Positions 1 to 64,000 are shown, counted from the first letter of the stretch. The stretch is 64,000 bases of DNA from an uncultured bacterium (GCA_963727525.1 CAVSGO010000006.1:256001-320000), one strand, 5' to 3'. The notes: generated from the sequence alone by a model not told the origin. Made by a program: numbers and translations.

Positions 1-2
1 AG

Positions 3-1481
3 AACATCGTGGGCGACGCCGCCAATGAGCCGTCCCTTGCCGTGGATCCCACCGATCCGGACAAGATGGTGATCGGCTGGCGGCAGTTTGACACCGTCGC
101 GAGCAATTTCCGCCAGGCAGGGAACGCTTATAGCACGGACGGAGGCCAGACCTGGACATTCCCCGGGGTGATCGAGCCGGGGGTCTTTCGCTCCGATCCC
201 GTCCTGGATTCGGACTCGGAGGGAAGGATCTACTACAACAGCCTCACCCTCGAGGGCAGCGACTACCTCTGCGACGTCTTCCGTTCCACTGAAGCCGGCA
301 TGCCCTGGGATTCCGGAACTTCGGCCCACGGAGGCGACAAGCAGTGGATGGTGATCGACAAGACCGGTGGCGTCGGCGATGGTAATATCTACGCTTTCTG
401 GACCAGCTTCTACAGCAGTTGCATCCCCGGCTTTTTCACGCGGTCCACGGATGGCGGCGACTCGTACGAATCCTGCACCCAGATTCCCGATGAGCCATAC
501 TGGGGTTCGCTCGCGGTGGCGCCCGGTAGCGGATTTAATCCGAGCGGCACGCTCTACGTCGTCGGAGCGTACAATAACGATTTCGTCGTGGCGCGCTCCA
601 CCAACGCCCGCTATGCCGGGCAAGCGATCGTGTGGGACCTGTCGACCGTCGTCAGTCTCGGCGGCTACGCCGATTCATTTGGCGGCCCCAATCCCGAGGG
701 CCTGCTCGGACAGGCAGGCATCGCCACCATTCCCAGCGCGAGTCCCCAGGGCCACGCGGTCTGCGTGCTGTGCTCGGTGAACCCGCCGGGGTCCGACCCA
801 CTGGACGTGATGTTCACTCGCAGCACCGATGGCGGGGCCACCTGGAGTACACCGGTCCGCGTGAACGACGATTCGGGCAACGCATGGCAGTGGCTCGGGA
901 CGATGTCGACCAGCCCCTCCGGGCGGATCGATGCCGTCTGGCTCGACACGCGCGACAATCCGGGCACCTATCTGTCTTCCCTCTACTACTCCTATTCTAC
1001 TGACAGTGGGGTGACCTGGTCCGCGAACGAGCGGCTGTCGGATGCGTTCAATCCGCAGATCGGATATCCGAACCAGGACAAGATGGGCGACTACTTCCAG
1101 ATGGTTTCCGACGACGCGGGTTTTCGTCTGGCCTGGGCTGCGACTTTCAACGGCGAAGAGGACGTCTACTTCGGCCACAAGACCCTGGGAGTCACCGCGG
1201 CCGGTGAGACGCGCCCCGCGTCGCTCGTCCTCATGGAGGCCGACCCGAACCCGTTCAACTCGAGCACCACGATCCGCTACGACATTCCCCGCGACGCCTT
1301 CGTCACCCTGTCGGTCTACGACATGCGCGGGCGGAAGATCGCCGCGCTGGTATCGAGCGAACAGCCGGCGGGATCACACGAGGCGCGTTTCGACGATCGA
1401 GCCCTCGCCAGCGGTGTCTACTTCTGCCGCCTGAGCGCGGGCGAGTCCCACGGCGCGAAGAAGCTCCTGATCGTGAAGTAG
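3..1481 (+). CDS. Secreted BNR/Asp-box (sialidase-fold) repeat protein with C-terminal FlgD-Ig/T9SS-type sorting domain; 5' truncated by the window
   Basis: Repeated S-T-D-G-G-x-[TS]-[WY] Asp-boxes (YSTDGGQTW, RSTDGGDSY, RSTDGGATW, YSTDSGVTW); C-terminal PNPFNSSTTIRY...VYDMRGRKIA...LASGVYFCRL...KKLLIVK; frame is open back to the window edge. Confidence 0.85.
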   Translation, partial: NIVGDAANEPSLAVDPTDPDKMVIGWRQFDTVASNFRQAGNAYSTDGGQTWTFPGVIEPGVFRSDPVLDSDSEGRIYYNSLTLEGSDYLCDVFRSTEAGMPWDSGTSAHGGDKQWMVIDKTGGVGDGNIYAFWTSFYSSCIPGFFTRSTDGGDSYESCTQIPDEPYWGSLAVAPGSGFNPSGTLYVVGAYNNDFVVARSTNARYAGQAIVWDLSTVVSLGGYADSFGGPNPEGLLGQAGIATIPSASPQGHAVCVLCSVNPPGSDPLDVMFTRSTDGGATWSTPVRVNDDSGNAWQWLGTMSTSPSGRIDAVWLDTRDNPGTYLSSLYYSYSTDSGVTWSANERLSDAFNPQIGYPNQDKMGDYFQMVSDDAGFRLAWAATFNGEEDVYFGHKTLGVTAAGETRPASLVLMEADPNPFNSSTTIRYDIPRDAFVTLSVYDMRGRKIAALVSSEQPAGSHEARFDDRALASGVYFCRLSAGESHGAKKLLIVK

Positions 1482-1577
1482 TCGCGGGCGCAGGTGCTGA
1501 CGGTAGGGCAGGTGATCCGTCCTTCCAGCACGAAGGATGGGTCATAGACGCCGCAGTGGCGACTCGGGAGGCGGCCA

Positions 1578-2909
1578 CTAGCGAGAAGGTGCGTTGCCGA
1601 TCGCCAGGACCGCGAGTTCTTCCTCGAGGCGGTCACTGAGTTCGCCATACGACTTCGCGCCGTGGTACAGCTTGCCGTTGAAGAAGATCCCCGGAGTGGC
1701 CGTGACGCCGAGATCGATGCCCCGCATCTTCTCGGCGCGAATCCGGTCAAGCAGCGTCTTATCGGCGAGATCAGCTGTGAAACGCCGCGCGTCGAGCGGG
1801 ATCGTCTTGGCCAGCTTGGTGATCTCCTTCTTGAACAGCCTGTTCTGGTTGGCGAAGAGCAAGTCGTGCATCTCCCAGAACTTGCCCTGGCGAGCGGCGG
1901 CCAGCGCCGCGGTGGCCGCCGTGATGGCCTGCGCGTGCGTCTTGATCGGGAAGTTCTCGAAGTAGACCACGACCTTGCCCGGCATCTCGGCAACGAGGCG
2001 CTCGAGGGCCTTGTCGGCGACCCTGCAGTACGGACACTGGAAATCGGCGAAGACCACGACGCGCACGGGCGCGGCCGGATCGCCGAGCGGATCGAGTCCG
2101 CTCGTGTCGATCGTCTTCACCTCGGGCGGGAAAGCGGAGATCTTCCGCTCGTGCAACCCTTCACTGATCTTCTCGGTCGAGTCGCCGGACAGGAGGCGGC
2201 GCACGATGAACGCGGCCAAGCGGAGCGGGCCATCATTCGTCGGCGCCTTCTTCAGGCAGTCGGTGATCGTCCCCTCGCAGCCGTAGTAACACTGCGTGGT
2301 GTCGAAGAACGCGGTCGCGATCTTTTTCTGCGAATCGGACAGGGACCCGCCCATGGGAATCTGCCGCCACGGGATTCCGCCCGCCCGCGCCGGCGCGCTG
2401 GCCAGGGCCATCCCGAGCAGCACGAGGACGACCGGCGCACCTCGCCGCGCGGCGCCGAGAACCCGGTCGAGCCCCAGCCGACCGCGATCGCGCCAGGCGA
2501 CGAGCAACGCACCGACGAGCCAGGCACCGTCGCGCAGCAGGGTTCGAGTCCCGATCTCGGCCGCGGCCTGCTGCGACGAGAAGCAGCCGCACGACATCTG
2601 GAACCCCCGCGCGATGGCCGATCCGATCGCCCCGGTGAAGACGACGAGCAGCCCGGCCACTACCAGGGCCGCGGCCCGGGTCCACACGCCGAGCACGAGA
2701 GCCAGACCCACGACGATCTCGATCCACGGCAACACGATCGCCAGTGCATTGACCGCCCCCAGCGGCAGGATCCGGTAGGTCGCGACCGAGAGCGCGAATG
2801 CGTAGGGCTGGAGGATCTTGAACCAGGCCGCCGCGACGAACACGAGACCGAGATAGACCCGCACGGCGGCGAGCAGGACCTGCACGCTACGATCATCCCC
2901 GCGCGTCAT
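1578..2909 (-). CDS. MauE/DoxX-family membrane domain fused to DsbA-like thioredoxin domain
   Basis: ATG at 2909 overlaps the upstream stop (ATGA); RVYLGLVFVAAAWFK...LPWIE...SCGCFS (MauE); FADFQCPYC, FWEMHDLLF, GVTATPGIFFNG (DsbA/Thioredoxin_4). Confidence 0.85.
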   Translation of the reverse strand: MTRGDDRSVQVLLAAVRVYLGLVFVAAAWFKILQPYAFALSVATYRILPLGAVNALAIVLPWIEIVVGLALVLGVWTRAAALVVAGLLVVFTGAIGSAIARGFQMSCGCFSSQQAAAEIGTRTLLRDGAWLVGALLVAWRDRGRLGLDRVLGAARRGAPVVLVLLGMALASAPARAGGIPWRQIPMGGSLSDSQKKIATAFFDTTQCYYGCEGTITDCLKKAPTNDGPLRLAAFIVRRLLSGDSTEKISEGLHERKISAFPPEVKTIDTSGLDPLGDPAAPVRVVVFADFQCPYCRVADKALERLVAEMPGKVVVYFENFPIKTHAQAITAATAALAAARQGKFWEMHDLLFANQNRLFKKEITKLAKTIPLDARRFTADLADKTLLDRIRAEKMRGIDLGVTATPGIFFNGKLYHGAKSYGELSDRLEEELAVLAIGNAPSR

Positions 2910-3421
2910 GGCGTGCTTCCTTCCAGGGCGATGCTCGCGCCAGCATCGCGCAAAGCGGTGAGGTCGCCCTCGACCCAGAGGACACCCACCACATCGTGGG
3001 TGGCCAGCTCGTCCGCGAGCGCATGTCCGGTTCCTTCGGCCCCGTAGACGAGGATCCGGCTCGCGTGGGTGGCCCGGATGGCCGCCAGCGAGGTGTCGGT
3101 CACCGACAGCAATGGATCGAACGGGACGTTGAGGGCACCCCTGACGTGGGCGCGCTCGAAGGCGGCGGTCGCACTGGCATCGACGAACACGGACTGGCCT
3201 GACCGGAGCAGGGCCGCGCTCGCCGTGATCACACCGGCGGTGGCCGTCGTCTCGGGACAGTCGTGCAGGATCGCGTAAGGCTCCCGCGCGGTCCACGGCA
3301 ACGGACCAGGGCGCAGCGCGTTGAACACCAGACCGATCAGTGCCGGCAACGCGACGAGCAACCCGACTCGCCATCCGAGCGGCACCTGGCGTCGGCCTGC
3401 CGCGGCTCGAAGTTCAGACAT
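2906..3421 (-). CDS. Rhodanese-like domain membrane-anchored protein
   Basis: N-terminal TM segment ending FNALRP; FVDA...FERAHVRGALNVP rhodanese motif; translationally coupled to the MauE-DsbA gene. Confidence 0.7.
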   Translation of the reverse strand: MSELRAAAGRRQVPLGWRVGLLVALPALIGLVFNALRPGPLPWTAREPYAILHDCPETTATAGVITASAALLRSGQSVFVDASATAAFERAHVRGALNVPFDPLLSVTDTSLAAIRATHASRILVYGAEGTGHALADELATHDVVGVLWVEGDLTALRDAGASIALEGSTP

Positions 3422-3578
3422 GCAAGGCTCCTTGCCGGAATCCCTTCACGACCGGCCACCACCGCGAAGATATGCACTGATGGACCGCTCGACAATGCAA
3501 GGTCACGGCCTGGGCGGACCTGTTGCCTGGACATCTTTGCAAGTGTTGTTGAATACGACGTTGTCGAATATCCGCCGG

Positions 3579-5408
3579 CTACCGCCGATCCACCTGCGCC
3601 AGCGCGCGGAATGCCGGGCTTGCGGCAAGCAGGTCGTCGTAGCGCCCGTGGGCCACGATCCGGCCGCGGTCCAGCACATAGATCACGTCGCAGCCGCGGA
3701 CCGTCGTCAGGCGGTGCGCGATCATGATCACGGTCTTGCTTCGGGCGATGCGGTGGACGGCGTCGAAGATCGCGTCCTCGGTGACGCCGTCGAGCGCGCT
3801 GGTGGCCTCGTCGAGCACGAGGACGGCGGGGTCTTCGTAGAGGGCGCGGGCGATGCCGAGCCTTTGACGCTGGCCACCCGAGAGGCGTAGGCCGCGCTCG
3901 CCGATCACCGTGTCGTACCCCGCGGGCAGCTCGTCGACCACGAAGTCGTGGATGTTGGCGAGCTGCGCTGCGCGCTCGACCGCGGCGAGATCCATGTCGG
4001 CCGGGCGCACGCCGAGGGCGATGTTCGCGGCCACCGTATCGTCCGCGAGGAAGATCTGTTGCGGCACGTAGCCGATGTTCATCTGCCACCGGGGAACCGT
4101 GGCCCCATCGACGGTGACGCCGTCGACGGTCAGCGTGCCGCGGGTCGGTGCGAGCAGGCCGAGCAGGATGTCGACCGTGGTCGTCTTGCCCGAGCCCGTC
4201 GGCCCCACGAACGCGACCGTTGCGCCCGCCTCGATCGCGAGGTCGAATCCCTCGAGGACAGGATGCGAGCCGGTGGGGTAGTGAAAGGCGACGTCGTGCA
4301 GCTCGATGCGATCCTGGAAGGGGAGCGGATCGAGGCGGCTACGGTCGGTCACGTGCCGGCTGCGCCGATCCGCCAGGTCGGCGTAGACCTGCGCGAGCGC
4401 CGGCCCGTTGAACCGGATCGTGGCCATGGCGCCGAACACCGACTGCAACGCCGGCAGCAGGCGGTAGATCGCGAATCCGTAAAGGCCCAGCACCGGCAGG
4501 ACCTTCGAGAGGTTCTCGCCTCGCGCGAGCAGGAATATCACCAGGAAGAGCAAGCCACCGAATGCCACCGTCTCGAGCGCGTAGCGCGGCAACTGCGCCA
4601 CGACCTGCTGCGTGGCCAGCGCCCGCGAGTACCGGTGCGATCCTCGCGTGTAACGGCGTAGGAAGAGCTGTTCGCGGCCGAGCAGCTTGATGTCCTTGAC
4701 CCCGGTGAGCACCTCGTTCGCGGCCTTGAACATGGCGCCCTGCGCGGCGGCGCGGTCCTCCCCAAGCCGTTTGAGGCGGCGGCGGATGACGACGAAGATC
4801 ACGAGGTAAGCGCCCGACAGCAGCACGAGCACGGTGCCAGCGAGCAGAGGATTGGCCGCGACCAGCAGGCCGAGGATGAACGCGACCACGGTCGAGCGGG
4901 ACACGAGCTCCATCATCGGCAGGATGTAGCCCGTGACCGCCTGTCGGACCTCGGAGAATATCGTCTTGACCAGCGTCGACGTGTTGTGGTCGAGGAAAAA
5001 CGCGTATGGCCGCGCGAGGTACTGCTCGAGCAGCCTCAGGCCGAGCACGTGGTTGAGCCGCCACGAGAAGCGCAGCATCAGCCAATCCGAGAGCGCGCTG
5101 AGCGTGTTGGTGACCACGAGCACCACCAGCGCGAGGATGCCGGTGAAGATGAGGAACCGCGTGTGGGTGGTGAACCCGAACGTCTGGTAGGCCCAGTGCA
5201 ACCAGCGATTGCGTTCGATGATGTCCGGGTTGGCGACCAGGGTGAGGAAGGGTAGCACAGAGGCGATGCCGGCCACCTGCAGGATCGCCGTCACCGTGAA
5301 CGCAGGCAAGAGCATCAGCACGATGCGGCGCTCACGCCGGTCGAAGAGCGACCAGGCCATCCGCAGGTGGGACGGCGACTGTGCGACGGAACGATCGGAC
5401 CCGGCCAT
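3579..5408 (-). CDS. ABC transporter, fused permease/ATPase (MsbA/PglK-like exporter)
   Basis: TM domain plus Walker A GPTGSGKTT, LSGGQRQR signature, VLVLDEATSALD and IAHRL. Confidence 0.92.
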   Translation of the reverse strand: MAGSDRSVAQSPSHLRMAWSLFDRRERRIVLMLLPAFTVTAILQVAGIASVLPFLTLVANPDIIERNRWLHWAYQTFGFTTHTRFLIFTGILALVVLVVTNTLSALSDWLMLRFSWRLNHVLGLRLLEQYLARPYAFFLDHNTSTLVKTIFSEVRQAVTGYILPMMELVSRSTVVAFILGLLVAANPLLAGTVLVLLSGAYLVIFVVIRRRLKRLGEDRAAAQGAMFKAANEVLTGVKDIKLLGREQLFLRRYTRGSHRYSRALATQQVVAQLPRYALETVAFGGLLFLVIFLLARGENLSKVLPVLGLYGFAIYRLLPALQSVFGAMATIRFNGPALAQVYADLADRRSRHVTDRSRLDPLPFQDRIELHDVAFHYPTGSHPVLEGFDLAIEAGATVAFVGPTGSGKTTTVDILLGLLAPTRGTLTVDGVTVDGATVPRWQMNIGYVPQQIFLADDTVAANIALGVRPADMDLAAVERAAQLANIHDFVVDELPAGYDTVIGERGLRLSGGQRQRLGIARALYEDPAVLVLDEATSALDGVTEDAIFDAVHRIARSKTVIMIAHRLTTVRGCDVIYVLDRGRIVAHGRYDDLLAASPAFRALAQVDRR

Positions 5409-5546
5409 GGTCGCGAAACCCTCTCGCCGACGCGGAGAATTCCGCCACGCGCGTTCGCGCGCGGCGGGCATTCAGCCTAAGCGCGGACGATCGATTCGGC
5501 CAGTGGAGGCGCGCCCGCCACCCGTCGAGGCCGGCCAATCGTCGAG

Positions 5547-6030
5547 CTAGTCGCGCAGTTTCCACACGTCCAGCACGATGACCCACATTCGCGTTTTCAC
5601 GCGGTCCAGGTTCCTCGCCCGGGGACGCGTGGCCCTGTCGTGGCGCACCTGTACCGCGCCTGCGATCTGGTCCACGCGCGGCTGTAGGCGAGGTCCAGCG
5701 ACCACCCGGCGGTGACCCGACGCCCGCATGCCGCACCCGTTCCCAGATATCCGGGCTGCAGACCGGCTCTCCCTGCTCATTTGTGTATCACAAGTTGCTC
5801 ATGTCCCGATACGTGTCGAGTGGCGACCAGCCGTACTGCAGACCGATACCACCGTACGCGACGGTCAACTCGCGAGCGTCAAGGAAGATGTCGTTTGCGA
5901 GACCGACGGCGAGCTGGCTATGGAAGTCGTGATAGCCGACGCCGGTCGGCGAGGTTGTCGACGTTGCCGCCGGTCGATAGGCTCGTATGCAGGCCGCGCC
6001 GCGGGGCCAAGGCGACGATGCGTGCATCAT
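5547..6030 (-). pseudogene. Possible degraded outer-membrane beta-barrel gene remnant
   Basis: Amphipathic strand-like pieces in different frames (LTVAYGGIGLQYGWS; WSLDLAYSRAWT; RMWVIVLDVWKLRD*) with an in-frame TGA at 5788-5790. Confidence 0.3.
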
Positions 6031-6142
6031 GGGCATGTTGTCACGGATGTCTCCGCGTGGATACGAGTGGCCGACCCCGGCGACCTTGCGTAGGAGTGTT
6101 GTTTGAGAGACCGACCCTGCCGCCGCCACCAGGAGACCGCTC

Positions 6143-7210
6143 ATGAGCCTTTCCACCGATCAGATCCGGGAGTTGCTGGGCGATCAGGCCGATGCCCTGC
6201 TGAACTTCGCCGAGCCGAAGATCGACCACGCCCTGCTCCACCAGCCCGGTCCGGATTTCATCGACCGAGTCTGGCGCGACTCCGATCGAACCGTGCCCGT
6301 GCTGCGCAGCCTGCAGGGACTGTGGGACCATGGCCGGCTCGGGGGGACGGGCTACCTCTCGATCCTGCCGGTGGATCAGGGTATCGAGCATTCGGCCGGC
6401 GCGAGCTTCGCACCCAATCCCATCTACTTCGACCCGGCGAAGATCGTGGAACTGGCGCTCGAGGCGGGGTGCAACGCCGTGGCCTCCACGCTCGGCGTGC
6501 TCGGCGCGGTTGCGCGACGCTACGCGCATCGCATCCCGTTCATCGTGAAGCTCAACCACAACGAGCTGCTGACGTACCCAAATACCTACGATCAGATCCC
6601 CTTCGCACGGGTCGAGCAGGCGTTCGACATGGGAGCGGTCGCCGTGGGTGCAACGATCTATTTCGGCAGCGAGGAATCGGGGCGGCAGATCCAGGAGGTC
6701 AGCGAGGCCTTCGAGCACGCGCACGAGCTGGGTCTGGCGACCGTCCTGTGGTGCTACACGCGCAACGCGGACTTCAAGAAAGGCGGTGTCGACTACCACG
6801 CCGCCACCGATCTGACAGGTCAGGCGAACCACCTGGGCGTGACGATCCAGGCCGATATCATCAAGCAGAAGCTCCCCGCGCATAACAAGCCGGGCTTCAA
6901 GAATATCGGCTTCGGCAAGACCGATGACCGCATCTACCGGGACCTCGCGAGCGACCACCCGATCGACATGTGCCGTTACCAGGTTGCCAACTGCTACATG
7001 GGCCGCTGTGGCCTGATCAACTCCGGCGGCGCCAGTAGCGGCGCCAGCGACACCGCCGACGCCGTCCTCACGGCCGTGGTCAACAAGCGAGCCGGCGGCA
7101 TGGGACTGATCATGGGCCGCAAGGCATTCCAACGTCCCATGCCGGACGGCGTGGCGATCATCCAGGCCGTGCAGGATGTCTATCGCGACGGGAATATTAC
7201 CGTGGCGTGA
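6143..7210 (+). CDS. fbaB: Class I fructose-bisphosphate aldolase (DhnA/FbaB type)
   Basis: [69 protein letters not shown]. Confidence 0.95.
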
Positions 7211-7285
7211 TGGCGAGTCGTGTGGTTGAGATTCAAGGGGTGGAGCATCGACGGACTCGCCATCCCGATCACCTTCACTCGCCGA

Positions 7286-7758
7286 CTAGGGCTTCTCGTC
7301 GGAAATATTAGGCTCGTCGTTGCTCTTGTAGCGGTGGACGATCGTGAATTCGCCGTCGCTCTGGTCCGAGATGACGTCGCCGTTCGCGAAGACGGTCGTG
7401 ACTTGCACGTAGCAGTGCTCATCCGTCCAGTTTCCCGGGTCGATCGTCACATGGAGGAAGCCATTCCCGTTCGCTTCGACGGATGCGCCGGCCTCGAGCA
7501 CCCATAGTACGCCATCGGACAAGAGGTAGACGTTCGACGTGCTCAGGTCCACGTCGGTACCCGCCACGTGCCAGAGTATGTTGAAGCCGGTCGGATTGGT
7601 GTAGGACTCGCCGCCGTTCGGGGTGACGACCGTCACACCGTTCCCGGTGAGCGGAAGCGCGTTCGCGCCATCGTCGCTCGCGACGGATGCCGCCAGGGCT
7701 GTACTTGCGACGTCAACATGGCGAGCATGGACACAAGGATCGTTGCGGATCGCTTCAT
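7286..7758 (-). pseudogene. Secreted PNGGE-type Ig-like domain protein with a 1-nt frameshift in the signal peptide (pseudogene or sequencing error)
   Basis: AAGGAG RBS and ATG 7758 give MKRSATILVSMLAMLT; the sequence continues as VASTALAASVASDDG...VTVVTPNGGESY...SDQSDGEFTI in another frame after about 7711. Confidence 0.7.
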
Positions 7759-7933
7759 CGATGGTTGCTCCTTGAAGGAGGTGGGAAGTGGACAGCGACA
7801 CCTCCAGAACGTCAGGGGTGGCGTGGATTCAAGGCGGAAACGGCGGACTCCGTCTCGGGCCATCTTCTCCCTGTCGCGCCGCCCGACTTTGGCTATGTTT
7901 GGCCGCAACCGGGACGAGCCCAAGGAGATGAGC

Positions 7934-8797
7934 ATGAGCGCGACGCTGTCCGACCTCACGGGTGTGAGTTACGCCGACCTGACGACTGCTTTCAACCAGA
8001 TCTTCGCCGACTACAGCCTCACGTCCGAACGCAAGGACGAGACCTGGCTGCGCAACCGATTGATCAAGAATGCCTACTCGGCGGAGTGCAGTGTCGGTGC
8101 CTATATCGAGGGGCGACTCGTCGGGTACATGCTCAATGGGGTGGCCGACTGGCGCGGTGATCGCATCGGCTTCGCGGCGGCCGTGGGCATCGTGCCGCGG
8201 TACCGGGGCCAGGGCATCGCCGGGCAGATGTTCGCGTTCGTGGAGCCGCACCTGCGGGAGCATTCGGTGCAGCACCACCTGCTCGAGGTGGTCGCCACGA
8301 ATCAGCCGGCCGTCGACGCCTACGAGAAGGCGGGCTTTGCGATCAGCCGCGAATTCGCGTGCTTCGAGCTGGCGCTGCCGCGCGAGCGGCCGGGCGGCCC
8401 GTCCGATCCGGGACTCTTCGTCATGGGCAAGGAGGCGCTCGAGCCCTTCGAGGATCAACGGAGCTGGGTGCCGTCCTGGGAGAACAGTTTCGCCTCGATC
8501 CGGCGCATCCCCGATCAGGTCTTCATCATGGCGGCCATCGAGGACAACCGGCCTGCCGGTCTGCTCGTGTACTATCCCACCCTCAACTGGTTGATGAGCA
8601 TCATCGTACGCCGCGAGTACCGGGGGCGAGGCGTGGGCAACCGGCTCATGCAGGAACTGCTACGCCGCCTGCCGGCGTCTCACGAGCGGATCCGGGCGCT
8701 CAACTGCCCACGCGACGATAAGGGTCTGATCGGGTTCTTCGAGCGGCTGGGGTTCGTGGAGTTCGCCAGCCAGTACGAGATGACGCGCGCGCTCTAG
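7934..8797 (+). CDS. Tandem GNAT N-acetyltransferase
   Basis: Two acetyl-CoA motifs (YRGQGIA; YRGRGVG) with YEKAGF/FERLGF; AAGGAG RBS at 7922-7927. Confidence 0.88.
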   Translation: MSATLSDLTGVSYADLTTAFNQIFADYSLTSERKDETWLRNRLIKNAYSAECSVGAYIEGRLVGYMLNGVADWRGDRIGFAAAVGIVPRYRGQGIAGQMFAFVEPHLREHSVQHHLLEVVATNQPAVDAYEKAGFAISREFACFELALPRERPGGPSDPGLFVMGKEALEPFEDQRSWVPSWENSFASIRRIPDQVFIMAAIEDNRPAGLLVYYPTLNWLMSIIVRREYRGRGVGNRLMQELLRRLPASHERIRALNCPRDDKGLIGFFERLGFVEFASQYEMTRAL

Positions 8798-8890
8798 GCC
8801 GGCTACGCTTTTTCAGCTAAGTGATACCACGCGTTCTGCCGATCCTCCCGGGGAATCCTGAACCGCCCGGGGACGGACAAGGAGCGTGGT

Positions 8891-11800
8891 GTGCGTATTG
8901 CCCGAGTGCTATCGAGACATGTTATTGCCTGTATGGCAATAAGTTATATCATTATCGCGACGCCCGGACTGGCGCTCGACCCCGAGCGCGACGTCCGCCA
9001 GTACGGTGTCGATGTCTGGACGTCTCTCGACGGGCTGCCCCAGAACTCCATCCAGGCCATCTGCCAGACTGCCGACGGCTATCTGTGGCTGGGCACGCAG
9101 GAGGGACTGGTTCGGTTCGACGGCGTCCGCTTCCTGGTCTTCGACGAGCGCAACACGCCGGCCATCAGCCACAACGATATCCAGTCCCTGGCCAAGACGG
9201 CCGACGGCAGCCTCTGGATCGCCACCTACGGTGGCGGTCTCGTACGTCGCCAGGGCGATACGTTCACCGCAATCGACGTGCCGCACTCGCTCGATGCCAC
9301 CGCTCACGTCATGACGGTGCGCACGGATGCGGACGACCACCTGTGGATCGGCACGCTCGACGAGGGGCTCTTCCTCTGGGACCACGGCCGCTGCGTGCCG
9401 ATCGACATGCCCGCCGAGTACGCCGACTCCGGTATCCTCGCGGAGGCCACGTCGTCCGACGGCACGCTGTGGGTGGGAACCAATCGCGGCCTCGTACGGC
9501 GCACGCCGCGCGGCTGGGATACCGTGACCCTGCCCGGGTACCAGTACCAGGGCGCTGTGTACGCCCTACACGCCGATGCCGACGGGACGATCTGGATCGG
9601 CACCATGGGGCCACTGCTGGCATGGCGCGATGGCACCTTCACCGCCTACCGGCCGGGCGACGACCGCAGCTGGGACTACGTGCGCGTGATCCGGCGCGAC
9701 AGAGAGGGCACGCTCTGGGTCGGCACGTATGGCGGGGGCCTCCTGCGCCTCCAGGGTGGCAAGCTCGCCGGTATCTCCAGCCACGACCTCCTGAACGATG
9801 ACTCGGTCCACGCGCTGATCGAGGATCGCGAGGGCTCGCTCTGGGTGGGCACCTTCCACGGCGGCGTGACGCGACTGCACGACACTCCCTTCGCTGCCCT
9901 CGACACCACGACGGGCCTGCCCACGGATCACGTCCGCGTGGTATGCCGGGCTCGCGACGGATCGCTCTGGCTCGGACTCGATTCGGCCGGACTCGCCCAT
10001 GTCACCGGCGACACCATCGGCATCTACACGACGGAAGACGGCCTTCCCGGCAGCACCGTGCATGCCATCTGCGAGAGCCGCGACGGCAGTCTGTGGCTGG
10101 GGACCGATCGTGGCATCAGCCATCTGGAGCACGGCGTCTTCACCAACACGAGTACCGAGAACGGCCTCGCGCACGACGCGGTGCGCGCTGTCTATGAGGA
10201 TAGCCGCGGCTGGCTCTGGGTCGGGACCAAGGGCGGCGGCGTGACCCGTATGATCGACGGCCGCCTCGAGACCTTCGACGTGGAGCACGGCCTGCCATCG
10301 AACATCGTGCGCTGGATCCACGAGGATCGATCCGGTGACCTGTGGTTCGCGACCGAGTCGGGACTCGTGGTGTGGCGCGACGGCCGTTTCATCACCGTCG
10401 GCGCCGACCAGGGCCTCGCGCAGAGCTATGTCATGCATACCACAGTGGACCCGGACGGTACGCAATGGATCGCCACCTACGGCGACGGCCTCGTACGCTG
10501 GCGTGACGGCGTCGCCACCTATTTGGGGGCGGAGGCGGGCCTGTACGAGACAACCCTCTACTCCGTCACCAGCGATCGGCACGGAAGACTCTGGTTGCCC
10601 TGCAATCGCGGCATCTTCGGCATCGCGAGGCAAGACATCGATCGCTACCTGAAGGGCGAGATCCCGCGGATCCCGACCATCGTCTTCGGGCCGGAGAACG
10701 GCTTCCCCGGAACCGAGTGCAATGGCGGCTCGCAGCCCTCCACGTGGACGCAGCCCGACGGCCGGATCTGGTACACGAGCAACGGCGGCGCGGTGCTCTT
10801 CGATCCGAGCGAGGTGCAGCCCGACCCCATCGCGCCGACCGTGGTGATCGAGGACGTGATCATCGACCGCGTGCCGCGCAGCGCGGTCCAGCTGACGCAC
10901 GTGCCGCCCGGGCGCCGCGATGTCGAGATTCGTTACACGGGTCTCAGCTTCCGCAATCCCCGCGGCGTCCGTTTCCGGTACAAGCTCGAGGGGTTCGATA
11001 CCGACTGGTTCGAGGCCGGTACGCGTCGCGCCGCGTACTACACGAACCTGCCCCCGGGCGACTTCGCATTCCGCGTCTTGGCTTGCAACGCCGACGGCAT
11101 GTGGAACGACATCGGGGCTACCCTGCACTTCGAGCTTGAACCGCGCCTTTACGAGACGGCGCTGTTCAAGAGCCTTTGCCTCGCCGTCGTCGTGATCGGC
11201 TTCATCATGACGTGGCGCTGGCGCGACCGTCAGCTCCAGGTGCGCCAGGACCAGCTCCAGGTGCTGGTGCACGACAAGACGCGGGAGCTCAACGCCGCGA
11301 AGCAGGCGGCCGACATGGCGAACGCCGCCAAGAGCGTGTTCCTGGCGAACATGAGTCACGAGATCCGCACACCCATGAACGCCGTCATCGGCATGACGGA
11401 GCTGATGCGCACGACGGAGCTGGCGCCCGATCAGCGCGAATCGCTGGATATCGTGAGCAGCTCGGCCCGCGCCCTGCTCGATTTGCTGAACGATATTCTT
11501 GATTTCACCAAGATCGAAGCCGAGAAGCTGGAACTCGCGCCGCACGTGTTCGAGGTGCGCGACTTCCTCGACGAGGTCATCCGCACCGTGGCCCTGCGCG
11601 CCGAGGAGAAGGGCCTCGACCTCACCTGCGCCATCGCGCACGACGTGCCGGTACTCCTGATGGGCGACTCCCTACGCCTGCGCCAGATCGTCATGAACCT
11701 CGTGGGCAATGCGATCAAGTTCACCGAGCAAGGAAGCGTGACGGTCACGGTGCGCAATGCCGCGCGCGAGGGCGACGGCGTGCTGCTCGAGTGCCAGGTG

Positions 11801-12892
11801 GTCGACACCGGCGTGGGCCTCTCGCCGGCCGCGCAGGCGCGCATCTTCCATCCTTTCACCCAGGCCGACGCCTCCGTCACGCGCCGACACGGCGGCACCG
11901 GGCTCGGTCTCGCCATCTGCGCCCGGCTGGTCGAACTGTTCGGCGGCACGATCGGCGTGACCAGCGAGGCTGGGCGAGGGTCGTGTTTCACCTTCACCGC
12001 CCGTTTCGCGGTGGCCACGGAGGGCGCCGTCGTGGCCGAGCCCGCAGACCCCGACGAACTGGTCGGCCATCGGGTACTCGTCGTCGATAGCAGCGCGAAC
12101 CATCGACGCCGCGTCACCAAGATTTGCGAGCGCTGGGGAATGGCCGTCGCCGCGGCGCCGACGCCACAGGATGCCCCGAACATGGCCGAGGCGGCCGCGC
12201 TCGTGGGTGAGCCGTACTCGATGGTCATCTTCGAGTATGCGCCGCCTGACCACGACCTGGCGGCCATCTGCCACGAGTGGAGCGGCGGCGACTCGCGGCC
12301 CGACGCCATTCCCGTGCTGGTGACGGCCCGCATGAGCCTGATCGGCCAGGCCCATGGCTGTGCCCACGCCGCGATCCGCGGGCACCTCGTGCGACCCGTC
12401 CGCCAGAAGGACCTGCTCGACGCCGTACGCTCCGTCCTCGGGTCCGATCCGAGTGAAGTCGAGGCGCCTGGCCTGCCGTTGCCGCGGATCAGCCGCGGAC
12501 TCTCGATTCTCGTGGCCGAGGACAACCCGGTGAACCAGCTCGTGGCGCGGCGCCTGCTCGAGCGCGACGGGCACGCCGTGACCATGGTCGCCAACGGACG
12601 CGAGGCCCTGACCGCCCTCGAGAACACGCACTTCGATCTCGTGTTCATGGACGTGCAGATGCCCGAGCTGGACGGCCTCGAGGCGATCCGTATCTGGCGA
12701 GACCGCGAGCAGCAGCGAGATGTCGCGCACCCGGCGCCCATCGTCGCGCTCACGGCCCACGCCATGACGGGCGACCGCGATCGCTGCCTCGCAGCCGGCG
12801 CCGACGACTACCTCACCAAGCCGATCGACGCGGCCGCCCTCAAGGCCATCATCGACCGCCAAGCCTCCGTGCTTCTCGACGGTTCTGCCTAG
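8891..12892 (+). CDS. Hybrid sensor histidine kinase/response regulator with beta-propeller (Reg_prop) and Y_Y_Y sensor domain
   Basis: D-x-x-G-x-LW-x-GT repeats, [12 protein letters not shown] domain, [17 protein letters not shown]-box, N/G1/F/G2 boxes, two REC domains. Confidence 0.95.
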
Positions 12893-13034
12893 AAGAATGT
12901 TGATGGCACCGGATAGCTGACAATTCCGATACAGATCACATGGAACATCGTAATTTATGGGCCGTCTTCCTCGACATGTGGCCATTTTCCAACCTTCACG
13001 GCCCCATCAACAATCTTCGAGGCACAATACAGAG

Positions 13035-13062
13035 TTCATTAATTTTACAAAAAGAGTATAAT
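13035..13062 (+). promoter_or_regulatory. Candidate sigma70 promoter in AT-rich intergenic region
   Basis: TTCATT(13035-40), 16 nt spacer, TATAAT(13057-62), upstream of the small peptide gene. Confidence 0.35.
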
Positions 13063-13174
13063 CATGATAATTTCTTGTTGCTGAACCATTCGATGCGTGA
13101 TAATATTGGTGCTGATTTTGACGCAAGACTCCCTCGCCACGGCGCGGGATAGAGACAACTCGGAGGAACACCCC

Positions 13175-13372
13175 ATGGACACCAAGCAGACGTACAACAG
13201 TCCTCAGATCACGACCGTGCCCCTGCATGTCGGCATTTTCGGCGACTACGGCAATGGCGGCGGTGGCGGTGGCGGTGGCGGCGGCCACCATCACGGCGGT
13301 GGCGGTCACCACGGCGGTGGCTGGCACGGGATCGGTGGCGGCTCGGGTCTGTTCGACGGATCGTCGGACTGA
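13175..13372 (+). CDS. 65-aa Gly/His-rich peptide with RiPP-like (YxxPxI) leader
   Basis: GGAGG RBS at 13162-66; MDTKQTYNSPQITTVPLHVGIFGDYGNG10HHHGGGGHHGGGWHGIGGGSGLFDGSSD; followed by a hairpin. Confidence 0.7.
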   Translation: MDTKQTYNSPQITTVPLHVGIFGDYGNGGGGGGGGGGHHHGGGGHHGGGWHGIGGGSGLFDGSSD

Positions 13373-13396
13373 GCCTCGCAAGAACCACGCGGTAGG

Positions 13397-13427
13397 AGGC
13401 GGTCGATCACGCCGATCGACCGCCTTC
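13397..13427 (+). terminator. Hairpin after the small peptide gene
   Basis: Perfect 12-bp stem AGGCGGTCGATC / GATCGACCGCCT with 5-nt loop; weak U tract. Confidence 0.6.
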
Positions 13428-13451
13428 GCATGTGTGTGGTAGGATGAGACG

Positions 13452-14003
13452 GTGGCTATCGTTCTCAGTATCCTGCTCGGCATTGGACTCGCGGCGGCGG
13501 TGGGGTTGCGGGTGTTCGTGCCGTTCCTGCTGGTCGCCCTCGTGGCCCACGGCGGGCACGTTCCCCTCGCCCCGCATTTCGCCTGGCTGGCCACACGCCC
13601 GGCGCTCGTGATGCTCGCCGTCGCCACGGTGGCGGAGGTCGCCGCTTACCACGTGCCCGGACTCGATCATGCGCTCGACGTGATCGCGGGCCCGGCGGCG
13701 GTCATCGGCGGTATACTGCTCGTGGCGGCCACCGCGGTCCCCCTTGATCCGGCCATCCGCTGGACGCTCGCCATCATCGCGGGCGGCGGGGTGGCGGGCC
13801 TGGTGCAGACCGGGACGGCTGGCCTGCGCGTGGGCTCCACGATCACCACGGGCGGTTTCGCCAACCCGTTGCTGGCGACCGCGGAAACCGGTGGCGCGGT
13901 GGTGCTCACGGGCCTGGCGCTGGTGATGCCGGTGCTGGTTCTGGTGGCGGTGGTGCCGATCGTGGTGCTCGTGCGCCGCCGACGTCACCGGCGGCCGGCG
14001 TGA
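13452..14003 (+). CDS. DUF4126-family membrane protein
   Basis: LGIGLAAAVGLRVFVP, E-x-x-AY-x-VPGLDHALD, TTGGFANP-x-x-ATAE motifs. Confidence 0.8.
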   Translation: MAIVLSILLGIGLAAAVGLRVFVPFLLVALVAHGGHVPLAPHFAWLATRPALVMLAVATVAEVAAYHVPGLDHALDVIAGPAAVIGGILLVAATAVPLDPAIRWTLAIIAGGGVAGLVQTGTAGLRVGSTITTGGFANPLLATAETGGAVVLTGLALVMPVLVLVAVVPIVVLVRRRRHRRPA

Positions 14004-14091
14004 GTTTGAATAGCGAAACCGGTCATATTTGCTTTTGTATGCAGTCACCGCCGCACTTTCAATCCAAGGATTGATTCCTGGGAGGTTCACC

Positions 14092-14616
14092 ATGGTCACT
14101 TGGTCACGAACTCTGATTTTCGTTCTCGTCGTGCTGGCTTTCGCCGCGCCGGCTCTGGCGGACGGCACCCCGATTCCCGAGGAATGGCTCGGAATCTGGG
14201 AGCAGACGGTCAACATCTACGACTGCGACACCAACGATCTCCTCTTCACGACCACACAGCTCGATACCTTATGCCCCGGAGCCGTCTTCGAGGATCCGGA
14301 CGGCGGGGGCACCACGCTCAACTGCACGACGACCGCCGATGGCTCGTCCTACACGACCCACTGCGAAGGCTCGTCCGAGGTTTTCCCGGGCTGCACCTCG
14401 TCCTTCGTCTACGACGTGACGGGTACCCTTTCGGGCGACTCCTATTCGGCGACCTCGGTCACCAACATCAGTTTCACCGGCGACTGCCAGGATCTGCCCG
14501 ATCAGTGCCAGCGCACCGAACTGAGCGGCACCCGACTGGGCCCGGCGCCGGAGCCGTGCGGGAGTTCCCCGGTGGAACACCAGTCCTGGGGTTCCATCAA
14601 GTCCCTGTATCGCTGA
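14092..14616 (+). CDS. Secreted Cys-rich protein with C-terminal SWGSIKSLYR tail
   Basis: GGAGG RBS; signal peptide ending APALA; 8 Cys; ends PVEHQSWGSIKSLYR. Confidence 0.8.
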   Translation: MVTWSRTLIFVLVVLAFAAPALADGTPIPEEWLGIWEQTVNIYDCDTNDLLFTTTQLDTLCPGAVFEDPDGGGTTLNCTTTADGSSYTTHCEGSSEVFPGCTSSFVYDVTGTLSGDSYSATSVTNISFTGDCQDLPDQCQRTELSGTRLGPAPEPCGSSPVEHQSWGSIKSLYR

Positions 14617-14776
14617 TGATGACGTAGTCCGATGCGAGGGCCGTCTCTTCCCTTGAGGCGGCCCCGTCCCACCCGTCGCCTCCTGTCTTGCCGGCGTCCC
14701 TGATCAGGTCGATTGTCCCCACGGCCAGCCGTGTGTTAATGTAGGCCCGTGGGGGAGCGAGCCAAGGAGAACCGCC

Positions 14777-16510
14777 ATGCGTTGCCTTACGTTGCGGCGA
14801 ACCATCATTCAGGCTTCGACGCTTGTCCTTCTGGGGCTGGCGCTGAGCCGGGTGCAGACCGCGAGGGCCATCGACCTTCCATCGGATGCGCGCGCACTCG
14901 TGCCGGCGTCGGCGGTGCTGGTCGCTGCGGGTACGTCGCTCGACGACGTCGACCGGGTCTGGGCCAAGCTCGACGGCGCCGAAGCGGGCCCCGACGGACC
15001 GGAGGACGACGAGCCCTCGGTGCGCGAGATGATCACGCGGTTCGCCCCCGACGTGGCACCATATGTGCGAGGCGATCAGCCGCTGGCAGTGGCTCTGGTT
15101 CTCGACGTCGGCGGCGGTCCTCGCCCCTATGCGGTGACCCTCGTATTGCCGGTGAAGCCGGAGGTGCTCAACCCCCCGTTCCTGCGCACGATCACGGGAA
15201 CGCTGACGTCGCGGGTCCGGGGCGGCTACCTGGGACTGTCCATGGAGCCGGGCTATGCGAACCAGGCCACGGGCAACGCCCTGATCGACCATCTGGCCGC
15301 GGGCGTGGTGGCCGTCAGCGTGGACATGCAGACGATCCTGAGCACGCTGCAGCCATTCGTGGAGATGGGCCTGTCCGCGATGGAGCAGCAGGCGCAGGCC
15401 CCGGCCGATTCGACGGGGTCGTCTCAATCCCGGATGACGCCCGAGCAGATCGCCGCGACCCAGACCATGATCCGCGAGCTGATGGCCGGGATGCAGCGCC
15501 TCGATGCGAACGTCGACGATCAGGCCGCCATTCCGCGCTGCGCCGTGACGCTGGCGGGCAAGCCGGGCAGCATCTTCGATCTCGGCCCCCAGCCCGATTT
15601 CCAGCAGGCCGTGGCGCTGGGGCGCTTCCTGCCGGCCGACCTGCCGCTGGCCGAGATCGGGTGCGTGGATGCGACCACGGTGATCGGCCGCTTCCAGCCG
15701 ATGATCGACTCGATGTGCGAGTCCGCCGCGGCGACCATGCCGGACGCCGTGCGCGAAGGCTATACACAGTGGCTGAAGCAGAGCACACAGTTCACCGATC
15801 TATGGTCGCGGCCCTTCGCGTGCGCGTTCGACCTCGGCCCCGACGGCCTGCGCATTGCCGGCGTGGTCGCCATGGATGACGCGCCCACCCAGCTCGAGCG
15901 GATCCTCGCGTTCTACGAGGGCATCGACGCGGCGGGCATGGGCCTCGCGCTCGAGGCGCTCCCGGCGCGCGACATGGCAGGGGTGCACGTGCGCGGGTAC
16001 CGCGTGGTCGTGGACAAGGAGCGCCTCGCCGCGGCCGTGGCAGAGGGTGACGGCAAGGACGCTGAGAAAGCGTTCGAGACCATGGCGCGCCTCTACCCCG
16101 CCATCTGGGCGGCGGCGTTGCCCGGATCGATCGTGTATTGCGCCGACCCCGATCCGGGGGCGATGGGCGATCTCCTGCAGGCCGTGCAGCGCAACCAGGG
16201 CGTACCGAGGCGCGATCTCGCGAGCGCGGTGGACAACGCGGCCCCGCACACGCAGGCGCTCGTGGTGGGCGATCTGCGTCGCTTCCTGCATCATGCCTTC
16301 GCCTGGACGGCGAAGATCGAGGCCGGTCCCCACGCGGCCTTGCCGGAAATCCAGGCAGGCAATCCCGTCCCCTTCGTGGCCGCCTACACCGTCGCGGGTG
16401 CCGAAGCCGGCATGACCATCGACGTCGATCTCGATGCCCTGCACGAGCTGATCTACTCGTTCGAGAAGGCGAAGCAGGAATCGCAGACCGACGACCGCGA
16501 CGCACACTGA
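14777..16510 (+). CDS. Hypothetical exported protein
   Basis: AAGGAG RBS, signal-peptide-like N-terminus, 577-aa ORF with host-like codon usage. Confidence 0.75.
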   Translation: MRCLTLRRTIIQASTLVLLGLALSRVQTARAIDLPSDARALVPASAVLVAAGTSLDDVDRVWAKLDGAEAGPDGPEDDEPSVREMITRFAPDVAPYVRGDQPLAVALVLDVGGGPRPYAVTLVLPVKPEVLNPPFLRTITGTLTSRVRGGYLGLSMEPGYANQATGNALIDHLAAGVVAVSVDMQTILSTLQPFVEMGLSAMEQQAQAPADSTGSSQSRMTPEQIAATQTMIRELMAGMQRLDANVDDQAAIPRCAVTLAGKPGSIFDLGPQPDFQQAVALGRFLPADLPLAEIGCVDATTVIGRFQPMIDSMCESAAATMPDAVREGYTQWLKQSTQFTDLWSRPFACAFDLGPDGLRIAGVVAMDDAPTQLERILAFYEGIDAAGMGLALEALPARDMAGVHVRGYRVVVDKERLAAAVAEGDGKDAEKAFETMARLYPAIWAAALPGSIVYCADPDPGAMGDLLQAVQRNQGVPRRDLASAVDNAAPHTQALVVGDLRRFLHHAFAWTAKIEAGPHAALPEIQAGNPVPFVAAYTVAGAEAGMTIDVDLDALHELIYSFEKAKQESQTDDRDAH

Positions 16511-16532
16511 ACCTGGAGCGAAACCTTACCTC

Positions 16533-17630
16533 ATGCCCGATCCCGTGACCGGAGTTCTCGATCCGTCACCGCGCGGTGGCGGCCATCTACGCGATGCCGT
16601 GCGTTCCTTCCAGCCCAATCCGGGCGACCCGTTCGTGACGCCGGCGCTGGTGAAGCAGCACGGCCTCGTGGCGGGTGCGGTGGTGACCGGCCCGGTGACC
16701 GGTGGGCCCAAGGGGGCTCAGCTCACCGCCGTGACGTCGGTGTGCGGCCTCGCGCCAGAGGCGTTCCGCGCGCGCACCCCGCTGACCCAGCGCACGGCCA
16801 TCAATCCCGACCGGCGTTTCCGGCTCGGCGATGGCGGCAATCCCTCGATGCGGGTGATCGAGCTTTTCGCGCCCATCGCACGGGGGACGCGCGCACTCAT
16901 CGTGTCGCCCCCGAAGGCCGGCAAGACCCAGCTTCTCGAGGATCTGGCGGTGGCCATCTCGGCCGATGACCCGCATACCCGCATCGTCGTGCTGCTCATC
17001 GACGAGCGCCCCGAGGAGGTGACACACTTCCGCCGAAGCGTACCCGCGGAGGTGCTGGCGAGCAGCAGCGATCAGAGCGTCGACTCGCACGTACGCGTGG
17101 CCGAGATGTGCGTGGCGCAGGTGCGGTGCGAGGTGGAGTGCGGGCATGACGTTGTGGTACTGATGGACAGCATCACTCGCATGGGCCGCGCCTACAACCA
17201 GCACGGCACCGGCTCGCGTCGCACCCTGAGCGGCGGGCTCGACTCGCGTGCCCTCGAGATCCCGCGCAAGTTCTTCGGCATGGCGCGCAACGTGGAGGGC
17301 GGCGGTTCGGTGACGATCGTCGCCACCGCGCTCGTCGACACGGGATCGCGCATGGACGAGCTGATCTTCGAGGAGTTCAAGGGCACGGGGAACTGCGAGG
17401 TGGTCCTCGATCGCCAGCTCGCCGAGAGTCGCGTGTTCCCGGCCATCGACCTGGCCCGCAGCGGAACCCGCCGCGACGAGCTGCTCTATGGCGAGGACGA
17501 GCTGCAAGCCCTGAATCTGCTGCGGCGCCGCGCCGTGGCCGTGCCGCCGCGCCAGGGCATGGAGGGACTGCTCAAGTTGCTGGACCAGCACGCGTCCAAC
17601 GCCGAGCTGCTGGCGTCGATCCGCGACTGA
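16533..17630 (+). CDS. rho: Transcription termination factor Rho (short, divergent N-terminus)
   Basis: [63 protein letters not shown][12 protein letters not shown]. Confidence 0.92.
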
Positions 17631-17671
17631 GCCCCGCGCCAGGCTTTACTCCGCTGCGCGCTCGCAGTACC

Positions 17672-18277
17672 ATGGTGGCGATGAAACTCGTAGGTGTCGT
17701 GCTGGCTGGGGGGAACTCGCGGCGAGCCGGAGTCTTGAAGCCGGCTCACGTGCATGCCGGGAAGTCCTTGCTGGCCCACGCCGTCGATGGGATGGCGCCT
17801 TGGTGTGAGCGTGTGGTCGTGGTCGTCGGCTACCGTGCCGACGAGGTGGCGACGCTCGTGCGCGGACACGATGGGGTGACGACGATCCTGAATCCCATGT
17901 ACACGGCCGGAATGTTCACGTCCGTGCAGACCGGTGTCCAGGCGCTGGACGCCGGCGCGGACGGGTTCTTCGTGCTCCCTGTCGATTGCCCGCTAGTAAG
18001 GGCGAGCACGTATGAGACGCTCGTGGCGTCGTTCGAGCAGGCAGGCGGCAACGTGGCGATCCTGCCGGAGTGCGACGGACGCGGTGGCCATCCCGTGTTG
18101 CTGCCGATGGCGGCGCGCGATACGGTCCTGGCCGAACCTGCAACGAGCCGTTTGCGCGATGTGATGCGCCGGCTGCACCCACGTCGGGTCGCGGTATCGG
18201 ACAGGGGGATCTTGATGGACATCGACACGGCGGCCGACCTCGAGGCCCTTTCCGCGATCGAGGAGGGGACACGATGA
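17672..18277 (+). CDS. mocA: Molybdenum cofactor cytidylyltransferase (MocA/YgfJ-like nucleotidyltransferase)
   Basis: VLAGGNSRR, GMFTSVQTG, LPVDCP, GGHPVLL, DIDT; upstream of xdhC. Confidence 0.8.
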   Translation: MVAMKLVGVVLAGGNSRRAGVLKPAHVHAGKSLLAHAVDGMAPWCERVVVVVGYRADEVATLVRGHDGVTTILNPMYTAGMFTSVQTGVQALDAGADGFFVLPVDCPLVRASTYETLVASFEQAGGNVAILPECDGRGGHPVLLPMAARDTVLAEPATSRLRDVMRRLHPRRVAVSDRGILMDIDTAADLEALSAIEEGTR

Positions 18278-18939
18278 ACGTGGTGCGGTTGGGACGGCGC
18301 ATGGTGCTTGCGGGAGTCTTCTGGGGCGCGATCTGGGGCCTCTATGAGGCCACCGTGGGATTCGCGGTCCACGCCTTCGCGCACATCCCCGGTGCGTCGA
18401 GCACCGTGATGGTGCCGTTCGCGCTGTTCTGCATGTTCAACGCCCTGCGCGCCGGTGGCTCGATCCGCAGCGTGGGCGTGGCGGCAGTCACGGCCGCGTC
18501 CATCAAGCTCATCGATTTTCTCATGGGACCGGTCTCGGCCCTGACGGTCGTGAATCCGGCGGTGGCGATCCTGCTGGAGACTCTCGCGTTCGTGCTCCTG
18601 GCCACGGTCCTCGAGTTGCCGAACCGACGACCTGGGCTGCTGGCGGGAATCGCGGCTCTGCTGGCGTTCAACGTCGGCTGGCGCATCTGTTTCCTCGTGT
18701 ATTACGGCGTGATCGGACTGGTCTGGTCGGTGGGGACGATGGCCGGCGGGTTGCGGGTGCCCCTCGGGTTCCTCATGCGCGACTCGTTGTTGAATACGGC
18801 GGTCGTGGTCGCGCTGGTGGCGCTGGGGCGCCACCGCCAGCGGGAGGTATGGCGGACGCTGCCCCTGCCGCAGCCACGCGGTGTCGTTCTCGTCGTCGCG
18901 CTTGCCGTCCTGTCCGAGGCGGCGAGCCGTTTGCTCTAG
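18274..18939 (+). CDS. Integral membrane protein, possibly ECF S-component-like
   Basis: GGAGG RBS, ATGA overlap with mocA; about 6 TM helices; FWGAIWGLYEATVG and AASIKL...NPAVAILLE motifs. Confidence 0.7.
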   Translation: MNVVRLGRRMVLAGVFWGAIWGLYEATVGFAVHAFAHIPGASSTVMVPFALFCMFNALRAGGSIRSVGVAAVTAASIKLIDFLMGPVSALTVVNPAVAILLETLAFVLLATVLELPNRRPGLLAGIAALLAFNVGWRICFLVYYGVIGLVWSVGTMAGGLRVPLGFLMRDSLLNTAVVVALVALGRHRQREVWRTLPLPQPRGVVLVVALAVLSEAASRLL

Positions 18940-18957
18940 CGCGCCGGGCGGTGCGAC

Positions 18958-19791
18958 GTGACGGATCTCTACAAGACGATCGAGGCCTTGCGCCGGGACG
19001 GGCAGGCCGCCGTCCTGGTGACTGTGGTGGCGAGCCAGGGCCACGTACCCACCGATGTGGCCAGCAAGATGCTCGTGGACGCGTCGGGACGACGGGTCGG
19101 AACCGTGGGCGGCGGGGCCATCGAGCAACGGGCCCTGTTCGACGCGCAGGACGTGCTGCGGCAGCGGCAGCCCCGCCTGCAGGAGTACGTGCTTGACGAC
19201 GCCGAGGCCGTGCACGGCGCGCAGACCGTGCCGATGATCTGCGGCGGCCGCATGACGCTCTTCTTCGACTTCCTCGGGGCGGCCATGCATGCTTATCTCG
19301 TCGGTGCCGGGCACTGCAACCGGGCGCTGGCGCAATACCTCCTGCCGCTCGACTTCGCCGTGACCTTCGTCGACAGCCGTCCCGACCAGCTCGCCGGTCT
19401 CGCCGCGCCCACGTTGCAGGCGGGGGACGACTACGCCACGCTGCCTCTTCTTTCGCAGATCGCGACGAGTCACGTCGTCATCGCTACCCACTCGCACGTG
19501 TGCGACGAGCGTGTGCTCGAGCAGATCCTCGCCGGCGGGGTACGGCCCCCGTACCTGGGTGTGGTCGCCTCGCGGCGCAAGCGTGACGCGATGTTCGCCG
19601 GATTGCGCGAGCGTCTCGGCGCCGATCTGGATCTCGACTGGATCTCCATGCCAGTCGGTCTGCACCTGGGGGGTAATGCGCCGGCGGCCGTGGCCCTGTC
19701 CATCGCCGCCGAGATGCAGGCCTGCCGCCACGGCATCACCGGCCACCGGCACCTGCGCGACCGCGGCGGCGCCGGGCGGGCGACGTCGTGA
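18958..19791 (+). CDS. xdhC: Xanthine dehydrogenase accessory protein XdhC/CoxI
   Basis: GTVGGGAIE, MICGG, VGAGH, THSH-x-x-D, YLGVVASRRK, PVGLHLGG...VALSIAAE. Confidence 0.92.
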   Translation: MTDLYKTIEALRRDGQAAVLVTVVASQGHVPTDVASKMLVDASGRRVGTVGGGAIEQRALFDAQDVLRQRQPRLQEYVLDDAEAVHGAQTVPMICGGRMTLFFDFLGAAMHAYLVGAGHCNRALAQYLLPLDFAVTFVDSRPDQLAGLAAPTLQAGDDYATLPLLSQIATSHVVIATHSHVCDERVLEQILAGGVRPPYLGVVASRRKRDAMFAGLRERLGADLDLDWISMPVGLHLGGNAPAAVALSIAAEMQACRHGITGHRHLRDRGGAGRATS

Positions 19792-21206
19792 GCGCTTCCA
19801 GCGTGCTGCTCAACGACAGACTCTGCCCGTTGAGCGGCGCCCCGGCCCGCACCGTCCTCGACTGGCTGCGCCTGGAACAGGGAATCCGCGGCACCAAGGA
19901 GGCGTGCGGCGAGGGCGAGTGCGGAGCTTGCACCGTGCTGCTCGGTGATGGCGCGTCCTATCGCACGGTGGCCTCTTGCCTGTTGCCCGTGGGCGAGCTG
20001 GCGGGGCGGCATCTCGTGACGATCGAGGGTCTCGATCCCGCGGCGGGCCTCAGTCCCATCCAGCAAGCGCTGGTGGATGAGGGCGCGCCGCAGTGCGGGT
20101 TCTGCTTTCCGGGTATCGTCGTGGCGCTCACCGGGTTCTTTCTCACCAGCCGCGATCTGAGCGAACGCGACGCCATCGACGCCATCGACGGCAACATCTG
20201 CCGCTGCACCGGCTACACCTCGATCCGGCGCGCGGTGACGGGGTTGTGCCAGGCCTTCGCGCCGCGCCTCGATCCCGCAGCCGACCGCGTGGCCCAGCTC
20301 GTGGCCTGGGGCATCGTGCCGCCGTATTTCGCCCAGGCAGGCGCGATACTGGGCGCCATCGTCACGGACACGACGGCGGCCCCTGGAGATGCGTGCCCCG
20401 AGGACGCCCTTTTCGTGAGTGGTGGCACCGACCTGCTCGTGCAGCAGCCGCCGGCGTTGCGGACGCGCGAGCTGAGCTTCCTGTCGCGCCGCCCGTCGCT
20501 GCGGCGCGTCGCGCGGGACGGCGACCACCTCGTGATCGGTGGTGGCGTGACGGTGGAGGACCTGCGGCACCTGCCCGAGCTGCGAGCGCTGGTGCCGGAT
20601 ATCGACATGGTCGTCACGCTCTTCGCGTCCACCATCATCCGCAACCGGGCGACGGTAGCCGGCAACCTGGTGAACGCGTCGCCCATCGGCGATGTGACGG
20701 TGTTGCTGCTCGCGCTCGGCTCGGTGCTGCAGCTCACCGCGGGCACGCAGACACGGCTGCTGCCGCTGAGCGCCTTCTACCGCGGCTACAAGACGCTCGA
20801 CCTCGGGCCCGGCGAGATCGTGACGAGCGTCCACCTTCCGCTGAGCGTGGCCGATGCGTGTGTGCACTTCGAGAAGGTGTCGCAGCGACGCCACCTGGAC
20901 ATCGCGGCGGTGAACAGCGCCCTGTGCGCGCGTTGCGTGGATGGCGTGCTGTACGACGTCCGCCTCGCCGTGGGTGGCGTGGCGCCGGTGCCGCTGCTCG
21001 CGAATGCGACGATGGCCTATCTCGAGAGGCGCGCGGTCACGGCCGCCGGAGCCCGTGACGCGGCGGACGTCCTGGTCGGCGAGATCGCGCCGATCAGCGA
21101 CGTGCGCGGCAGCGCCGACTACAAGCGTGCACTGGCATGCCGCCTGCTGTACGCGCACCTGCTCGCGGTGGCGCCCGACCGCCTGCGCGTGGAGGAACTG
21201 GTATGA
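19788..21206 (+). CDS. xdhA: Xanthine dehydrogenase small subunit (2x[2Fe-2S] + FAD)
   Basis: GTKEACGEGECGAC, QCGFC...CRCTGY, GGTDL, RNRATVAGNLVNASPIGD, PISDVRGSADY. Confidence 0.93.
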   Translation: MSASSVLLNDRLCPLSGAPARTVLDWLRLEQGIRGTKEACGEGECGACTVLLGDGASYRTVASCLLPVGELAGRHLVTIEGLDPAAGLSPIQQALVDEGAPQCGFCFPGIVVALTGFFLTSRDLSERDAIDAIDGNICRCTGYTSIRRAVTGLCQAFAPRLDPAADRVAQLVAWGIVPPYFAQAGAILGAIVTDTTAAPGDACPEDALFVSGGTDLLVQQPPALRTRELSFLSRRPSLRRVARDGDHLVIGGGVTVEDLRHLPELRALVPDIDMVVTLFASTIIRNRATVAGNLVNASPIGDVTVLLLALGSVLQLTAGTQTRLLPLSAFYRGYKTLDLGPGEIVTSVHLPLSVADACVHFEKVSQRRHLDIAAVNSALCARCVDGVLYDVRLAVGGVAPVPLLANATMAYLERRAVTAAGARDAADVLVGEIAPISDVRGSADYKRALACRLLYAHLLAVAPDRLRVEELV

Positions 21207-23476
21207 CGAGCGACCTGCACCGGCACGTGCGAGGGGAATCGATCTACATCGACGACCTCGTGCTCCCGGCGGGGACGCTCCATGCGGCCGTGGTCTCCTC
21301 ACCGGTGGCTCACGGCACGTTGCAGGGGATCGACGCCGCGGCCGCGCAGCGCCGTGACGGTGTGGTGCGGGTGCTCACGGCGTCGGACATCCCGGGCGAG
21401 AATCAGATCGGCACCATCTTGTCCGATGAGCCGCTGCTGGCGGCGGATACCGTGCACTTCGTGGGCGAGCCGGTGGCCGTGGTGCTGGCCGAGACGGCCG
21501 TGGCCGCGCGCCAGGCCGCGCGCGAGGTGACGCTCGCGATCGCGCCCCTGCCGCCGGTGCTCGACGCGCGCGAGGCGGCAGCCCGCGGCCAACTCCTGCA
21601 ACCGGCCCGCACCTTCGCAATCGGCGACGTGGATGCGGCCTGGGGCCGGTGCGCGCACATCGTGAAGGGGTGCGTCGCGTCGGGCGGACAGGAACACTTC
21701 TACCTCGAAACGCAGGGCGCCCTCGCCGAGCCGAGGGAGCGCGGCCAGGTGCGTATCGTCTCGGCCACGCAGGCGCCCACCGCGGTGCAACGCCAGGCCG
21801 CGCGTGTACTGGGGCTGCCGATGCACGCGATCGAGGTGGACGTGCGGCGACTGGGCGGCGCCTTCGGCGGCAAGGAAGATCAGGCCACGCCCTGGGCCGT
21901 GATCTGCGCACTGGGCGTCGTACTCACGGGGCGGCCGGTGCGCCTCGTGCTCGATCGCCGCGAGGATCTCTTGCTGACAGGCAAGCGGCATCCGTACTCG
22001 TCGGATTACTGCCTCGGCATCGACGCGGACGGCCGGATTCTCGCGTACGAGGTGACGTTCTACCAGAACGCCGGCGCCACGGCCGACCTGTCCACCAGCG
22101 TGCTCGAGCGCTCACTCTTCCACGCCACTGGCAGCTACCACGTGCCGAATGTGAGGGCCACCGGACTCAGTTGCCGCACGAATCTGCCGCCGTTCACGGC
22201 GTTTCGCGGCTTCGGTGGTCCGCAGGCGATGATCGTGATGGAGGCCGCGATCGAGGCGGCGGCGCGCGCCGCCGGCCTGTCGGTGTCCGCGGTGCAACGA
22301 TGCAACCTGGTGGCCGACGGCGACACTCTACCCTATGGCATGACCATGGAGCGATGCCACGCCGCGCGGTGCTGGGACGACGCCGCGCATCGCCACAACC
22401 TGCCGGCCATCATCGCGCGCTGCGAGGCGCACAACCGGGCGCATGCCGCCACGAAGAAGGGCGTGGCCGTGATGCCCGTCTGCTTCGGCATCTCCTTCAC
22501 GAACATCGGACTGAATCAAGCCGGCGCCCTCGTACACGTGTACCAGGACGGTAGCGTCGGGGTGAGCACCGGTGCGGTGGAGATGGGACAGGGCGTCAAT
22601 CTGAAGATCCAGACGATCGTGGCGACGACCCTCGGAGTGGACAGTGCGCGGGTCTCGCTGGAGAGTACGAACACCAGCCGCGTGGCCAACACCTCGCCGA
22701 CGGCTGCGAGTTCCGGCGCGGATCTGAATGGCGAGGCGGCGCATCTGGCCTGCTTGCAGATCCTGGCGCGGCTGCGCGACGTGGCGGCGCGCGAGCTGCC
22801 GGATGCGGGGCCGTCGCGCTGCACGATCGTCGGCGAGCGGGTGCACCTGGACGACGTGCCCACCACTCTCGATTGGACCACGCTGGTGCAGAAAGCCTAC
22901 TGGTCGCGCACCGACCTGTCGGCCCATGCGCACCATGCCACGCCCGATCTGCACTTCGACCGCACCACCGAGACGGGACGCCCGTTCGCGTACCATGTCC
23001 ACGGCACGGCCATCACCGAGGTCACGCTAGACGTCCTGCGCGGCACGGCCGTCGTCGATGCGGTGAAGATCGTTCACGATGGCGGCCGCAGCCTCGACGT
23101 GGCCACCGACCGCGGGCAGGTCGAGGGCGGGCTCGTCCAGGGCCTCGGCTGGCTGCTCCTAGAGGAGGTGGAATACGACGCGCAGGGCCGCCTGCGTCAT
23201 GACACGTCGAGCAAGCTCAAGATCCCCGACCTCCACTTCGCGCCGGCGACGATCGACGTCACCTTCCTCGCCGACGCCGACAACCCGCACGCCGTGATGC
23301 AATCCAAGGCCGTGGGCGAACCCCCGCTCATGTACGGGATCGGTGGCCTCTTCGCCCTGCGCGCGGCGATCCGGGCGGCGCGCCCCGACCTCGAACCGCC
23401 CGTGGAGACGCCGCTCACGCCCGAGCGCACGCTGCTGCTGCTGGCGTCGCGGCCGGCGGTGCAGGCGCCGGCGTGA
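21203..23476 (+). CDS. xdhB: Xanthine dehydrogenase molybdopterin-binding subunit
   Basis: HVRGESIYIDD, QEHFYLETQ, RLGGAFGGKE, TGKRHPY, AFRGFGGPQ, SPTAASSGADLNG, SKAVGEPPLM; ATGA overlap. Confidence 0.95.
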   Translation: MTSDLHRHVRGESIYIDDLVLPAGTLHAAVVSSPVAHGTLQGIDAAAAQRRDGVVRVLTASDIPGENQIGTILSDEPLLAADTVHFVGEPVAVVLAETAVAARQAAREVTLAIAPLPPVLDAREAAARGQLLQPARTFAIGDVDAAWGRCAHIVKGCVASGGQEHFYLETQGALAEPRERGQVRIVSATQAPTAVQRQAARVLGLPMHAIEVDVRRLGGAFGGKEDQATPWAVICALGVVLTGRPVRLVLDRREDLLLTGKRHPYSSDYCLGIDADGRILAYEVTFYQNAGATADLSTSVLERSLFHATGSYHVPNVRATGLSCRTNLPPFTAFRGFGGPQAMIVMEAAIEAAARAAGLSVSAVQRCNLVADGDTLPYGMTMERCHAARCWDDAAHRHNLPAIIARCEAHNRAHAATKKGVAVMPVCFGISFTNIGLNQAGALVHVYQDGSVGVSTGAVEMGQGVNLKIQTIVATTLGVDSARVSLESTNTSRVANTSPTAASSGADLNGEAAHLACLQILARLRDVAARELPDAGPSRCTIVGERVHLDDVPTTLDWTTLVQKAYWSRTDLSAHAHHATPDLHFDRTTETGRPFAYHVHGTAITEVTLDVLRGTAVVDAVKIVHDGGRSLDVATDRGQVEGGLVQGLGWLLLEEVEYDAQGRLRHDTSSKLKIPDLHFAPATIDVTFLADADNPHAVMQSKAVGEPPLMYGIGGLFALRAAIRAARPDLEPPVETPLTPERTLLLLASRPAVQAPA

Positions 23477-23615
23477 GGGCAGCCAGCACCCTTGTGTTCC
23501 GCAACGCACGCGCATCGGCGGGGTGGCATCGTGCCAGACAGCCACGTGTCCGGCTGCCCGGTGGCGGCGCGTCGCTTCCCGTTGCTTGCGCACGGAACCT
23601 GCAATGGTCGCGCCC

Positions 23616-24761
23616 ATGGCGAACGACGACCGCATCTACGTCATCGAACCGGACGACACCGATCCGGGACTGATCCAGCAGGTCGTGCCGCTGGGCGACG
23701 CGATCCGACCGCCGGCGCCGCCACCGGCTCCGCGCGCACCGCGTGCGCCCCATGCCGCCACCGCGACGGCTTCACGCGGGCAACCCCCGGCCCACCCGCT
23801 GCGCCTGCTCGTGGGCGCCTACGCCCTCGGCCCTCTCGCGCCGCTGGCCGTCGGCCATCCTGGCCGTGGGCGCCGCGGTCTGGTCGTGTCCGCCTGGGTC
23901 ATCATGGGGCTCGCGACCGGCGTGTTCGCGGTCGCGCCGCGCGCACTCGGCGCCGACGACCGCGCGGCGGTCGTGCAGGCGGCGGCAGCGGCCGTTGCCC
24001 TGGTGGTGGGGCTAACGGCGTGGACCGTGGGGCTCACCCTGGCTGACCGCCGGTGCCGCGCAGGCTCGTGGTCTCGACCGGCCGGCCACCGGCCCGCGGT
24101 TGCCGCGCTGCTCGGACTCCTCGCCCCGGGCCTGGGCTTCTACCTGGGGGGCCGCACCGCGCGCGCGATCGCCACGCTCGTCGCCGTCGTGCCCGGGCTC
24201 GCCGCGGGGGCGTTGCTCCAGCGCGCGCCGCGCTGGTGGAGCTGGCGCGCAGGAGATGCGTACCGGCTGATCAGCGATCGCCAACTGGAGGCAGGTTTGC
24301 TCGGCCTGGTGGTGCTGGCCGCACTCGGTGTCCTGGTCTGGCTCGTCTCCGCCATCGAGGCTGCCCGACTCGCCGCGGGATCCGGCGCGTTGCGCCGCAC
24401 GGAGGCGGCCAACCGCGCCCCCGCGGCGCTCCTGCTGGCTCTCGTGGCGATGGCCGTCTTCTTTCGACCGGCGAACCTGGCGGGAGAGCTGGACCGGCTG
24501 ACAGGCCGGCTGGAGGACGCGGAGCTGCGTCTCGCTCCGCTCATGACGGCCGAAGCTGCGGTATGCCTGGCGCCCGGCGAACCGGTCTACCAGTGCCGGC
24601 TGGCGGAGGTCCAGGCCGACCTCGGCCACCATGCCGCCGCCGCGCGTATCCGGAGCCGTCTCGTCGCGCGCTGGGCTGCGGTGGCCGCGCTGGCGAAGGC
24701 GCCGGGGAGCGCCGGCCGCGCACCAACCGGGGTCCGGAACCTCGGCTGCCACTTGCCATGA
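23616..24761 (+). CDS. Hypothetical multi-TM protein with C-terminal TPR-like helix pair
   Basis: Several hydrophobic segments, LLGLLAPGLG motif, C-terminal A-x-x-L-x-P...Y-x-x-x-LA; start uncertain. Confidence 0.6.
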   Translation: MANDDRIYVIEPDDTDPGLIQQVVPLGDAIRPPAPPPAPRAPRAPHAATATASRGQPPAHPLRLLVGAYALGPLAPLAVGHPGRGRRGLVVSAWVIMGLATGVFAVAPRALGADDRAAVVQAAAAAVALVVGLTAWTVGLTLADRRCRAGSWSRPAGHRPAVAALLGLLAPGLGFYLGGRTARAIATLVAVVPGLAAGALLQRAPRWWSWRAGDAYRLISDRQLEAGLLGLVVLAALGVLVWLVSAIEAARLAAGSGALRRTEAANRAPAALLLALVAMAVFFRPANLAGELDRLTGRLEDAELRLAPLMTAEAAVCLAPGEPVYQCRLAEVQADLGHHAAAARIRSRLVARWAAVAALAKAPGSAGRAPTGVRNLGCHLP

Positions 24762-24873
24762 GATCGAACGAAGCCACCACTGCAAAAATCCGTCTTTCAA
24801 CTGATCACCCTCGATCGTTCCTGGAGTGATGATTCGTCGCGAGGTGTCGGGGGATGCCAAGTGGACGAACTGG

Positions 24874-24906
24874 GCGGGCCGACCGAGGGGGCGGCCCGCT
24901 TCTTCA
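24874..24906 (+). terminator. Possible intrinsic terminator
   Basis: GCGGGCCG / CGGCCCGC stem followed by TTCTTC. Confidence 0.4.
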
Positions 24907-25093
24907 TGTCCGGCTGTCGGCTCGCGCGGTGCGGAGCCAGACTCGCAACCGTGCCTTGACTCCCGCCGTGCGGCTCCTATGCTTCCGCCGCTCTGGCCGC
25001 AGCCCGCGGCCGGCACGCAGCCCGCGGCAGACGGGTGGCGTCGGCGTGAAAGGGCGGCGGCGCATGGCGAAGGTATGGGGTGGGCCGGGCGAG

Positions 25094-26752
25094 ATGCTCG
25101 AGCCCAAGCTGGTGACGGTGCTGCGCGAGGGGTACTCGCGCGGGCAGCTTGGTCGGGATGTGTTGGCGGGGGTCATCGTGGGCGTGGTGGCGCTGCCGCT
25201 GGCCATCGCCTTCGGTATCGCCTCGGGCGTGACGCCCCAGCAGGGCCTCGTCACCGCCATCATCGCCGGTTTCCTCATCTCCGCCCTCGGCGGCAGCCGC
25301 GTGCAGATCGGCGGGCCCACCGGCGCGTTCATCGTCATCGTGTACGGCGTGGTGCAGCGCCATGGCGTGGACGGCCTTGCGCTGGCCACGATCATGGCCG
25401 GCGTACTCCTGATGATCATGGGCTTCGCGCGGCTGGGGTCGGTGATCAAGTTCGTGCCGTTTCCCGTGACGCTGGGCTTCACCTCCGGCATCGCCATCAT
25501 CATCGCCGTGTCGCAACTGCGCGACGTGCTTGGGCTCACCATCACCGATCTGCCGGCCGCACTGCCGGAGAAGGTGATGGTGCTGTCGCGGCATCTCGAC
25601 AGCGTGAATCCCGCGGCGCTGGGCCTCGGTACGTTCACCGTGGTCGTCGTGGCCGTGTGGTCGCGTGTCTCGCGGCGGGTGCCGGGGTCGCTTGTGGCGA
25701 TCGTGATCGCGACGGTCTTCGTGCACCTGGCGCACCTGGACGTGGAGACCATCGGCTCGCGCTTCGGCGCCTTCTCGGCGGCGCTGCCGTCACCGCGCAT
25801 CCCGGTGGTGACCTGGGAGACGTTGCGCGCGCTGTCGTCGCCGGCGCTGAGTATCGCGCTGCTGGCGGCGATCGAATCGCTGCTGTCAGCCGTGGTCGCC
25901 GACGGCATGCTGGGCACGCAGCACCGCTCGAACACCGAACTGGTGGCCCTGGGGCTGGCGAACCTGGTGGCCCCGCTCTTCGGCGGTATCCCGGCCACGG
26001 GGGCCATCGCGCGCACGGCCACCAACGTGAAGAACGGCGGGCGCTCGCCCATCGCCGGCATGGTGCACGCCGTCACGCTGCTGATCATCGTCCTGTTCTT
26101 CGGCCGCTGGGCGGCGCTCATCCCCATCGCAGCGCTGGGCGGCATCCTGCTGTACGTCGCCTGGTCGATGAGCGAGTGGCGCGCCTTCATGGGTATGTTC
26201 CGCGCGCCCCGCGGCGACCTGATCGTGATGCTCGCCACGTTCCTGCTGACCATCTTCATCGACCTGACCGTGGCGATCCAGGTGGGCGTGGTGCTGGCGG
26301 CCTTCCTGTTCATGCGCCGCATGGCGGCCGTGGCCGAGATCGGCTACGTGACGTCGGCGTTGCGCGAGAGCAGCGACGCCGATCCCATGGCCATCGCCGC
26401 CCGCGTGGTGCCCGAGGGCGTGGAGGTCTTCGAGATCTACGGCGCCTTCTTCTTCGGCGCGGCGAGCAAGTTCCGCGCGGCGCTGCGGCGGGTGGAGAAG
26501 GCCCCCCGGGTGTTCATTCTGCGCCTGCGCGAGGTCCCCACGATCGACGCTACCGGTCTGCAGGCCCTCGAGGAATTGCGGCGGCGCAACGCCGCGTCGG
26601 GGACCGTGATGCTCCTCTCGGGTGTGGGGCCACAGCTTCGCGCGACGTTGCAGCGCGCGGGTTTCGTGGCGCTCGTGGGCGAGGACAACATCCTGCCGGA
26701 GATCGATGCGGCGCTGGCGCGCGCCCGGGTCCTGCTCGCGGATGCACCCTGA
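25094..26752 (+). CDS. SulP-family anion permease with STAS domain
   Basis: DVLAGVIVGVVALPLAIAFGIASG, GGSRVQIGGPTGAF, IESLLSAVVADGM, TGAIARTATN, STAS domain (IDATG). Confidence 0.95.
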   Translation: MLEPKLVTVLREGYSRGQLGRDVLAGVIVGVVALPLAIAFGIASGVTPQQGLVTAIIAGFLISALGGSRVQIGGPTGAFIVIVYGVVQRHGVDGLALATIMAGVLLMIMGFARLGSVIKFVPFPVTLGFTSGIAIIIAVSQLRDVLGLTITDLPAALPEKVMVLSRHLDSVNPAALGLGTFTVVVVAVWSRVSRRVPGSLVAIVIATVFVHLAHLDVETIGSRFGAFSAALPSPRIPVVTWETLRALSSPALSIALLAAIESLLSAVVADGMLGTQHRSNTELVALGLANLVAPLFGGIPATGAIARTATNVKNGGRSPIAGMVHAVTLLIIVLFFGRWAALIPIAALGGILLYVAWSMSEWRAFMGMFRAPRGDLIVMLATFLLTIFIDLTVAIQVGVVLAAFLFMRRMAAVAEIGYVTSALRESSDADPMAIAARVVPEGVEVFEIYGAFFFGAASKFRAALRRVEKAPRVFILRLREVPTIDATGLQALEELRRRNAASGTVMLLSGVGPQLRATLQRAGFVALVGEDNILPEIDAALARARVLLADAP

Positions 26753-26840
26753 GGCCGCGGCTTTCCCCGTGTTCGCTCCAGGCGTCCGTGCTACGATCGT
26801 ACCGATCGCTTGCCGAGATGCCGGACGAGAGGGACTCCCG

Positions 26841-28679
26841 TTGGTCGACCGCGAGACGACACCCCGGGCTGCACTGCCGATCGCGCTCGCCGGCGCGGCG
26901 GCCTGCGCCGTGCCCCTTGCCGTCTACCTGCTCACGCTGGCGCGCGACGTCACCTTCGTCGACAGCGGCGAGCTGGCCACGGCCGCGATCACGCTGGGTA
27001 TCGCGCATCCGCCGGGCTATCCGCTCTTCACGCTGCTGGGGCACATTCTTTCGTGGCTACCCGTCGGTCTGCCCGTGGCGCGTGTGGCTGTGCTGAGCGC
27101 CCTCGCCACCGCCGCCGCGAGCTGGTTCGTGTGGCGCACGGCGCGCGCGCTCGTCGATCCCGAGGGCCGCAGCGGCGTGGTGGCGTGGGCGGCGCTCGCG
27201 GGCGCCCTGCTCTTCGCGTTCGCGCGTACGGTGTGGTCGCAGGCCGTGATCGTGGAGGTGTACGCGCTGCAGGCCGCGCTCACGGCCGCGTGCCTGGCGG
27301 CGATGCTGGCGGCTGTGGGTGCGACTGGCTGGCCTCGCAGCGGATTGCGCGGGGCCGGCCTCCTGTTCGGGCTATGCCTGGCGAATCACCTCACCGGCGC
27401 GCTTCTGCTCCCGTCGTTGCTCGTGGCGGTGGCGTGTGTGATCCGCGATCGACGCCGCGCCGGCCAGGCCGTGGCGGGTCCGGTGCTGCGGGCGCTGGCC
27501 TGGACGCCGCTGCCACTGCTGCTCTACGCCCTGCTGCCACTGCGGTCGCGGATGGACCCGCTCGTGAACTGGGACTACCCCGACACCTTGCCGCGGCTGC
27601 TGATCCACGTCTCGGCGCGGCAGTACCAGGGCAATCTGGGGCGCGAGGGGCTCAGGCTGGGCGAACTGCAGCGTTTCGCGTTGAATCAGCTCCCGACCGA
27701 GGCCACGCTCGTGTTGCCGCTGCTGGCGATTGTCGGCCTCGTGCTATTGCTACGGCGACGGCCACGGGCCGTGGCCGTGACCGCGCCGCTCCTGGTTGCG
27801 CAGATCCTCTACAACATGGCGTATCCCATCCACGACATCGCCGTGTACTACATCCCCGTGGTCCTCGTGCTCGGTCTCTGGGCCGGCGTGGGGGCGGCCG
27901 GGCTCGCGCGCTGGGCCGCATCGCGTGCCGCCTGGCCCCGGCAGGTGGCGGGGGTGACGGCGGCGGCGGTGCTGGCGGCGCTGGGCGTTCTGCCGATCGC
28001 GCGCAACTTCGCCGCCAGCGACATGCACCACTTCCACCTGGCGCGTTACTACGTGCACGACGCGCTCGCCTATGCGGATCCCGGCGCGGTGATCGTGAGC
28101 GGGCAGTGGGATCGCTTCACGGCACCTGCACTCTATCTGCGCACCGTCGAGAACCTGCGGCCGGACGTGGTGATCCTCGACGTGGGGCGACTGGGCAGTC
28201 CCATGCTGGCGCGTGACCTCGCGCACACGTTTCCGGAGCTGGCCACGGCGTGTGCGCCCGAGCTGGCGGCGATGCGGGAGATTGCATTCAAGGCCGAGCG
28301 CGGCGAGGCCTACGACGTGGCGCGCAGTCGCCAGCTCTACCAGGCTCTCCAGTACGCCCTCGTGCACGAGTCGCAGAAGCAGCGACCCACCTACGCCCTG
28401 GGCGGCGTGTTCCGACATCCCATGTTCGCGGGCCTGCGCCAACACCCCGAGGGGTTGCTCGTGCGCATGACGTCGGATGCGGACTATCGCCCGTTCGCGG
28501 TGCCCGCGTTCGAGGGGCCGGGAGTGGCGCCCGCTGGGCTGCGCACGCACCTGGAGCGCGACACCTACGCCGAGTACCTGCGACTCCTCGACGGGCGCAT
28601 CAAGTACCTGCAGGCCCATGGGCAGACGGAGCAGGTGCCCGCGTTGCAGGCGCTGGTGGCGAATCTCGGGGGCAGCTAG
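26841..28679 (+). CDS. DUF2723/TMEM260-like GT-C membrane glycosyltransferase
   Basis: DSGELA...GIAHPPGYPLF, WSQAVIVEVY, ANH, Y-x-x-LPLRS...NW; TTG start with GAGGGA RBS. Confidence 0.85.
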   Translation: MVDRETTPRAALPIALAGAAACAVPLAVYLLTLARDVTFVDSGELATAAITLGIAHPPGYPLFTLLGHILSWLPVGLPVARVAVLSALATAAASWFVWRTARALVDPEGRSGVVAWAALAGALLFAFARTVWSQAVIVEVYALQAALTAACLAAMLAAVGATGWPRSGLRGAGLLFGLCLANHLTGALLLPSLLVAVACVIRDRRRAGQAVAGPVLRALAWTPLPLLLYALLPLRSRMDPLVNWDYPDTLPRLLIHVSARQYQGNLGREGLRLGELQRFALNQLPTEATLVLPLLAIVGLVLLLRRRPRAVAVTAPLLVAQILYNMAYPIHDIAVYYIPVVLVLGLWAGVGAAGLARWAASRAAWPRQVAGVTAAAVLAALGVLPIARNFAASDMHHFHLARYYVHDALAYADPGAVIVSGQWDRFTAPALYLRTVENLRPDVVILDVGRLGSPMLARDLAHTFPELATACAPELAAMREIAFKAERGEAYDVARSRQLYQALQYALVHESQKQRPTYALGGVFRHPMFAGLRQHPEGLLVRMTSDADYRPFAVPAFEGPGVAPAGLRTHLERDTYAEYLRLLDGRIKYLQAHGQTEQVPALQALVANLGGS

Positions 28680-30190
28680 CGCCGGGCGAGCATCTCCCAG
28701 TCGATCATGCGCTCGATGGGGGCGCGGTCGTCGGTGAGAGGCCGCGTGGGGTCGCTGGCGACGTCGTCGCGGAAGGTGGCGGCGCTGAAGGCGGCGGCCG
28801 GGGCCAGCAGGGCGCTCGCCGTCTCGGGGTCGACGGCGAAGTCGACGACGCGGTTGCTCGCCACCACCACGTTGTCGAACGAGTTCGGCAGCTTCATCAG
28901 GTACACATGCCCGAACACCGTGCGCAGCGTGCCGCAGATCGCGCGCATGAGCGGTGAGTCGTCATGGGCCGACGACACGTTCATGGCCACCAGTCCGTCG
29001 GCGGCCAGGCGCGCCTTCACCTGCCGGAAGAACTCCTGCGTCGTCAGGTGGAACGGGATGTACACCTGCTGCGTGTAGGCGTCGATCACGATCACGTCGT
29101 AGGTGCCGCGGTCGCGGCTCACGAAGATGCGACCGTCCTGGTTCACCACCCGCGTGGTCGGGTTGAGCGCGAAGTAGCGCCGTGCGACGTCGATCACCTG
29201 GGGATCGATCTCCACGCCGGTGACGGCGAGGTCGGGATGGAAGAACCGGAGCTGGTTGGCGATGACGCCGCCGCCGAGGCCGATGATCAGGGCGCTGCGC
29301 GCGGGTCGTCCTAGGTACCACGGTAGCAGCGAGTAGTAGTCGTAGTACAGACCGGTGAGTGGGCCGGCCTTGTTCGCCACGGTCTGCGACCCCACCGCGT
29401 CGTTGTACGCGAGGAAGCGGAAGGTGCCGCGGTCGTAGACCTCGATGTACTCGTAGGCCGACTCGCCCGCCCACACCAGGCCCGGCGTGTGCCGCGGCGC
29501 GGGGACGGGTAGCAAGCAGGTCGCCAGCGCGAGCGCGCCGAGGCCCGCGTGGCGCCAGCGCCGGAATCCCAGGGCCACCACCGCCAGCAGCACGGCCGCG
29601 AAGACGACGATCGTCTTGCCTGTGCCCACGCGAGGGATGAAGATGAGCACGGGCAGGAACGTGCCGATCACGCTGCCGAGGGTGGACAGACCGAAGATGC
29701 GACCGGCGGCGTCGCCCACGTGGCGTTGCTGGGCGAGCACGCGGATGAGAAACGGACTCGTCATGCCGAGCACGAGGATCGGCGGCAGAAAGAGCAGGAG
29801 GATCGCCACGAGCGATCCCACGAAGATGAAGCTGAATGACGACTGCAGCGTCACCAGCGCGCCCGAGAGCGTGCGCAACACGGCGGGGGCCACGAACGGC
29901 AGCACGAGCAGGTACGCGCACGCGGCCAGGAGCAGGCGCAGCAGCACGGGGAGCTGGGGCCGGCGGTCGGCCAGCCGGCCGCCCACCACGTAACCCACCG
30001 CGAGCGCGATCATGATCACGCCGATGATGTTGGTCCACACGAACGTCGATGTGCCAAAGAACGGCGCCACGAGCCGCGACGCACACAGTTCGATCGCCAT
30101 GATCGCCATGCCGGTGCAGAAGGCGAGCACGTGCACGTAGCCGGATGGCGCCGAGGCGGTGGCGCGGGTTTGGTCCTGTCGCGTGGCCAA
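28676..30190 (-). CDS. Fused MFS-like membrane domain/spermidine synthase-like SAM-dependent transferase
   Basis: ELCASRLVAPFFGTS-x-x-VW, STLGSVIGTF, IIGLGGG, VEIDP, DGR-x-F, DAY...IPFHLTTQEF, LTDDRAP. Confidence 0.9.
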   Translation of the reverse strand: MATRQDQTRATASAPSGYVHVLAFCTGMAIMAIELCASRLVAPFFGTSTFVWTNIIGVIMIALAVGYVVGGRLADRRPQLPVLLRLLLAACAYLLVLPFVAPAVLRTLSGALVTLQSSFSFIFVGSLVAILLLFLPPILVLGMTSPFLIRVLAQQRHVGDAAGRIFGLSTLGSVIGTFLPVLIFIPRVGTGKTIVVFAAVLLAVVALGFRRWRHAGLGALALATCLLPVPAPRHTPGLVWAGESAYEYIEVYDRGTFRFLAYNDAVGSQTVANKAGPLTGLYYDYYSLLPWYLGRPARSALIIGLGGGVIANQLRFFHPDLAVTGVEIDPQVIDVARRYFALNPTTRVVNQDGRIFVSRDRGTYDVIVIDAYTQQVYIPFHLTTQEFFRQVKARLAADGLVAMNVSSAHDDSPLMRAICGTLRTVFGHVYLMKLPNSFDNVVVASNRVVDFAVDPETASALLAPAAAFSAATFRDDVASDPTRPLTDDRAPIERMIDWEMLARR

Positions 30191-30324
30191 GGTGGGCCTT
30201 TCCCTGGAGGTGAGGGGCGCCGGTCCGCGAAATATAACGGGCGCGGTCGCCTTCTCCTAGTCGCAGATCGGGGTGGCAATCTCGGCGCCGCCGAGCAATG
30301 CTAGATGAGCGAGGAGGTCTCACC

Positions 30325-31521
30325 ATGACAGTGGCAGCGCAGATCCGCGCACTGGCCGCGCAGTATCGCGCCGATACCGCTGCGGGCCTCGGCCGCCTGA
30401 TTCGCCACCGGTCGGTCAGCGGGCAAGAGCGGGACGTCATTCAGGAGCTGGCGCGCCAGATGGAGGCGGCCGGCTTCGACGAGGTGCGGATCGACGGACT
30501 GGGCAACGTGATCGGGCGTATCGGGTCGGGGCCGCGGGTGCTGGCCATCGACGCGCACATGGACACCGTCGACGTTGGCAACCCCGCCAACTGGCACTTC
30601 GACCCGTTCATCGGTGACGTTCACGAGGACCATGTCCGGGGCCGCGGCAGCGTGGACCAGGAGGGCGGGGCGGCGGCCATGGTCGCGGCCGGGCGCATTC
30701 TCCGCGACATCGGCGTGCCCGCGGACCTCACGCTCCTATGCACCGGCACCGTGATGGAGGAAGATTGCGACGGCCTCTGCTGGAAATACCTCATCGAGGA
30801 GGAGGGGCTGAAACCGGATGTCGTGATCAGCACCGAGCCTACCAACCTCGGCGTGTACCGCGGCCAGCGCGGTCGCATGGAGATCGAGGTGACGTTTCGT
30901 GGGCGCTCGGCGCACGGTTCCGCGCCGGAGCGCGGGATCAACGCGATCTACGCCGCGTCCCGGGCCTGCCTCGAGATCGAGAAGCTCGACGCGCGTCTCG
31001 CGCACGATCCGTTCCTGGGCAAGGGAACCTGCACCGTCACCCAGATGGTGACGGGATCGCCGTCGCTCTGCGCCGTGGCCGATATGGCCCGCATCCACGT
31101 GGATCGGCGTCTCACAGCGGGGGAGACGCGCGAGTCGGCGGTGGCCGAGATCGCGGCGCTGGTGGAGGGGCTCGAGGCCACGGTCGAGGTGCTGCACTAC
31201 GAGGGCCAGGCTTACACCGGCGCGCGCTACGGCATGGAGATGTACTTCCCCACCTGGGTGATGCCCGCCGATCATCCGGCGGTGATGACCGGAGTTGCCG
31301 TGGCCACCGAGCTTTTCGGCGCGCCGCCGGTGGTGGACAAATGGACCTTTTCCACCAACGGCGTCACCATCAACGGGATCCACGGCATCCCCGTGATCGG
31401 TTACGGCCCCGGCGACGAGCGCTTCGCCCATGCGCCCGACGAGCAGGTGCCGGTCGACGACCTCGTGAAGGCTTCGGCCTTCTATGCGCTCTACGCGCTG
31501 AGGCATGCGCAGCCGGCGTGA
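30325..31521 (+). CDS. ygeY: YgeY-family M20 hydrolase
   Basis: DAHMDTV, GRGSVDQEGG, MEEDCDGLCW, YRGQRGRME, DKWTFSTNG, AHAPDE. Confidence 0.93.
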   Translation: MTVAAQIRALAAQYRADTAAGLGRLIRHRSVSGQERDVIQELARQMEAAGFDEVRIDGLGNVIGRIGSGPRVLAIDAHMDTVDVGNPANWHFDPFIGDVHEDHVRGRGSVDQEGGAAAMVAAGRILRDIGVPADLTLLCTGTVMEEDCDGLCWKYLIEEEGLKPDVVISTEPTNLGVYRGQRGRMEIEVTFRGRSAHGSAPERGINAIYAASRACLEIEKLDARLAHDPFLGKGTCTVTQMVTGSPSLCAVADMARIHVDRRLTAGETRESAVAEIAALVEGLEATVEVLHYEGQAYTGARYGMEMYFPTWVMPADHPAVMTGVAVATELFGAPPVVDKWTFSTNGVTINGIHGIPVIGYGPGDERFAHAPDEQVPVDDLVKASAFYALYALRHAQPA

Positions 31522-31539
31522 GCGCTCGCGCCACGCCAA

Positions 31540-31587
31540 GAACCAGACGACACGAACCAGACGACACGAACCGACGACAAGAACCAG
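31540..31587 (+). repeat. Short tandem repeat, unit GAACCAGACGACAC (2 perfect + 1.5 degenerate copies)
   Basis: Read directly in the ygeY-ygeW spacer. Confidence 0.8.
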
Positions 31588-31602
31588 GGATCGTACCACA
31601 CC

Positions 31603-32796
31603 ATGGACACCGAGCTGACCCGCCTCGTCGATCGCATCGCCGCCCGCCCGGTCGAGCTGTACGGCCAGGATATGCTCCTGACCTGGGAGAAGAGCCTCGA
31701 CGCGCTGCGCACTCTGCTCGATGTGGCCGAGGCGCTGCGGCGCCTGCGCGCCGCCGGTGTGAGTCCACGCTGCTTCGACACGGGGCTGGCCGTATCGCAG
31801 TTCCGCGACAACTCCACGCGCACACGCTTCTCCTTCGCGTCGGCGGCCAACCTGCTCGGGCTGACGGTGCAGGACCTGGACGAGGGCAAGTCGCAGATCG
31901 CGCACGGGGAGACGGTGCGCGAAACGTCGGTCATGATCTCGTTCCTCAGCGACGTGATCGGTATCCGCGACGATATGTACCTGGGCGCGGGCCACGCGTA
32001 CATGCTCGAGGTGGCCGCCGCCCTCGACGCCGCCTGCCGAGATGGCGTGCTGCCGCAACGTCCCGCCGTGGTGAACCTGCAGTGCGACCTCGACCACCCC
32101 ACACAGACGCTGGCCGATCTCCTGCATCTGGTGCACGAGTTCGGATCGCTCGAAAACCTGCGGGGCAAGACGTTGGCCATGACCTGGGCCTACTCTGCGA
32201 GCTACGGCAAGCCGCTGTCCGTACCCCAGGGCATCCTGGGCCTTATGACGCGCCTGGGCATGGACGTGGTGCTGGCCGCCCCGCCCGGCTACGACCTGGT
32301 TCCCGACGTGGTGACGCAGGCGGCGCAGCAGGCGACAGAGAGCGGCGGCCGGTTGCGGCGGGCCGACAGCATGGCCGAGGCGTTCGCGGGCGCGGACATC
32401 GTCTACCCCAAGAGCTGGGCGCCCTATCGCGTGATGGAGCTGCGCACGGCGCTGCTGCGTGCGCGCGACCAGGCGGGCCTGGCCGAGCTGGAACGCGCCT
32501 GCCTCGCGCAGAACGCCGAGTACGCCGACTGGGAGTGCACCCGCGACCTCATGGATCGTACCCAGGGCGGCGCCGCGCTCTACCTGCACTGCCTGCCCGC
32601 CGACATCACGGAGGTGTCGTGCGCACGCGGCGAGGTGGCGGCCGACGTATTCGAGAAGTACCGCGATCCGCTCTACCGCCAGGCGAGTTTCAAGCCCTAC
32701 GTGATCGCCGCCATGATCCTCTGTAGCCGCTTCCGCGACCCGGCCGGCCTGCTGCGCGCGCTGGCCGGGCGTGCGGCGCCGCGTCTGATGGGATAG
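31603..32796 (+). CDS. ygeW: Knotted carbamoyltransferase YgeW
   Basis: FRDNSTRTRFS, KSQIAHGETVRET, NLQCDLDHPTQ, WAYSASYGKPLSVPQG, VYPKSWAP, HCLPADI. Confidence 0.95.
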   Translation: MDTELTRLVDRIAARPVELYGQDMLLTWEKSLDALRTLLDVAEALRRLRAAGVSPRCFDTGLAVSQFRDNSTRTRFSFASAANLLGLTVQDLDEGKSQIAHGETVRETSVMISFLSDVIGIRDDMYLGAGHAYMLEVAAALDAACRDGVLPQRPAVVNLQCDLDHPTQTLADLLHLVHEFGSLENLRGKTLAMTWAYSASYGKPLSVPQGILGLMTRLGMDVVLAAPPGYDLVPDVVTQAAQQATESGGRLRRADSMAEAFAGADIVYPKSWAPYRVMELRTALLRARDQAGLAELERACLAQNAEYADWECTRDLMDRTQGGAALYLHCLPADITEVSCARGEVAADVFEKYRDPLYRQASFKPYVIAAMILCSRFRDPAGLLRALAGRAAPRLMG

Positions 32797-32800
32797 GCCG

Positions 32801-35800
32801 ATGAACGCCGAGATACGCCCGCAAGAGTTCCGTCCTCTCGATTTCGATCGCCTGCTCGACTGGTGGCTGCGCGAGCGGAGGACGCGGGGGACGGTCTTTG
32901 GCCTGCACGAGGATCTCTTTCGCCTTCGCTTGCGCGGCCGAGGCTACGCACTGCGCCGACGCGGCTGTCTGTGCGAGACACCGGTGGGCGTGGCCGCGGG
33001 ACCTCATACCCAGCTTGCCCAGAATATCGTCGCCGCCTGGCTCTGCGGGGCACGCGTACTCGAGCTGAAGACGGTGCAGGCGAGCGACGCGTTGACGATC
33101 GCGCGGCCATGCATCGACATGACCGACGAGGGCTACAACTGCGAGTGGTCGCAGGAACTGCCTCTGGACACGAGCCTCGCCCAGTATGTCGACGCCTGGA
33201 CGCTCATCCGCCTACTCCAGCACGAGGCGGGCGGCTACGACGCTGCCGAGCCGGGCTTCCTCTTCGACCTCAGCGTGGGCTACGACCTGGCCGGCATCAC
33301 GAGCGCCCCCATGCAGCGTTTCCTCGACCGCCTGGACGACGTGCGCGGCGAGGTGGCCCACCGGCTGGCCCTGGCCCGGCCGCGATTGCCCTGGCGATTC
33401 GACATCGCGTTGCCCCGCGCACTGACGCCGAGCGTCACCCTGTCGACGATGCACGGCTGTCCGCCGGAAGAAATCGAGCGTATCGGTCGCCACCTCATCG
33501 AGGAACGCGGCCTGGCCACCACGATCAAGCTGAATCCCACGTTGCTCGGAGCCGAGGCCGTGCGCGAGCTGCTGGGCGCGCGCCTTGGCTACACGGTCGA
33601 CGTGCCCGACGACGTCTTCGCCAACGACCTCGACCTCACGGCCGCCGTGGCGGTGATCGACGCGCTCGCCGCCAGCGCGCGGCGGCGCGGCGTGGAGTTC
33701 GGCGTGAAGCTCACGAATACCCTGGCCTGCCGCAATCGGCGCGGCGTATTGCCGGCCTCGGAGTCCATGGTATATCTCAGCGGCCGCGCGTTGCACCCGG
33801 TGGCGGTGCACGCGGCCCTCGCGCTGCAGGAAGCGTGCGGCGGCGCGCTCGACGTGTCGTTCGCGGGTGGCGTGGACAGCCGCAACGTCGCCCGGGTCCT
33901 GGCCTGCGGCCTGCGGCCGGCCACCGCGTGCAGCGATCTGCTGCGCCCGGGCGGCTACCAGCGCCTCCACCAGTACCTGGACACGATCGAGGCGGCAATG
34001 ACGGCCGTCGGTGCGGGCGATCTCGACGCTCTCGTCAACGCCACGTCCGGCGAGCCCACGCGTCCGCTGCCCACGGCGATGCTGGCGAACCTGCGCGCCT
34101 ATGCTCGCGAGGTCGTCGAAGACCCCGCCTACCAGCGCGCCACCTATCCCGACCGCACGATCAAGACCGACCGCGCACTCACCGACTTCGACTGCATCGA
34201 GGCGCCGTGCCGGCACACGTGCCCGGCCCACCAGGATGCGCCCGAGTACCTGCACCACGTGGCGGCGGGCGACGACGACGCGGCGCTGGCCGTGGTGCTG
34301 CGCCACAACCCGCTGCCCACCGTCACGGGGATGGTCTGCGACCGGCCGTGCGAGCAACGGTGCACGCGCGTGCATTACGACGCGGTGGTGGGGATCCGCG
34401 ACGTGAAGCGCTACCTCGCCCACCGCGGGGCCGCCTTGCCGGACGCGCGCTGTGCGGCGCCGAACGGCCGGCGGGTGGCCGTGATCGGCGCCGGCCCGGC
34501 GGGGCTCGCCTGTGCCGACGCGCTCGTGGCCGCGGGTGTGTCCGTCACCGTCTTCGAAGCCCGGGCCGCGGCGGGCGGCATGGTGGCGGGCGCGATCCCG
34601 GCCTTCCGGTTGCGCGACAACGACCTGGCGCGCGATCTGCAGCGTCTCGTGGCCGCTGGGGTCGATCTGCGCTGCGGCGAATTCATCGCTGCCGCTCACC
34701 TGGACGAGTTGCGACGCACGTACGACGCGGTCTTCGTGGGCGTGGGCGCCCAGGGCGACCGGCCGCTCGGCGTTCCCGGCGAGGACCGACCGGGCGTGGT
34801 GCCGGCCCTGCACTTCCTGCGCGCCGCGCGGCGCGGCGAGACGCTGCCGACCGGCGAGAGCGTCGTGGTGATCGGCGGAGGCAACACGGCGATGGATGCC
34901 GCGCGCACCGCGGTGCGGTTGGTCGGCGGCGCCGGCGTGCGCCTTGTATATCGCCGGACACGCGCCGAGATGCCGGCCGCGCGCGAGGAATTGCAGGCCA
35001 TCGTCGACGAGGGCGTCACCATCCTCGCGTTGCTTGCGCCCATGGCCATTGCCGGCCGCGACGATGGTCGCCTCGACCTCACCTGCCGGCCGCAGCGCCT
35101 TGGCGCCCCCGACGCCTCGGGACGGCCGCGTCCGGAACCGACCGATGAACCACCCGTGACGCTGGTCTGCGACGTGGTCGTGCCCGCGGTGGGGCAGGTC
35201 GTGACGGGTGACCTGGTGCCGAATGATCGGCTCGGAGGCGGGGGCGAGGTCGCCGTCTACTGGGGTGGTGACGCGCGACGCGGCCCGGCCACCATCGTCG
35301 ATGCGATCGCCGACGGCCGCCTGGCCGCGGCCGCGATGCTGGACACGTTCCGTCAGGTGGCCATGCCACCGGCGGATCCGACACCACGGCACCTCTCGCT
35401 CGCGGCATGGCAGGACCGCGCCGCGCGCCTCGTGCCGCCGCAACGTGCCGCCGTGCGCATCGATGCCGGCCGGGGCGACTTCACGCTGGTCACGGGTGAA
35501 CTCACGACCGCGCAGGCGCGCGCGGAGGCTGCCCGCTGCCTCGACTGCGGCGAGCGCTGCGACGTGTGCGTGTCTGTATGTCCCAACCGCGCCAACCTCG
35601 GCTACGACGTGCGGCCCGTGCGCTGGCCGCTGCTGCGCATCGCGCGCCGCGGCGAAGGGTTCGACCTCGTGCCCGACGGCACGTTCGTGGTGACGCAGAC
35701 GCATCAGACGTACCACGTGGTCGACTTCTGCAATCTCTGCGGCAATTGCACCACGTTCTGCCCCACGGATGGCGCACCGTTTCGCGACAAGCCGCGCTTC

Positions 35801-36112
35801 GCGATGCACGCGGCCACATACCGCGAGGGCGACGACATCCACCTGCTCACGCGCCACGGGCAGGAGGGGCTACGGATCCGTCACCTCCGGGGTGACACGG
35901 AGACCACCCTGACGCAGCGCGGCGACACGCTCGTGTACGCCACCGCCGACGTGCGAGTGGAACTGAACGCCAGCACCTTCGCCGTACAGCGTACGATGTT
36001 ACTGGCCGGCGCGGGCGAGGACGTCGATCTGCGACCCGCCGCGCGCCTGGCGGTGCTGTTGCGGGCGCTCGCGGCATCGCCCGTGGCCGTGCCAACCGAT
36101 GAATCGTTGTAG
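32801..36112 (+). CDS. ygfK: YgfK-like Fe-S/flavin oxidoreductase (annotated as putative selenate reductase subunit)
   Basis: GVAAGPHTQLAQNI, STMHGCPPEEIE, KLNPTLLG, VKLTNTL; GltD-like CxxxCP, GAGPAG and GGGNTAMD; C-terminal ferredoxin motifs. Confidence 0.93.
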   Translation: MNAEIRPQEFRPLDFDRLLDWWLRERRTRGTVFGLHEDLFRLRLRGRGYALRRRGCLCETPVGVAAGPHTQLAQNIVAAWLCGARVLELKTVQASDALTIARPCIDMTDEGYNCEWSQELPLDTSLAQYVDAWTLIRLLQHEAGGYDAAEPGFLFDLSVGYDLAGITSAPMQRFLDRLDDVRGEVAHRLALARPRLPWRFDIALPRALTPSVTLSTMHGCPPEEIERIGRHLIEERGLATTIKLNPTLLGAEAVRELLGARLGYTVDVPDDVFANDLDLTAAVAVIDALAASARRRGVEFGVKLTNTLACRNRRGVLPASESMVYLSGRALHPVAVHAALALQEACGGALDVSFAGGVDSRNVARVLACGLRPATACSDLLRPGGYQRLHQYLDTIEAAMTAVGAGDLDALVNATSGEPTRPLPTAMLANLRAYAREVVEDPAYQRATYPDRTIKTDRALTDFDCIEAPCRHTCPAHQDAPEYLHHVAAGDDDAALAVVLRHNPLPTVTGMVCDRPCEQRCTRVHYDAVVGIRDVKRYLAHRGAALPDARCAAPNGRRVAVIGAGPAGLACADALVAAGVSVTVFEARAAAGGMVAGAIPAFRLRDNDLARDLQRLVAAGVDLRCGEFIAAAHLDELRRTYDAVFVGVGAQGDRPLGVPGEDRPGVVPALHFLRAARRGETLPTGESVVVIGGGNTAMDAARTAVRLVGGAGVRLVYRRTRAEMPAAREELQAIVDEGVTILALLAPMAIAGRDDGRLDLTCRPQRLGAPDASGRPRPEPTDEPPVTLVCDVVVPAVGQVVTGDLVPNDRLGGGGEVAVYWGGDARRGPATIVDAIADGRLAAAAMLDTFRQVAMPPADPTPRHLSLAAWQDRAARLVPPQRAAVRIDAGRGDFTLVTGELTTAQARAEAARCLDCGERCDVCVSVCPNRANLGYDVRPVRWPLLRIARRGEGFDLVPDGTFVVTQTHQTYHVVDFCNLCGNCTTFCPTDGAPFRDKPRFAMHAATYREGDDIHLLTRHGQEGLRIRHLRGDTETTLTQRGDTLVYATADVRVELNASTFAVQRTMLLAGAGEDVDLRPAARLAVLLRALAASPVAVPTDESL

Positions 36113-36146
36113 CGAAGAGACATTGTCGCGACGAGAGGCTGTGACC

Positions 36147-37325
36147 GTGGCGCGCTTCGCCTTCAATCCATACCGCCAGGATCTCCCGCGCTGGGAGGCG
36201 CCGGATCTGGGGTTCACCGCGCTCATCCGTGAGCGCGCAGCCCTCGCGCTGCACCGCGCGTTGCCGGGCTACGCGCCCACGCCGCTGGTCCGCGCGCCCG
36301 CCGCGGCGGCGGCGGCCGGCGTGGGCGAGGTGCTAGTGAAGGACGAGTCGGGGCGCTTCGGCATCGACGCCTTCAAGGGGCTGGGTGCGAGCTTCGCCAT
36401 GTACACGGTGCTGCGTCGGCGCTGGGCCGACCTCACCGGCGACGACCTGGAGCCCACGGCGTTCCGCGATCCCACCGTGCGCGCGCGGCTGGGCGCCGTC
36501 ACCTTCACCGCCGCCACCGACGGCAACCACGGTCGCGCCGTGGCCTGGACCGCACGCATGCTCGGCCAGCGCGCCGTCATCTTCATGCCCACGTGCACGG
36601 CGGCCGCGCGGATCGCCCATATCGAGCGCGAGGGCGCCACCGTGCATCTCCTGCCGGGCACCTTCGATGACTGTGTCACGACCTGCGCGCGCACCGCCGC
36701 GGCCGAGGGATGGCAGGTGATCGCCGACACCGCCTATCCCGGTAACATGGACCTTCCGGGCTTCATCATGGCCGGCTACGGCACCATCTTTGCCGAGATC
36801 GCCGATGCCGGCGGATTCGACGTGGACGCGATCTTCCTGCCCGCCGGAGTGGGCGGTCTGGCGGCGGCCGGCGCCGTCTCGTGCGTGCAGCAGCGCGGTG
36901 CCGCGCGTCCGCGGCTGGTATGTGTGGAACCGCTGTCGTCGGCCTGCTTCCTCGAGTCGATCGAGCGCGGCGGTGGCGCATCCGAAGCCGCCACGGGCGA
37001 TCAGCAGTCGATCATGGTGGGATTGTGCTGCGGTGTGCCCTCGCTCCTGGCCTGGCCCGTGGTGCGCGACACGATGGACCTTTTTCTCGCCATCGAAGAC
37101 GAACCTGCCCGCGACGCCATGCGGGTGTATCATCGCGACGGCATCATCTCTGGCGAGTCGGGGGCGGCGGCGCTGGCGGGTCTGCTCGCCCTGCAAGAGC
37201 GAGGCGACCTGGCGCCGGCGCGTGCGCGCCTCGGACTCGGCCCCGGCAGCCGCGTACTCGTGATCAACACCGAGGGTGCCACGGATCCGCAGTACCACCA
37301 GCGCGTGATCGCGGAGGCGATATGA
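36147..37325 (+). CDS. dpaL: Diaminopropionate ammonia-lyase (DpaL/YgeX)
   Basis: PGYAPTPL, VKDESGRFGIDAFKGLGAS, ATDGNHGRAVAW, IMAGY, GESGAA, NTEGATDP. Confidence 0.92.
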   Translation: MARFAFNPYRQDLPRWEAPDLGFTALIRERAALALHRALPGYAPTPLVRAPAAAAAAGVGEVLVKDESGRFGIDAFKGLGASFAMYTVLRRRWADLTGDDLEPTAFRDPTVRARLGAVTFTAATDGNHGRAVAWTARMLGQRAVIFMPTCTAAARIAHIEREGATVHLLPGTFDDCVTTCARTAAAEGWQVIADTAYPGNMDLPGFIMAGYGTIFAEIADAGGFDVDAIFLPAGVGGLAAAGAVSCVQQRGAARPRLVCVEPLSSACFLESIERGGGASEAATGDQQSIMVGLCCGVPSLLAWPVVRDTMDLFLAIEDEPARDAMRVYHRDGIISGESGAAALAGLLALQERGDLAPARARLGLGPGSRVLVINTEGATDPQYHQRVIAEAI

Positions 37326-39889
37326 GCGACGTGCGCTTCACACTCAACGGGGAGACGGTCGTCGACACGGGCGATCCGTCACGCAGCCTGCTGGCGTACC
37401 TGCGCGAGGAGCGCGGCCTCACCGCCGCCAAGGACGGTTGCAGCGGCGAGGGCACGTGCCGCGCGTGCACGGTGGAGATCGGCGGCCGCGCGAAGCTCGC
37501 CTGCCTCACCGCCATGCGGACCCTCGACGGACGCGAGGTGACCACCGTCGAGGGGCTCCCGGCCGCAGTGCGTGACATCATCGCCCACGCGTTCGTGCGC
37601 CATGGCGCCGTGCAGTGCGGTTTCTGCACGCCGGGCTACCTGGCCCACACGCGCGTGCTACTGGCGCAGAACCCGCGGCCATCGCGAGCCGACGTCGTGG
37701 CCGCGCTGCGTCACCACGTGTGCCGCTGCACGGGCTACCACGCCGTCGTTGATGCCGTGCTCACGGCCGCCGCGATCCTGCGCGGCGAGCAGGCGTTGGC
37801 CGCACCGGGGTCGCCCGGTGTCGGCCGCGACCTGCCCAAGTACCGGGCCCACGACCGCGCCCGCGGCGCGGTGGCCTTCGTCGACGACCTGCGCGTGCCG
37901 GGGTTGCTGCATGGCGCGCTGCGCTTCAGTGACCACCCGCGCGCCCGGATCACGCGCCTGGACACCGCCCGCGCCGCGGTCATGCCCGGCGTGGTGCGCA
38001 TTTTCACCGCCGCCGACGTGCCAGGCCAGCGTCATACCGGCCTGATCATCGCCGACTGGCCGCTCCTGGTCGCCGAGGGCGAGACCACCCGCTACATCGG
38101 CGACGCGCTGGCGCTCGTGGTGGCCGGCACCGCGGCGCGGGCGCGCGCGGCCGCGGCCGGCATCGATGTCGCCTACACCGTGCTACCGCCGCTCACGGAT
38201 CCCGAGCAGGCGCTTGCCAGCCCGATCCACGTGCACGCGGGGGGCAATCTGCTCGAGGAGAGCCACATCCAGCGTGGGGGCGATGTCGATGCCGCCCTGG
38301 CCGCGTCTACCTTCACCGCGCGCGGTACCTTCACCACGCAGCGCATCGAGCACGCCTTCCTCGAGCCCGAGGCGTGCCTGTCCGAGCCGGCGCCCGAGGG
38401 AGGCGTGGTGGTGCACTCGAGCGGCCAGGGCGTGTACGTGGATCGCACGCAGATCGCGTCGCTGCTCGACCTGCCGCGCGAGCGCGTGAGGGTGAACCAG
38501 GTATCCAGCGGTGGCGCCTTCGGCGGCAAGGAAGACCTCTCCGTGCAGGGACACGCCGCGCTTGCGGCGCACGTGCTGCAGCGGCCGGTCAAGGTGACGC
38601 TGTCGCGCGGCGAATCGATCCGCATGCACCCCAAGCGCCACCCGCTGCGCATGACCTACACTTTGGGTTGCGATGCGCGGGGGCGGCTCACCGCGCTGCG
38701 CGCCGACATCCTCGGCGACACCGGCGCCTACGCTTCCGTGGGCGGCAAGGTCCTCGAGCGCGCGGGCGGGCACGCTACCGGCGCCTACCACGTGCCGTGC
38801 GTCGACGTGGTCGCGCGCGCCGTGTACACCAACAACCTGCCTTGCGGGGCCATGCGCGGCTTCGGTGTGAACCAGGTGACGTTCGCCATGGAGAGCTGCC
38901 TTGACGACCTGTGCGCGCAGGGCGGCTTCGACCGCTGGCAGATCCGCTACGACAACGCGCTCACGGCCGGGTGCATGACGGCCACGGGGCAGGTGCTGCA
39001 CGATGGCGTCGGCGTGCGCGACACCCTTCTGGCCGTGAAGGATGCCTACGATCGCGCCGCCTGCTGCGGCCTCGCCTGCGGCATCAAGAACTGCGGCATC
39101 GGCAACGGCATGGCTGACTGGTGCGAGGTGGCCATCGACGTCGCGGCGCCCGACCGCGTGGTCGTGCGCCATGGCTGGACGGAGATGGGCCAGGGCGTGC
39201 ACACCGTGGCGCAGCAGGTCGTGGCGCAGGAGACGGGCCTCGATCCGGCGCACATCGACGTGGTCGTGTCCACGGCCGACGGCGCCGAGGCCGGCATGAC
39301 CACCTCCAGCCGCGGCACCTCCCTCGTGGGCAACGCCCTCCTGCCCGCGGCCCGCGACCTGGCGCGCGATCTCGCGGCCCACCCGCTGGCCGACCTCGTG
39401 GGGCGCACGTACCGCGGCCGCTGGAGCTTCGATCGCTCCACCGCGCCCGGAGCCCAGGGCGAGGTCGTCACGCACTACTCTTATAGCTACGCCACGCAGC
39501 TCGTGGAACTCGACGCGCAGGGCGCCATCGCCCGCGTGATCGCCGCCCACGACGCGGGGCGCATCATCAACCCGGCGCTATTCCAGGGCCAGATCCAGGG
39601 CTCCGTGCACATGGGGCTGGGCTACGCGCTGAGCGAGGCGCTGCCGCAGACCGACGGCGGCCTGCCACCGCTGCGGCTGCGTGACCTCGGGCTGCTGCCG
39701 ATGGACCGCACACCACCCATCGCGGTGATCGGTGTCGAGGTGGCCGACCCGCTCGGCCCCTACGGCGCCAAGGGCGTGGGTGAAGTGGGGCTCGTACCCA
39801 CGGCGGCGGCCGTGGCCGGTGCGCTGCGCGCGTTCGATGGTCGGCAGCGCACACGCCTGCCCCTGGACCCGGCGGAGGCGCGGTCATGA
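37322..39889 (+). CDS. xdh: Selenium-dependent-type molybdenum hydroxylase (fused 2Fe-2S + Mo subunit)
   Basis: AAKDGCSGEGTCRAC, QCGFCTPG, CRCTGY, GGAFGGKED, HPKRHP, GAMRGFG, GIKNCGIGNG, AGMTTSSRGT, GAKGVGEVG; single 855-aa chain inside the ygeWXY cluster. Confidence 0.88.
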   Translation: MSDVRFTLNGETVVDTGDPSRSLLAYLREERGLTAAKDGCSGEGTCRACTVEIGGRAKLACLTAMRTLDGREVTTVEGLPAAVRDIIAHAFVRHGAVQCGFCTPGYLAHTRVLLAQNPRPSRADVVAALRHHVCRCTGYHAVVDAVLTAAAILRGEQALAAPGSPGVGRDLPKYRAHDRARGAVAFVDDLRVPGLLHGALRFSDHPRARITRLDTARAAVMPGVVRIFTAADVPGQRHTGLIIADWPLLVAEGETTRYIGDALALVVAGTAARARAAAAGIDVAYTVLPPLTDPEQALASPIHVHAGGNLLEESHIQRGGDVDAALAASTFTARGTFTTQRIEHAFLEPEACLSEPAPEGGVVVHSSGQGVYVDRTQIASLLDLPRERVRVNQVSSGGAFGGKEDLSVQGHAALAAHVLQRPVKVTLSRGESIRMHPKRHPLRMTYTLGCDARGRLTALRADILGDTGAYASVGGKVLERAGGHATGAYHVPCVDVVARAVYTNNLPCGAMRGFGVNQVTFAMESCLDDLCAQGGFDRWQIRYDNALTAGCMTATGQVLHDGVGVRDTLLAVKDAYDRAACCGLACGIKNCGIGNGMADWCEVAIDVAAPDRVVVRHGWTEMGQGVHTVAQQVVAQETGLDPAHIDVVVSTADGAEAGMTTSSRGTSLVGNALLPAARDLARDLAAHPLADLVGRTYRGRWSFDRSTAPGAQGEVVTHYSYSYATQLVELDAQGAIARVIAAHDAGRIINPALFQGQIQGSVHMGLGYALSEALPQTDGGLPPLRLRDLGLLPMDRTPPIAVIGVEVADPLGPYGAKGVGEVGLVPTAAAVAGALRAFDGRQRTRLPLDPAEARS

Positions 39890-41160
39890 GCCTGTACCTG
39901 CGCGACGTCACCTTCTGGGATCGCCACGTCGGCACGCTGCACCGCGGCGGACTGGTGGTGGAGTCGGGTCCGGGCGGACGTTTGCGCCCCACGCACGAGC
40001 TGCCTACCGGGGACGACACGGTGCTCGACTGCGCCGGCAAGCTGGCCATGCCGGCCTTCACGTGCGCCCACCATCACGTGTACTCGGCCCTCGCCCGCGG
40101 TATGCCGGTGCCGCCACGGCCACCGCGCACCTTCGCGGAGATCCTCGAGCTGGTGTGGTGGCGGCTCGATCGCAGCCTCGACCGCGACATGGTGCGCGCC
40201 AGCGCCCAGGCGGCGGCCATCGACTGCGTGCGCTGCGGCGTCACGCGCGTGATCGACCACCACAGCTCGCCGCACGCGGTGCCGGGCGTACTGGGCACGA
40301 TCGCATCGGCCCTCGAGGAGGCGGGCATGACCCACGTGCTCTGCCTCGAGCTGAGCGACCGCGATGGTCCCGCCACCGTGGAGGCCGGCCTGGCCGAGAC
40401 CGACACCTATCTCGCGAGCGGCCGACCGGGCCTCGTGGGGCTGCACGCGTCGTTCACCGTGGACGACGACCTCCTGCGCCGCGCCGTGGACCTCGCCCGC
40501 AAGTACGACACGGGCCTGCACCTGCACGCGGCGGAGGCACCCCTCGACGAGGACCGCTGTCTCGCGGAGCACGGCGTGCGCGTGGCCACGCGCCTGGCCG
40601 AGGCCGGCGCGCTCGCGCTGCCGGGCACCCTGCTCGCACACGGGCTGCACCTCGATGCGACCGAACGGGAACTCGTGCGCGCATCCGGCGCCTGGGTGGT
40701 CCAGAATCCCGAAAGCAACCAGAACAACGGCGTCGGCACGTTTCGCTGGGACGGACTCGATCCCGACCACGTCCTGCTCGGCACCGACGGCCTGCATGGC
40801 GACATGCTGCGCAGCGCACGCGCCGCCTTCCTCGCGGGGCGTGGCGCGGGCGAGAGCGATGCCTCGCTCGCGTGGCGGGCGCTCAGCAACAACGAGCGCT
40901 ACCTCGCCCGGCATCACCCGGTCGCACTGCGGCGCAACGACGTGGTCATCCTCGACTACGCGCCGCCCACCCCGCTTCAGGCGGGCAACCTGATCGCCCA
41001 CGCGTTCTTCGGGCTGGACGCGCGCCAGGTCTGGACCGTGATCGCCGACGGTGGCATCGTGCTGCAGAATGGCGAACTCACCCTCATCGACGAGGCCGAG
41101 ATCCTGCGGGCGTGCCGCGACCAGGCGACGCGTCTGTGGGACCGGCTATCGCGGACGTAG
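39886..41160 (+). CDS. ssnA: SsnA-like metal-dependent amidohydrolase
   Basis: CAHHHVYSALARGM, EILELVWWRLD, IDHHSSP, GLHASFT, HLHAAE, NPESNQNNGVG, LGTDG. Confidence 0.88.
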   Translation: MSLYLRDVTFWDRHVGTLHRGGLVVESGPGGRLRPTHELPTGDDTVLDCAGKLAMPAFTCAHHHVYSALARGMPVPPRPPRTFAEILELVWWRLDRSLDRDMVRASAQAAAIDCVRCGVTRVIDHHSSPHAVPGVLGTIASALEEAGMTHVLCLELSDRDGPATVEAGLAETDTYLASGRPGLVGLHASFTVDDDLLRRAVDLARKYDTGLHLHAAEAPLDEDRCLAEHGVRVATRLAEAGALALPGTLLAHGLHLDATERELVRASGAWVVQNPESNQNNGVGTFRWDGLDPDHVLLGTDGLHGDMLRSARAAFLAGRGAGESDASLAWRALSNNERYLARHHPVALRRNDVVILDYAPPTPLQAGNLIAHAFFGLDARQVWTVIADGGIVLQNGELTLIDEAEILRACRDQATRLWDRLSRT

Positions 41161-41174
41161 CCAGGAGCTGTTCC

Positions 41175-42644
41175 ATGATTCCCATCATCGACACCGTCAC
41201 CGACACCGCCGTCCGCGACCGGGCCGTGCAACGCTACCGCGAGCGCGGCATCGTACTGCCCACGTTCGCCCAGATGCGCGACCCCTCGCGCGTGCCGGCG
41301 AAGATCGCGGCACGCCTGGCCCACGTCGGCCTCGTGGACCGCGACCCCCTCAACCTCTTTCGCATCACCTGGAAGAATGCCCCGCAGGACCACGGCGGCG
41401 GCTTCGGTGGCGTGAATTTCATGGAACTTCCGCCGTCACTCACCGGCGTGCCGGCGCGCATCGTTGCCCTGGTGGGCAAATGGTTCCCCACGGGCGCCCA
41501 CAAGGTGGGAGCGGCCTATGGCTGCCTGGCGCCCAAGATCATCAGCGGCGGCTTCGACCCCACGTATCACAAGGCCGTGTGGCCGTCGACGGGCAATTTC
41601 TGCCGCGGCGGCGCCTTCGACTCGTACCTCATGGATTGTACGGCCGTGGCCATCCTGCCGCAGGAGATGAGCCGAGAACGCTTCCAGTGGCTGGAGGAGA
41701 TCGGCGCGGAGGTCATCGCCACGCCCGGCTGCGAATCGAACGTCAAGGAGATCTACGACAAGTGCTGGGAGCTGAAGCGTACGCGCCCCGACGTCGTGAT
41801 CTTCAATCAGTTCTCCGAGTTCGGCAACGCGGCCTGGCATTACACGGTGACGGGCGCGGCCATCGCCGAGGTGGCGGCGCAGCTTGGCGGCACGCTGGCA
41901 GCTTACGTGTCTGCCACCGGCTCGGCCGGCACCATTGCGGCGGGCGACTACCTGCGAACGCTCGCGCCGCAGCTCCGCGTCGTGGCGAGCGAGGCTCTGC
42001 AGTGCCCGACCCTGCTGAGCAACGGCTTCGGCGGTCACCGCATCGAGGGCATCGGCGACAAGCACGTGCCCTGGATCCACAACGTCCGCAACACCGATGC
42101 CGTGGCGGCCATCGACGACGACGACTGCATGCGTCTGCTGCGCCTCTTCAACGAGCCCACCGGGCAGGCCGAGCTGGCCGCGGCCGGCGTGCCGCGCGAG
42201 ACCATCGCGAGCCTCCCGCTGCTGGGCATCTCGAGCATCGCCAATCTGCTGGCCGCCATCAAGACGGCGCGCTGGTACGAGTTCGGCAGCGACGATCTGA
42301 TCGTCACCGTGGCCACCGATTCCGTCGACCTCTACCAGACGCGCCTCGCCGAGCTGACGGCCGAGCACGGTCCGTACACGCCCGTCCAGGCCGCCCGCGA
42401 TCACGACCGTTGCCTCCTGGGCCAGCGCACCGACGCCTTCAAGGAGCTGACGTATCCCGACCGCAAGGCCATCCACAACCTGAAGTACTACACCTGGATC
42501 GAACAGCAGCAGATGGAACTGGCCGACCTGGAGGCCCTGTGGTGGGACCGCACCATCTGGCCGCGCATCTTCGATCAGCCAGCGCGCTGGGACGAGATGA
42601 TCGCCGAGTTCAACGACCTGACCGGAGTGCTCGCGCGCTTCTGA
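41175..42644 (+). CDS. Fold-type II PLP-dependent enzyme of unknown substrate
   Basis: AGGAG RBS; WFPTGAHKVGAA (PLP Lys), WPSTGNFCRGG, TGSAGT, HRIEGIGDKH. Confidence 0.88.
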   Translation: MIPIIDTVTDTAVRDRAVQRYRERGIVLPTFAQMRDPSRVPAKIAARLAHVGLVDRDPLNLFRITWKNAPQDHGGGFGGVNFMELPPSLTGVPARIVALVGKWFPTGAHKVGAAYGCLAPKIISGGFDPTYHKAVWPSTGNFCRGGAFDSYLMDCTAVAILPQEMSRERFQWLEEIGAEVIATPGCESNVKEIYDKCWELKRTRPDVVIFNQFSEFGNAAWHYTVTGAAIAEVAAQLGGTLAAYVSATGSAGTIAAGDYLRTLAPQLRVVASEALQCPTLLSNGFGGHRIEGIGDKHVPWIHNVRNTDAVAAIDDDDCMRLLRLFNEPTGQAELAAAGVPRETIASLPLLGISSIANLLAAIKTARWYEFGSDDLIVTVATDSVDLYQTRLAELTAEHGPYTPVQAARDHDRCLLGQRTDAFKELTYPDRKAIHNLKYYTWIEQQQMELADLEALWWDRTIWPRIFDQPARWDEMIAEFNDLTGVLARF

Positions 42645-42657
42645 TGGGGAGGACGGC

Positions 42658-44052
42658 GTGGATGGGTTCGTGATCACCGACACGACGCTGGTCGACGCCG
42701 ACACCATGCGCGACGCCAGCCTGCGTGTCGCCGGCGCGCGCATCGCCGAGGTGCTTCCAGCGCGTCTGCGCCGCGGTGATCTCGCGGATCTCTGTGCGCG
42801 CCACCAGCTCGCCGTCGTCGACGGCCACGACCGTTGGGTCATCCCCGGCGGTGTGGATCCGCACGTGCACTTCGCGCTGCCGGCCGGCGACACGGTGACC
42901 ATCGACGACTTCGCCTCAGGCACCCGTGCCGCCCTCGCCGGGGGCACCACCACCGTGGTCGATTTCGTCACGCCGGCTCGCGAGGAACCGTTGGTCGCGG
43001 CCACGGAGGCGCGGCTCGCGATCGCCGCCGACGCGGCCTGCGACTACCACCTCCACCTCAGCGCCACCGCCTGGCGACCGGGACTTGCCGACGAGTTGAT
43101 CGCCTGCGCCGCCCGCTTCGGCACGCGTTCGGTGAAGGTGTACCTGGCCTACCTCGACACCATCGGTCTCGCCGCTGACGTGCTCCCCGCGGTTCTGCGG
43201 GCCTGCGCATCCGCAAACCTCACCGTGCTCGTGCACGCCGAGGACGGTGCCGAGATCGCCCGCCGGCAGCGTGAGCTGCTGGTGGCGGGACAGAGCGGCG
43301 TGGCGTCGCATGCGCGCGCGCGGCCGCCGGCGACGGAGGCGCGCGCCATCGCCAGGGTTCTCGCCGCCGCAGCGACCGCAGGTTGCCGCCTCTACGTCGT
43401 GCACGTTTCCACGGGCGACGGCATCGCGGCGATCGGCAGTTCGCGCGCGGCAGGACAGGTCGTCTATGCCGAGACCTGCCCGCAGTATCTGTTGCTGGAC
43501 GAGTGCGTGTACGAAGGCCCGTTCGACGTGGCGGCTCCCTTCGTCATGAGTCCGCCGCTGCGCGGAGCGGCCGACCGTGCGGCCCTCGCGGGCGCCGTCG
43601 CCGACGGCCAGTTCGACGTCGTCGCCACCGACCACTGCGCCTTCACCCACGCGCAGAAGGCCCGCGGCCGCGACGACTTCACCCGCATCCCCGGCGGTGT
43701 GGCCGGTGTGGAGCACCGTCTCGCCCTCGCCTACACCGCCTTAGTCGCCACCAACTGCCTGGCCGCCACGGACTGGGTGCACCTGGTCAGCCGGCGGCCC
43801 GCCGAGATCTTCGGCCTCCACCCACGCAAGGGCAGCCTGGAGCCCGCCGCCGACGCCGACCTCGTGCTCTGGGATCCCTCGTTTGCCGGTACCATCCGCG
43901 CGAGCGAATCTCACAGCCGCTGCGACCACAGCATCTACGAAGGTATGGCCATCCGCGGTCGTCCCGAGCGCGTATGGTCACGAGGCGAGGAGGTCGTCAG
44001 GAACGGAAGCGTGAGCGCGACGACGGGACGTGGGCGCTACCTCGGGGCGTAG
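42658..44052 (+). CDS. hydA: Dihydropyrimidinase/hydantoinase (HydA/HyuA)
   Basis: PGGVDPHVH, GGTTTVVDF, KVYLAY, HAE, ETCPQYL, MSPPLR, TDHCAF, ADADLVLWDP. Confidence 0.93.
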   Translation: MDGFVITDTTLVDADTMRDASLRVAGARIAEVLPARLRRGDLADLCARHQLAVVDGHDRWVIPGGVDPHVHFALPAGDTVTIDDFASGTRAALAGGTTTVVDFVTPAREEPLVAATEARLAIAADAACDYHLHLSATAWRPGLADELIACAARFGTRSVKVYLAYLDTIGLAADVLPAVLRACASANLTVLVHAEDGAEIARRQRELLVAGQSGVASHARARPPATEARAIARVLAAAATAGCRLYVVHVSTGDGIAAIGSSRAAGQVVYAETCPQYLLLDECVYEGPFDVAAPFVMSPPLRGAADRAALAGAVADGQFDVVATDHCAFTHAQKARGRDDFTRIPGGVAGVEHRLALAYTALVATNCLAATDWVHLVSRRPAEIFGLHPRKGSLEPAADADLVLWDPSFAGTIRASESHSRCDHSIYEGMAIRGRPERVWSRGEEVVRNGSVSATTGRGRYLGA

Positions 44053-44067
44053 CCGGGCGTGTCTAAC

Positions 44068-45290
44068 GTGCCACGAAGAATGTTGACGGGTCCAGCGCTT
44101 GCCTGGGCCCGTCCTCATGAACACCAAAACACTCACTTCATGCCCTACGCTTCCTCCCCACTGCCCCAACCCTAACTGCAAATACCACAAGCCTCAGCCG
44201 CAACCCTGGCCCTTCGCGCTCTTCGGCACGTTCTCCCGAAAATCCCCGCCCTACACCGTCCAGCGCTACCTCTGCCTGGCCTGCGGCAGGACCTGCTCAG
44301 ACCAGACCTTCCGCACCACATACTGGCTCAAACGCGCCGATCTCCTGCCCAAGGTCCACAAGCACGCCGTCTCTGGCGCCGCCAACCGCCAGATCGCCAG
44401 GCTCCTCGACACCTCGCCGACGACCGTCGACAACCTCCTCGCCCGCCTCGGCCGACACTGCATCCTCTTCCATCGACACCTGGTGTCCCAGGCGTCACCC
44501 TTCGTGGACATCGCCATCGACGGCCTCGTCACCTTCGAGCACTCCCAGTACTTCCCCTACGAGATCGTCACGGCCGTCGATCGCCCCTCCAGCTTCATCA
44601 TCCACTTCGCCGAGGCCGAGCGACGACGCAGCGGGGCGATGACCGACGAGCAGAAATGGAAACGGTCCCTCTTTGAACAAAACTATGGCCGGCCGGACCC
44701 CAGGTCGTTGATGCGGGCGCTGCTCGAGGTGCTCTCGGTCTCGCTCGACGGCGCCACCGAGGCCCACATCTGGAGCGACAAGCACAAGACCTATCCCTAC
44801 GCGATCGCGAAGCTACGGTATTGCAAGGTGATCCACGAGACGATCGACTCCCGTCAGCCGCGGACGAGTCGCAACCCGTTGTTCGAGGTCAACTTGCTGG
44901 ACATGTTGCTGCGGCATTGTCTGAAAGACCACACGCGGGAGACGATCGCGTTCGGGAAGCGACGCCAGCATTCGATCTACCGGCTGGCGATCTTCCTGGT
45001 GTGGCGCAACACGATCAAGTTGCGTCGGGAGAAGCGGTGCTGGAGCACGCCGGCGATGCAGATCGGGATCGCCACGAAGCCTTTGACCGAGGAGGAGGTG
45101 TTGTCGCGGCGGCTGTTCGTGTCGCATATCGAGTTGCCGCCGTTGTGGGATGACTACTACTGGCGACGGGTCGAGACGCGGCCATTGAAGGTGAACCGGA
45201 GGCACAAGCTGACATACGCCGCGTAGTGAGAAAGGCGGGCCTGGCCGGGAGTACCGGGGCTCAAGGCGCCAACAACATTCTTCTTGGCAC
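44068..45290 (+). mobile_element. Insertion sequence, 1223 bp, with 18-bp terminal inverted repeats and AAC flanking direct repeat
   Basis: IRL GTGCCACGAAGAATGTTG (44068-85) versus reverse complement of IRR GTGCCAAGAAGAATGTTG (45273-90), 17/18 identical; AAC at 44065-67 and 45291-93. Confidence 0.88.
44117..45226 (+). CDS. Transposase (Zn-ribbon + HTH + DDE-like core; IS1/IS1595-like architecture)
   Basis: CPNPNC...RYLCLACGRT zinc ribbon; RQIARLL HTH; IAIDG, WSDKH-x-x-Y acidic motifs; TPAM-x-IG; enclosed by the inverted repeats. Confidence 0.82.
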   Translation: MNTKTLTSCPTLPPHCPNPNCKYHKPQPQPWPFALFGTFSRKSPPYTVQRYLCLACGRTCSDQTFRTTYWLKRADLLPKVHKHAVSGAANRQIARLLDTSPTTVDNLLARLGRHCILFHRHLVSQASPFVDIAIDGLVTFEHSQYFPYEIVTAVDRPSSFIIHFAEAERRRSGAMTDEQKWKRSLFEQNYGRPDPRSLMRALLEVLSVSLDGATEAHIWSDKHKTYPYAIAKLRYCKVIHETIDSRQPRTSRNPLFEVNLLDMLLRHCLKDHTRETIAFGKRRQHSIYRLAIFLVWRNTIKLRREKRCWSTPAMQIGIATKPLTEEEVLSRRLFVSHIELPPLWDDYYWRRVETRPLKVNRRHKLTYAA

Positions 45291-45351
45291 AACTGAAGTC
45301 ATGGTAGGATCAGGGCCCATGGGTGCGAAACGTCCACACGAGGACCTGATC

Positions 45352-46323
45352 ATGAGCGGTCTCGCTGACGGTATCGGCGGTTTCCTCGCTCGCGAGGAGC
45401 CTGGGCCGGTGTTCGCGGGCCTCGCTGCCGGCGACCTCTTCGTGGCCACCGGGCGTGGGGCCCTGCAGGTGGTGATCGAGCAGACGGGCGCCCGGGTGCT
45501 CCACCTGCCCGACTGGCACTGCGATACCCTGCGTGAACCCGCCGCGCGGCTGGGCGTCGCGATCCGCACCTATCCTGTAGACGCCGCGCTCGGTCCCACG
45601 CGTGCTCCTGACCCCGGCCCCGGCGAACTTCTCCTCGTGATCGATGCGTTCGGGCTCCATGGCGAGGCGACCTGCGCGCTGGCCGACGCGTTCGGTGCGC
45701 GCCTCGTCGTCGATCGCACCCAGGCGATGTTCGCGGACCCGCCGGCCGGGGCGTGGTCGTTCGACTCGGTGCGCAAATTCCTCGGCGTGATGGACGGCGC
45801 CCGGCTGACCGGGCCCGCCGGCTGGCAGCCGCCGATCCTGCCTCCGGGGCCCGAGCGGTCGAGCGTGCACTTGGAGCTGCGGGCCGCCGGACTGCGCGAC
45901 GAGGCCTATACCGCCTTCGCCATGCACGAGGCGAGTCTGAGCGGTCCCCCGGTCGCCGCCACTGTGGCCACGCGGGCCATGCTCGCCCGCCTTGATCCCG
46001 CGTGGATCCGGTCGCGACGGCGCGCCAACTGGCGCCGCCTCCACGCGGCACTGGCGGAGCTGGGTACGCTCGACCTGCCTGCCGAGCATCCTGGCGTGCC
46101 TTTTGCTTACCCCTTGCTGGCGTCGACCGATCCCGACCGGGAGGCGATGCTCGCCGCCCGGGTCTTCGTGCCGACACTCTGGCCCGAGCGATTGCACGAC
46201 GAGGGCCGCGTCGCGACGATTGCCCGGCGGCTGCTCCCGTTGCCCCTCGACCAGCGCTACGAAGGCGATGCCATGGCGCGCGTCATTCGCGTCGCCAGAG
46301 CCGCGCTGGAGGTGAATCGATGA
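45352..46323 (+). CDS. Divergent DegT/DnrJ-like PLP-fold protein
   Basis: IGG-F, TGRGAL, LP-x-x-x-C, VDRTQA, SVRKFLGVMDGA, RRRANW, LPLDQRY. Confidence 0.7.
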   Translation: MSGLADGIGGFLAREEPGPVFAGLAAGDLFVATGRGALQVVIEQTGARVLHLPDWHCDTLREPAARLGVAIRTYPVDAALGPTRAPDPGPGELLLVIDAFGLHGEATCALADAFGARLVVDRTQAMFADPPAGAWSFDSVRKFLGVMDGARLTGPAGWQPPILPPGPERSSVHLELRAAGLRDEAYTAFAMHEASLSGPPVAATVATRAMLARLDPAWIRSRRRANWRRLHAALAELGTLDLPAEHPGVPFAYPLLASTDPDREAMLAARVFVPTLWPERLHDEGRVATIARRLLPLPLDQRYEGDAMARVIRVARAALEVNR

Positions 46324-46578
46324 CCAAGCCGTGGCCGGGCCTCGTCCGCGCCGCCCTCGCCCTGCACACGGTCGTGGGAGTGGCGTCCCGGACGACCGGC
46401 ACCGGGCGGTCTCCGACGGGTTTGTCTCATTCTGGCGATGAGGACGGGCGTTCAGGGAAAAATCGGGAGTTGACCACTGGCTTTCAGAGGCGTGCCGACC
46501 TATCGTGGAACTGATCGCCCGTCGCACCTCGGTTCGTCGTCCCGTGCCGATCTGTGGGCTTTTCCGACCGGAGCCGTC

Positions 46579-48381
46579 ATGAAACTCGCCGCATTTCCTC
46601 CCGTGCACTCGTTCCACATCCCCGTGATGGGCACTGGTTTCACGATCGACACGCCGCTGAAGGTGGCGCGCTACGGCATTTCGTCGGTGGTGTCGCTGGT
46701 AGACGACGTGCTGATCGAGCAGGTACGCCGGCGGGTGAGCGACGAGAATGGCGAGCCCTGCGAACCCATCGCTGACCGTGACGAGGACGCGCGCGCCCGC
46801 CGCATCACCGCCTACCTCGACCTGCTCGACACGCTCGTCAAGCGGCAGGTGGAGCGCGTGCGGAGCGCGGCGTTCGAGGCCGGCAGCGAGATCGTACGCT
46901 ATTTCGAACTGTTGCCGCCGTCGCCTCTGCGTGGCCTGTACGAGGAGATGAGGTCGGTACGGGATCCGGCCCGGATGGCGCAGCTTCAGGAACGGCTGCG
47001 CGGCTTCGTGTCGCCGGGCGCGATCGACGTGAACATCATGACCAAGCTCGACCGCGACCGCGATCGCAGCGGCCGCAGCCTGCCCGAGCACGGTTCCGAC
47101 GCGCTGAGCGCATTGCGCGGCTTTATGAACAGCCGCGTCGACGCATCGGTCGTGCTGTCGGCAGGCATGAATCGGCGACTGTTCGCGTACATGGCAGAGT
47201 TCGACGGCATGTTTCCCGACGCGGGCGGGGCATTGCGCAAGCGCATCATCCTGAAGGTGAGCGACTTCCGCTCGGCCCTGTTGCAGGGCAAGCTGCTGGC
47301 CAGGCTGGGGCTGCACGTTTCGGAGTTCCGCGTGGAGTCGGGACTGAATTGCGGTGGCCACGCCTTCGGCGCCCAGGGGCAGCTTCTCGGCATCATACTC
47401 GACGAATTCCGGCGCGGGCGCGATGACCTGAACGAGACTCTGGGCGATGTGCGACGCCGGGCACTGGCCACGCTCGGCCGCGGCGACGACGGCTCGGAGC
47501 CTGGGCCGGCTCGCGTCACCGTTCAGGGCGGCATCGGCAACGCCGACGAGGATCGCCTGCTGCGCGAACGGTATCGCGTGGACGGCACCGGGTGGGCCAC
47601 CCCGTTCCTGTTCGTGCCCGAGGTCGTCAACATTGATCCCGCCAGCCTCGCGAGTCTGGAGTCGGCAGGCGAGGATGACATCGTCCTGAGTGGCGCGTCG
47701 CCTCTCGGCGTGCCGTTCTGGTCGTTGCGCACATCCGCCAGCGAGATGCGGCGACTCCACGGTATTGCCGACGGCCGGCCGGGTAGCCGCTGCCCGAAGG
47801 GCTATCTCGTTGCGAACACCGAGTTCTCCGAAGCCCCCGTGTGCACTGCCAGTCGTTTCTTCCAGAAGCGCAAGCTCGCGCAGATCGCCGCGTCGGCCAT
47901 GTCGAAGTTCGAGATGCGGCGCGCGCAGGAAGCCGTGGTCGCAAAGGCCTGCATCTGCCACGACCTCGCCGGCGGCGCCACCGGCCCGACGGGGATCGAT
48001 CCGCAGGCGACGACCGCCGTCTGCTGCGGTCCCAACGCCGCCTACTTCCGCGAACGCACCACCCTCGATGCCATGGTCGATCATATTTACGGGCGCGCGT
48101 CCCTCCCTCTCGCCGCCAACCGTCCGCACATGCTGCTCAAGGAACTGTCGCTGCACCTCGAAGCTTTGCGTCGCGAACTCGCTCGCCACGAGGAGCCGCC
48201 TGTCGGGTCGATCGCCCGCTCGATCGCCGGGTGCCGCGAAAACCTGCAGCGCGGCATCGAGCATTACCAGGAGCTGGCAGGCCAGATCGCCGCATCGCAT
48301 CGCGAGTCGTTCGTCAATCGCCTCGAGCAGCTGCGCAGTGAACTGGCCGATCTCCTGCCGGCGTGCGTGTCGCGGGGCTGA
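46579..48381 (+). CDS. Conserved hypothetical protein, probable FMN TIM-barrel oxidoreductase with Cys-rich C-terminus
   Basis: HSFHIPVMGTGFTIDTP, VNIMTK, ESGLNCGGHAF, QGGIG, GWATPFL; CPKG...CTAS...CICH...CCGPN. Confidence 0.7.
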   Translation: MKLAAFPPVHSFHIPVMGTGFTIDTPLKVARYGISSVVSLVDDVLIEQVRRRVSDENGEPCEPIADRDEDARARRITAYLDLLDTLVKRQVERVRSAAFEAGSEIVRYFELLPPSPLRGLYEEMRSVRDPARMAQLQERLRGFVSPGAIDVNIMTKLDRDRDRSGRSLPEHGSDALSALRGFMNSRVDASVVLSAGMNRRLFAYMAEFDGMFPDAGGALRKRIILKVSDFRSALLQGKLLARLGLHVSEFRVESGLNCGGHAFGAQGQLLGIILDEFRRGRDDLNETLGDVRRRALATLGRGDDGSEPGPARVTVQGGIGNADEDRLLRERYRVDGTGWATPFLFVPEVVNIDPASLASLESAGEDDIVLSGASPLGVPFWSLRTSASEMRRLHGIADGRPGSRCPKGYLVANTEFSEAPVCTASRFFQKRKLAQIAASAMSKFEMRRAQEAVVAKACICHDLAGGATGPTGIDPQATTAVCCGPNAAYFRERTTLDAMVDHIYGRASLPLAANRPHMLLKELSLHLEALRRELARHEEPPVGSIARSIAGCRENLQRGIEHYQELAGQIAASHRESFVNRLEQLRSELADLLPACVSRG

Positions 48382-48389
48382 CGCGGGCG

Positions 48390-49538
48390 TCAGCGTCGTA
48401 GCCGCTCCGCTGCCCGTTCCAGCGTCGTCATGGTCTTGCAGAAGGCGAAACGCAGCAGGCGTCGTCCCTCGGTGTGGTCGTCCAGGTAGAACACACTGGG
48501 TGGTATGGCGGCCACGCCGCGTGTCGCGATGAGGTGGCGGGCGAAGCTCATGTCGTCGGTGGCGGCGAGGGCCGTGAAATCGGCGAGCAGGAAGTAGGTG
48601 CCCGCGCACGGCGCGACGGCGAAGCCCACGTCTGTCAAAACACCGGCCAGGAAGTCGCGACGGGTGGTGTACTCCGTGCGCAATCCGCCGTAGTACGTGT
48701 CGTCGAGTTCCTCGAGGGCGCGCGCCACGGCCATCTGCATGGGGGTGACGGAGCAGAAGGTGAGGAACTGATGGGCCGCCTGCAGAGCGGCCACCATCGC
48801 CGCTGGTCCGGTGGCCCAACCGATCTTCCAGCCCGTGCAGGAGAGCGACTTGCCCGCGCTCGCCAGGCGCAGCGTGCGCTCGCGCATGCCGGGCAGCGTG
48901 GCGATGGGCACGTGGCGGCGGCCGTCGTAGGTGAGGTGCTCGTACACCTCGTCGGCCAGCACGATGAGGTCGTGACGGCGGCACAGGTCGGCCAGCGCCG
49001 CCAGCTCGTCGGGCGTGAACACCTTGCCGGTGGGATTGTGCGGCGTGTTGAGCAGCAGCATGCGAGTGCGCGGCGTGATGGCGCCGGCCACGGCGTCGAT
49101 GTCGAGGGCGAAGTCGGGAAAGCGCAGCGTCACCGGCACGATGCGGGCACCGGCCATGGCCGCGGTGGCCGGGTACGAATCGTAGATGGGCTCGAAGGCG
49201 ATCACCTCGTCACCCGGCTCGATCAACCCGAGCATGGCGGCGGCGATGCCCTCGGTGGCCCCGCTCGTCACACCCACCTCGGTGAGGGGATCGTAAGCCA
49301 GGCCGTAACGGGCTTCGATGGCCCGCGCGACCGCGCGCACCAGCTGCGGATGGCCCTGGGAGCGCGCGTACTGGTTCGCGCCCTCGCGCATCGCCTGCAT
49401 CGCCGCCTCCATGAGTAGCGGCGGGCCGTCGAAATCGGGGAAGCCCTGGGACAGGTTGATGGCGTCGTACTCAGCGGCGAGTCGCGTCATCTCGCTGAAG
49501 ATGGTGGTGCCGAAGGGGCGTAGGCGGCTGGCGATCAC
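48390..49538 (-). CDS. Class I/II aminotransferase (YbdL/methionine-kynurenine aminotransferase-like)
   Basis: TTIFSEMTRLA, INLSQGFPDF, GATEG, NTPHNPTG, DEVYEH, SAGKSLSCTGWKIGW, RFAFCK. Confidence 0.92.
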   Translation of the reverse strand: MIASRLRPFGTTIFSEMTRLAAEYDAINLSQGFPDFDGPPLLMEAAMQAMREGANQYARSQGHPQLVRAVARAIEARYGLAYDPLTEVGVTSGATEGIAAAMLGLIEPGDEVIAFEPIYDSYPATAAMAGARIVPVTLRFPDFALDIDAVAGAITPRTRMLLLNTPHNPTGKVFTPDELAALADLCRRHDLIVLADEVYEHLTYDGRRHVPIATLPGMRERTLRLASAGKSLSCTGWKIGWATGPAAMVAALQAAHQFLTFCSVTPMQMAVARALEELDDTYYGGLRTEYTTRRDFLAGVLTDVGFAVAPCAGTYFLLADFTALAATDDMSFARHLIATRGVAAIPPSVFYLDDHTEGRRLLRFAFCKTMTTLERAAERLRR

Positions 49539-49674
49539 GGGTCTACCTCTCGCGGTTTGCATCCGGTTCCTCAGCAGGAGCTTATCACCTCCCGACGCCG
49601 GCGCCAGCGGCGAGATCGGCGGTGTCTTCCTATCGTGACCGGGATTCACGATACCCAACCCGGGAGGCTTGCCG

Positions 49675-50457
49675 ATGAAGACGCTGCTCACCCTCGCCAC
49701 GCTCGGCCTGGCCCTGACGCCGACCGTCGCCGGCGCCAGGATCGTCACGAAGACGATCGACTACACGCAGAACGGCGTGACGTTCGAGGGCTACCTGGCT
49801 TACGACGACGCCAGCCAGGCGCCGCGCCCCGGCGTGCTGATCTTCCACCAGTGGATGGGGTTGACGGACTACGAGAAGATGCGCGCCGAGAAGCTCGCCA
49901 AGCTCGGCTACGTGGCCTTCGCGGCCGACGTGTACGGCAAGGGCGTGCGTCCCACCGATACGAGCGAGGCGCAGACGCAGACGAAGAAGTTCTATGCCGA
50001 CCGCGCCATGTGGCGCCAGCGCGGTCAGGCGGCCCTCGCGGAACTGCTGCGGCACCCCCAGGTGGACCCCGCGCACGTGGCGGCGATCGGCTATTGCTTT
50101 GGCGGCGGGAGTGCCCTGGAACTGGCGCGCTCGGGCGCCGATCTCGTCGGCGTGGTGACATTCCACGGAACGCTGAGCACGCCCACGCCCGAGGACGCGA
50201 AGAACATCAAGGCCAAGGTCCTCATCTGCCACGGCGCCGACGATCCCTACGTACCCCTCAAGGATGTGCACGCCTGCATCGAGGAGATGAAGAACGCCGG
50301 CGTCGATTACGAGGTAGCGCTGTACGGCGGTGCGGTGCATGCCTTCACCCAACCGGGCGCCGGCGACGATCCGAGCCAGGGCGCCGCCTACAACGCCGAG
50401 GCCGACCACCGCTCCTGGCAACTCCTGCAGGACTTTTTCGCCGAGATCTTCCCGTGA
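49675..50457 (+). CDS. Dienelactone hydrolase family protein, exported
   Basis: Signal peptide; HQWMG, GYCFGG nucleophile elbow, HGADD, HAFT. Confidence 0.92.
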   Translation: MKTLLTLATLGLALTPTVAGARIVTKTIDYTQNGVTFEGYLAYDDASQAPRPGVLIFHQWMGLTDYEKMRAEKLAKLGYVAFAADVYGKGVRPTDTSEAQTQTKKFYADRAMWRQRGQAALAELLRHPQVDPAHVAAIGYCFGGGSALELARSGADLVGVVTFHGTLSTPTPEDAKNIKAKVLICHGADDPYVPLKDVHACIEEMKNAGVDYEVALYGGAVHAFTQPGAGDDPSQGAAYNAEADHRSWQLLQDFFAEIFP

Positions 50458-50467
50458 TGCCGGAGCG

Positions 50468-51115
50468 TCACCGGTAGAACGACTTGATGGTGCCCCAGGA
50501 ACTCGGCTGCGCGGCGACGCCGTCGCACGCGTGTGGCAAGAGCACCGCGACGCCCGGAACCGACCACCCCTCGGCATCGCGCGTGACGTCGCCGACGGCC
50601 CCGCCGCCACAGAAGTTCATGGGCTCGATGACGAGGTCGCCGTCGACCAAGACGCCGATCGCCGGATAGCCGGGAAGCGAGGACGGTGTGGCGGGTCCCA
50701 CCTGGATGAACGTAAGCTCCGGCTGAACCAGGAAGTACAACTGCACCGAGAGGAGCAGCGTCGGTCCGGTCGTGGTAAGCGGCGTGCCGCAGCCGATTAT
50801 CACGTTGTACGGGTCCCACACGTCGATTCCGCAGGGCCAGGTGGACCCGAGGACCAGCGGCGCCGGATCGGCATCCGGTTCGATCCGCCAGGCGAACTCG
50901 TAGCCGCCGATCGCATCAAGCGAACAGTTGCGCAGCACGAAGTACATGGTGATTGGCACGGCGGGCGCCGTCTCCAGGCAATTCACCGTGTAACTTGACG
51001 AGTCGAAGTACACCCCGATCCCGTTCTCGACGTCGTCGCAGATGGCCTGGGTGATGTTCGGAAACGCCAGCGCGAGCGCGCCGGCCATGACGAGTGCACA
51101 GGAGATGCGTGGCAT
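50468..51115 (-). CDS. Secreted protein with C-terminal SWGTIKSFYR tail
   Basis: GGAGG RBS; signal peptide; IGVYFD, GGYEF; ends VAAQPSSWGTIKSFYR. Confidence 0.8.
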   Translation of the reverse strand: MPRISCALVMAGALALAFPNITQAICDDVENGIGVYFDSSSYTVNCLETAPAVPITMYFVLRNCSLDAIGGYEFAWRIEPDADPAPLVLGSTWPCGIDVWDPYNVIIGCGTPLTTTGPTLLLSVQLYFLVQPELTFIQVGPATPSSLPGYPAIGVLVDGDLVIEPMNFCGGGAVGDVTRDAEGWSVPGVAVLLPHACDGVAAQPSSWGTIKSFYR

Positions 51116-51209
51116 GCTTCAGCCTCCCTTGCCCCGGATGAACGCCACGGTCGTTGGCGATCTTACACCCCCGTAAGCGCGGAGACAACGGAGAGGCTGT
51201 GAAGATGGA

Positions 51210-51683
51210 TCAGGCGCGTCCCAGCATGCGCAGCAGGGTGGCCCGCAGGCGACCGGCGTAGATGTTCAGGAAGTGATTGCGGCGCAACGATCCGAATACC
51301 GGTGAACGGCGCGGCTCGACGCGTTGCAACTCCTGCTGCAGGGAGGTGTCGTGGCGGCCCAGCTCCATCGCGCGACCGAAGTGGCGGAAGGCGGCGCCGC
51401 GGCGCGAGTCGAGGAGATTCACCTTGCCCAGGGCGAAGTGCCCGGCGGGATCCTCGGGGTTGTCGCGGACGACCGTCCGCGCGATCTTGGTGGCCGTGTC
51501 CAGCCGCTCCCCCCGGGCCGCGACACTGATCGCGAGGTAGGCCAGCAACTTGGGGTGCTTGGGCTCGCGTGCGAGTCCCTGGCTGAGGTACTTTTCCGCC
51601 TCCGCGAATTCTCCCTCGGCAAGGAGTGCGGCCGCGGCGCGTACGATGCTCGCCATGACGTCGTCGGTTTCGTCTTCCAGCAT
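51210..51683 (-). CDS. TPR-containing protein
   Basis: TPR-like helices (GEFAEAEKYL...EP; NPEDPAGHFALGKV); tail RRSPVFGSLRRNHFLNIYAGRLR; start uncertain. Confidence 0.75.
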   Translation of the reverse strand: MLEDETDDVMASIVRAAAALLAEGEFAEAEKYLSQGLAREPKHPKLLAYLAISVAARGERLDTATKIARTVVRDNPEDPAGHFALGKVNLLDSRRGAAFRHFGRAMELGRHDTSLQQELQRVEPRRSPVFGSLRRNHFLNIYAGRLRATLLRMLGRA

Positions 51684-51944
51684 GAACGTGGAGCCGGCAA
51701 ACGGGTCGCGGCCGCTGTCGTGCTTCAAGGATGGTCTGGCCGGCATTTCGGCTCCGATCTGGGCTGGGTGTTGCCCCTGGATCGGCCCGTAACCTCTTTT
51801 CTTTAGAGGGATTCGGCCCCGGCCCCTTCTGCCGTCACCGCAGCCTCGCCGTGCTTCCACGCGCCCGGCGGCGTATGCGCGGTCGGGACGGAGGTGGCGT
51901 GCCGGACGAAGGCGCGGGACATGGGGACCGCCGCGGCGGTCGGG

Positions 51945-53063
51945 TCAGACCGCGTGGCCGGGGTCGTAAACCTCTATGGTGCCGTCAGTTCGGTCGACAA
52001 AGTAGCGGTAGATATCGGCCACGAAATCCTGGCACACCCGCAATTGCTGCGGGGCGATGCGGAAGGCGACCAGGCGCATCTGGTGATCCCAGATGAGTCG
52101 GCAGTTGTCCAGGGCACTGCAGAAGAACGACGCGACCACGGCCGGCAGCGTCGTGGCTTCCATAAGGTGGAACTCGAGCGGCTTGTCGATCGCGCCGAGC
52201 GCGATGTTCAAACCAGCGAGCACGGTGCCGAGGCGCAGCCGCTGCTCGCGCGGGTGAGGCAGGTACACCACCTCGCGTCCTGCGAACGAGCGTACGACCC
52301 CGGCCAGCAGATCCCGGTAGGTCTCCACCGTCACGTAGCCGTCCTCGATCAACGGTTGTCCCAGGAAGTAGCACCGGCCATTCGTGACGACCGTGCGCGA
52401 ACGCTCCCGCAAATGCTCGTACGTGTTGCGCAGCAACGTGTCTGGCGGCGGAAGGTCCACGTCGTAGGTGGAAAAGAACGTGAGCGCATCGGCCTCGCGG
52501 CCCTGCCACATCACGTGGCGCTTGACCAGGCGCCCCTTGGGCGAGACCGGAGCCACGTCAGGCTTGGGGCGGGCGCCTTGCTCATACCAGCGACAGCGCG
52601 CCGCGGCAATGCGCAGCGTGTCCGTCCCGTCGTCCACGACGATGCAGCGTCCGGGTTGCACCTGGGCGACGAGGTGCTGGAAGTACACCTGCAGGTAGTT
52701 GCCGATCACCAGCGTCGGTACGCCATGCCAGGGGCGGAAAGTCGCCTCGAAGCGGTTTCGCAGGAGCCACTGGCTCAGCATGCGGAAGCGCTCGTGACGC
52801 TGCCAGCGGTCGTTGTCGAGCGCCGGCAGCCCAACCTCGTTCCAGATATGACGGAAATCGAAGCAATGCACGCCAGCCCAATGGCTCGGGTCGACCAGGT
52901 CGAGGATCTCCCGCTTCGAGTTGTGCGTGGAGGTGAACACATAGAGAAACGGCGAGTCGAAGCCCAGTGAGTAGCGGGCCTCGATCGCATTGAGCATTTG
53001 CAGCGGCGTCTTCACGACCAGCAGGGCATCGTGAGCGCCAGGTGCGAAGGACGCTTGCGGCAT
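51945..53063 (-). CDS. Sialyltransferase-like (nonulosonic acid) glycosyltransferase
   Basis: TPLQMLNAIEA, VVDDG, FFS-x-Y, FLGQP, PHPRE, SFFCSAL; D-D-G and HP motifs of bacterial sialyltransferases; divergent from the neu/leg genes. Confidence 0.78.
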   Translation of the reverse strand: MPQASFAPGAHDALLVVKTPLQMLNAIEARYSLGFDSPFLYVFTSTHNSKREILDLVDPSHWAGVHCFDFRHIWNEVGLPALDNDRWQRHERFRMLSQWLLRNRFEATFRPWHGVPTLVIGNYLQVYFQHLVAQVQPGRCIVVDDGTDTLRIAAARCRWYEQGARPKPDVAPVSPKGRLVKRHVMWQGREADALTFFSTYDVDLPPPDTLLRNTYEHLRERSRTVVTNGRCYFLGQPLIEDGYVTVETYRDLLAGVVRSFAGREVVYLPHPREQRLRLGTVLAGLNIALGAIDKPLEFHLMEATTLPAVVASFFCSALDNCRLIWDHQMRLVAFRIAPQQLRVCQDFVADIYRYFVDRTDGTIEVYDPGHAV

Positions 53064-53065
53064 CT

Positions 53066-53107
53066 CTCTTGCTCTCACGTTCCTCTTGCTCTCACGTTGC
53101 TCTTGCT
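53066..53107. repeat. 17-bp tandem repeat CTCTTGCTCTCACGTTS (2.5 copies)
   Basis: Units at 53066, 53083 and partial at 53100. Confidence 0.85.
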
Positions 53108-53332
53108 GTCGCGCCACCTGATCACGGTGGACCAGGGGTCAGGCGGTCCCCTCGCAAGGGCTCGTCCCGGACACAACCATAGCAGATTGGATCGGTACGC
53201 AGAATCCCCGGAACACGATTATATTGGCGTCGCGCTGGTCCAGCAATACCCCGACGCGCGGTGGACGGACCGACCCGCGGTCGTTATCGTCATCGGCGCC
53301 ATGCTTTGAAGCGCTAACCTCAGCGAGCGATC

Positions 53333-54682
53333 ATGCCTTTTCTCCTCGTGGGTGACAACCGTTCCAACACGAACTGGGGCGGGAGATCGGCCAGCCTGGC
53401 CTTGTTTTCTTTAGTCCGTACCGAGCTGGGGACGGGCGAGAGCGTGACCGGTGGCGAGCTGGGCCGCTCCTCGGCGGACTACGGGTTTCGCACCCGCCTG
53501 TTGCCGCCGTCGAAGCTCTGGCTGGCGCGCGCTCTGACCACTCGTCCGACGCGCAATCCCCTGGTCACCGCCTGGAAGAGCGTCGATCGGGCCCTCGGAG
53601 CTGGGGATTTCCTTACGGACGATCCCGAGCGTTCCGTGCGGAATCTCCTGAACTGGCGCGCACGCGATCCCGGCCTGCAGTCGCTGCTCGACCGGGTGGA
53701 GCGGGCTGACGTGGTCGTGGTCAACGGCGAGGGCGACGTGGTCTTCGGGCGGCCGGTGCGCCGCCAGGTGCGGTTCTTCGCCATGATCATCCACCTCGCG
53801 CGCAAGCTCGGCAAGCGCGTGGTCTTCGCCAACGCCATGCTCTCCGACTGCCCGCGAACCGGGCGCCACCCCGGCGCCTTCGCGGCGATGACCTCGGCGC
53901 TGCGCCTGTGCGACGTGGTCTGCGTCCGCGATCCCCACTCGCGCCACCTGGCCCGCGAGGAGATGGGCATCGCCGACTGCCACCTGGTGCCCGACGCCCT
54001 CTTCCACTGGTACGACGTGCTGCACGAGGCGCGACGGCAGCTCCCGGCCAACGGCGATTTCGTGATCCCGCACCCCGAGAACGATCGCTACCTCGGCCGG
54101 CTCGACCTCTCCGGAGATTACATCTGTGTCGGCGGCAACTCCATCGTCACGCAGCCAGGGCAACTCGCGCCGGTGGCCGCGGGGTACCGACGGCTGTGCG
54201 AGGGACTCGCGGCGCTGGGGCTGCCGGTGATCGTGGTGGTCAGCGACGGCCGGGACACCTTCCTCGAGGACACTGCGTGCGATCTCGGGCTGGGCATCGT
54301 GCCCCTGCGCACGCCTATCTATCTCGCCGCCGCCATCGTGAGCCGGGCGCGACTTTTCGTGTCGGGTCGCTACCATCCCACAATCATGGCCTCGCTGGGC
54401 GGCACGCCGAGTATTTTCCTGGCCACGGGTGCGCACAAGATGCACAGTCTGGCCACGGTGCTCGACTACCCCGACGAGGAGATCTTTCCGGCCGATCTCT
54501 CCGCTGCCGATGTCTCGCGCGTCTGCAGCCTCGCTCGCGAACGTCTGGCTGCCGGCGACTCGCTGCGCACACGCGTGGAGGCGTCGGCGGCGCGGCGCGC
54601 GGCCGAAACGGACGTGCTCGGGCGACTGATCGCAGCCCGCGGGACGCGGACCCGTATGACCGTGGAGCCACGCCATGTCTGA
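53333..54682 (+). CDS. Polysaccharide pyruvyl transferase family protein
   Basis: NWGG, VVVNGEG, VRDPHS, VPDALF, SGRYHP, HKM. Confidence 0.82.
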   Translation: MPFLLVGDNRSNTNWGGRSASLALFSLVRTELGTGESVTGGELGRSSADYGFRTRLLPPSKLWLARALTTRPTRNPLVTAWKSVDRALGAGDFLTDDPERSVRNLLNWRARDPGLQSLLDRVERADVVVVNGEGDVVFGRPVRRQVRFFAMIIHLARKLGKRVVFANAMLSDCPRTGRHPGAFAAMTSALRLCDVVCVRDPHSRHLAREEMGIADCHLVPDALFHWYDVLHEARRQLPANGDFVIPHPENDRYLGRLDLSGDYICVGGNSIVTQPGQLAPVAAGYRRLCEGLAALGLPVIVVVSDGRDTFLEDTACDLGLGIVPLRTPIYLAAAIVSRARLFVSGRYHPTIMASLGGTPSIFLATGAHKMHSLATVLDYPDEEIFPADLSAADVSRVCSLARERLAAGDSLRTRVEASAARRAAETDVLGRLIAARGTRTRMTVEPRHV

Positions 54683-55838
54683 GTTCATCCCCCTGTCGGT
54701 TCCGGTGCTCCAGGGCAACGAGTGGGCCTATGTCCGCGAGTGCCTCGACACGGGCTGGGTCTCGTCGGCCGGCGGTTACGTGACGCGCTTCGAGAAGGAA
54801 CTCGCCGCCAAGGTGGGCACCGCCCACGGCGTGGCTTGCACGAGCGGCACGGGGGCGCTCCACGTGGCGCTGCAGATGGTCGGGGTGACGAAAGGCGACC
54901 TCGTGCTGGCGCCCACCATCACCTTCATCGCGCCCATCAACACGATTCGCTACCTCGGCGCCGACCCGTTATTCGTCGACTGCGACGCGTACTTCAATCT
55001 CGACCCGACCCTCGCCCGAGAGTATCTCGATACGCAGACCGAGCAGCGCGACGGCCACTGCTTCGACCGCCAGACCGGGCGGCGACTGGCGGCCCTCGTG
55101 TCGGTGGCTGTGTTCGGCAATGCGGGAGACTGGGTCGAGCTGTACGCCGATTGCCGCGCACGCGGTATCGCCATCGTCGAGGACGCCACCGAGGCCCTCG
55201 GCACGCGCTACACCGATGGCGCCTGGACGGGTCTGCACGCCGGCGCGGCGGGCGATCTCGGTTGCTTTTCCTTCAACGGCAATAAGATCATCACCACCGG
55301 CGGTGGCGGCATGATCGTCACCAACAGCGACCACTTCGCCGACCGGGCCCGCTACCTCACGCAGCAGGCCAAGGACGATCCCATCGCCTACCGCCATGAC
55401 TCGGTGGGGTACAACTACCGCATGACGAACGTGGCGGCGGCCATGGGCGTGGCGCAACTCGAGCAGCTCGAGACCTACCTGGAGCGCAAGCAGGCGAACC
55501 TCGCCCGGTATCGCGAGGGTCTCGCCGACCTCGGCTGGGCCGAGCTGGCCGCGCCACCCGGCTACGCGCGCAACAACCTGTGGATGATCCCGCTCGTCGT
55601 GCGGGGGGGCACCTGGCACGGCCGGGCGCGGGCCCTGGTCGACGTGCTCGCGGCCGAGCGCATCGAGACGCGGCCGCTATGGTGGGCGAACCACATGCAG
55701 AAGCCGTACCAGGACTGTCGCCTGCTCGGCGGGGAGCGGGCGTTCGATCTCGTGGCAAATACGATCAACCTGCCGTGCAGCGTCAACCTGACGCCGGCGG
55801 AGATCGACCGCGTTTGCGAGGTGCTGCACCGTGTCTAG
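54675..55838 (+). CDS. legC: LegC-family sugar aminotransferase
   Basis: IPLSVP, CLDTGWVSSAG, SGTGALH, EDATEALG, SFNGNKIITTGGGG, QAK, GYNYRMTN. Confidence 0.88.
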   Translation: MSEFIPLSVPVLQGNEWAYVRECLDTGWVSSAGGYVTRFEKELAAKVGTAHGVACTSGTGALHVALQMVGVTKGDLVLAPTITFIAPINTIRYLGADPLFVDCDAYFNLDPTLAREYLDTQTEQRDGHCFDRQTGRRLAALVSVAVFGNAGDWVELYADCRARGIAIVEDATEALGTRYTDGAWTGLHAGAAGDLGCFSFNGNKIITTGGGGMIVTNSDHFADRARYLTQQAKDDPIAYRHDSVGYNYRMTNVAAAMGVAQLEQLETYLERKQANLARYREGLADLGWAELAAPPGYARNNLWMIPLVVRGGTWHGRARALVDVLAAERIETRPLWWANHMQKPYQDCRLLGGERAFDLVANTINLPCSVNLTPAEIDRVCEVLHRV

Positions 55839-56484
55839 AACGATCGGTTCGCGGGTCATCGTCATCGGCGGGGGCGGGCATGCGCGGGTGCTGATGGGCA
55901 TCACTCGGCGCCTGGCCGGCCTCGAGGTGGTGGGCTACGCCGATCGCGACGACCGCGGCGTGCGCGACGGTGTGCCGTACCTGGGCGACGACGCGGCCGT
56001 TGCGCCTCGCTATGGCGATGGCGAGCTCTTGCTCGGCGTGGGCCTCATGACCGATGCCGCAGCGCGCTGGCGTCTCTACAGGCACCATCGCGAGGCCGGC
56101 GGCCGTTTCCTCACGCTCGTGTCGCCGCTAGCCCTGGTCGACGACACGGTGCATCTGGGCGCCGGCTGCGTGGTCATGGACCAGACCGCGGTCAACCCCG
56201 GCGCGCGTCTGGGCGAGATCTGCATCGTGAACACCGGTGCCGTGGTGGAGCACGATTGCCGCCTCGGCGACAACGTGCACGTGGCGCCCCACGCCACCCT
56301 CTGCGGCGACGTCACCGTGGGCAGCCACTGCCTCATCGGCGCCGGCGCCGTGCTGGTGCCGGGCGTTACCGTGGCTGCGTACACCATCATCGGCGCCGGC
56401 GCCGTGGTCGCGCGCGACATCGCCGAACCGGGCACCTACGTCGGCGTGCCGGCCACGCGGCGGGGCGAAGGGATGCCGGAATGA
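55831..56484 (+). CDS. NeuD/PglB-type sugar acetyltransferase
   Basis: IGGGGHAR, hexapeptide repeats, NTGAVVEHDC, YVGVPA. Confidence 0.9.
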   Translation: MSRTIGSRVIVIGGGGHARVLMGITRRLAGLEVVGYADRDDRGVRDGVPYLGDDAAVAPRYGDGELLLGVGLMTDAAARWRLYRHHREAGGRFLTLVSPLALVDDTVHLGAGCVVMDQTAVNPGARLGEICIVNTGAVVEHDCRLGDNVHVAPHATLCGDVTVGSHCLIGAGAVLVPGVTVAAYTIIGAGAVVARDIAEPGTYVGVPATRRGEGMPE

Positions 56485-57485
56485 TCGAGATCATTGCCGA
56501 GATCGGGGTGAACCACGATGGTTCGCCGGCGAAGGCCCAGGAACTGGTGCGTACGGCCAGGCGCTGCGGCGCCGATACGGCCAAGTTCCAGACCTTCAAG
56601 GCAAGCAACCTCGTCACCGGCACGGCGACCACCGCCGAGTACCAGAAGAAACATCACGCCGGCGATCAGCTCAGCATGCTGCGGCGCCTGGAGCTGGAGC
56701 CCGACGATTTTCGCCTCCTCGTCTGCACCTGCCGTGACGAGGGCATCCGCTTCCTCTCCACGCCCTTCGACCTGGAGAGTCTCGACTTCCTGCTCGGACT
56801 GCCGGTGGATACCATCAAGATCGGCAGTGGCGAGCTGACCAACGCGCCCCTGCTTGCGGCCATCGGCCGTGGGGGCGTGCGCGTGATTCTGTCGACTGGC
56901 ATGGCCTGCCTCGGCGAGGTGGAGACGGCCCTCGACGTGTTGCGCGAGCATGGCGCGCGCGACATCGCTTTGCTGCACTGCGTCACCCAGTATCCCACGC
57001 CGGTCGACCAGGTGAATCTGCGCGCCATGGGCACGCTGCGGCAGGCCTTCGCCCTGCCCGTGGGCTACAGCGACCACACCCAGGGCAACGAGGTAGCCAT
57101 CGCTGCCGCCGCTCTGGGCGCCACCATTCTCGAGAAGCATCTCACTCTCGACCCCGCCGCGCCCGGCCCCGACCATGCGGCGTCCAGCTCGCCTGCCGAG
57201 TTCGCAGCGCTGGTGCGCGCCGTGCGCAACGTGGAGGCCTGCCTGGGCGACGGCGTGAAACGCCCGGCGCCGTGCGAGGTGGCCAACATGCCCATCGCGC
57301 GCAAGAGCCTCGTGGCCACGCGCGACCTCGCCGCGGGCGATGTGGTGCGTAGCGCCGACGTCACCGTCAAGCGACCGGGCGACGGCATTGCGCCCGAACA
57401 CGCCACGCACGTCGTGGGCCTTTGCCTGGCGCGTCCGGTGAAGCAGGACACCGTCCTGCTGTGGGACGATTTCCACCATGCCTAG
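56481..57485 (+). CDS. neuB: Nonulosonic acid synthase (NeuB/LegI)
   Basis: IAEIGVNHDG, KFQTF, FLSTPFD, KIGSGELTN, LHC-x-x-x-YP, GYSDHT, EKH-x-TLD...GPDH, SAF domain. Confidence 0.94.
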   Translation: MIEIIAEIGVNHDGSPAKAQELVRTARRCGADTAKFQTFKASNLVTGTATTAEYQKKHHAGDQLSMLRRLELEPDDFRLLVCTCRDEGIRFLSTPFDLESLDFLLGLPVDTIKIGSGELTNAPLLAAIGRGGVRVILSTGMACLGEVETALDVLREHGARDIALLHCVTQYPTPVDQVNLRAMGTLRQAFALPVGYSDHTQGNEVAIAAAALGATILEKHLTLDPAAPGPDHAASSSPAEFAALVRAVRNVEACLGDGVKRPAPCEVANMPIARKSLVATRDLAAGDVVRSADVTVKRPGDGIAPEHATHVVGLCLARPVKQDTVLLWDDFHHA

Positions 57486-58662
57486 GTCGATCGCCATCGC
57501 CACCACCACGCGCGCGGAGTACGGCATCCTCCGGTCGCTCTGCAGCGCCGTGGCGGACGATCCCGATCTCGAGCTGCGCCTCATCGTCTCGGGTACGCAC
57601 CTGAGCGAGGCGCACGGCTTCACCGTGCGGGAGATCGAAGCCGACGGCGTGCCCATCTGGTGCCGTGTGCCCATCCTTGCTCCCGGCGACGACGACGTGG
57701 CCGCCCTCACCACGATCGGCAACGCCGTGCTGGCCCTGGCGCCGCTCCTGTCCGCCGACCGGCCCGATCTCCTCGTGGTCCTGGGCGATCGCAGCGAGAC
57801 CATGGCCTTCGCCCTGGCCGCGCTGCTCCTGCGCATCCCGCTGGCGCATCTGCACGGCGGCGAGGTCACGGCCGGCGCCCTCGACGAGAGCATCCGCCAC
57901 GCCATGACCAAGCTCGCCACGTACCACTTCGTGGCCACCGAGGCTTACGCCGCCAACGTGCGCCAGCTCGGCGAGGATCCGGCACGGGTCTTCGTGGTGG
58001 GCGCGCCTGGACTCGACGGCGTCGCCGACATCGTAACCCTCGACAGCGACGAATTGCTCGGCCATCTGGGCCTCGATCCGACGCATCCCTTCGCGCTGGT
58101 GGCTCTGCATCCGGAAACCACGCAACCGCCGGCGGCGGCGGGCGCCCTGGCCGCCACCGTGACCGCCGCCGTCCTGGCCACCGATCTGCAGATCGTGTTC
58201 ACCGGCGCCAACGCCGATGCCGGTGCGGCCCTCATCAACGCCGCTTTCATCGACGCCGCCGGCCGCGAACCGGCGCGCTGCGTGTTCCGCGCCAGCCTGG
58301 GCCGGCAGCTCTTTTTCAGCGCCCTGCGCCACGCCGCCGTCATGGTGGGCAACTCGTCGGCGGGGATCATCGAGGCGCCGTCGTTCGGGATACCGGTGGT
58401 GAACGTGGGCGATCGGCAGACGGGCCGCGTCATGGCCGCGTGCATCGTCCCGGCCGCCGCCACCCGCGGTGATGTGAGTGCGGCGATCGCGCGGGCGCTC
58501 GATCCCGATTTTCGCGAGCGCTGCCGCGCCGTCGCCAATCCGTACGCGGGGCCGGGCGTGGGGGCCATAGGACACGCGATCAAGGAGAGACTCAAGTCGT
58601 TGCCCGTGGGCCCCGAGATCATCAGAAAGCAGTTCGTCAGCCGGAAGGGTTTCGATGCGTAA
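57478..58662 (+). CDS. neuC: Hydrolysing NDP-sugar 2-epimerase (NeuC/LegG)
   Basis: TRAEYG, GTHLS-x-x-x-G, VLGDR-x-E, HLHGGE, DESIRHAMTK, HPET, GNSSAGIIEAP, GDRQ-x-GR. Confidence 0.93.
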   Translation: MPRSIAIATTTRAEYGILRSLCSAVADDPDLELRLIVSGTHLSEAHGFTVREIEADGVPIWCRVPILAPGDDDVAALTTIGNAVLALAPLLSADRPDLLVVLGDRSETMAFALAALLLRIPLAHLHGGEVTAGALDESIRHAMTKLATYHFVATEAYAANVRQLGEDPARVFVVGAPGLDGVADIVTLDSDELLGHLGLDPTHPFALVALHPETTQPPAAAGALAATVTAAVLATDLQIVFTGANADAGAALINAAFIDAAGREPARCVFRASLGRQLFFSALRHAAVMVGNSSAGIIEAPSFGIPVVNVGDRQTGRVMAACIVPAAATRGDVSAAIARALDPDFRERCRAVANPYAGPGVGAIGHAIKERLKSLPVGPEIIRKQFVSRKGFDA

Positions 58663-59737
58663 ATACCCCGTCGAACGCTATCTCGCCGGGCCGGAGCTGC
58701 CGATTCGCGATGCGTTGCGCCAGATCGAGGAAAGCGAGCGGCGCACCCTTTTCGTCGTGGATGGCGAACGTCGGCTGTTCGGCGCGATCACCGATGGCGA
58801 CATCCGTCGCTGGCTCATCGGCCGCGGCGACATCGGCGCTCCCATCGGCGACGTGTGCAACCGGCATCCCATCAGCGTGGGGGCCGACTTCGACCGCGCC
58901 AACCTCGCCACGCGACTGGTGGAGCTGGGCGCGACCTGCGTGCCTCAGGTCGATGCGCAGAATCGCGTGGTGGGAGTGGTCTTCTGGGAAGATGTGGTGC
59001 TCGAATCCGAGGTCGAGTCGCAGGGGCGTCAGATCGACGTGCCCGTGGTCATCATGGCCGGCGGCCGCGGCACGCGCATGCAGCCGTTCACCCAGGTGCT
59101 GCCCAAGCCCCTCCTGCCCATCGGCGACAAGACCATCCTCGAGCTGATCATCGATCGCTTCGTGAAGCACGGCATCCGGCGCTTCTGGCTGACGATCAAC
59201 TACAAGGCCAACCTCTTGCGCGCCTACTTCCAGGACCTACCCCGCAGCTACGAGGTGGCGTTCGTGGAGGAGGAGATGCCGCTGGGCACGGCCGGCAGCC
59301 TCGCCCTCATTCAAGAGCAGCTGCCCGGCCCGTTCATCCTGACCAACTGCGACAACATCATCGAGGCCGACTTCGCCGACCTCATGGCTCAGCATGCGCA
59401 GCAGCGCAACGACGTCACCATGGTCGTGTCGCTGAAGAAGTACAAGATTCCCTACGGCGTGTGCGAGATCGAGTCGGGCGGGCAGCTCAAGGGCATCCGC
59501 GAGAAGCCGGAATTCGACCACCTCGTCAACACCGGCATGTACGTGCTGTCGCCCGCCGTGCTGGCGCACATTCCGGCCGGGCGCGTCTTCCACATGACGG
59601 ATCTGATCGTAGCCGTCCAGTCGGCCGGTGGCCGCGTGGGCGTGTACCCCATCGGCGAGGGTGCCTGGCTCGACACCGGCGAGTGGGCCGAATACAAGCG
59701 CACGCTGCAGCTCTTCGAGTCGCGGCTGAGCCAATGA
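58655..59737 (+). CDS. CBS-domain nucleotidyltransferase (PtmE/LegX-like)
   Basis: TDGDIRR CBS pair, MAGGRGTRM-x-P-x-T-x-x-x-PKPL, PLGTAGSL, IPYGV, EKP. Confidence 0.9.
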   Translation: MRKYPVERYLAGPELPIRDALRQIEESERRTLFVVDGERRLFGAITDGDIRRWLIGRGDIGAPIGDVCNRHPISVGADFDRANLATRLVELGATCVPQVDAQNRVVGVVFWEDVVLESEVESQGRQIDVPVVIMAGGRGTRMQPFTQVLPKPLLPIGDKTILELIIDRFVKHGIRRFWLTINYKANLLRAYFQDLPRSYEVAFVEEEMPLGTAGSLALIQEQLPGPFILTNCDNIIEADFADLMAQHAQQRNDVTMVVSLKKYKIPYGVCEIESGGQLKGIREKPEFDHLVNTGMYVLSPAVLAHIPAGRVFHMTDLIVAVQSAGGRVGVYPIGEGAWLDTGEWAEYKRTLQLFESRLSQ

Positions 59738-59750
59738 TCAGGAGACGACC

Positions 59751-60452
59751 ATGATCGACGGCAAGCCGGTCATCGCCATCGTGCCCGCCCGCGGCGGCAG
59801 CAAGGGCATACCGCGCAAGAACCTGCAACTGCTCGGAGGCCAGACGCTGCTCGAGCGCGCCATCGCCATCGGCCACGCCACATCGGCCGTCGACCGTATC
59901 ATCGTCTCCACCGACAATGCCGAGATCGCCGCCGTCGGCCGAGCCGCGGGCGCCGACATCCACGATCGCCCGGCCGCGCTGGCCACCGACGGGGCCAAGG
60001 TGATCGAGGCCCTGCGCCACCTCTGCGATACCATGCTGGACGGACGAGGCGCGGGCGACGCGTTGCTCGTACTCCTCGAGCCCACGTGCCCGTTGCGTGC
60101 GGTGGAGGACGTGACGGCCTGCATCGAGCGCCTCGCCGCGGGCGGCTGCGACAGCGTGGCCACATTCACCCAGGCGGCCACCAATCCCTGGCGTGCCTGG
60201 CACCTGGACGGCGACCAGCCGCGCTATTTCGTGGAGGGTGCCAACCCCTGGCTTCCGCGGCAGAAGCTACCGGCGGCCTACGAGCTGACGGGCGCCGTCT
60301 ACGCATTCTGGCGCGCGAACCTGCTCGATGTGCGCAACGAGGTGCTCTGCGGTGCGATTCGCGCCGTGCTGCTGCCGCCGGAGCGCTCGCTCGACATCGA
60401 CACGTTGATCGATCTGGATGTGGCCGAGGCGCTGCTGCGCCGCGGCCGCTGA
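59751..60452 (+). CDS. neuA: Acylneuraminate cytidylyltransferase (NeuA/LegF)
   Basis: PARGGSKGIPRKN, VSTD, RP-x-x-LATD, PTCPLR, RQKLP, DIDT-x-x-D. Confidence 0.93.
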   Translation: MIDGKPVIAIVPARGGSKGIPRKNLQLLGGQTLLERAIAIGHATSAVDRIIVSTDNAEIAAVGRAAGADIHDRPAALATDGAKVIEALRHLCDTMLDGRGAGDALLVLLEPTCPLRAVEDVTACIERLAAGGCDSVATFTQAATNPWRAWHLDGDQPRYFVEGANPWLPRQKLPAAYELTGAVYAFWRANLLDVRNEVLCGAIRAVLLPPERSLDIDTLIDLDVAEALLRRGR

Positions 60453-60476
60453 ACCTCAACCGTCGAGGATGTGACC

Positions 60477-61292
60477 ATGAACAAGCCGATGGCAGACAAG
60501 ACGATCCACGAACTGCTCGACCTCACGGGCCGCACCGCGGTGGTCACCGGCGGCGCCGGCTTCCTGGGTACGGCCATGAGCAGCACCTTCGCCGAGCTTG
60601 GCGCCAACGTGGTGATCGCCAGCCGCGACCTCGAGAAGTGCAAGACGCGCTGCAAGGAGATCAAGGACCGCGTGGGCGGACCCGGTCGCCTCCTACCCCT
60701 GCACCTCGACCTGCTCGACAGGGCGTCGATCGACAACCTCGTGGCCGCGGTGGTGAAGGAGTTCGGCGGCATCGACATCCTGGTGAACAACGCCTGGTCG
60801 GGCAACAAGAACTCGTGGGAGTCGATCGACGACAAGGACTGGAACTACGACATCGACATGTCCCTCAACTCCGTGTTCCGCATCGTGAAGTCGGCATTCG
60901 AGACACTGAAGGACCGCCGCGGCGTGGTGCTCAACATCACCTCGATGTACGGCCACATCGGCCCAGATTACAGGATGTACGACGGCAAGCAGTTCGCCAA
61001 CCCACCCAGCTACGGTGCGGCCAAGGCCGGCGTGCTGCAGTTCACGCGCTACCTCGCCAGCTTCCTGTCGCCTCACGGCATCCGTGTGAACGCGCTCAGC
61101 CCGGGCGCTTTTCCGCACCCGCCCACGCGCGAGCACACGGCCTTCATGGAGCGACTGAGCGAGCACAACCCGATGAACCGCCTCGGCGACCCGCACGAGC
61201 TGAAGGGCGCCGTCGCCCTGCTTTGCTCGGACGCCGGCAGCTACATGACCGGCCAGAACGTGTGCGTCGACGGCGGCTGGACGATTTGGTAG
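60477..61292 (+). CDS. SDR oxidoreductase (PtmA-like)
   Basis: [16 protein letters not shown]...PD...[22 protein letters not shown]-x-x-VDGGWT. Confidence 0.88.
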
Positions 61293-61294
61293 CC

Positions 61295-62581
61295 ATGCCC
61301 ACGCCCCTGGACATGGTGCAGTACCTGGCCCCGTTGCGGCGGGTGATCTGCGCGCCCGACTACGACTGCGCCATTACCTACCTGTGTGAGCAGCTGTCCT
61401 TCGTGGTGCACGCCTACTCCTCGGAGGAGTCGCACAACGGCTGGGTGGTGCCCCCGCGCTGGGAGGTGCAGGAAGCGGTGATTCGCCACGAAGGGGCCGT
61501 CATCTACGACGGCCTCGCGCATCCGCTCGGCGTGATCGCGCTGTCGCGACCATTCACCGGACGCCTCTCGCTCGACGAGCTGCGTCCGCACCTGCACTAC
61601 CACCACGGCGACCCCGACGCCATCCCCTTCCACTACCGCCAGCAGTTCCGCAGCTGGCACCGCGACTGGGGCTTCTGCCTGCCGAAGCGGGTGTGCGACG
61701 GGATGTCGCCCGGGGAGTACGAGGTGACGATCCGCACCGAGGAGTCGCCCGGCACCCTGCGCGTGCTCGAGTACCATCACCCCGGCCGTACGGAGGCCAC
61801 CATCGTCATCGGCGCCGACCTCGATCGCCCCGGCGTGGCCAACGACGGCGTGTCGGGCTGCGCCGTGGGAGTGGAGGTGATGCGGCGCCTGCAGGACCGC
61901 AAGACGAAGTTCAGCTACCGGCTGGTGCTCGTGCCGGGCACGCTGGGCTCGGAGTATTACCTCGGCAAGCTTCCGGTCGGACGCCGCGAGATGCTGTTCG
62001 AAGGCGTGTTCCTGGAGATGCTCGGCACCCCCACGCAGCTCGCGCTCCAGCACTCGCGCGAGGGCCGCTCGGCCCTGGAGTCGTCGCTCGTGCGCGCCCT
62101 TGCCGACCGCGGCACCGACCACCGTACCGGCGCCTACGAGACCGTCATCATCAACGACGAACATGTGTGGGAATCGTACGGAATTCCCATGGCGTCCCTC
62201 TCTCGCTGTCCATATCCGGAATACCACTGTTCGCGCGACAATGCCGAGGCGATGCGTGCCGATTGCCTCGACGAAGCGGTGGACGTGCTCCTGGCCGCCA
62301 TCGACGAGCTGGAGACCACCCAGCTCGTCACCCGCCTGTTCCGTGGCACGATCTGCCTCTCGAACCCCCGGTACGACCTGTACGTGGACCCGGGCGAGCC
62401 GGTGTTCGGCACGGCGGCCCCCGACACGAGGCTCAACCTGCGCCGGCTGATGGACCTGATCCCCACCCTCGACCGCCCGACCACGACCCGCGATCTGGCG
62501 GCGCGCGTAGGCCTACCGGAGACCGAGGTGCAGGCATACCTGGCGAAGTGGGCGGCGAAGGGGTTGGTGCAGATCGACTAG
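61295..62581 (+). CDS. DUF4910 aminopeptidase-fold protein of glycan loci
   Basis: GWVVPPRW, HPLGV-x-x-x-S, L-x-x-HL...AIP...WGFC, P-x-x-AND-x-x-SG, YPEYH-x-S-x-D, C-terminal wHTH. Confidence 0.82.
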   Translation: MPTPLDMVQYLAPLRRVICAPDYDCAITYLCEQLSFVVHAYSSEESHNGWVVPPRWEVQEAVIRHEGAVIYDGLAHPLGVIALSRPFTGRLSLDELRPHLHYHHGDPDAIPFHYRQQFRSWHRDWGFCLPKRVCDGMSPGEYEVTIRTEESPGTLRVLEYHHPGRTEATIVIGADLDRPGVANDGVSGCAVGVEVMRRLQDRKTKFSYRLVLVPGTLGSEYYLGKLPVGRREMLFEGVFLEMLGTPTQLALQHSREGRSALESSLVRALADRGTDHRTGAYETVIINDEHVWESYGIPMASLSRCPYPEYHCSRDNAEAMRADCLDEAVDVLLAAIDELETTQLVTRLFRGTICLSNPRYDLYVDPGEPVFGTAAPDTRLNLRRLMDLIPTLDRPTTTRDLAARVGLPETEVQAYLAKWAAKGLVQID

Positions 62582-62926
62582 ACGGCGTGGGTGCCTCGTC
62601 TCGACCGCGGCAAGCGCAGCGTGCCCACATCCTCCCACACCCGTTCGCCGCCCACGCCCTGAGCCGCAACTCCAGAGGCGTCATGAGCCCCCTCGATCAA
62701 GACGGTTGAAAACCTCTCCCCACCGCCGTATCCTCATCCCCGGGGAACGACCCGCTACCCACCAACCGCGGTTTCACGACGTCCCGCGGCCCCCGGGACC
62801 GCGGGACGCCAAAGGCGAGCACCCTCGCCCCACCCTGCTCGCTCGCATATCGCGCGACACAGACCTCGCCAGTTCTCCACACAGGTCTGCGTACCGCAAT
62901 ATCGAGGTCGTTGGAAATGGAGTGAA

Positions 62927-63802
62927 ATGGGTTGGGACAAAGTGAGGGGTTTCGTGGAATTGGCGCGACAAGAGCGACTTGACCGTCTTCGTGACTTCGT
63001 GGTGGTTGCGTGCCTGGCAGCTGCGACCGCAACATGCAGTTCGGTCCACGCCAACGTTGAAGATACAACAGTAGTCCTGATCGGAACGCTGCACGGATAT
63101 CATGACAAGTCTATGACGTATTCGACAACCGATCTTCGCGACATCATCATCGCGCTAGATCCTGCCGCTATACTTTGCGAACTACCACCGACCATGGATG
63201 GTCTTCCTACGACTACCGATGGCCGAATCCGTCCGTGCTTTGACGGCAATGAGGATATCGCCGTGAATCAGGCTGCCGACTCACTGCATGTGCCTGCCCT
63301 TCCTTACGACCGTGATCGTAGGAATGAGAGATACCGGGAGACCAGGTATTTCGAACGCGAGAAGTTTGCGTTTCAGCAGCTGGCCGAGTGGTCTGGTCAA
63401 AGCGATGGAGACTCGGCATCGGCCGCTTGCGGTGTCGCTCTCGACTGTTTGGAAAACGTTCAGCGTGCGCAGATGGAGCTGGCCGTCCACGCTGGACCGC
63501 AGGTCGTGAACTCGCAAGCTTTTGATCAGTTATCGAGAAGTACCCGATACTTGGCGTATCGGCTCATTCCGAAATTGCTTGTTGGCGCGCACATGGACAC
63601 GGTTGCAACGGACCTCGAGTTCCTCTCCGGCGAATGGAAGACGCGCAATCGCGCCATGGCTGACAACATCGAACGAATCGCGGCCGGATATTCGGGCAAA
63701 CGGATCGCAGTCCTTTGTGGTGCGGAGCACCGGTATATCCTCAACGGATTATTGCAAGGCAGAGATGGTATCGTGGTAGAGGAATATTATGGCGTTGAAT
63801 AG
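62927..63802 (+). CDS. Hypothetical exported protein, TraB/ChaN-like metal-binding fold; lower GC
   Basis: VLIGTLH, P-x-x-ILCE, W-x-x-RN-x-x-M-x-x-NI, VLCGAEH; codon usage less GC3-biased than neighbours; start uncertain. Confidence 0.65.
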   Translation: MGWDKVRGFVELARQERLDRLRDFVVVACLAAATATCSSVHANVEDTTVVLIGTLHGYHDKSMTYSTTDLRDIIIALDPAAILCELPPTMDGLPTTTDGRIRPCFDGNEDIAVNQAADSLHVPALPYDRDRRNERYRETRYFEREKFAFQQLAEWSGQSDGDSASAACGVALDCLENVQRAQMELAVHAGPQVVNSQAFDQLSRSTRYLAYRLIPKLLVGAHMDTVATDLEFLSGEWKTRNRAMADNIERIAAGYSGKRIAVLCGAEHRYILNGLLQGRDGIVVEEYYGVE

Positions 63803-64000
63803 TCGTCGTGCGCACGACCACACACCTGATCGTTGGAATAGCCCGCCCGCACCATGCCCGCGCTGATGAAACACCCGACCTCGCATAGTTTGGTGGAGGG
63901 GGCGGGCAAGGAAAGCTGTTCAGTAACCTACAACATCTCGCACTTGGTCTCGCGAACAGAGTCGGGGGTGACAGGACGGGGCGATTCCGCAAACGACGGC

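Follow-up and report, generated by a model that had tools for sequence, protein, structure and literature searches.

The question raised by this locus is what a second pyridoxal-phosphate (PLP) enzyme contributes to a pathway of purine breakdown whose published reconstitutions do not contain it. The window, i.e. the whole stretch of 64,000 nucleotides from an uncultured bacterium that was analysed, carries a cluster of genes for the reductive (2,8-dioxopurine) route of urate degradation (Table 1). The original prediction had placed a 489-residue PLP enzyme with three motifs between ssnA and hydA (here hyuA), in addition to an intact dpaL gene, and had described it as foreign to the E. coli cluster. 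Translation confirmed the protein, termed PLP490 in this work, with its motifs; dpaL was indeed found to be intact, and the annotated cluster of E. coli K-12 has no counterpart of PLP490. In the main texts of Li et al. (2025) and Liu et al. (2025), the reconstituted pathway consists of eight enzymes, and PLP490 is not among them.

Table 1. Coordinates of the pathway genes and of the ribosome-binding site in the window, with the family models or readings on which the assignments rest.
Feature	Position	Strand	Assignment	Evidence
YgeY	30298..31521	+	M20 hydrolase	NF009555, 509 bits (cut-off 321)
YgeW	31603..32796	+	knotted carbamoyltransferase	NF005538, 641 bits (cut-off 453)
YgfK-type	32801..36112	+	flavin/Fe-S reductase	TIGR03315, 794 bits (cut-off 835 not reached)
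DpaL/YgeX	36099..37325	+	2,3-diaminopropionate ammonia-lyase, intact	NF006058, 359 bits (cut-off 276)
XdhD-type	37322..39889	+	Mo hydroxylase (urate to 2,8-dioxopurine)	TIGR03311, 881 bits (cut-off 830)
SsnA-like	39886..41160	+	amidohydrolase	NF005540, 332 bits (below cut-off 444); TIGR03314, 302 bits
Ribosome-binding site	41162..41166	+	AGGAG, 9 nt before the PLP490 ATG	sequence read directly
PLP490	41175..42644	+	489-aa (plus stop) predicted CysK-fold PLP enzyme, uncharacterised family	translation; PF00291
HyuA-type	42658..44052	+	D-hydantoinase/dihydropyrimidinase	TIGR02033, 419 bits (cut-off 393)

Family scans gave the gene order ygeY-ygeW-ygfK-dpaL-xdhD-ssnA-PLP490-hyuA, on one strand and tightly packed. 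As read from the sequence, the ATG of xdhD overlaps the stop codon of dpaL (ATGA), 14 nt separate the ssnA stop from the PLP490 start, and 13 nt lie between the PLP490 stop and the GTG of hyuA, which is preceded by GGGGAGGA. A simple scan of the window returned no promoter-like sites. Five terminator-like sites were found versus a mean of 3.8 in shuffled controls, i.e. no excess, and none of them lies in the gaps flanking PLP490. PLP490 is predicted to be co-transcribed with the known pathway genes.

Orthologue-level counterparts of ygeY, ygeW, ygfK, dpaL, xdhD, ssnA and hyuA of the reductive urate clusters of E. coli and Clostridium are all present in the window. DpaL aligned with PDB 5ygr (7.6e-65) and retains the FKGLG lysine and the TDGNHGR aspartate of the solved enzymes, and XdhD scored as Se-dependent XDH (TIGR03311). 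The role of SsnA is the ring opening of reduced 2,8-dioxopurine, as stated in the main text of Li et al. (2025). A carbamate kinase gene is located outside the cluster in the window's genome (G000), and the same genome has a selD gene with an in-frame TGA. Judged by these family assignments, the published reductive urate route is complete at the level of its enzymes, and one extra PLP protein, PLP490, is present besides. Unlike the E. coli system, the window contains PLP490, and no match to YqeB or YqeC was found in its genome, which is 96.7% complete. Apart from these two proteins, no part of the E. coli system is absent from the genome.

The sole Pfam match of PLP490 was PF00291 (PALP; residues 105-337, 63.4 bits versus a cut-off of 35). 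Its motifs are FPTGAHK, which includes Lys110, PSTGN at residues 137-141 and SATGSAGT at residues 247-254. In the alignment with CysK, Lys110 coincides with the lysine of that enzyme and SATGSAGT with GIGTGGT, and the S-T-G-N carboxylate loop, the phosphate loop and a GISS motif are all present at the positions of their CysK equivalents. Lys110 is nearly invariant, being conserved in 90% or more of the 30 family members compared. Membership in the fold-type II PLP enzymes is indicated both by the Pfam gathering threshold and by the aligned Schiff-base lysine and Gly-rich loop, and PLP490 is, on this basis, a predicted CysK-fold PLP enzyme and apparently catalytic.

Among solved structures the best match was cysteine synthase 7n2t (E 5.8e-20). 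With the CysK/cystathionine β-synthase core (PDB 7n2t, 8t2c and 6c2h), PLP490 shares the Schiff-base lysine, the Asn loop, the Gly-rich phosphate loop and the GISS serine. A profile of the 30 family members covered whole CysK chains, but solely via residues 73-392 of PLP490. This core is flanked by family-specific extensions of 72 aa (residues 1-72) and 97 aa (residues 393-489), both of which are conserved in the family (e.g. P29, P37, W66, H434, K437, W441 and W462) and gave no match in a Pfam scan. Family-specific polar residues occur in two places, GIG-D-K-H where CysK has GIGAGF, and N-Y/F-C-R (N(Y/F)CRG) where CysK has NTGIG; these loops presumably line the substrate pocket.

Assignment to a described class was not obtained. 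The best NCBIfam score was that of cysK (TIGR01139, 102.7 bits versus a cut-off of 350.95), and the other cysteine synthase models also remained far below their cut-offs (TIGR01136, 100.3 versus 344.15; TIGR01138, 45.8 versus 394.2). Models of threonine synthases and of Ser/Thr dehydratases gave 18-21 bits versus cut-offs of 380-577, the SbnA-type diaminopropionate-biosynthesis model TIGR03945 gave 47.1 versus 349.95, and the DpaL models NF006058 and TIGR03528 were not among the 11 NCBIfam matches of PLP490 at E≤0.001. Neither PLP490 nor any of nine divergent relatives is covered by a curated NCBIfam model, and the ESM Atlas returned only nameless clusters of "pyridoxal-phosphate dependent enzyme". 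In literature searches no paper describing the family was found; term look-ups in a Prevotella preprint and in the main texts of the two pathway papers (Li et al., Liu et al.) gave YgeX as the only PLP enzyme, and a review on guanidine offers only speculation about the cluster.

The nearest characterised relatives of PLP490 are cysteine synthases, and several sources label its homologues 'cysteine synthase'. That PLP490 is a housekeeping cysteine synthase, or another biosynthetic β-synthase that sits in the operon by accident, is hardly credible all the same. Unlike CysK, which consists of one domain of roughly 300 aa, it has 489 aa and two conserved extensions without known domain, and its similarity to CysK is weak and far under the curated cut-offs. 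A separate CysK-like gene, whose product is 34% identical over residues 125-323, is present in the window's genome, the genomic role of PLP490 is in purine catabolism and not in sulfur assimilation, and its context is conserved between phyla. On these grounds the housekeeping reading was rejected.

A word-indexed search with at least 8000 candidates was used to collect relatives. The 119 best non-self matches among those listed were full length (487-515 aa) and 68-81% identical to PLP490, so that a chance origin of the open reading frame is not an issue. In a library clustered at 50% identity, 344 representatives were found at E≤1e-30; these are mostly fragments, and the few full-length members are 34-49% identical. 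A scan of one genome per species yielded at least 600 stretches, 592 of them confirmed, from which the best 80 loci were taken; these belong to Bacteroidales, Aminicenantes, Acidobacteriota, Krumholzibacteria and others.

For the phylogeny, a thinned FastTree was calculated with 59 of 141 rows; large groups were reduced to every third row, whereas no row was dropped from the divergent members, the window or the outgroup. The PLP490 subfamily and a sister subfamily each received an SH-like support of 100. PLP490 of the window grouped with DpaL-type sequences of Aminicenantes and Acidobacteria (support 99), and the CysK-like protein of the window's genome formed a very long branch. The median identity to the window was 68% for PLP490, 63% for YgeY and for YgeW, 54% for XdhD, 46% for SsnA, 42% for HyuA and 40% for YgfK. 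By these compared medians PLP490 is the most conserved member of the cluster, and its sequence conservation resembles that of the lower-pathway enzymes.

Co-occurrence with the pathway, which the original prediction had proposed as a check, was then analysed in tblastn searches that used the proteins encoded in the window as queries (E≤1e-20, coverage of 50% or more). One or more pathway genes were found in 73 of the best 80 (of at least 592) loci; pathway genes were absent from the other seven, two of which are shorter than 6 kb. When only the loci of at least 15 kb among the best 80 of at least 592 were considered, 42 of 44 contained at least one of YgfK, XdhD, SsnA, HyuA, YgeW and YgeY, and 30 of 44 contained three or more core genes. 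The adjacency seen in the window, PLP490 directly before hyuA, recurred in 11 loci of the best 80, from Krumholzibacteria, Aminicenantes, Acidobacteria and others. In five genomes PLP490 is separated from the other purine genes or from the majority of them; all five have an SsnA orthologue at another site, and the fetched stretches of this class show a scattered pathway.

A similar pattern was obtained with 20 relatives of the window's genome, 14 of which have PLP490. With the SsnA family model, PLP490 occurred together with an SsnA-like protein in 14 genomes, neither was found in four, SsnA alone in two (one of them 82% complete) and PLP490 alone in none. A protein query at E≤1e-60 detected SsnA in only six of the 20 relatives, which is an undercount because orthologues of about 40% identity miss that threshold. 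Co-localisation and genome-level co-occurrence with SsnA both place PLP490 in the reductive urate gene set, and the family travels with SsnA-type clusters in many phyla. The view that PLP490 is an extra, undescribed enzyme belonging to the purine cluster is supported by these data. The opposite picture, with homologues that mostly lie outside purine clusters and are ordinary cysteine or threonine synthases, was not what these loci and family scores showed.

PLP490 and YgeX/DpaL (Li et al. 2025; Liu et al. 2025) are both fold-type II PLP enzymes encoded in the same operon and matched by PF00291, and a replacement of one by the other was considered. The window is an informative case because DpaL and PLP490 co-occur in it, which separates a replacement of YgeX from an extra function. 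Fifty genomes, taken from the best 80 of at least 592 loci, were searched as a whole for lyases, YgeY, SelD, YqeB and urease. DpaL scored above cut-off in 11 of the 50, and a ThrC-like protein was found in 39; exactly one of the two was present in 48 genomes, both in one and neither in one, i.e. a terminal-lyase candidate in 49 of 50. The window type has DpaL and lacks the ThrC-like protein. The usual order in Bacteroidota is mocA< ygfK> PLP490> ThrC-like> xdhD> ssnA> (unknown 214 aa)> hyuA> <ygeW <ygeY, and no DpaL was found near such clusters. Since DpaL and the ThrC-like protein alternate while PLP490 is constant, PLP490 is not a replacement of DpaL. It is the ThrC-like protein that alternates with DpaL, and PLP490, unlike DpaL, fits no DpaL model. 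The replacement was therefore rejected, and with it the bypass of DpaL that the original prediction had envisaged.

A related proposal is that PLP490 eliminates urea from 3-ureido-alanine (albizziin) in a β-elimination that yields pyruvate, which would make both YgeY and DpaL dispensable. Its motifs suggest that the aminoacrylate machinery of CysK-type enzymes is intact. In the window's subfamily, however, YgeY is retained in 46 of 50 genomes and the terminal-lyase candidate in nearly all, as described above. Urease scored above cut-off in none of 51 genomes (the window's genome and the 50 others), so that urea, if it were the leaving group, would lead nowhere in these genomes. These counts weaken the idea, first suggested for this locus, that YgeY is bypassed with release of urea, and the urea-lyase is considered improbable.

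The one set of genomes that speaks for such a reaction belongs to the sister clade, which was sampled through P0127 and is 43-51% identical to PLP490. Bona fide YgeY scored above cut-off in only three of 31 sister genomes with an SsnA cluster, and a member of the D-hydantoinase family was found in 29 of them. Some of the sister clusters contain other M20 hydrolases, PydA-like reductases or a second carbamoyltransferase, and the M20 hydrolases or the second carbamoyltransferase could remove the 3-ureido group. Within 8 kb of the match at 80 sister loci, SsnA was found 30 times, XdhD 29, YgeW-like proteins 22, HyuA seven, YgeY six, YgfK five times and DpaL once. Carbamoyltransferases, carbamate-kinase-like genes and luciferase-like reductases, the latter probably F420-dependent, are common at these loci. 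In 36 of the 80 loci a PALP enzyme of about 505 aa is encoded directly downstream; it is distantly ThrC-like and 26% identical to the ThrC-like protein of Bacteroidota. A Hyphomicrobiales-type branch of about 18 loci has the gene between F420 biosynthesis genes and an operon with CoA-transferase, luciferase-like and ABC-transporter genes; neither purine genes nor a second PLP enzyme nor a Mo enzyme was found in these operons. Because these loci sit in non-purine operons, the chemistry of the family is not limited to purine intermediates.

Gene fusions were sought among longer proteins. Fourteen matches at E≤1e-30 were mapped for domains, and partial or messy ones were not counted. Fusions of the ThrC-like protein to PLP490 are P0271 (905 aa) and P0272 (914 aa); fusions of the PLP protein to the 505-aa PALP enzyme are P0276 (a cluster with two full-length members), P0277 and P0284, with P0282 being partial. 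An SsnA::PLP fusion (P0275, 1000 aa) is represented by a cluster of five different full-length members, whose contigs measure 49-106 kb. No fusion to XdhD or XdhC was present among the proteins mapped.

The absence of YqeB and YqeC bears on another reading, in which PLP490 mobilises sulfide or selenide, with cysteine or selenocysteine as the source, to supply the labile S/Se ligand of the molybdenum cofactor (Moco) of XdhD in lineages without these two proteins. A role in Se/S supply had been named as an alternative in the original prediction. YqeB scored above cut-off in only one of 56 PLP490 genomes (not in the window's genome, in none of five further genomes and in one of the 50). In local tblastn searches with the E. 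coli proteins, YqeB and YqeC were both found in 61 of 72 long ssnA loci of the E. coli type and in none of 44 and none of 50 long PLP490 loci, whereas PLP490 was found in none of the 72; this contrast is confounded by descent because all 72 control loci are from Gammaproteobacteria. ygfM-like genes were likewise not found near PLP490 in the 44 loci of at least 15 kb (best 80 of at least 592). According to the main text of Liu et al. (2025), YqeBC and SelD are present in every one of the authors' gut strains that has the cluster, and in our data PLP genes frequently adjoin xdhD.

Other observations point away from the Mo enzyme. SelD scored above cut-off in only 35 of 50 PLP490 genomes, and where the cluster is split PLP490 stays together with HyuA, with YgeY or with the terminal lyase. 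Its fusion partners are lyases and SsnA, and the Hyphomicrobiales-type operons lack a Mo enzyme altogether. Known Moco sulfurases, moreover, use NifS-type (fold-type I) enzymes. Of the proposed Se/S role, the missing YqeB and YqeC thus stand in its favour, while the sister operons without a Mo enzyme do not fit it. We regard mobilisation of sulfide or selenide by PLP490 as quite improbable, and the more specific notion that it is the missing maturation factor in the absence of YqeB and YqeC, so that Mo hydroxylases would have a third, PLP-dependent way of being activated, as very improbable.

The lower part of the pathway offers a more suitable place for PLP490. PLP enzymes require a primary amine, and since the carboxylate loop is kept as well, the substrate would be an α-amino acid. 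The sole α-amino acid intermediates of the published route are albizziin and 2,3-diaminopropionate (main texts of Li et al. 2025 and Liu et al. 2025), and PLP490 is placed at this level for that reason. Our tentatively preferred reading is that PLP490 is a dedicated member of the reductive purine/urate pathway and serves a side-entry or salvage step in its lower part, beside DpaL. As a best guess, the reaction is a β-substituent chemistry on albizziin or 2,3-diaminopropionate that is coupled to the terminal lyase. PLP490 would bind one of these two compounds, the only free α-amino acids of the pathway, and would expel the N-substituent at C3 to give PLP-aminoacrylate; it would then either release pyruvate or hand a re-substituted product to the terminal lyase. 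Such a step would be a side entry or a salvage reaction and not a substitute for DpaL. As the full published route is encoded in the window, a step acting on albizziin or diaminopropionate would seem to duplicate YgeY or DpaL.

Stereochemistry also speaks against the preferred reading and suggests a different task at the same level. The pathway may proceed through D-configured intermediates, given the D-specificity of HyuA and the likeness of UacY to a D-aminoacylase (main text of Li et al. 2025). The known CysK-type enzymes, by contrast, act on L-amino acids. PLP490 might thus be a racemase or epimerase of D-/L-2,3-diaminopropionate (or albizziin) that feeds the product of the D-hydantoinase to a stereospecific lyase. 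This function is missing from the eight known enzymes, and it would fit both the constant presence of PLP490 next to a variable lyase and the PLP::lyase fusions, which would then join consecutive steps. E. coli YgeX is equally active on both isomers (main text of Li et al. 2025), which could explain why a racemase is not needed in E. coli. We nevertheless consider the racemase unlikely: it seems superfluous in the window, where DpaL keeps both the lysine and the aspartate, yet in lineages of the DpaL type the sequence of PLP490 is conserved at 73-81%. In the E. coli enzyme these two DpaL residues presumably account for the use of both isomers. In addition, the sister operons with CoA-transferase genes suggest a lyase over a racemase, and racemases are not known from the CysK/cystathionine β-synthase clade.

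It was not until 2025 that the anaerobic breakdown of urate was worked out, in E. coli and Clostridia, and engineering of the pathway as a treatment for gout is under way. A large proportion of environmental bacteria have one more enzyme in this pathway, PLP490; among its bearers are Bacteroidota, Aminicenantes, Acidobacteriota, Krumholzibacteria-like lineages, Chloroflexota and Actinomycetota. The pathway as published in 2025 probably lacks one player. This has a practical side, as "YgeX" is coloured by PF00291 in the SsnA neighbourhoods shown in the main text of Li et al. (2025), and surveys with that marker count both the PLP490 family and its ThrC-like partner as YgeX. Once found, the reaction of PLP490 would complete the map of the pathway, and it might reveal a new chemistry of the CysK fold on N-substituted alanines.

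Natural fusions join PLP490, the 489-aa fold-type II PLP protein of the reductive urate operon, or proteins resembling it, to several partners. An SsnA::PLP490-like fusion of 1000 aa is represented by five full-length variants (cluster P0275), ThrC-like::PLP490 fusions by P0271 and P0272, and fusions of a PLP490-like protein to a 505-aa PALP protein by P0276 and P0277. A sister clade of PLP490, found mostly in Hyphomicrobiales-type genomes, occupies a different setting (loci L092-L109, L121, L133 and L160). On one side its gene is flanked by genes for F420 biosynthesis, among them that for FO synthase. On the other side lies an operon that combines a CoA-transferase of two subunits with a luciferase-like oxidoreductase and an ABC transporter of the LIV type; none of these loci contains purine genes.

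In the family scan, XdhD of the window scored 881 bits against the 'selenium-dependent XDH' model (cut-off 830). With respect to accessory proteins, a whole-genome search of the window's own genome found neither YqeB nor YqeC, and YqeB exceeded its cut-off in only one of the 56 PLP490-carrying genomes (this genome and 55 others). SelD is encoded in the window's genome by a gene with an in-frame TGA. In many Bacteroidota genomes among G010-G038, SelD lies within an open frame of 734-839 aa, a length which suggests that it is fused to another domain.

Further genes were recorded (see table). Besides its small (Fe-S/FAD) and large (Mo) subunits, the second xanthine dehydrogenase set includes a maturation factor resembling XdhC. 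Among the three ORFs following hyuA, only the first (375 aa) gave a family match, a weak one of HTH_38 / IS1-transposase-like type; family scans of the 365- and 629-aa ORFs were without match. The conserved Bacteroidota protein had no match in Pfam or NCBIfam.

Coordinates of additional genes (L068 and L071, loci of PLP490 relatives; G000, the window's own genome)
Feature	Location	Strand	Remarks
Second, conventional xanthine dehydrogenase set	window 18940-23476	+	~7 kb 5' of urate operon
SulP-family transporter	window 24833-26752		after second xanthine dehydrogenase set
Three ORFs, 375/365/629 aa	window 44099-48381	+	immediately 3' of hyuA
Second SsnA-like amidohydrolase	G000:C7:1534009-1535208		NF005540, 259 bits; elsewhere in genome
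Conserved protein, ~214 aa	L071:9053-9733		also at 10 other Bacteroidota loci; between ssnA and hyuA
ThrC-like PLP enzyme, ~416 aa	L068:4225-5598		also in 38 other genomes

Finally, the 2,3-diaminopropionate ammonia-lyase DpaL and the ThrC-like PLP enzyme alternate, exactly one of them being present in 48 of 50 PLP490 genomes. The ThrC-like enzyme is probably a non-orthologous terminal lyase.
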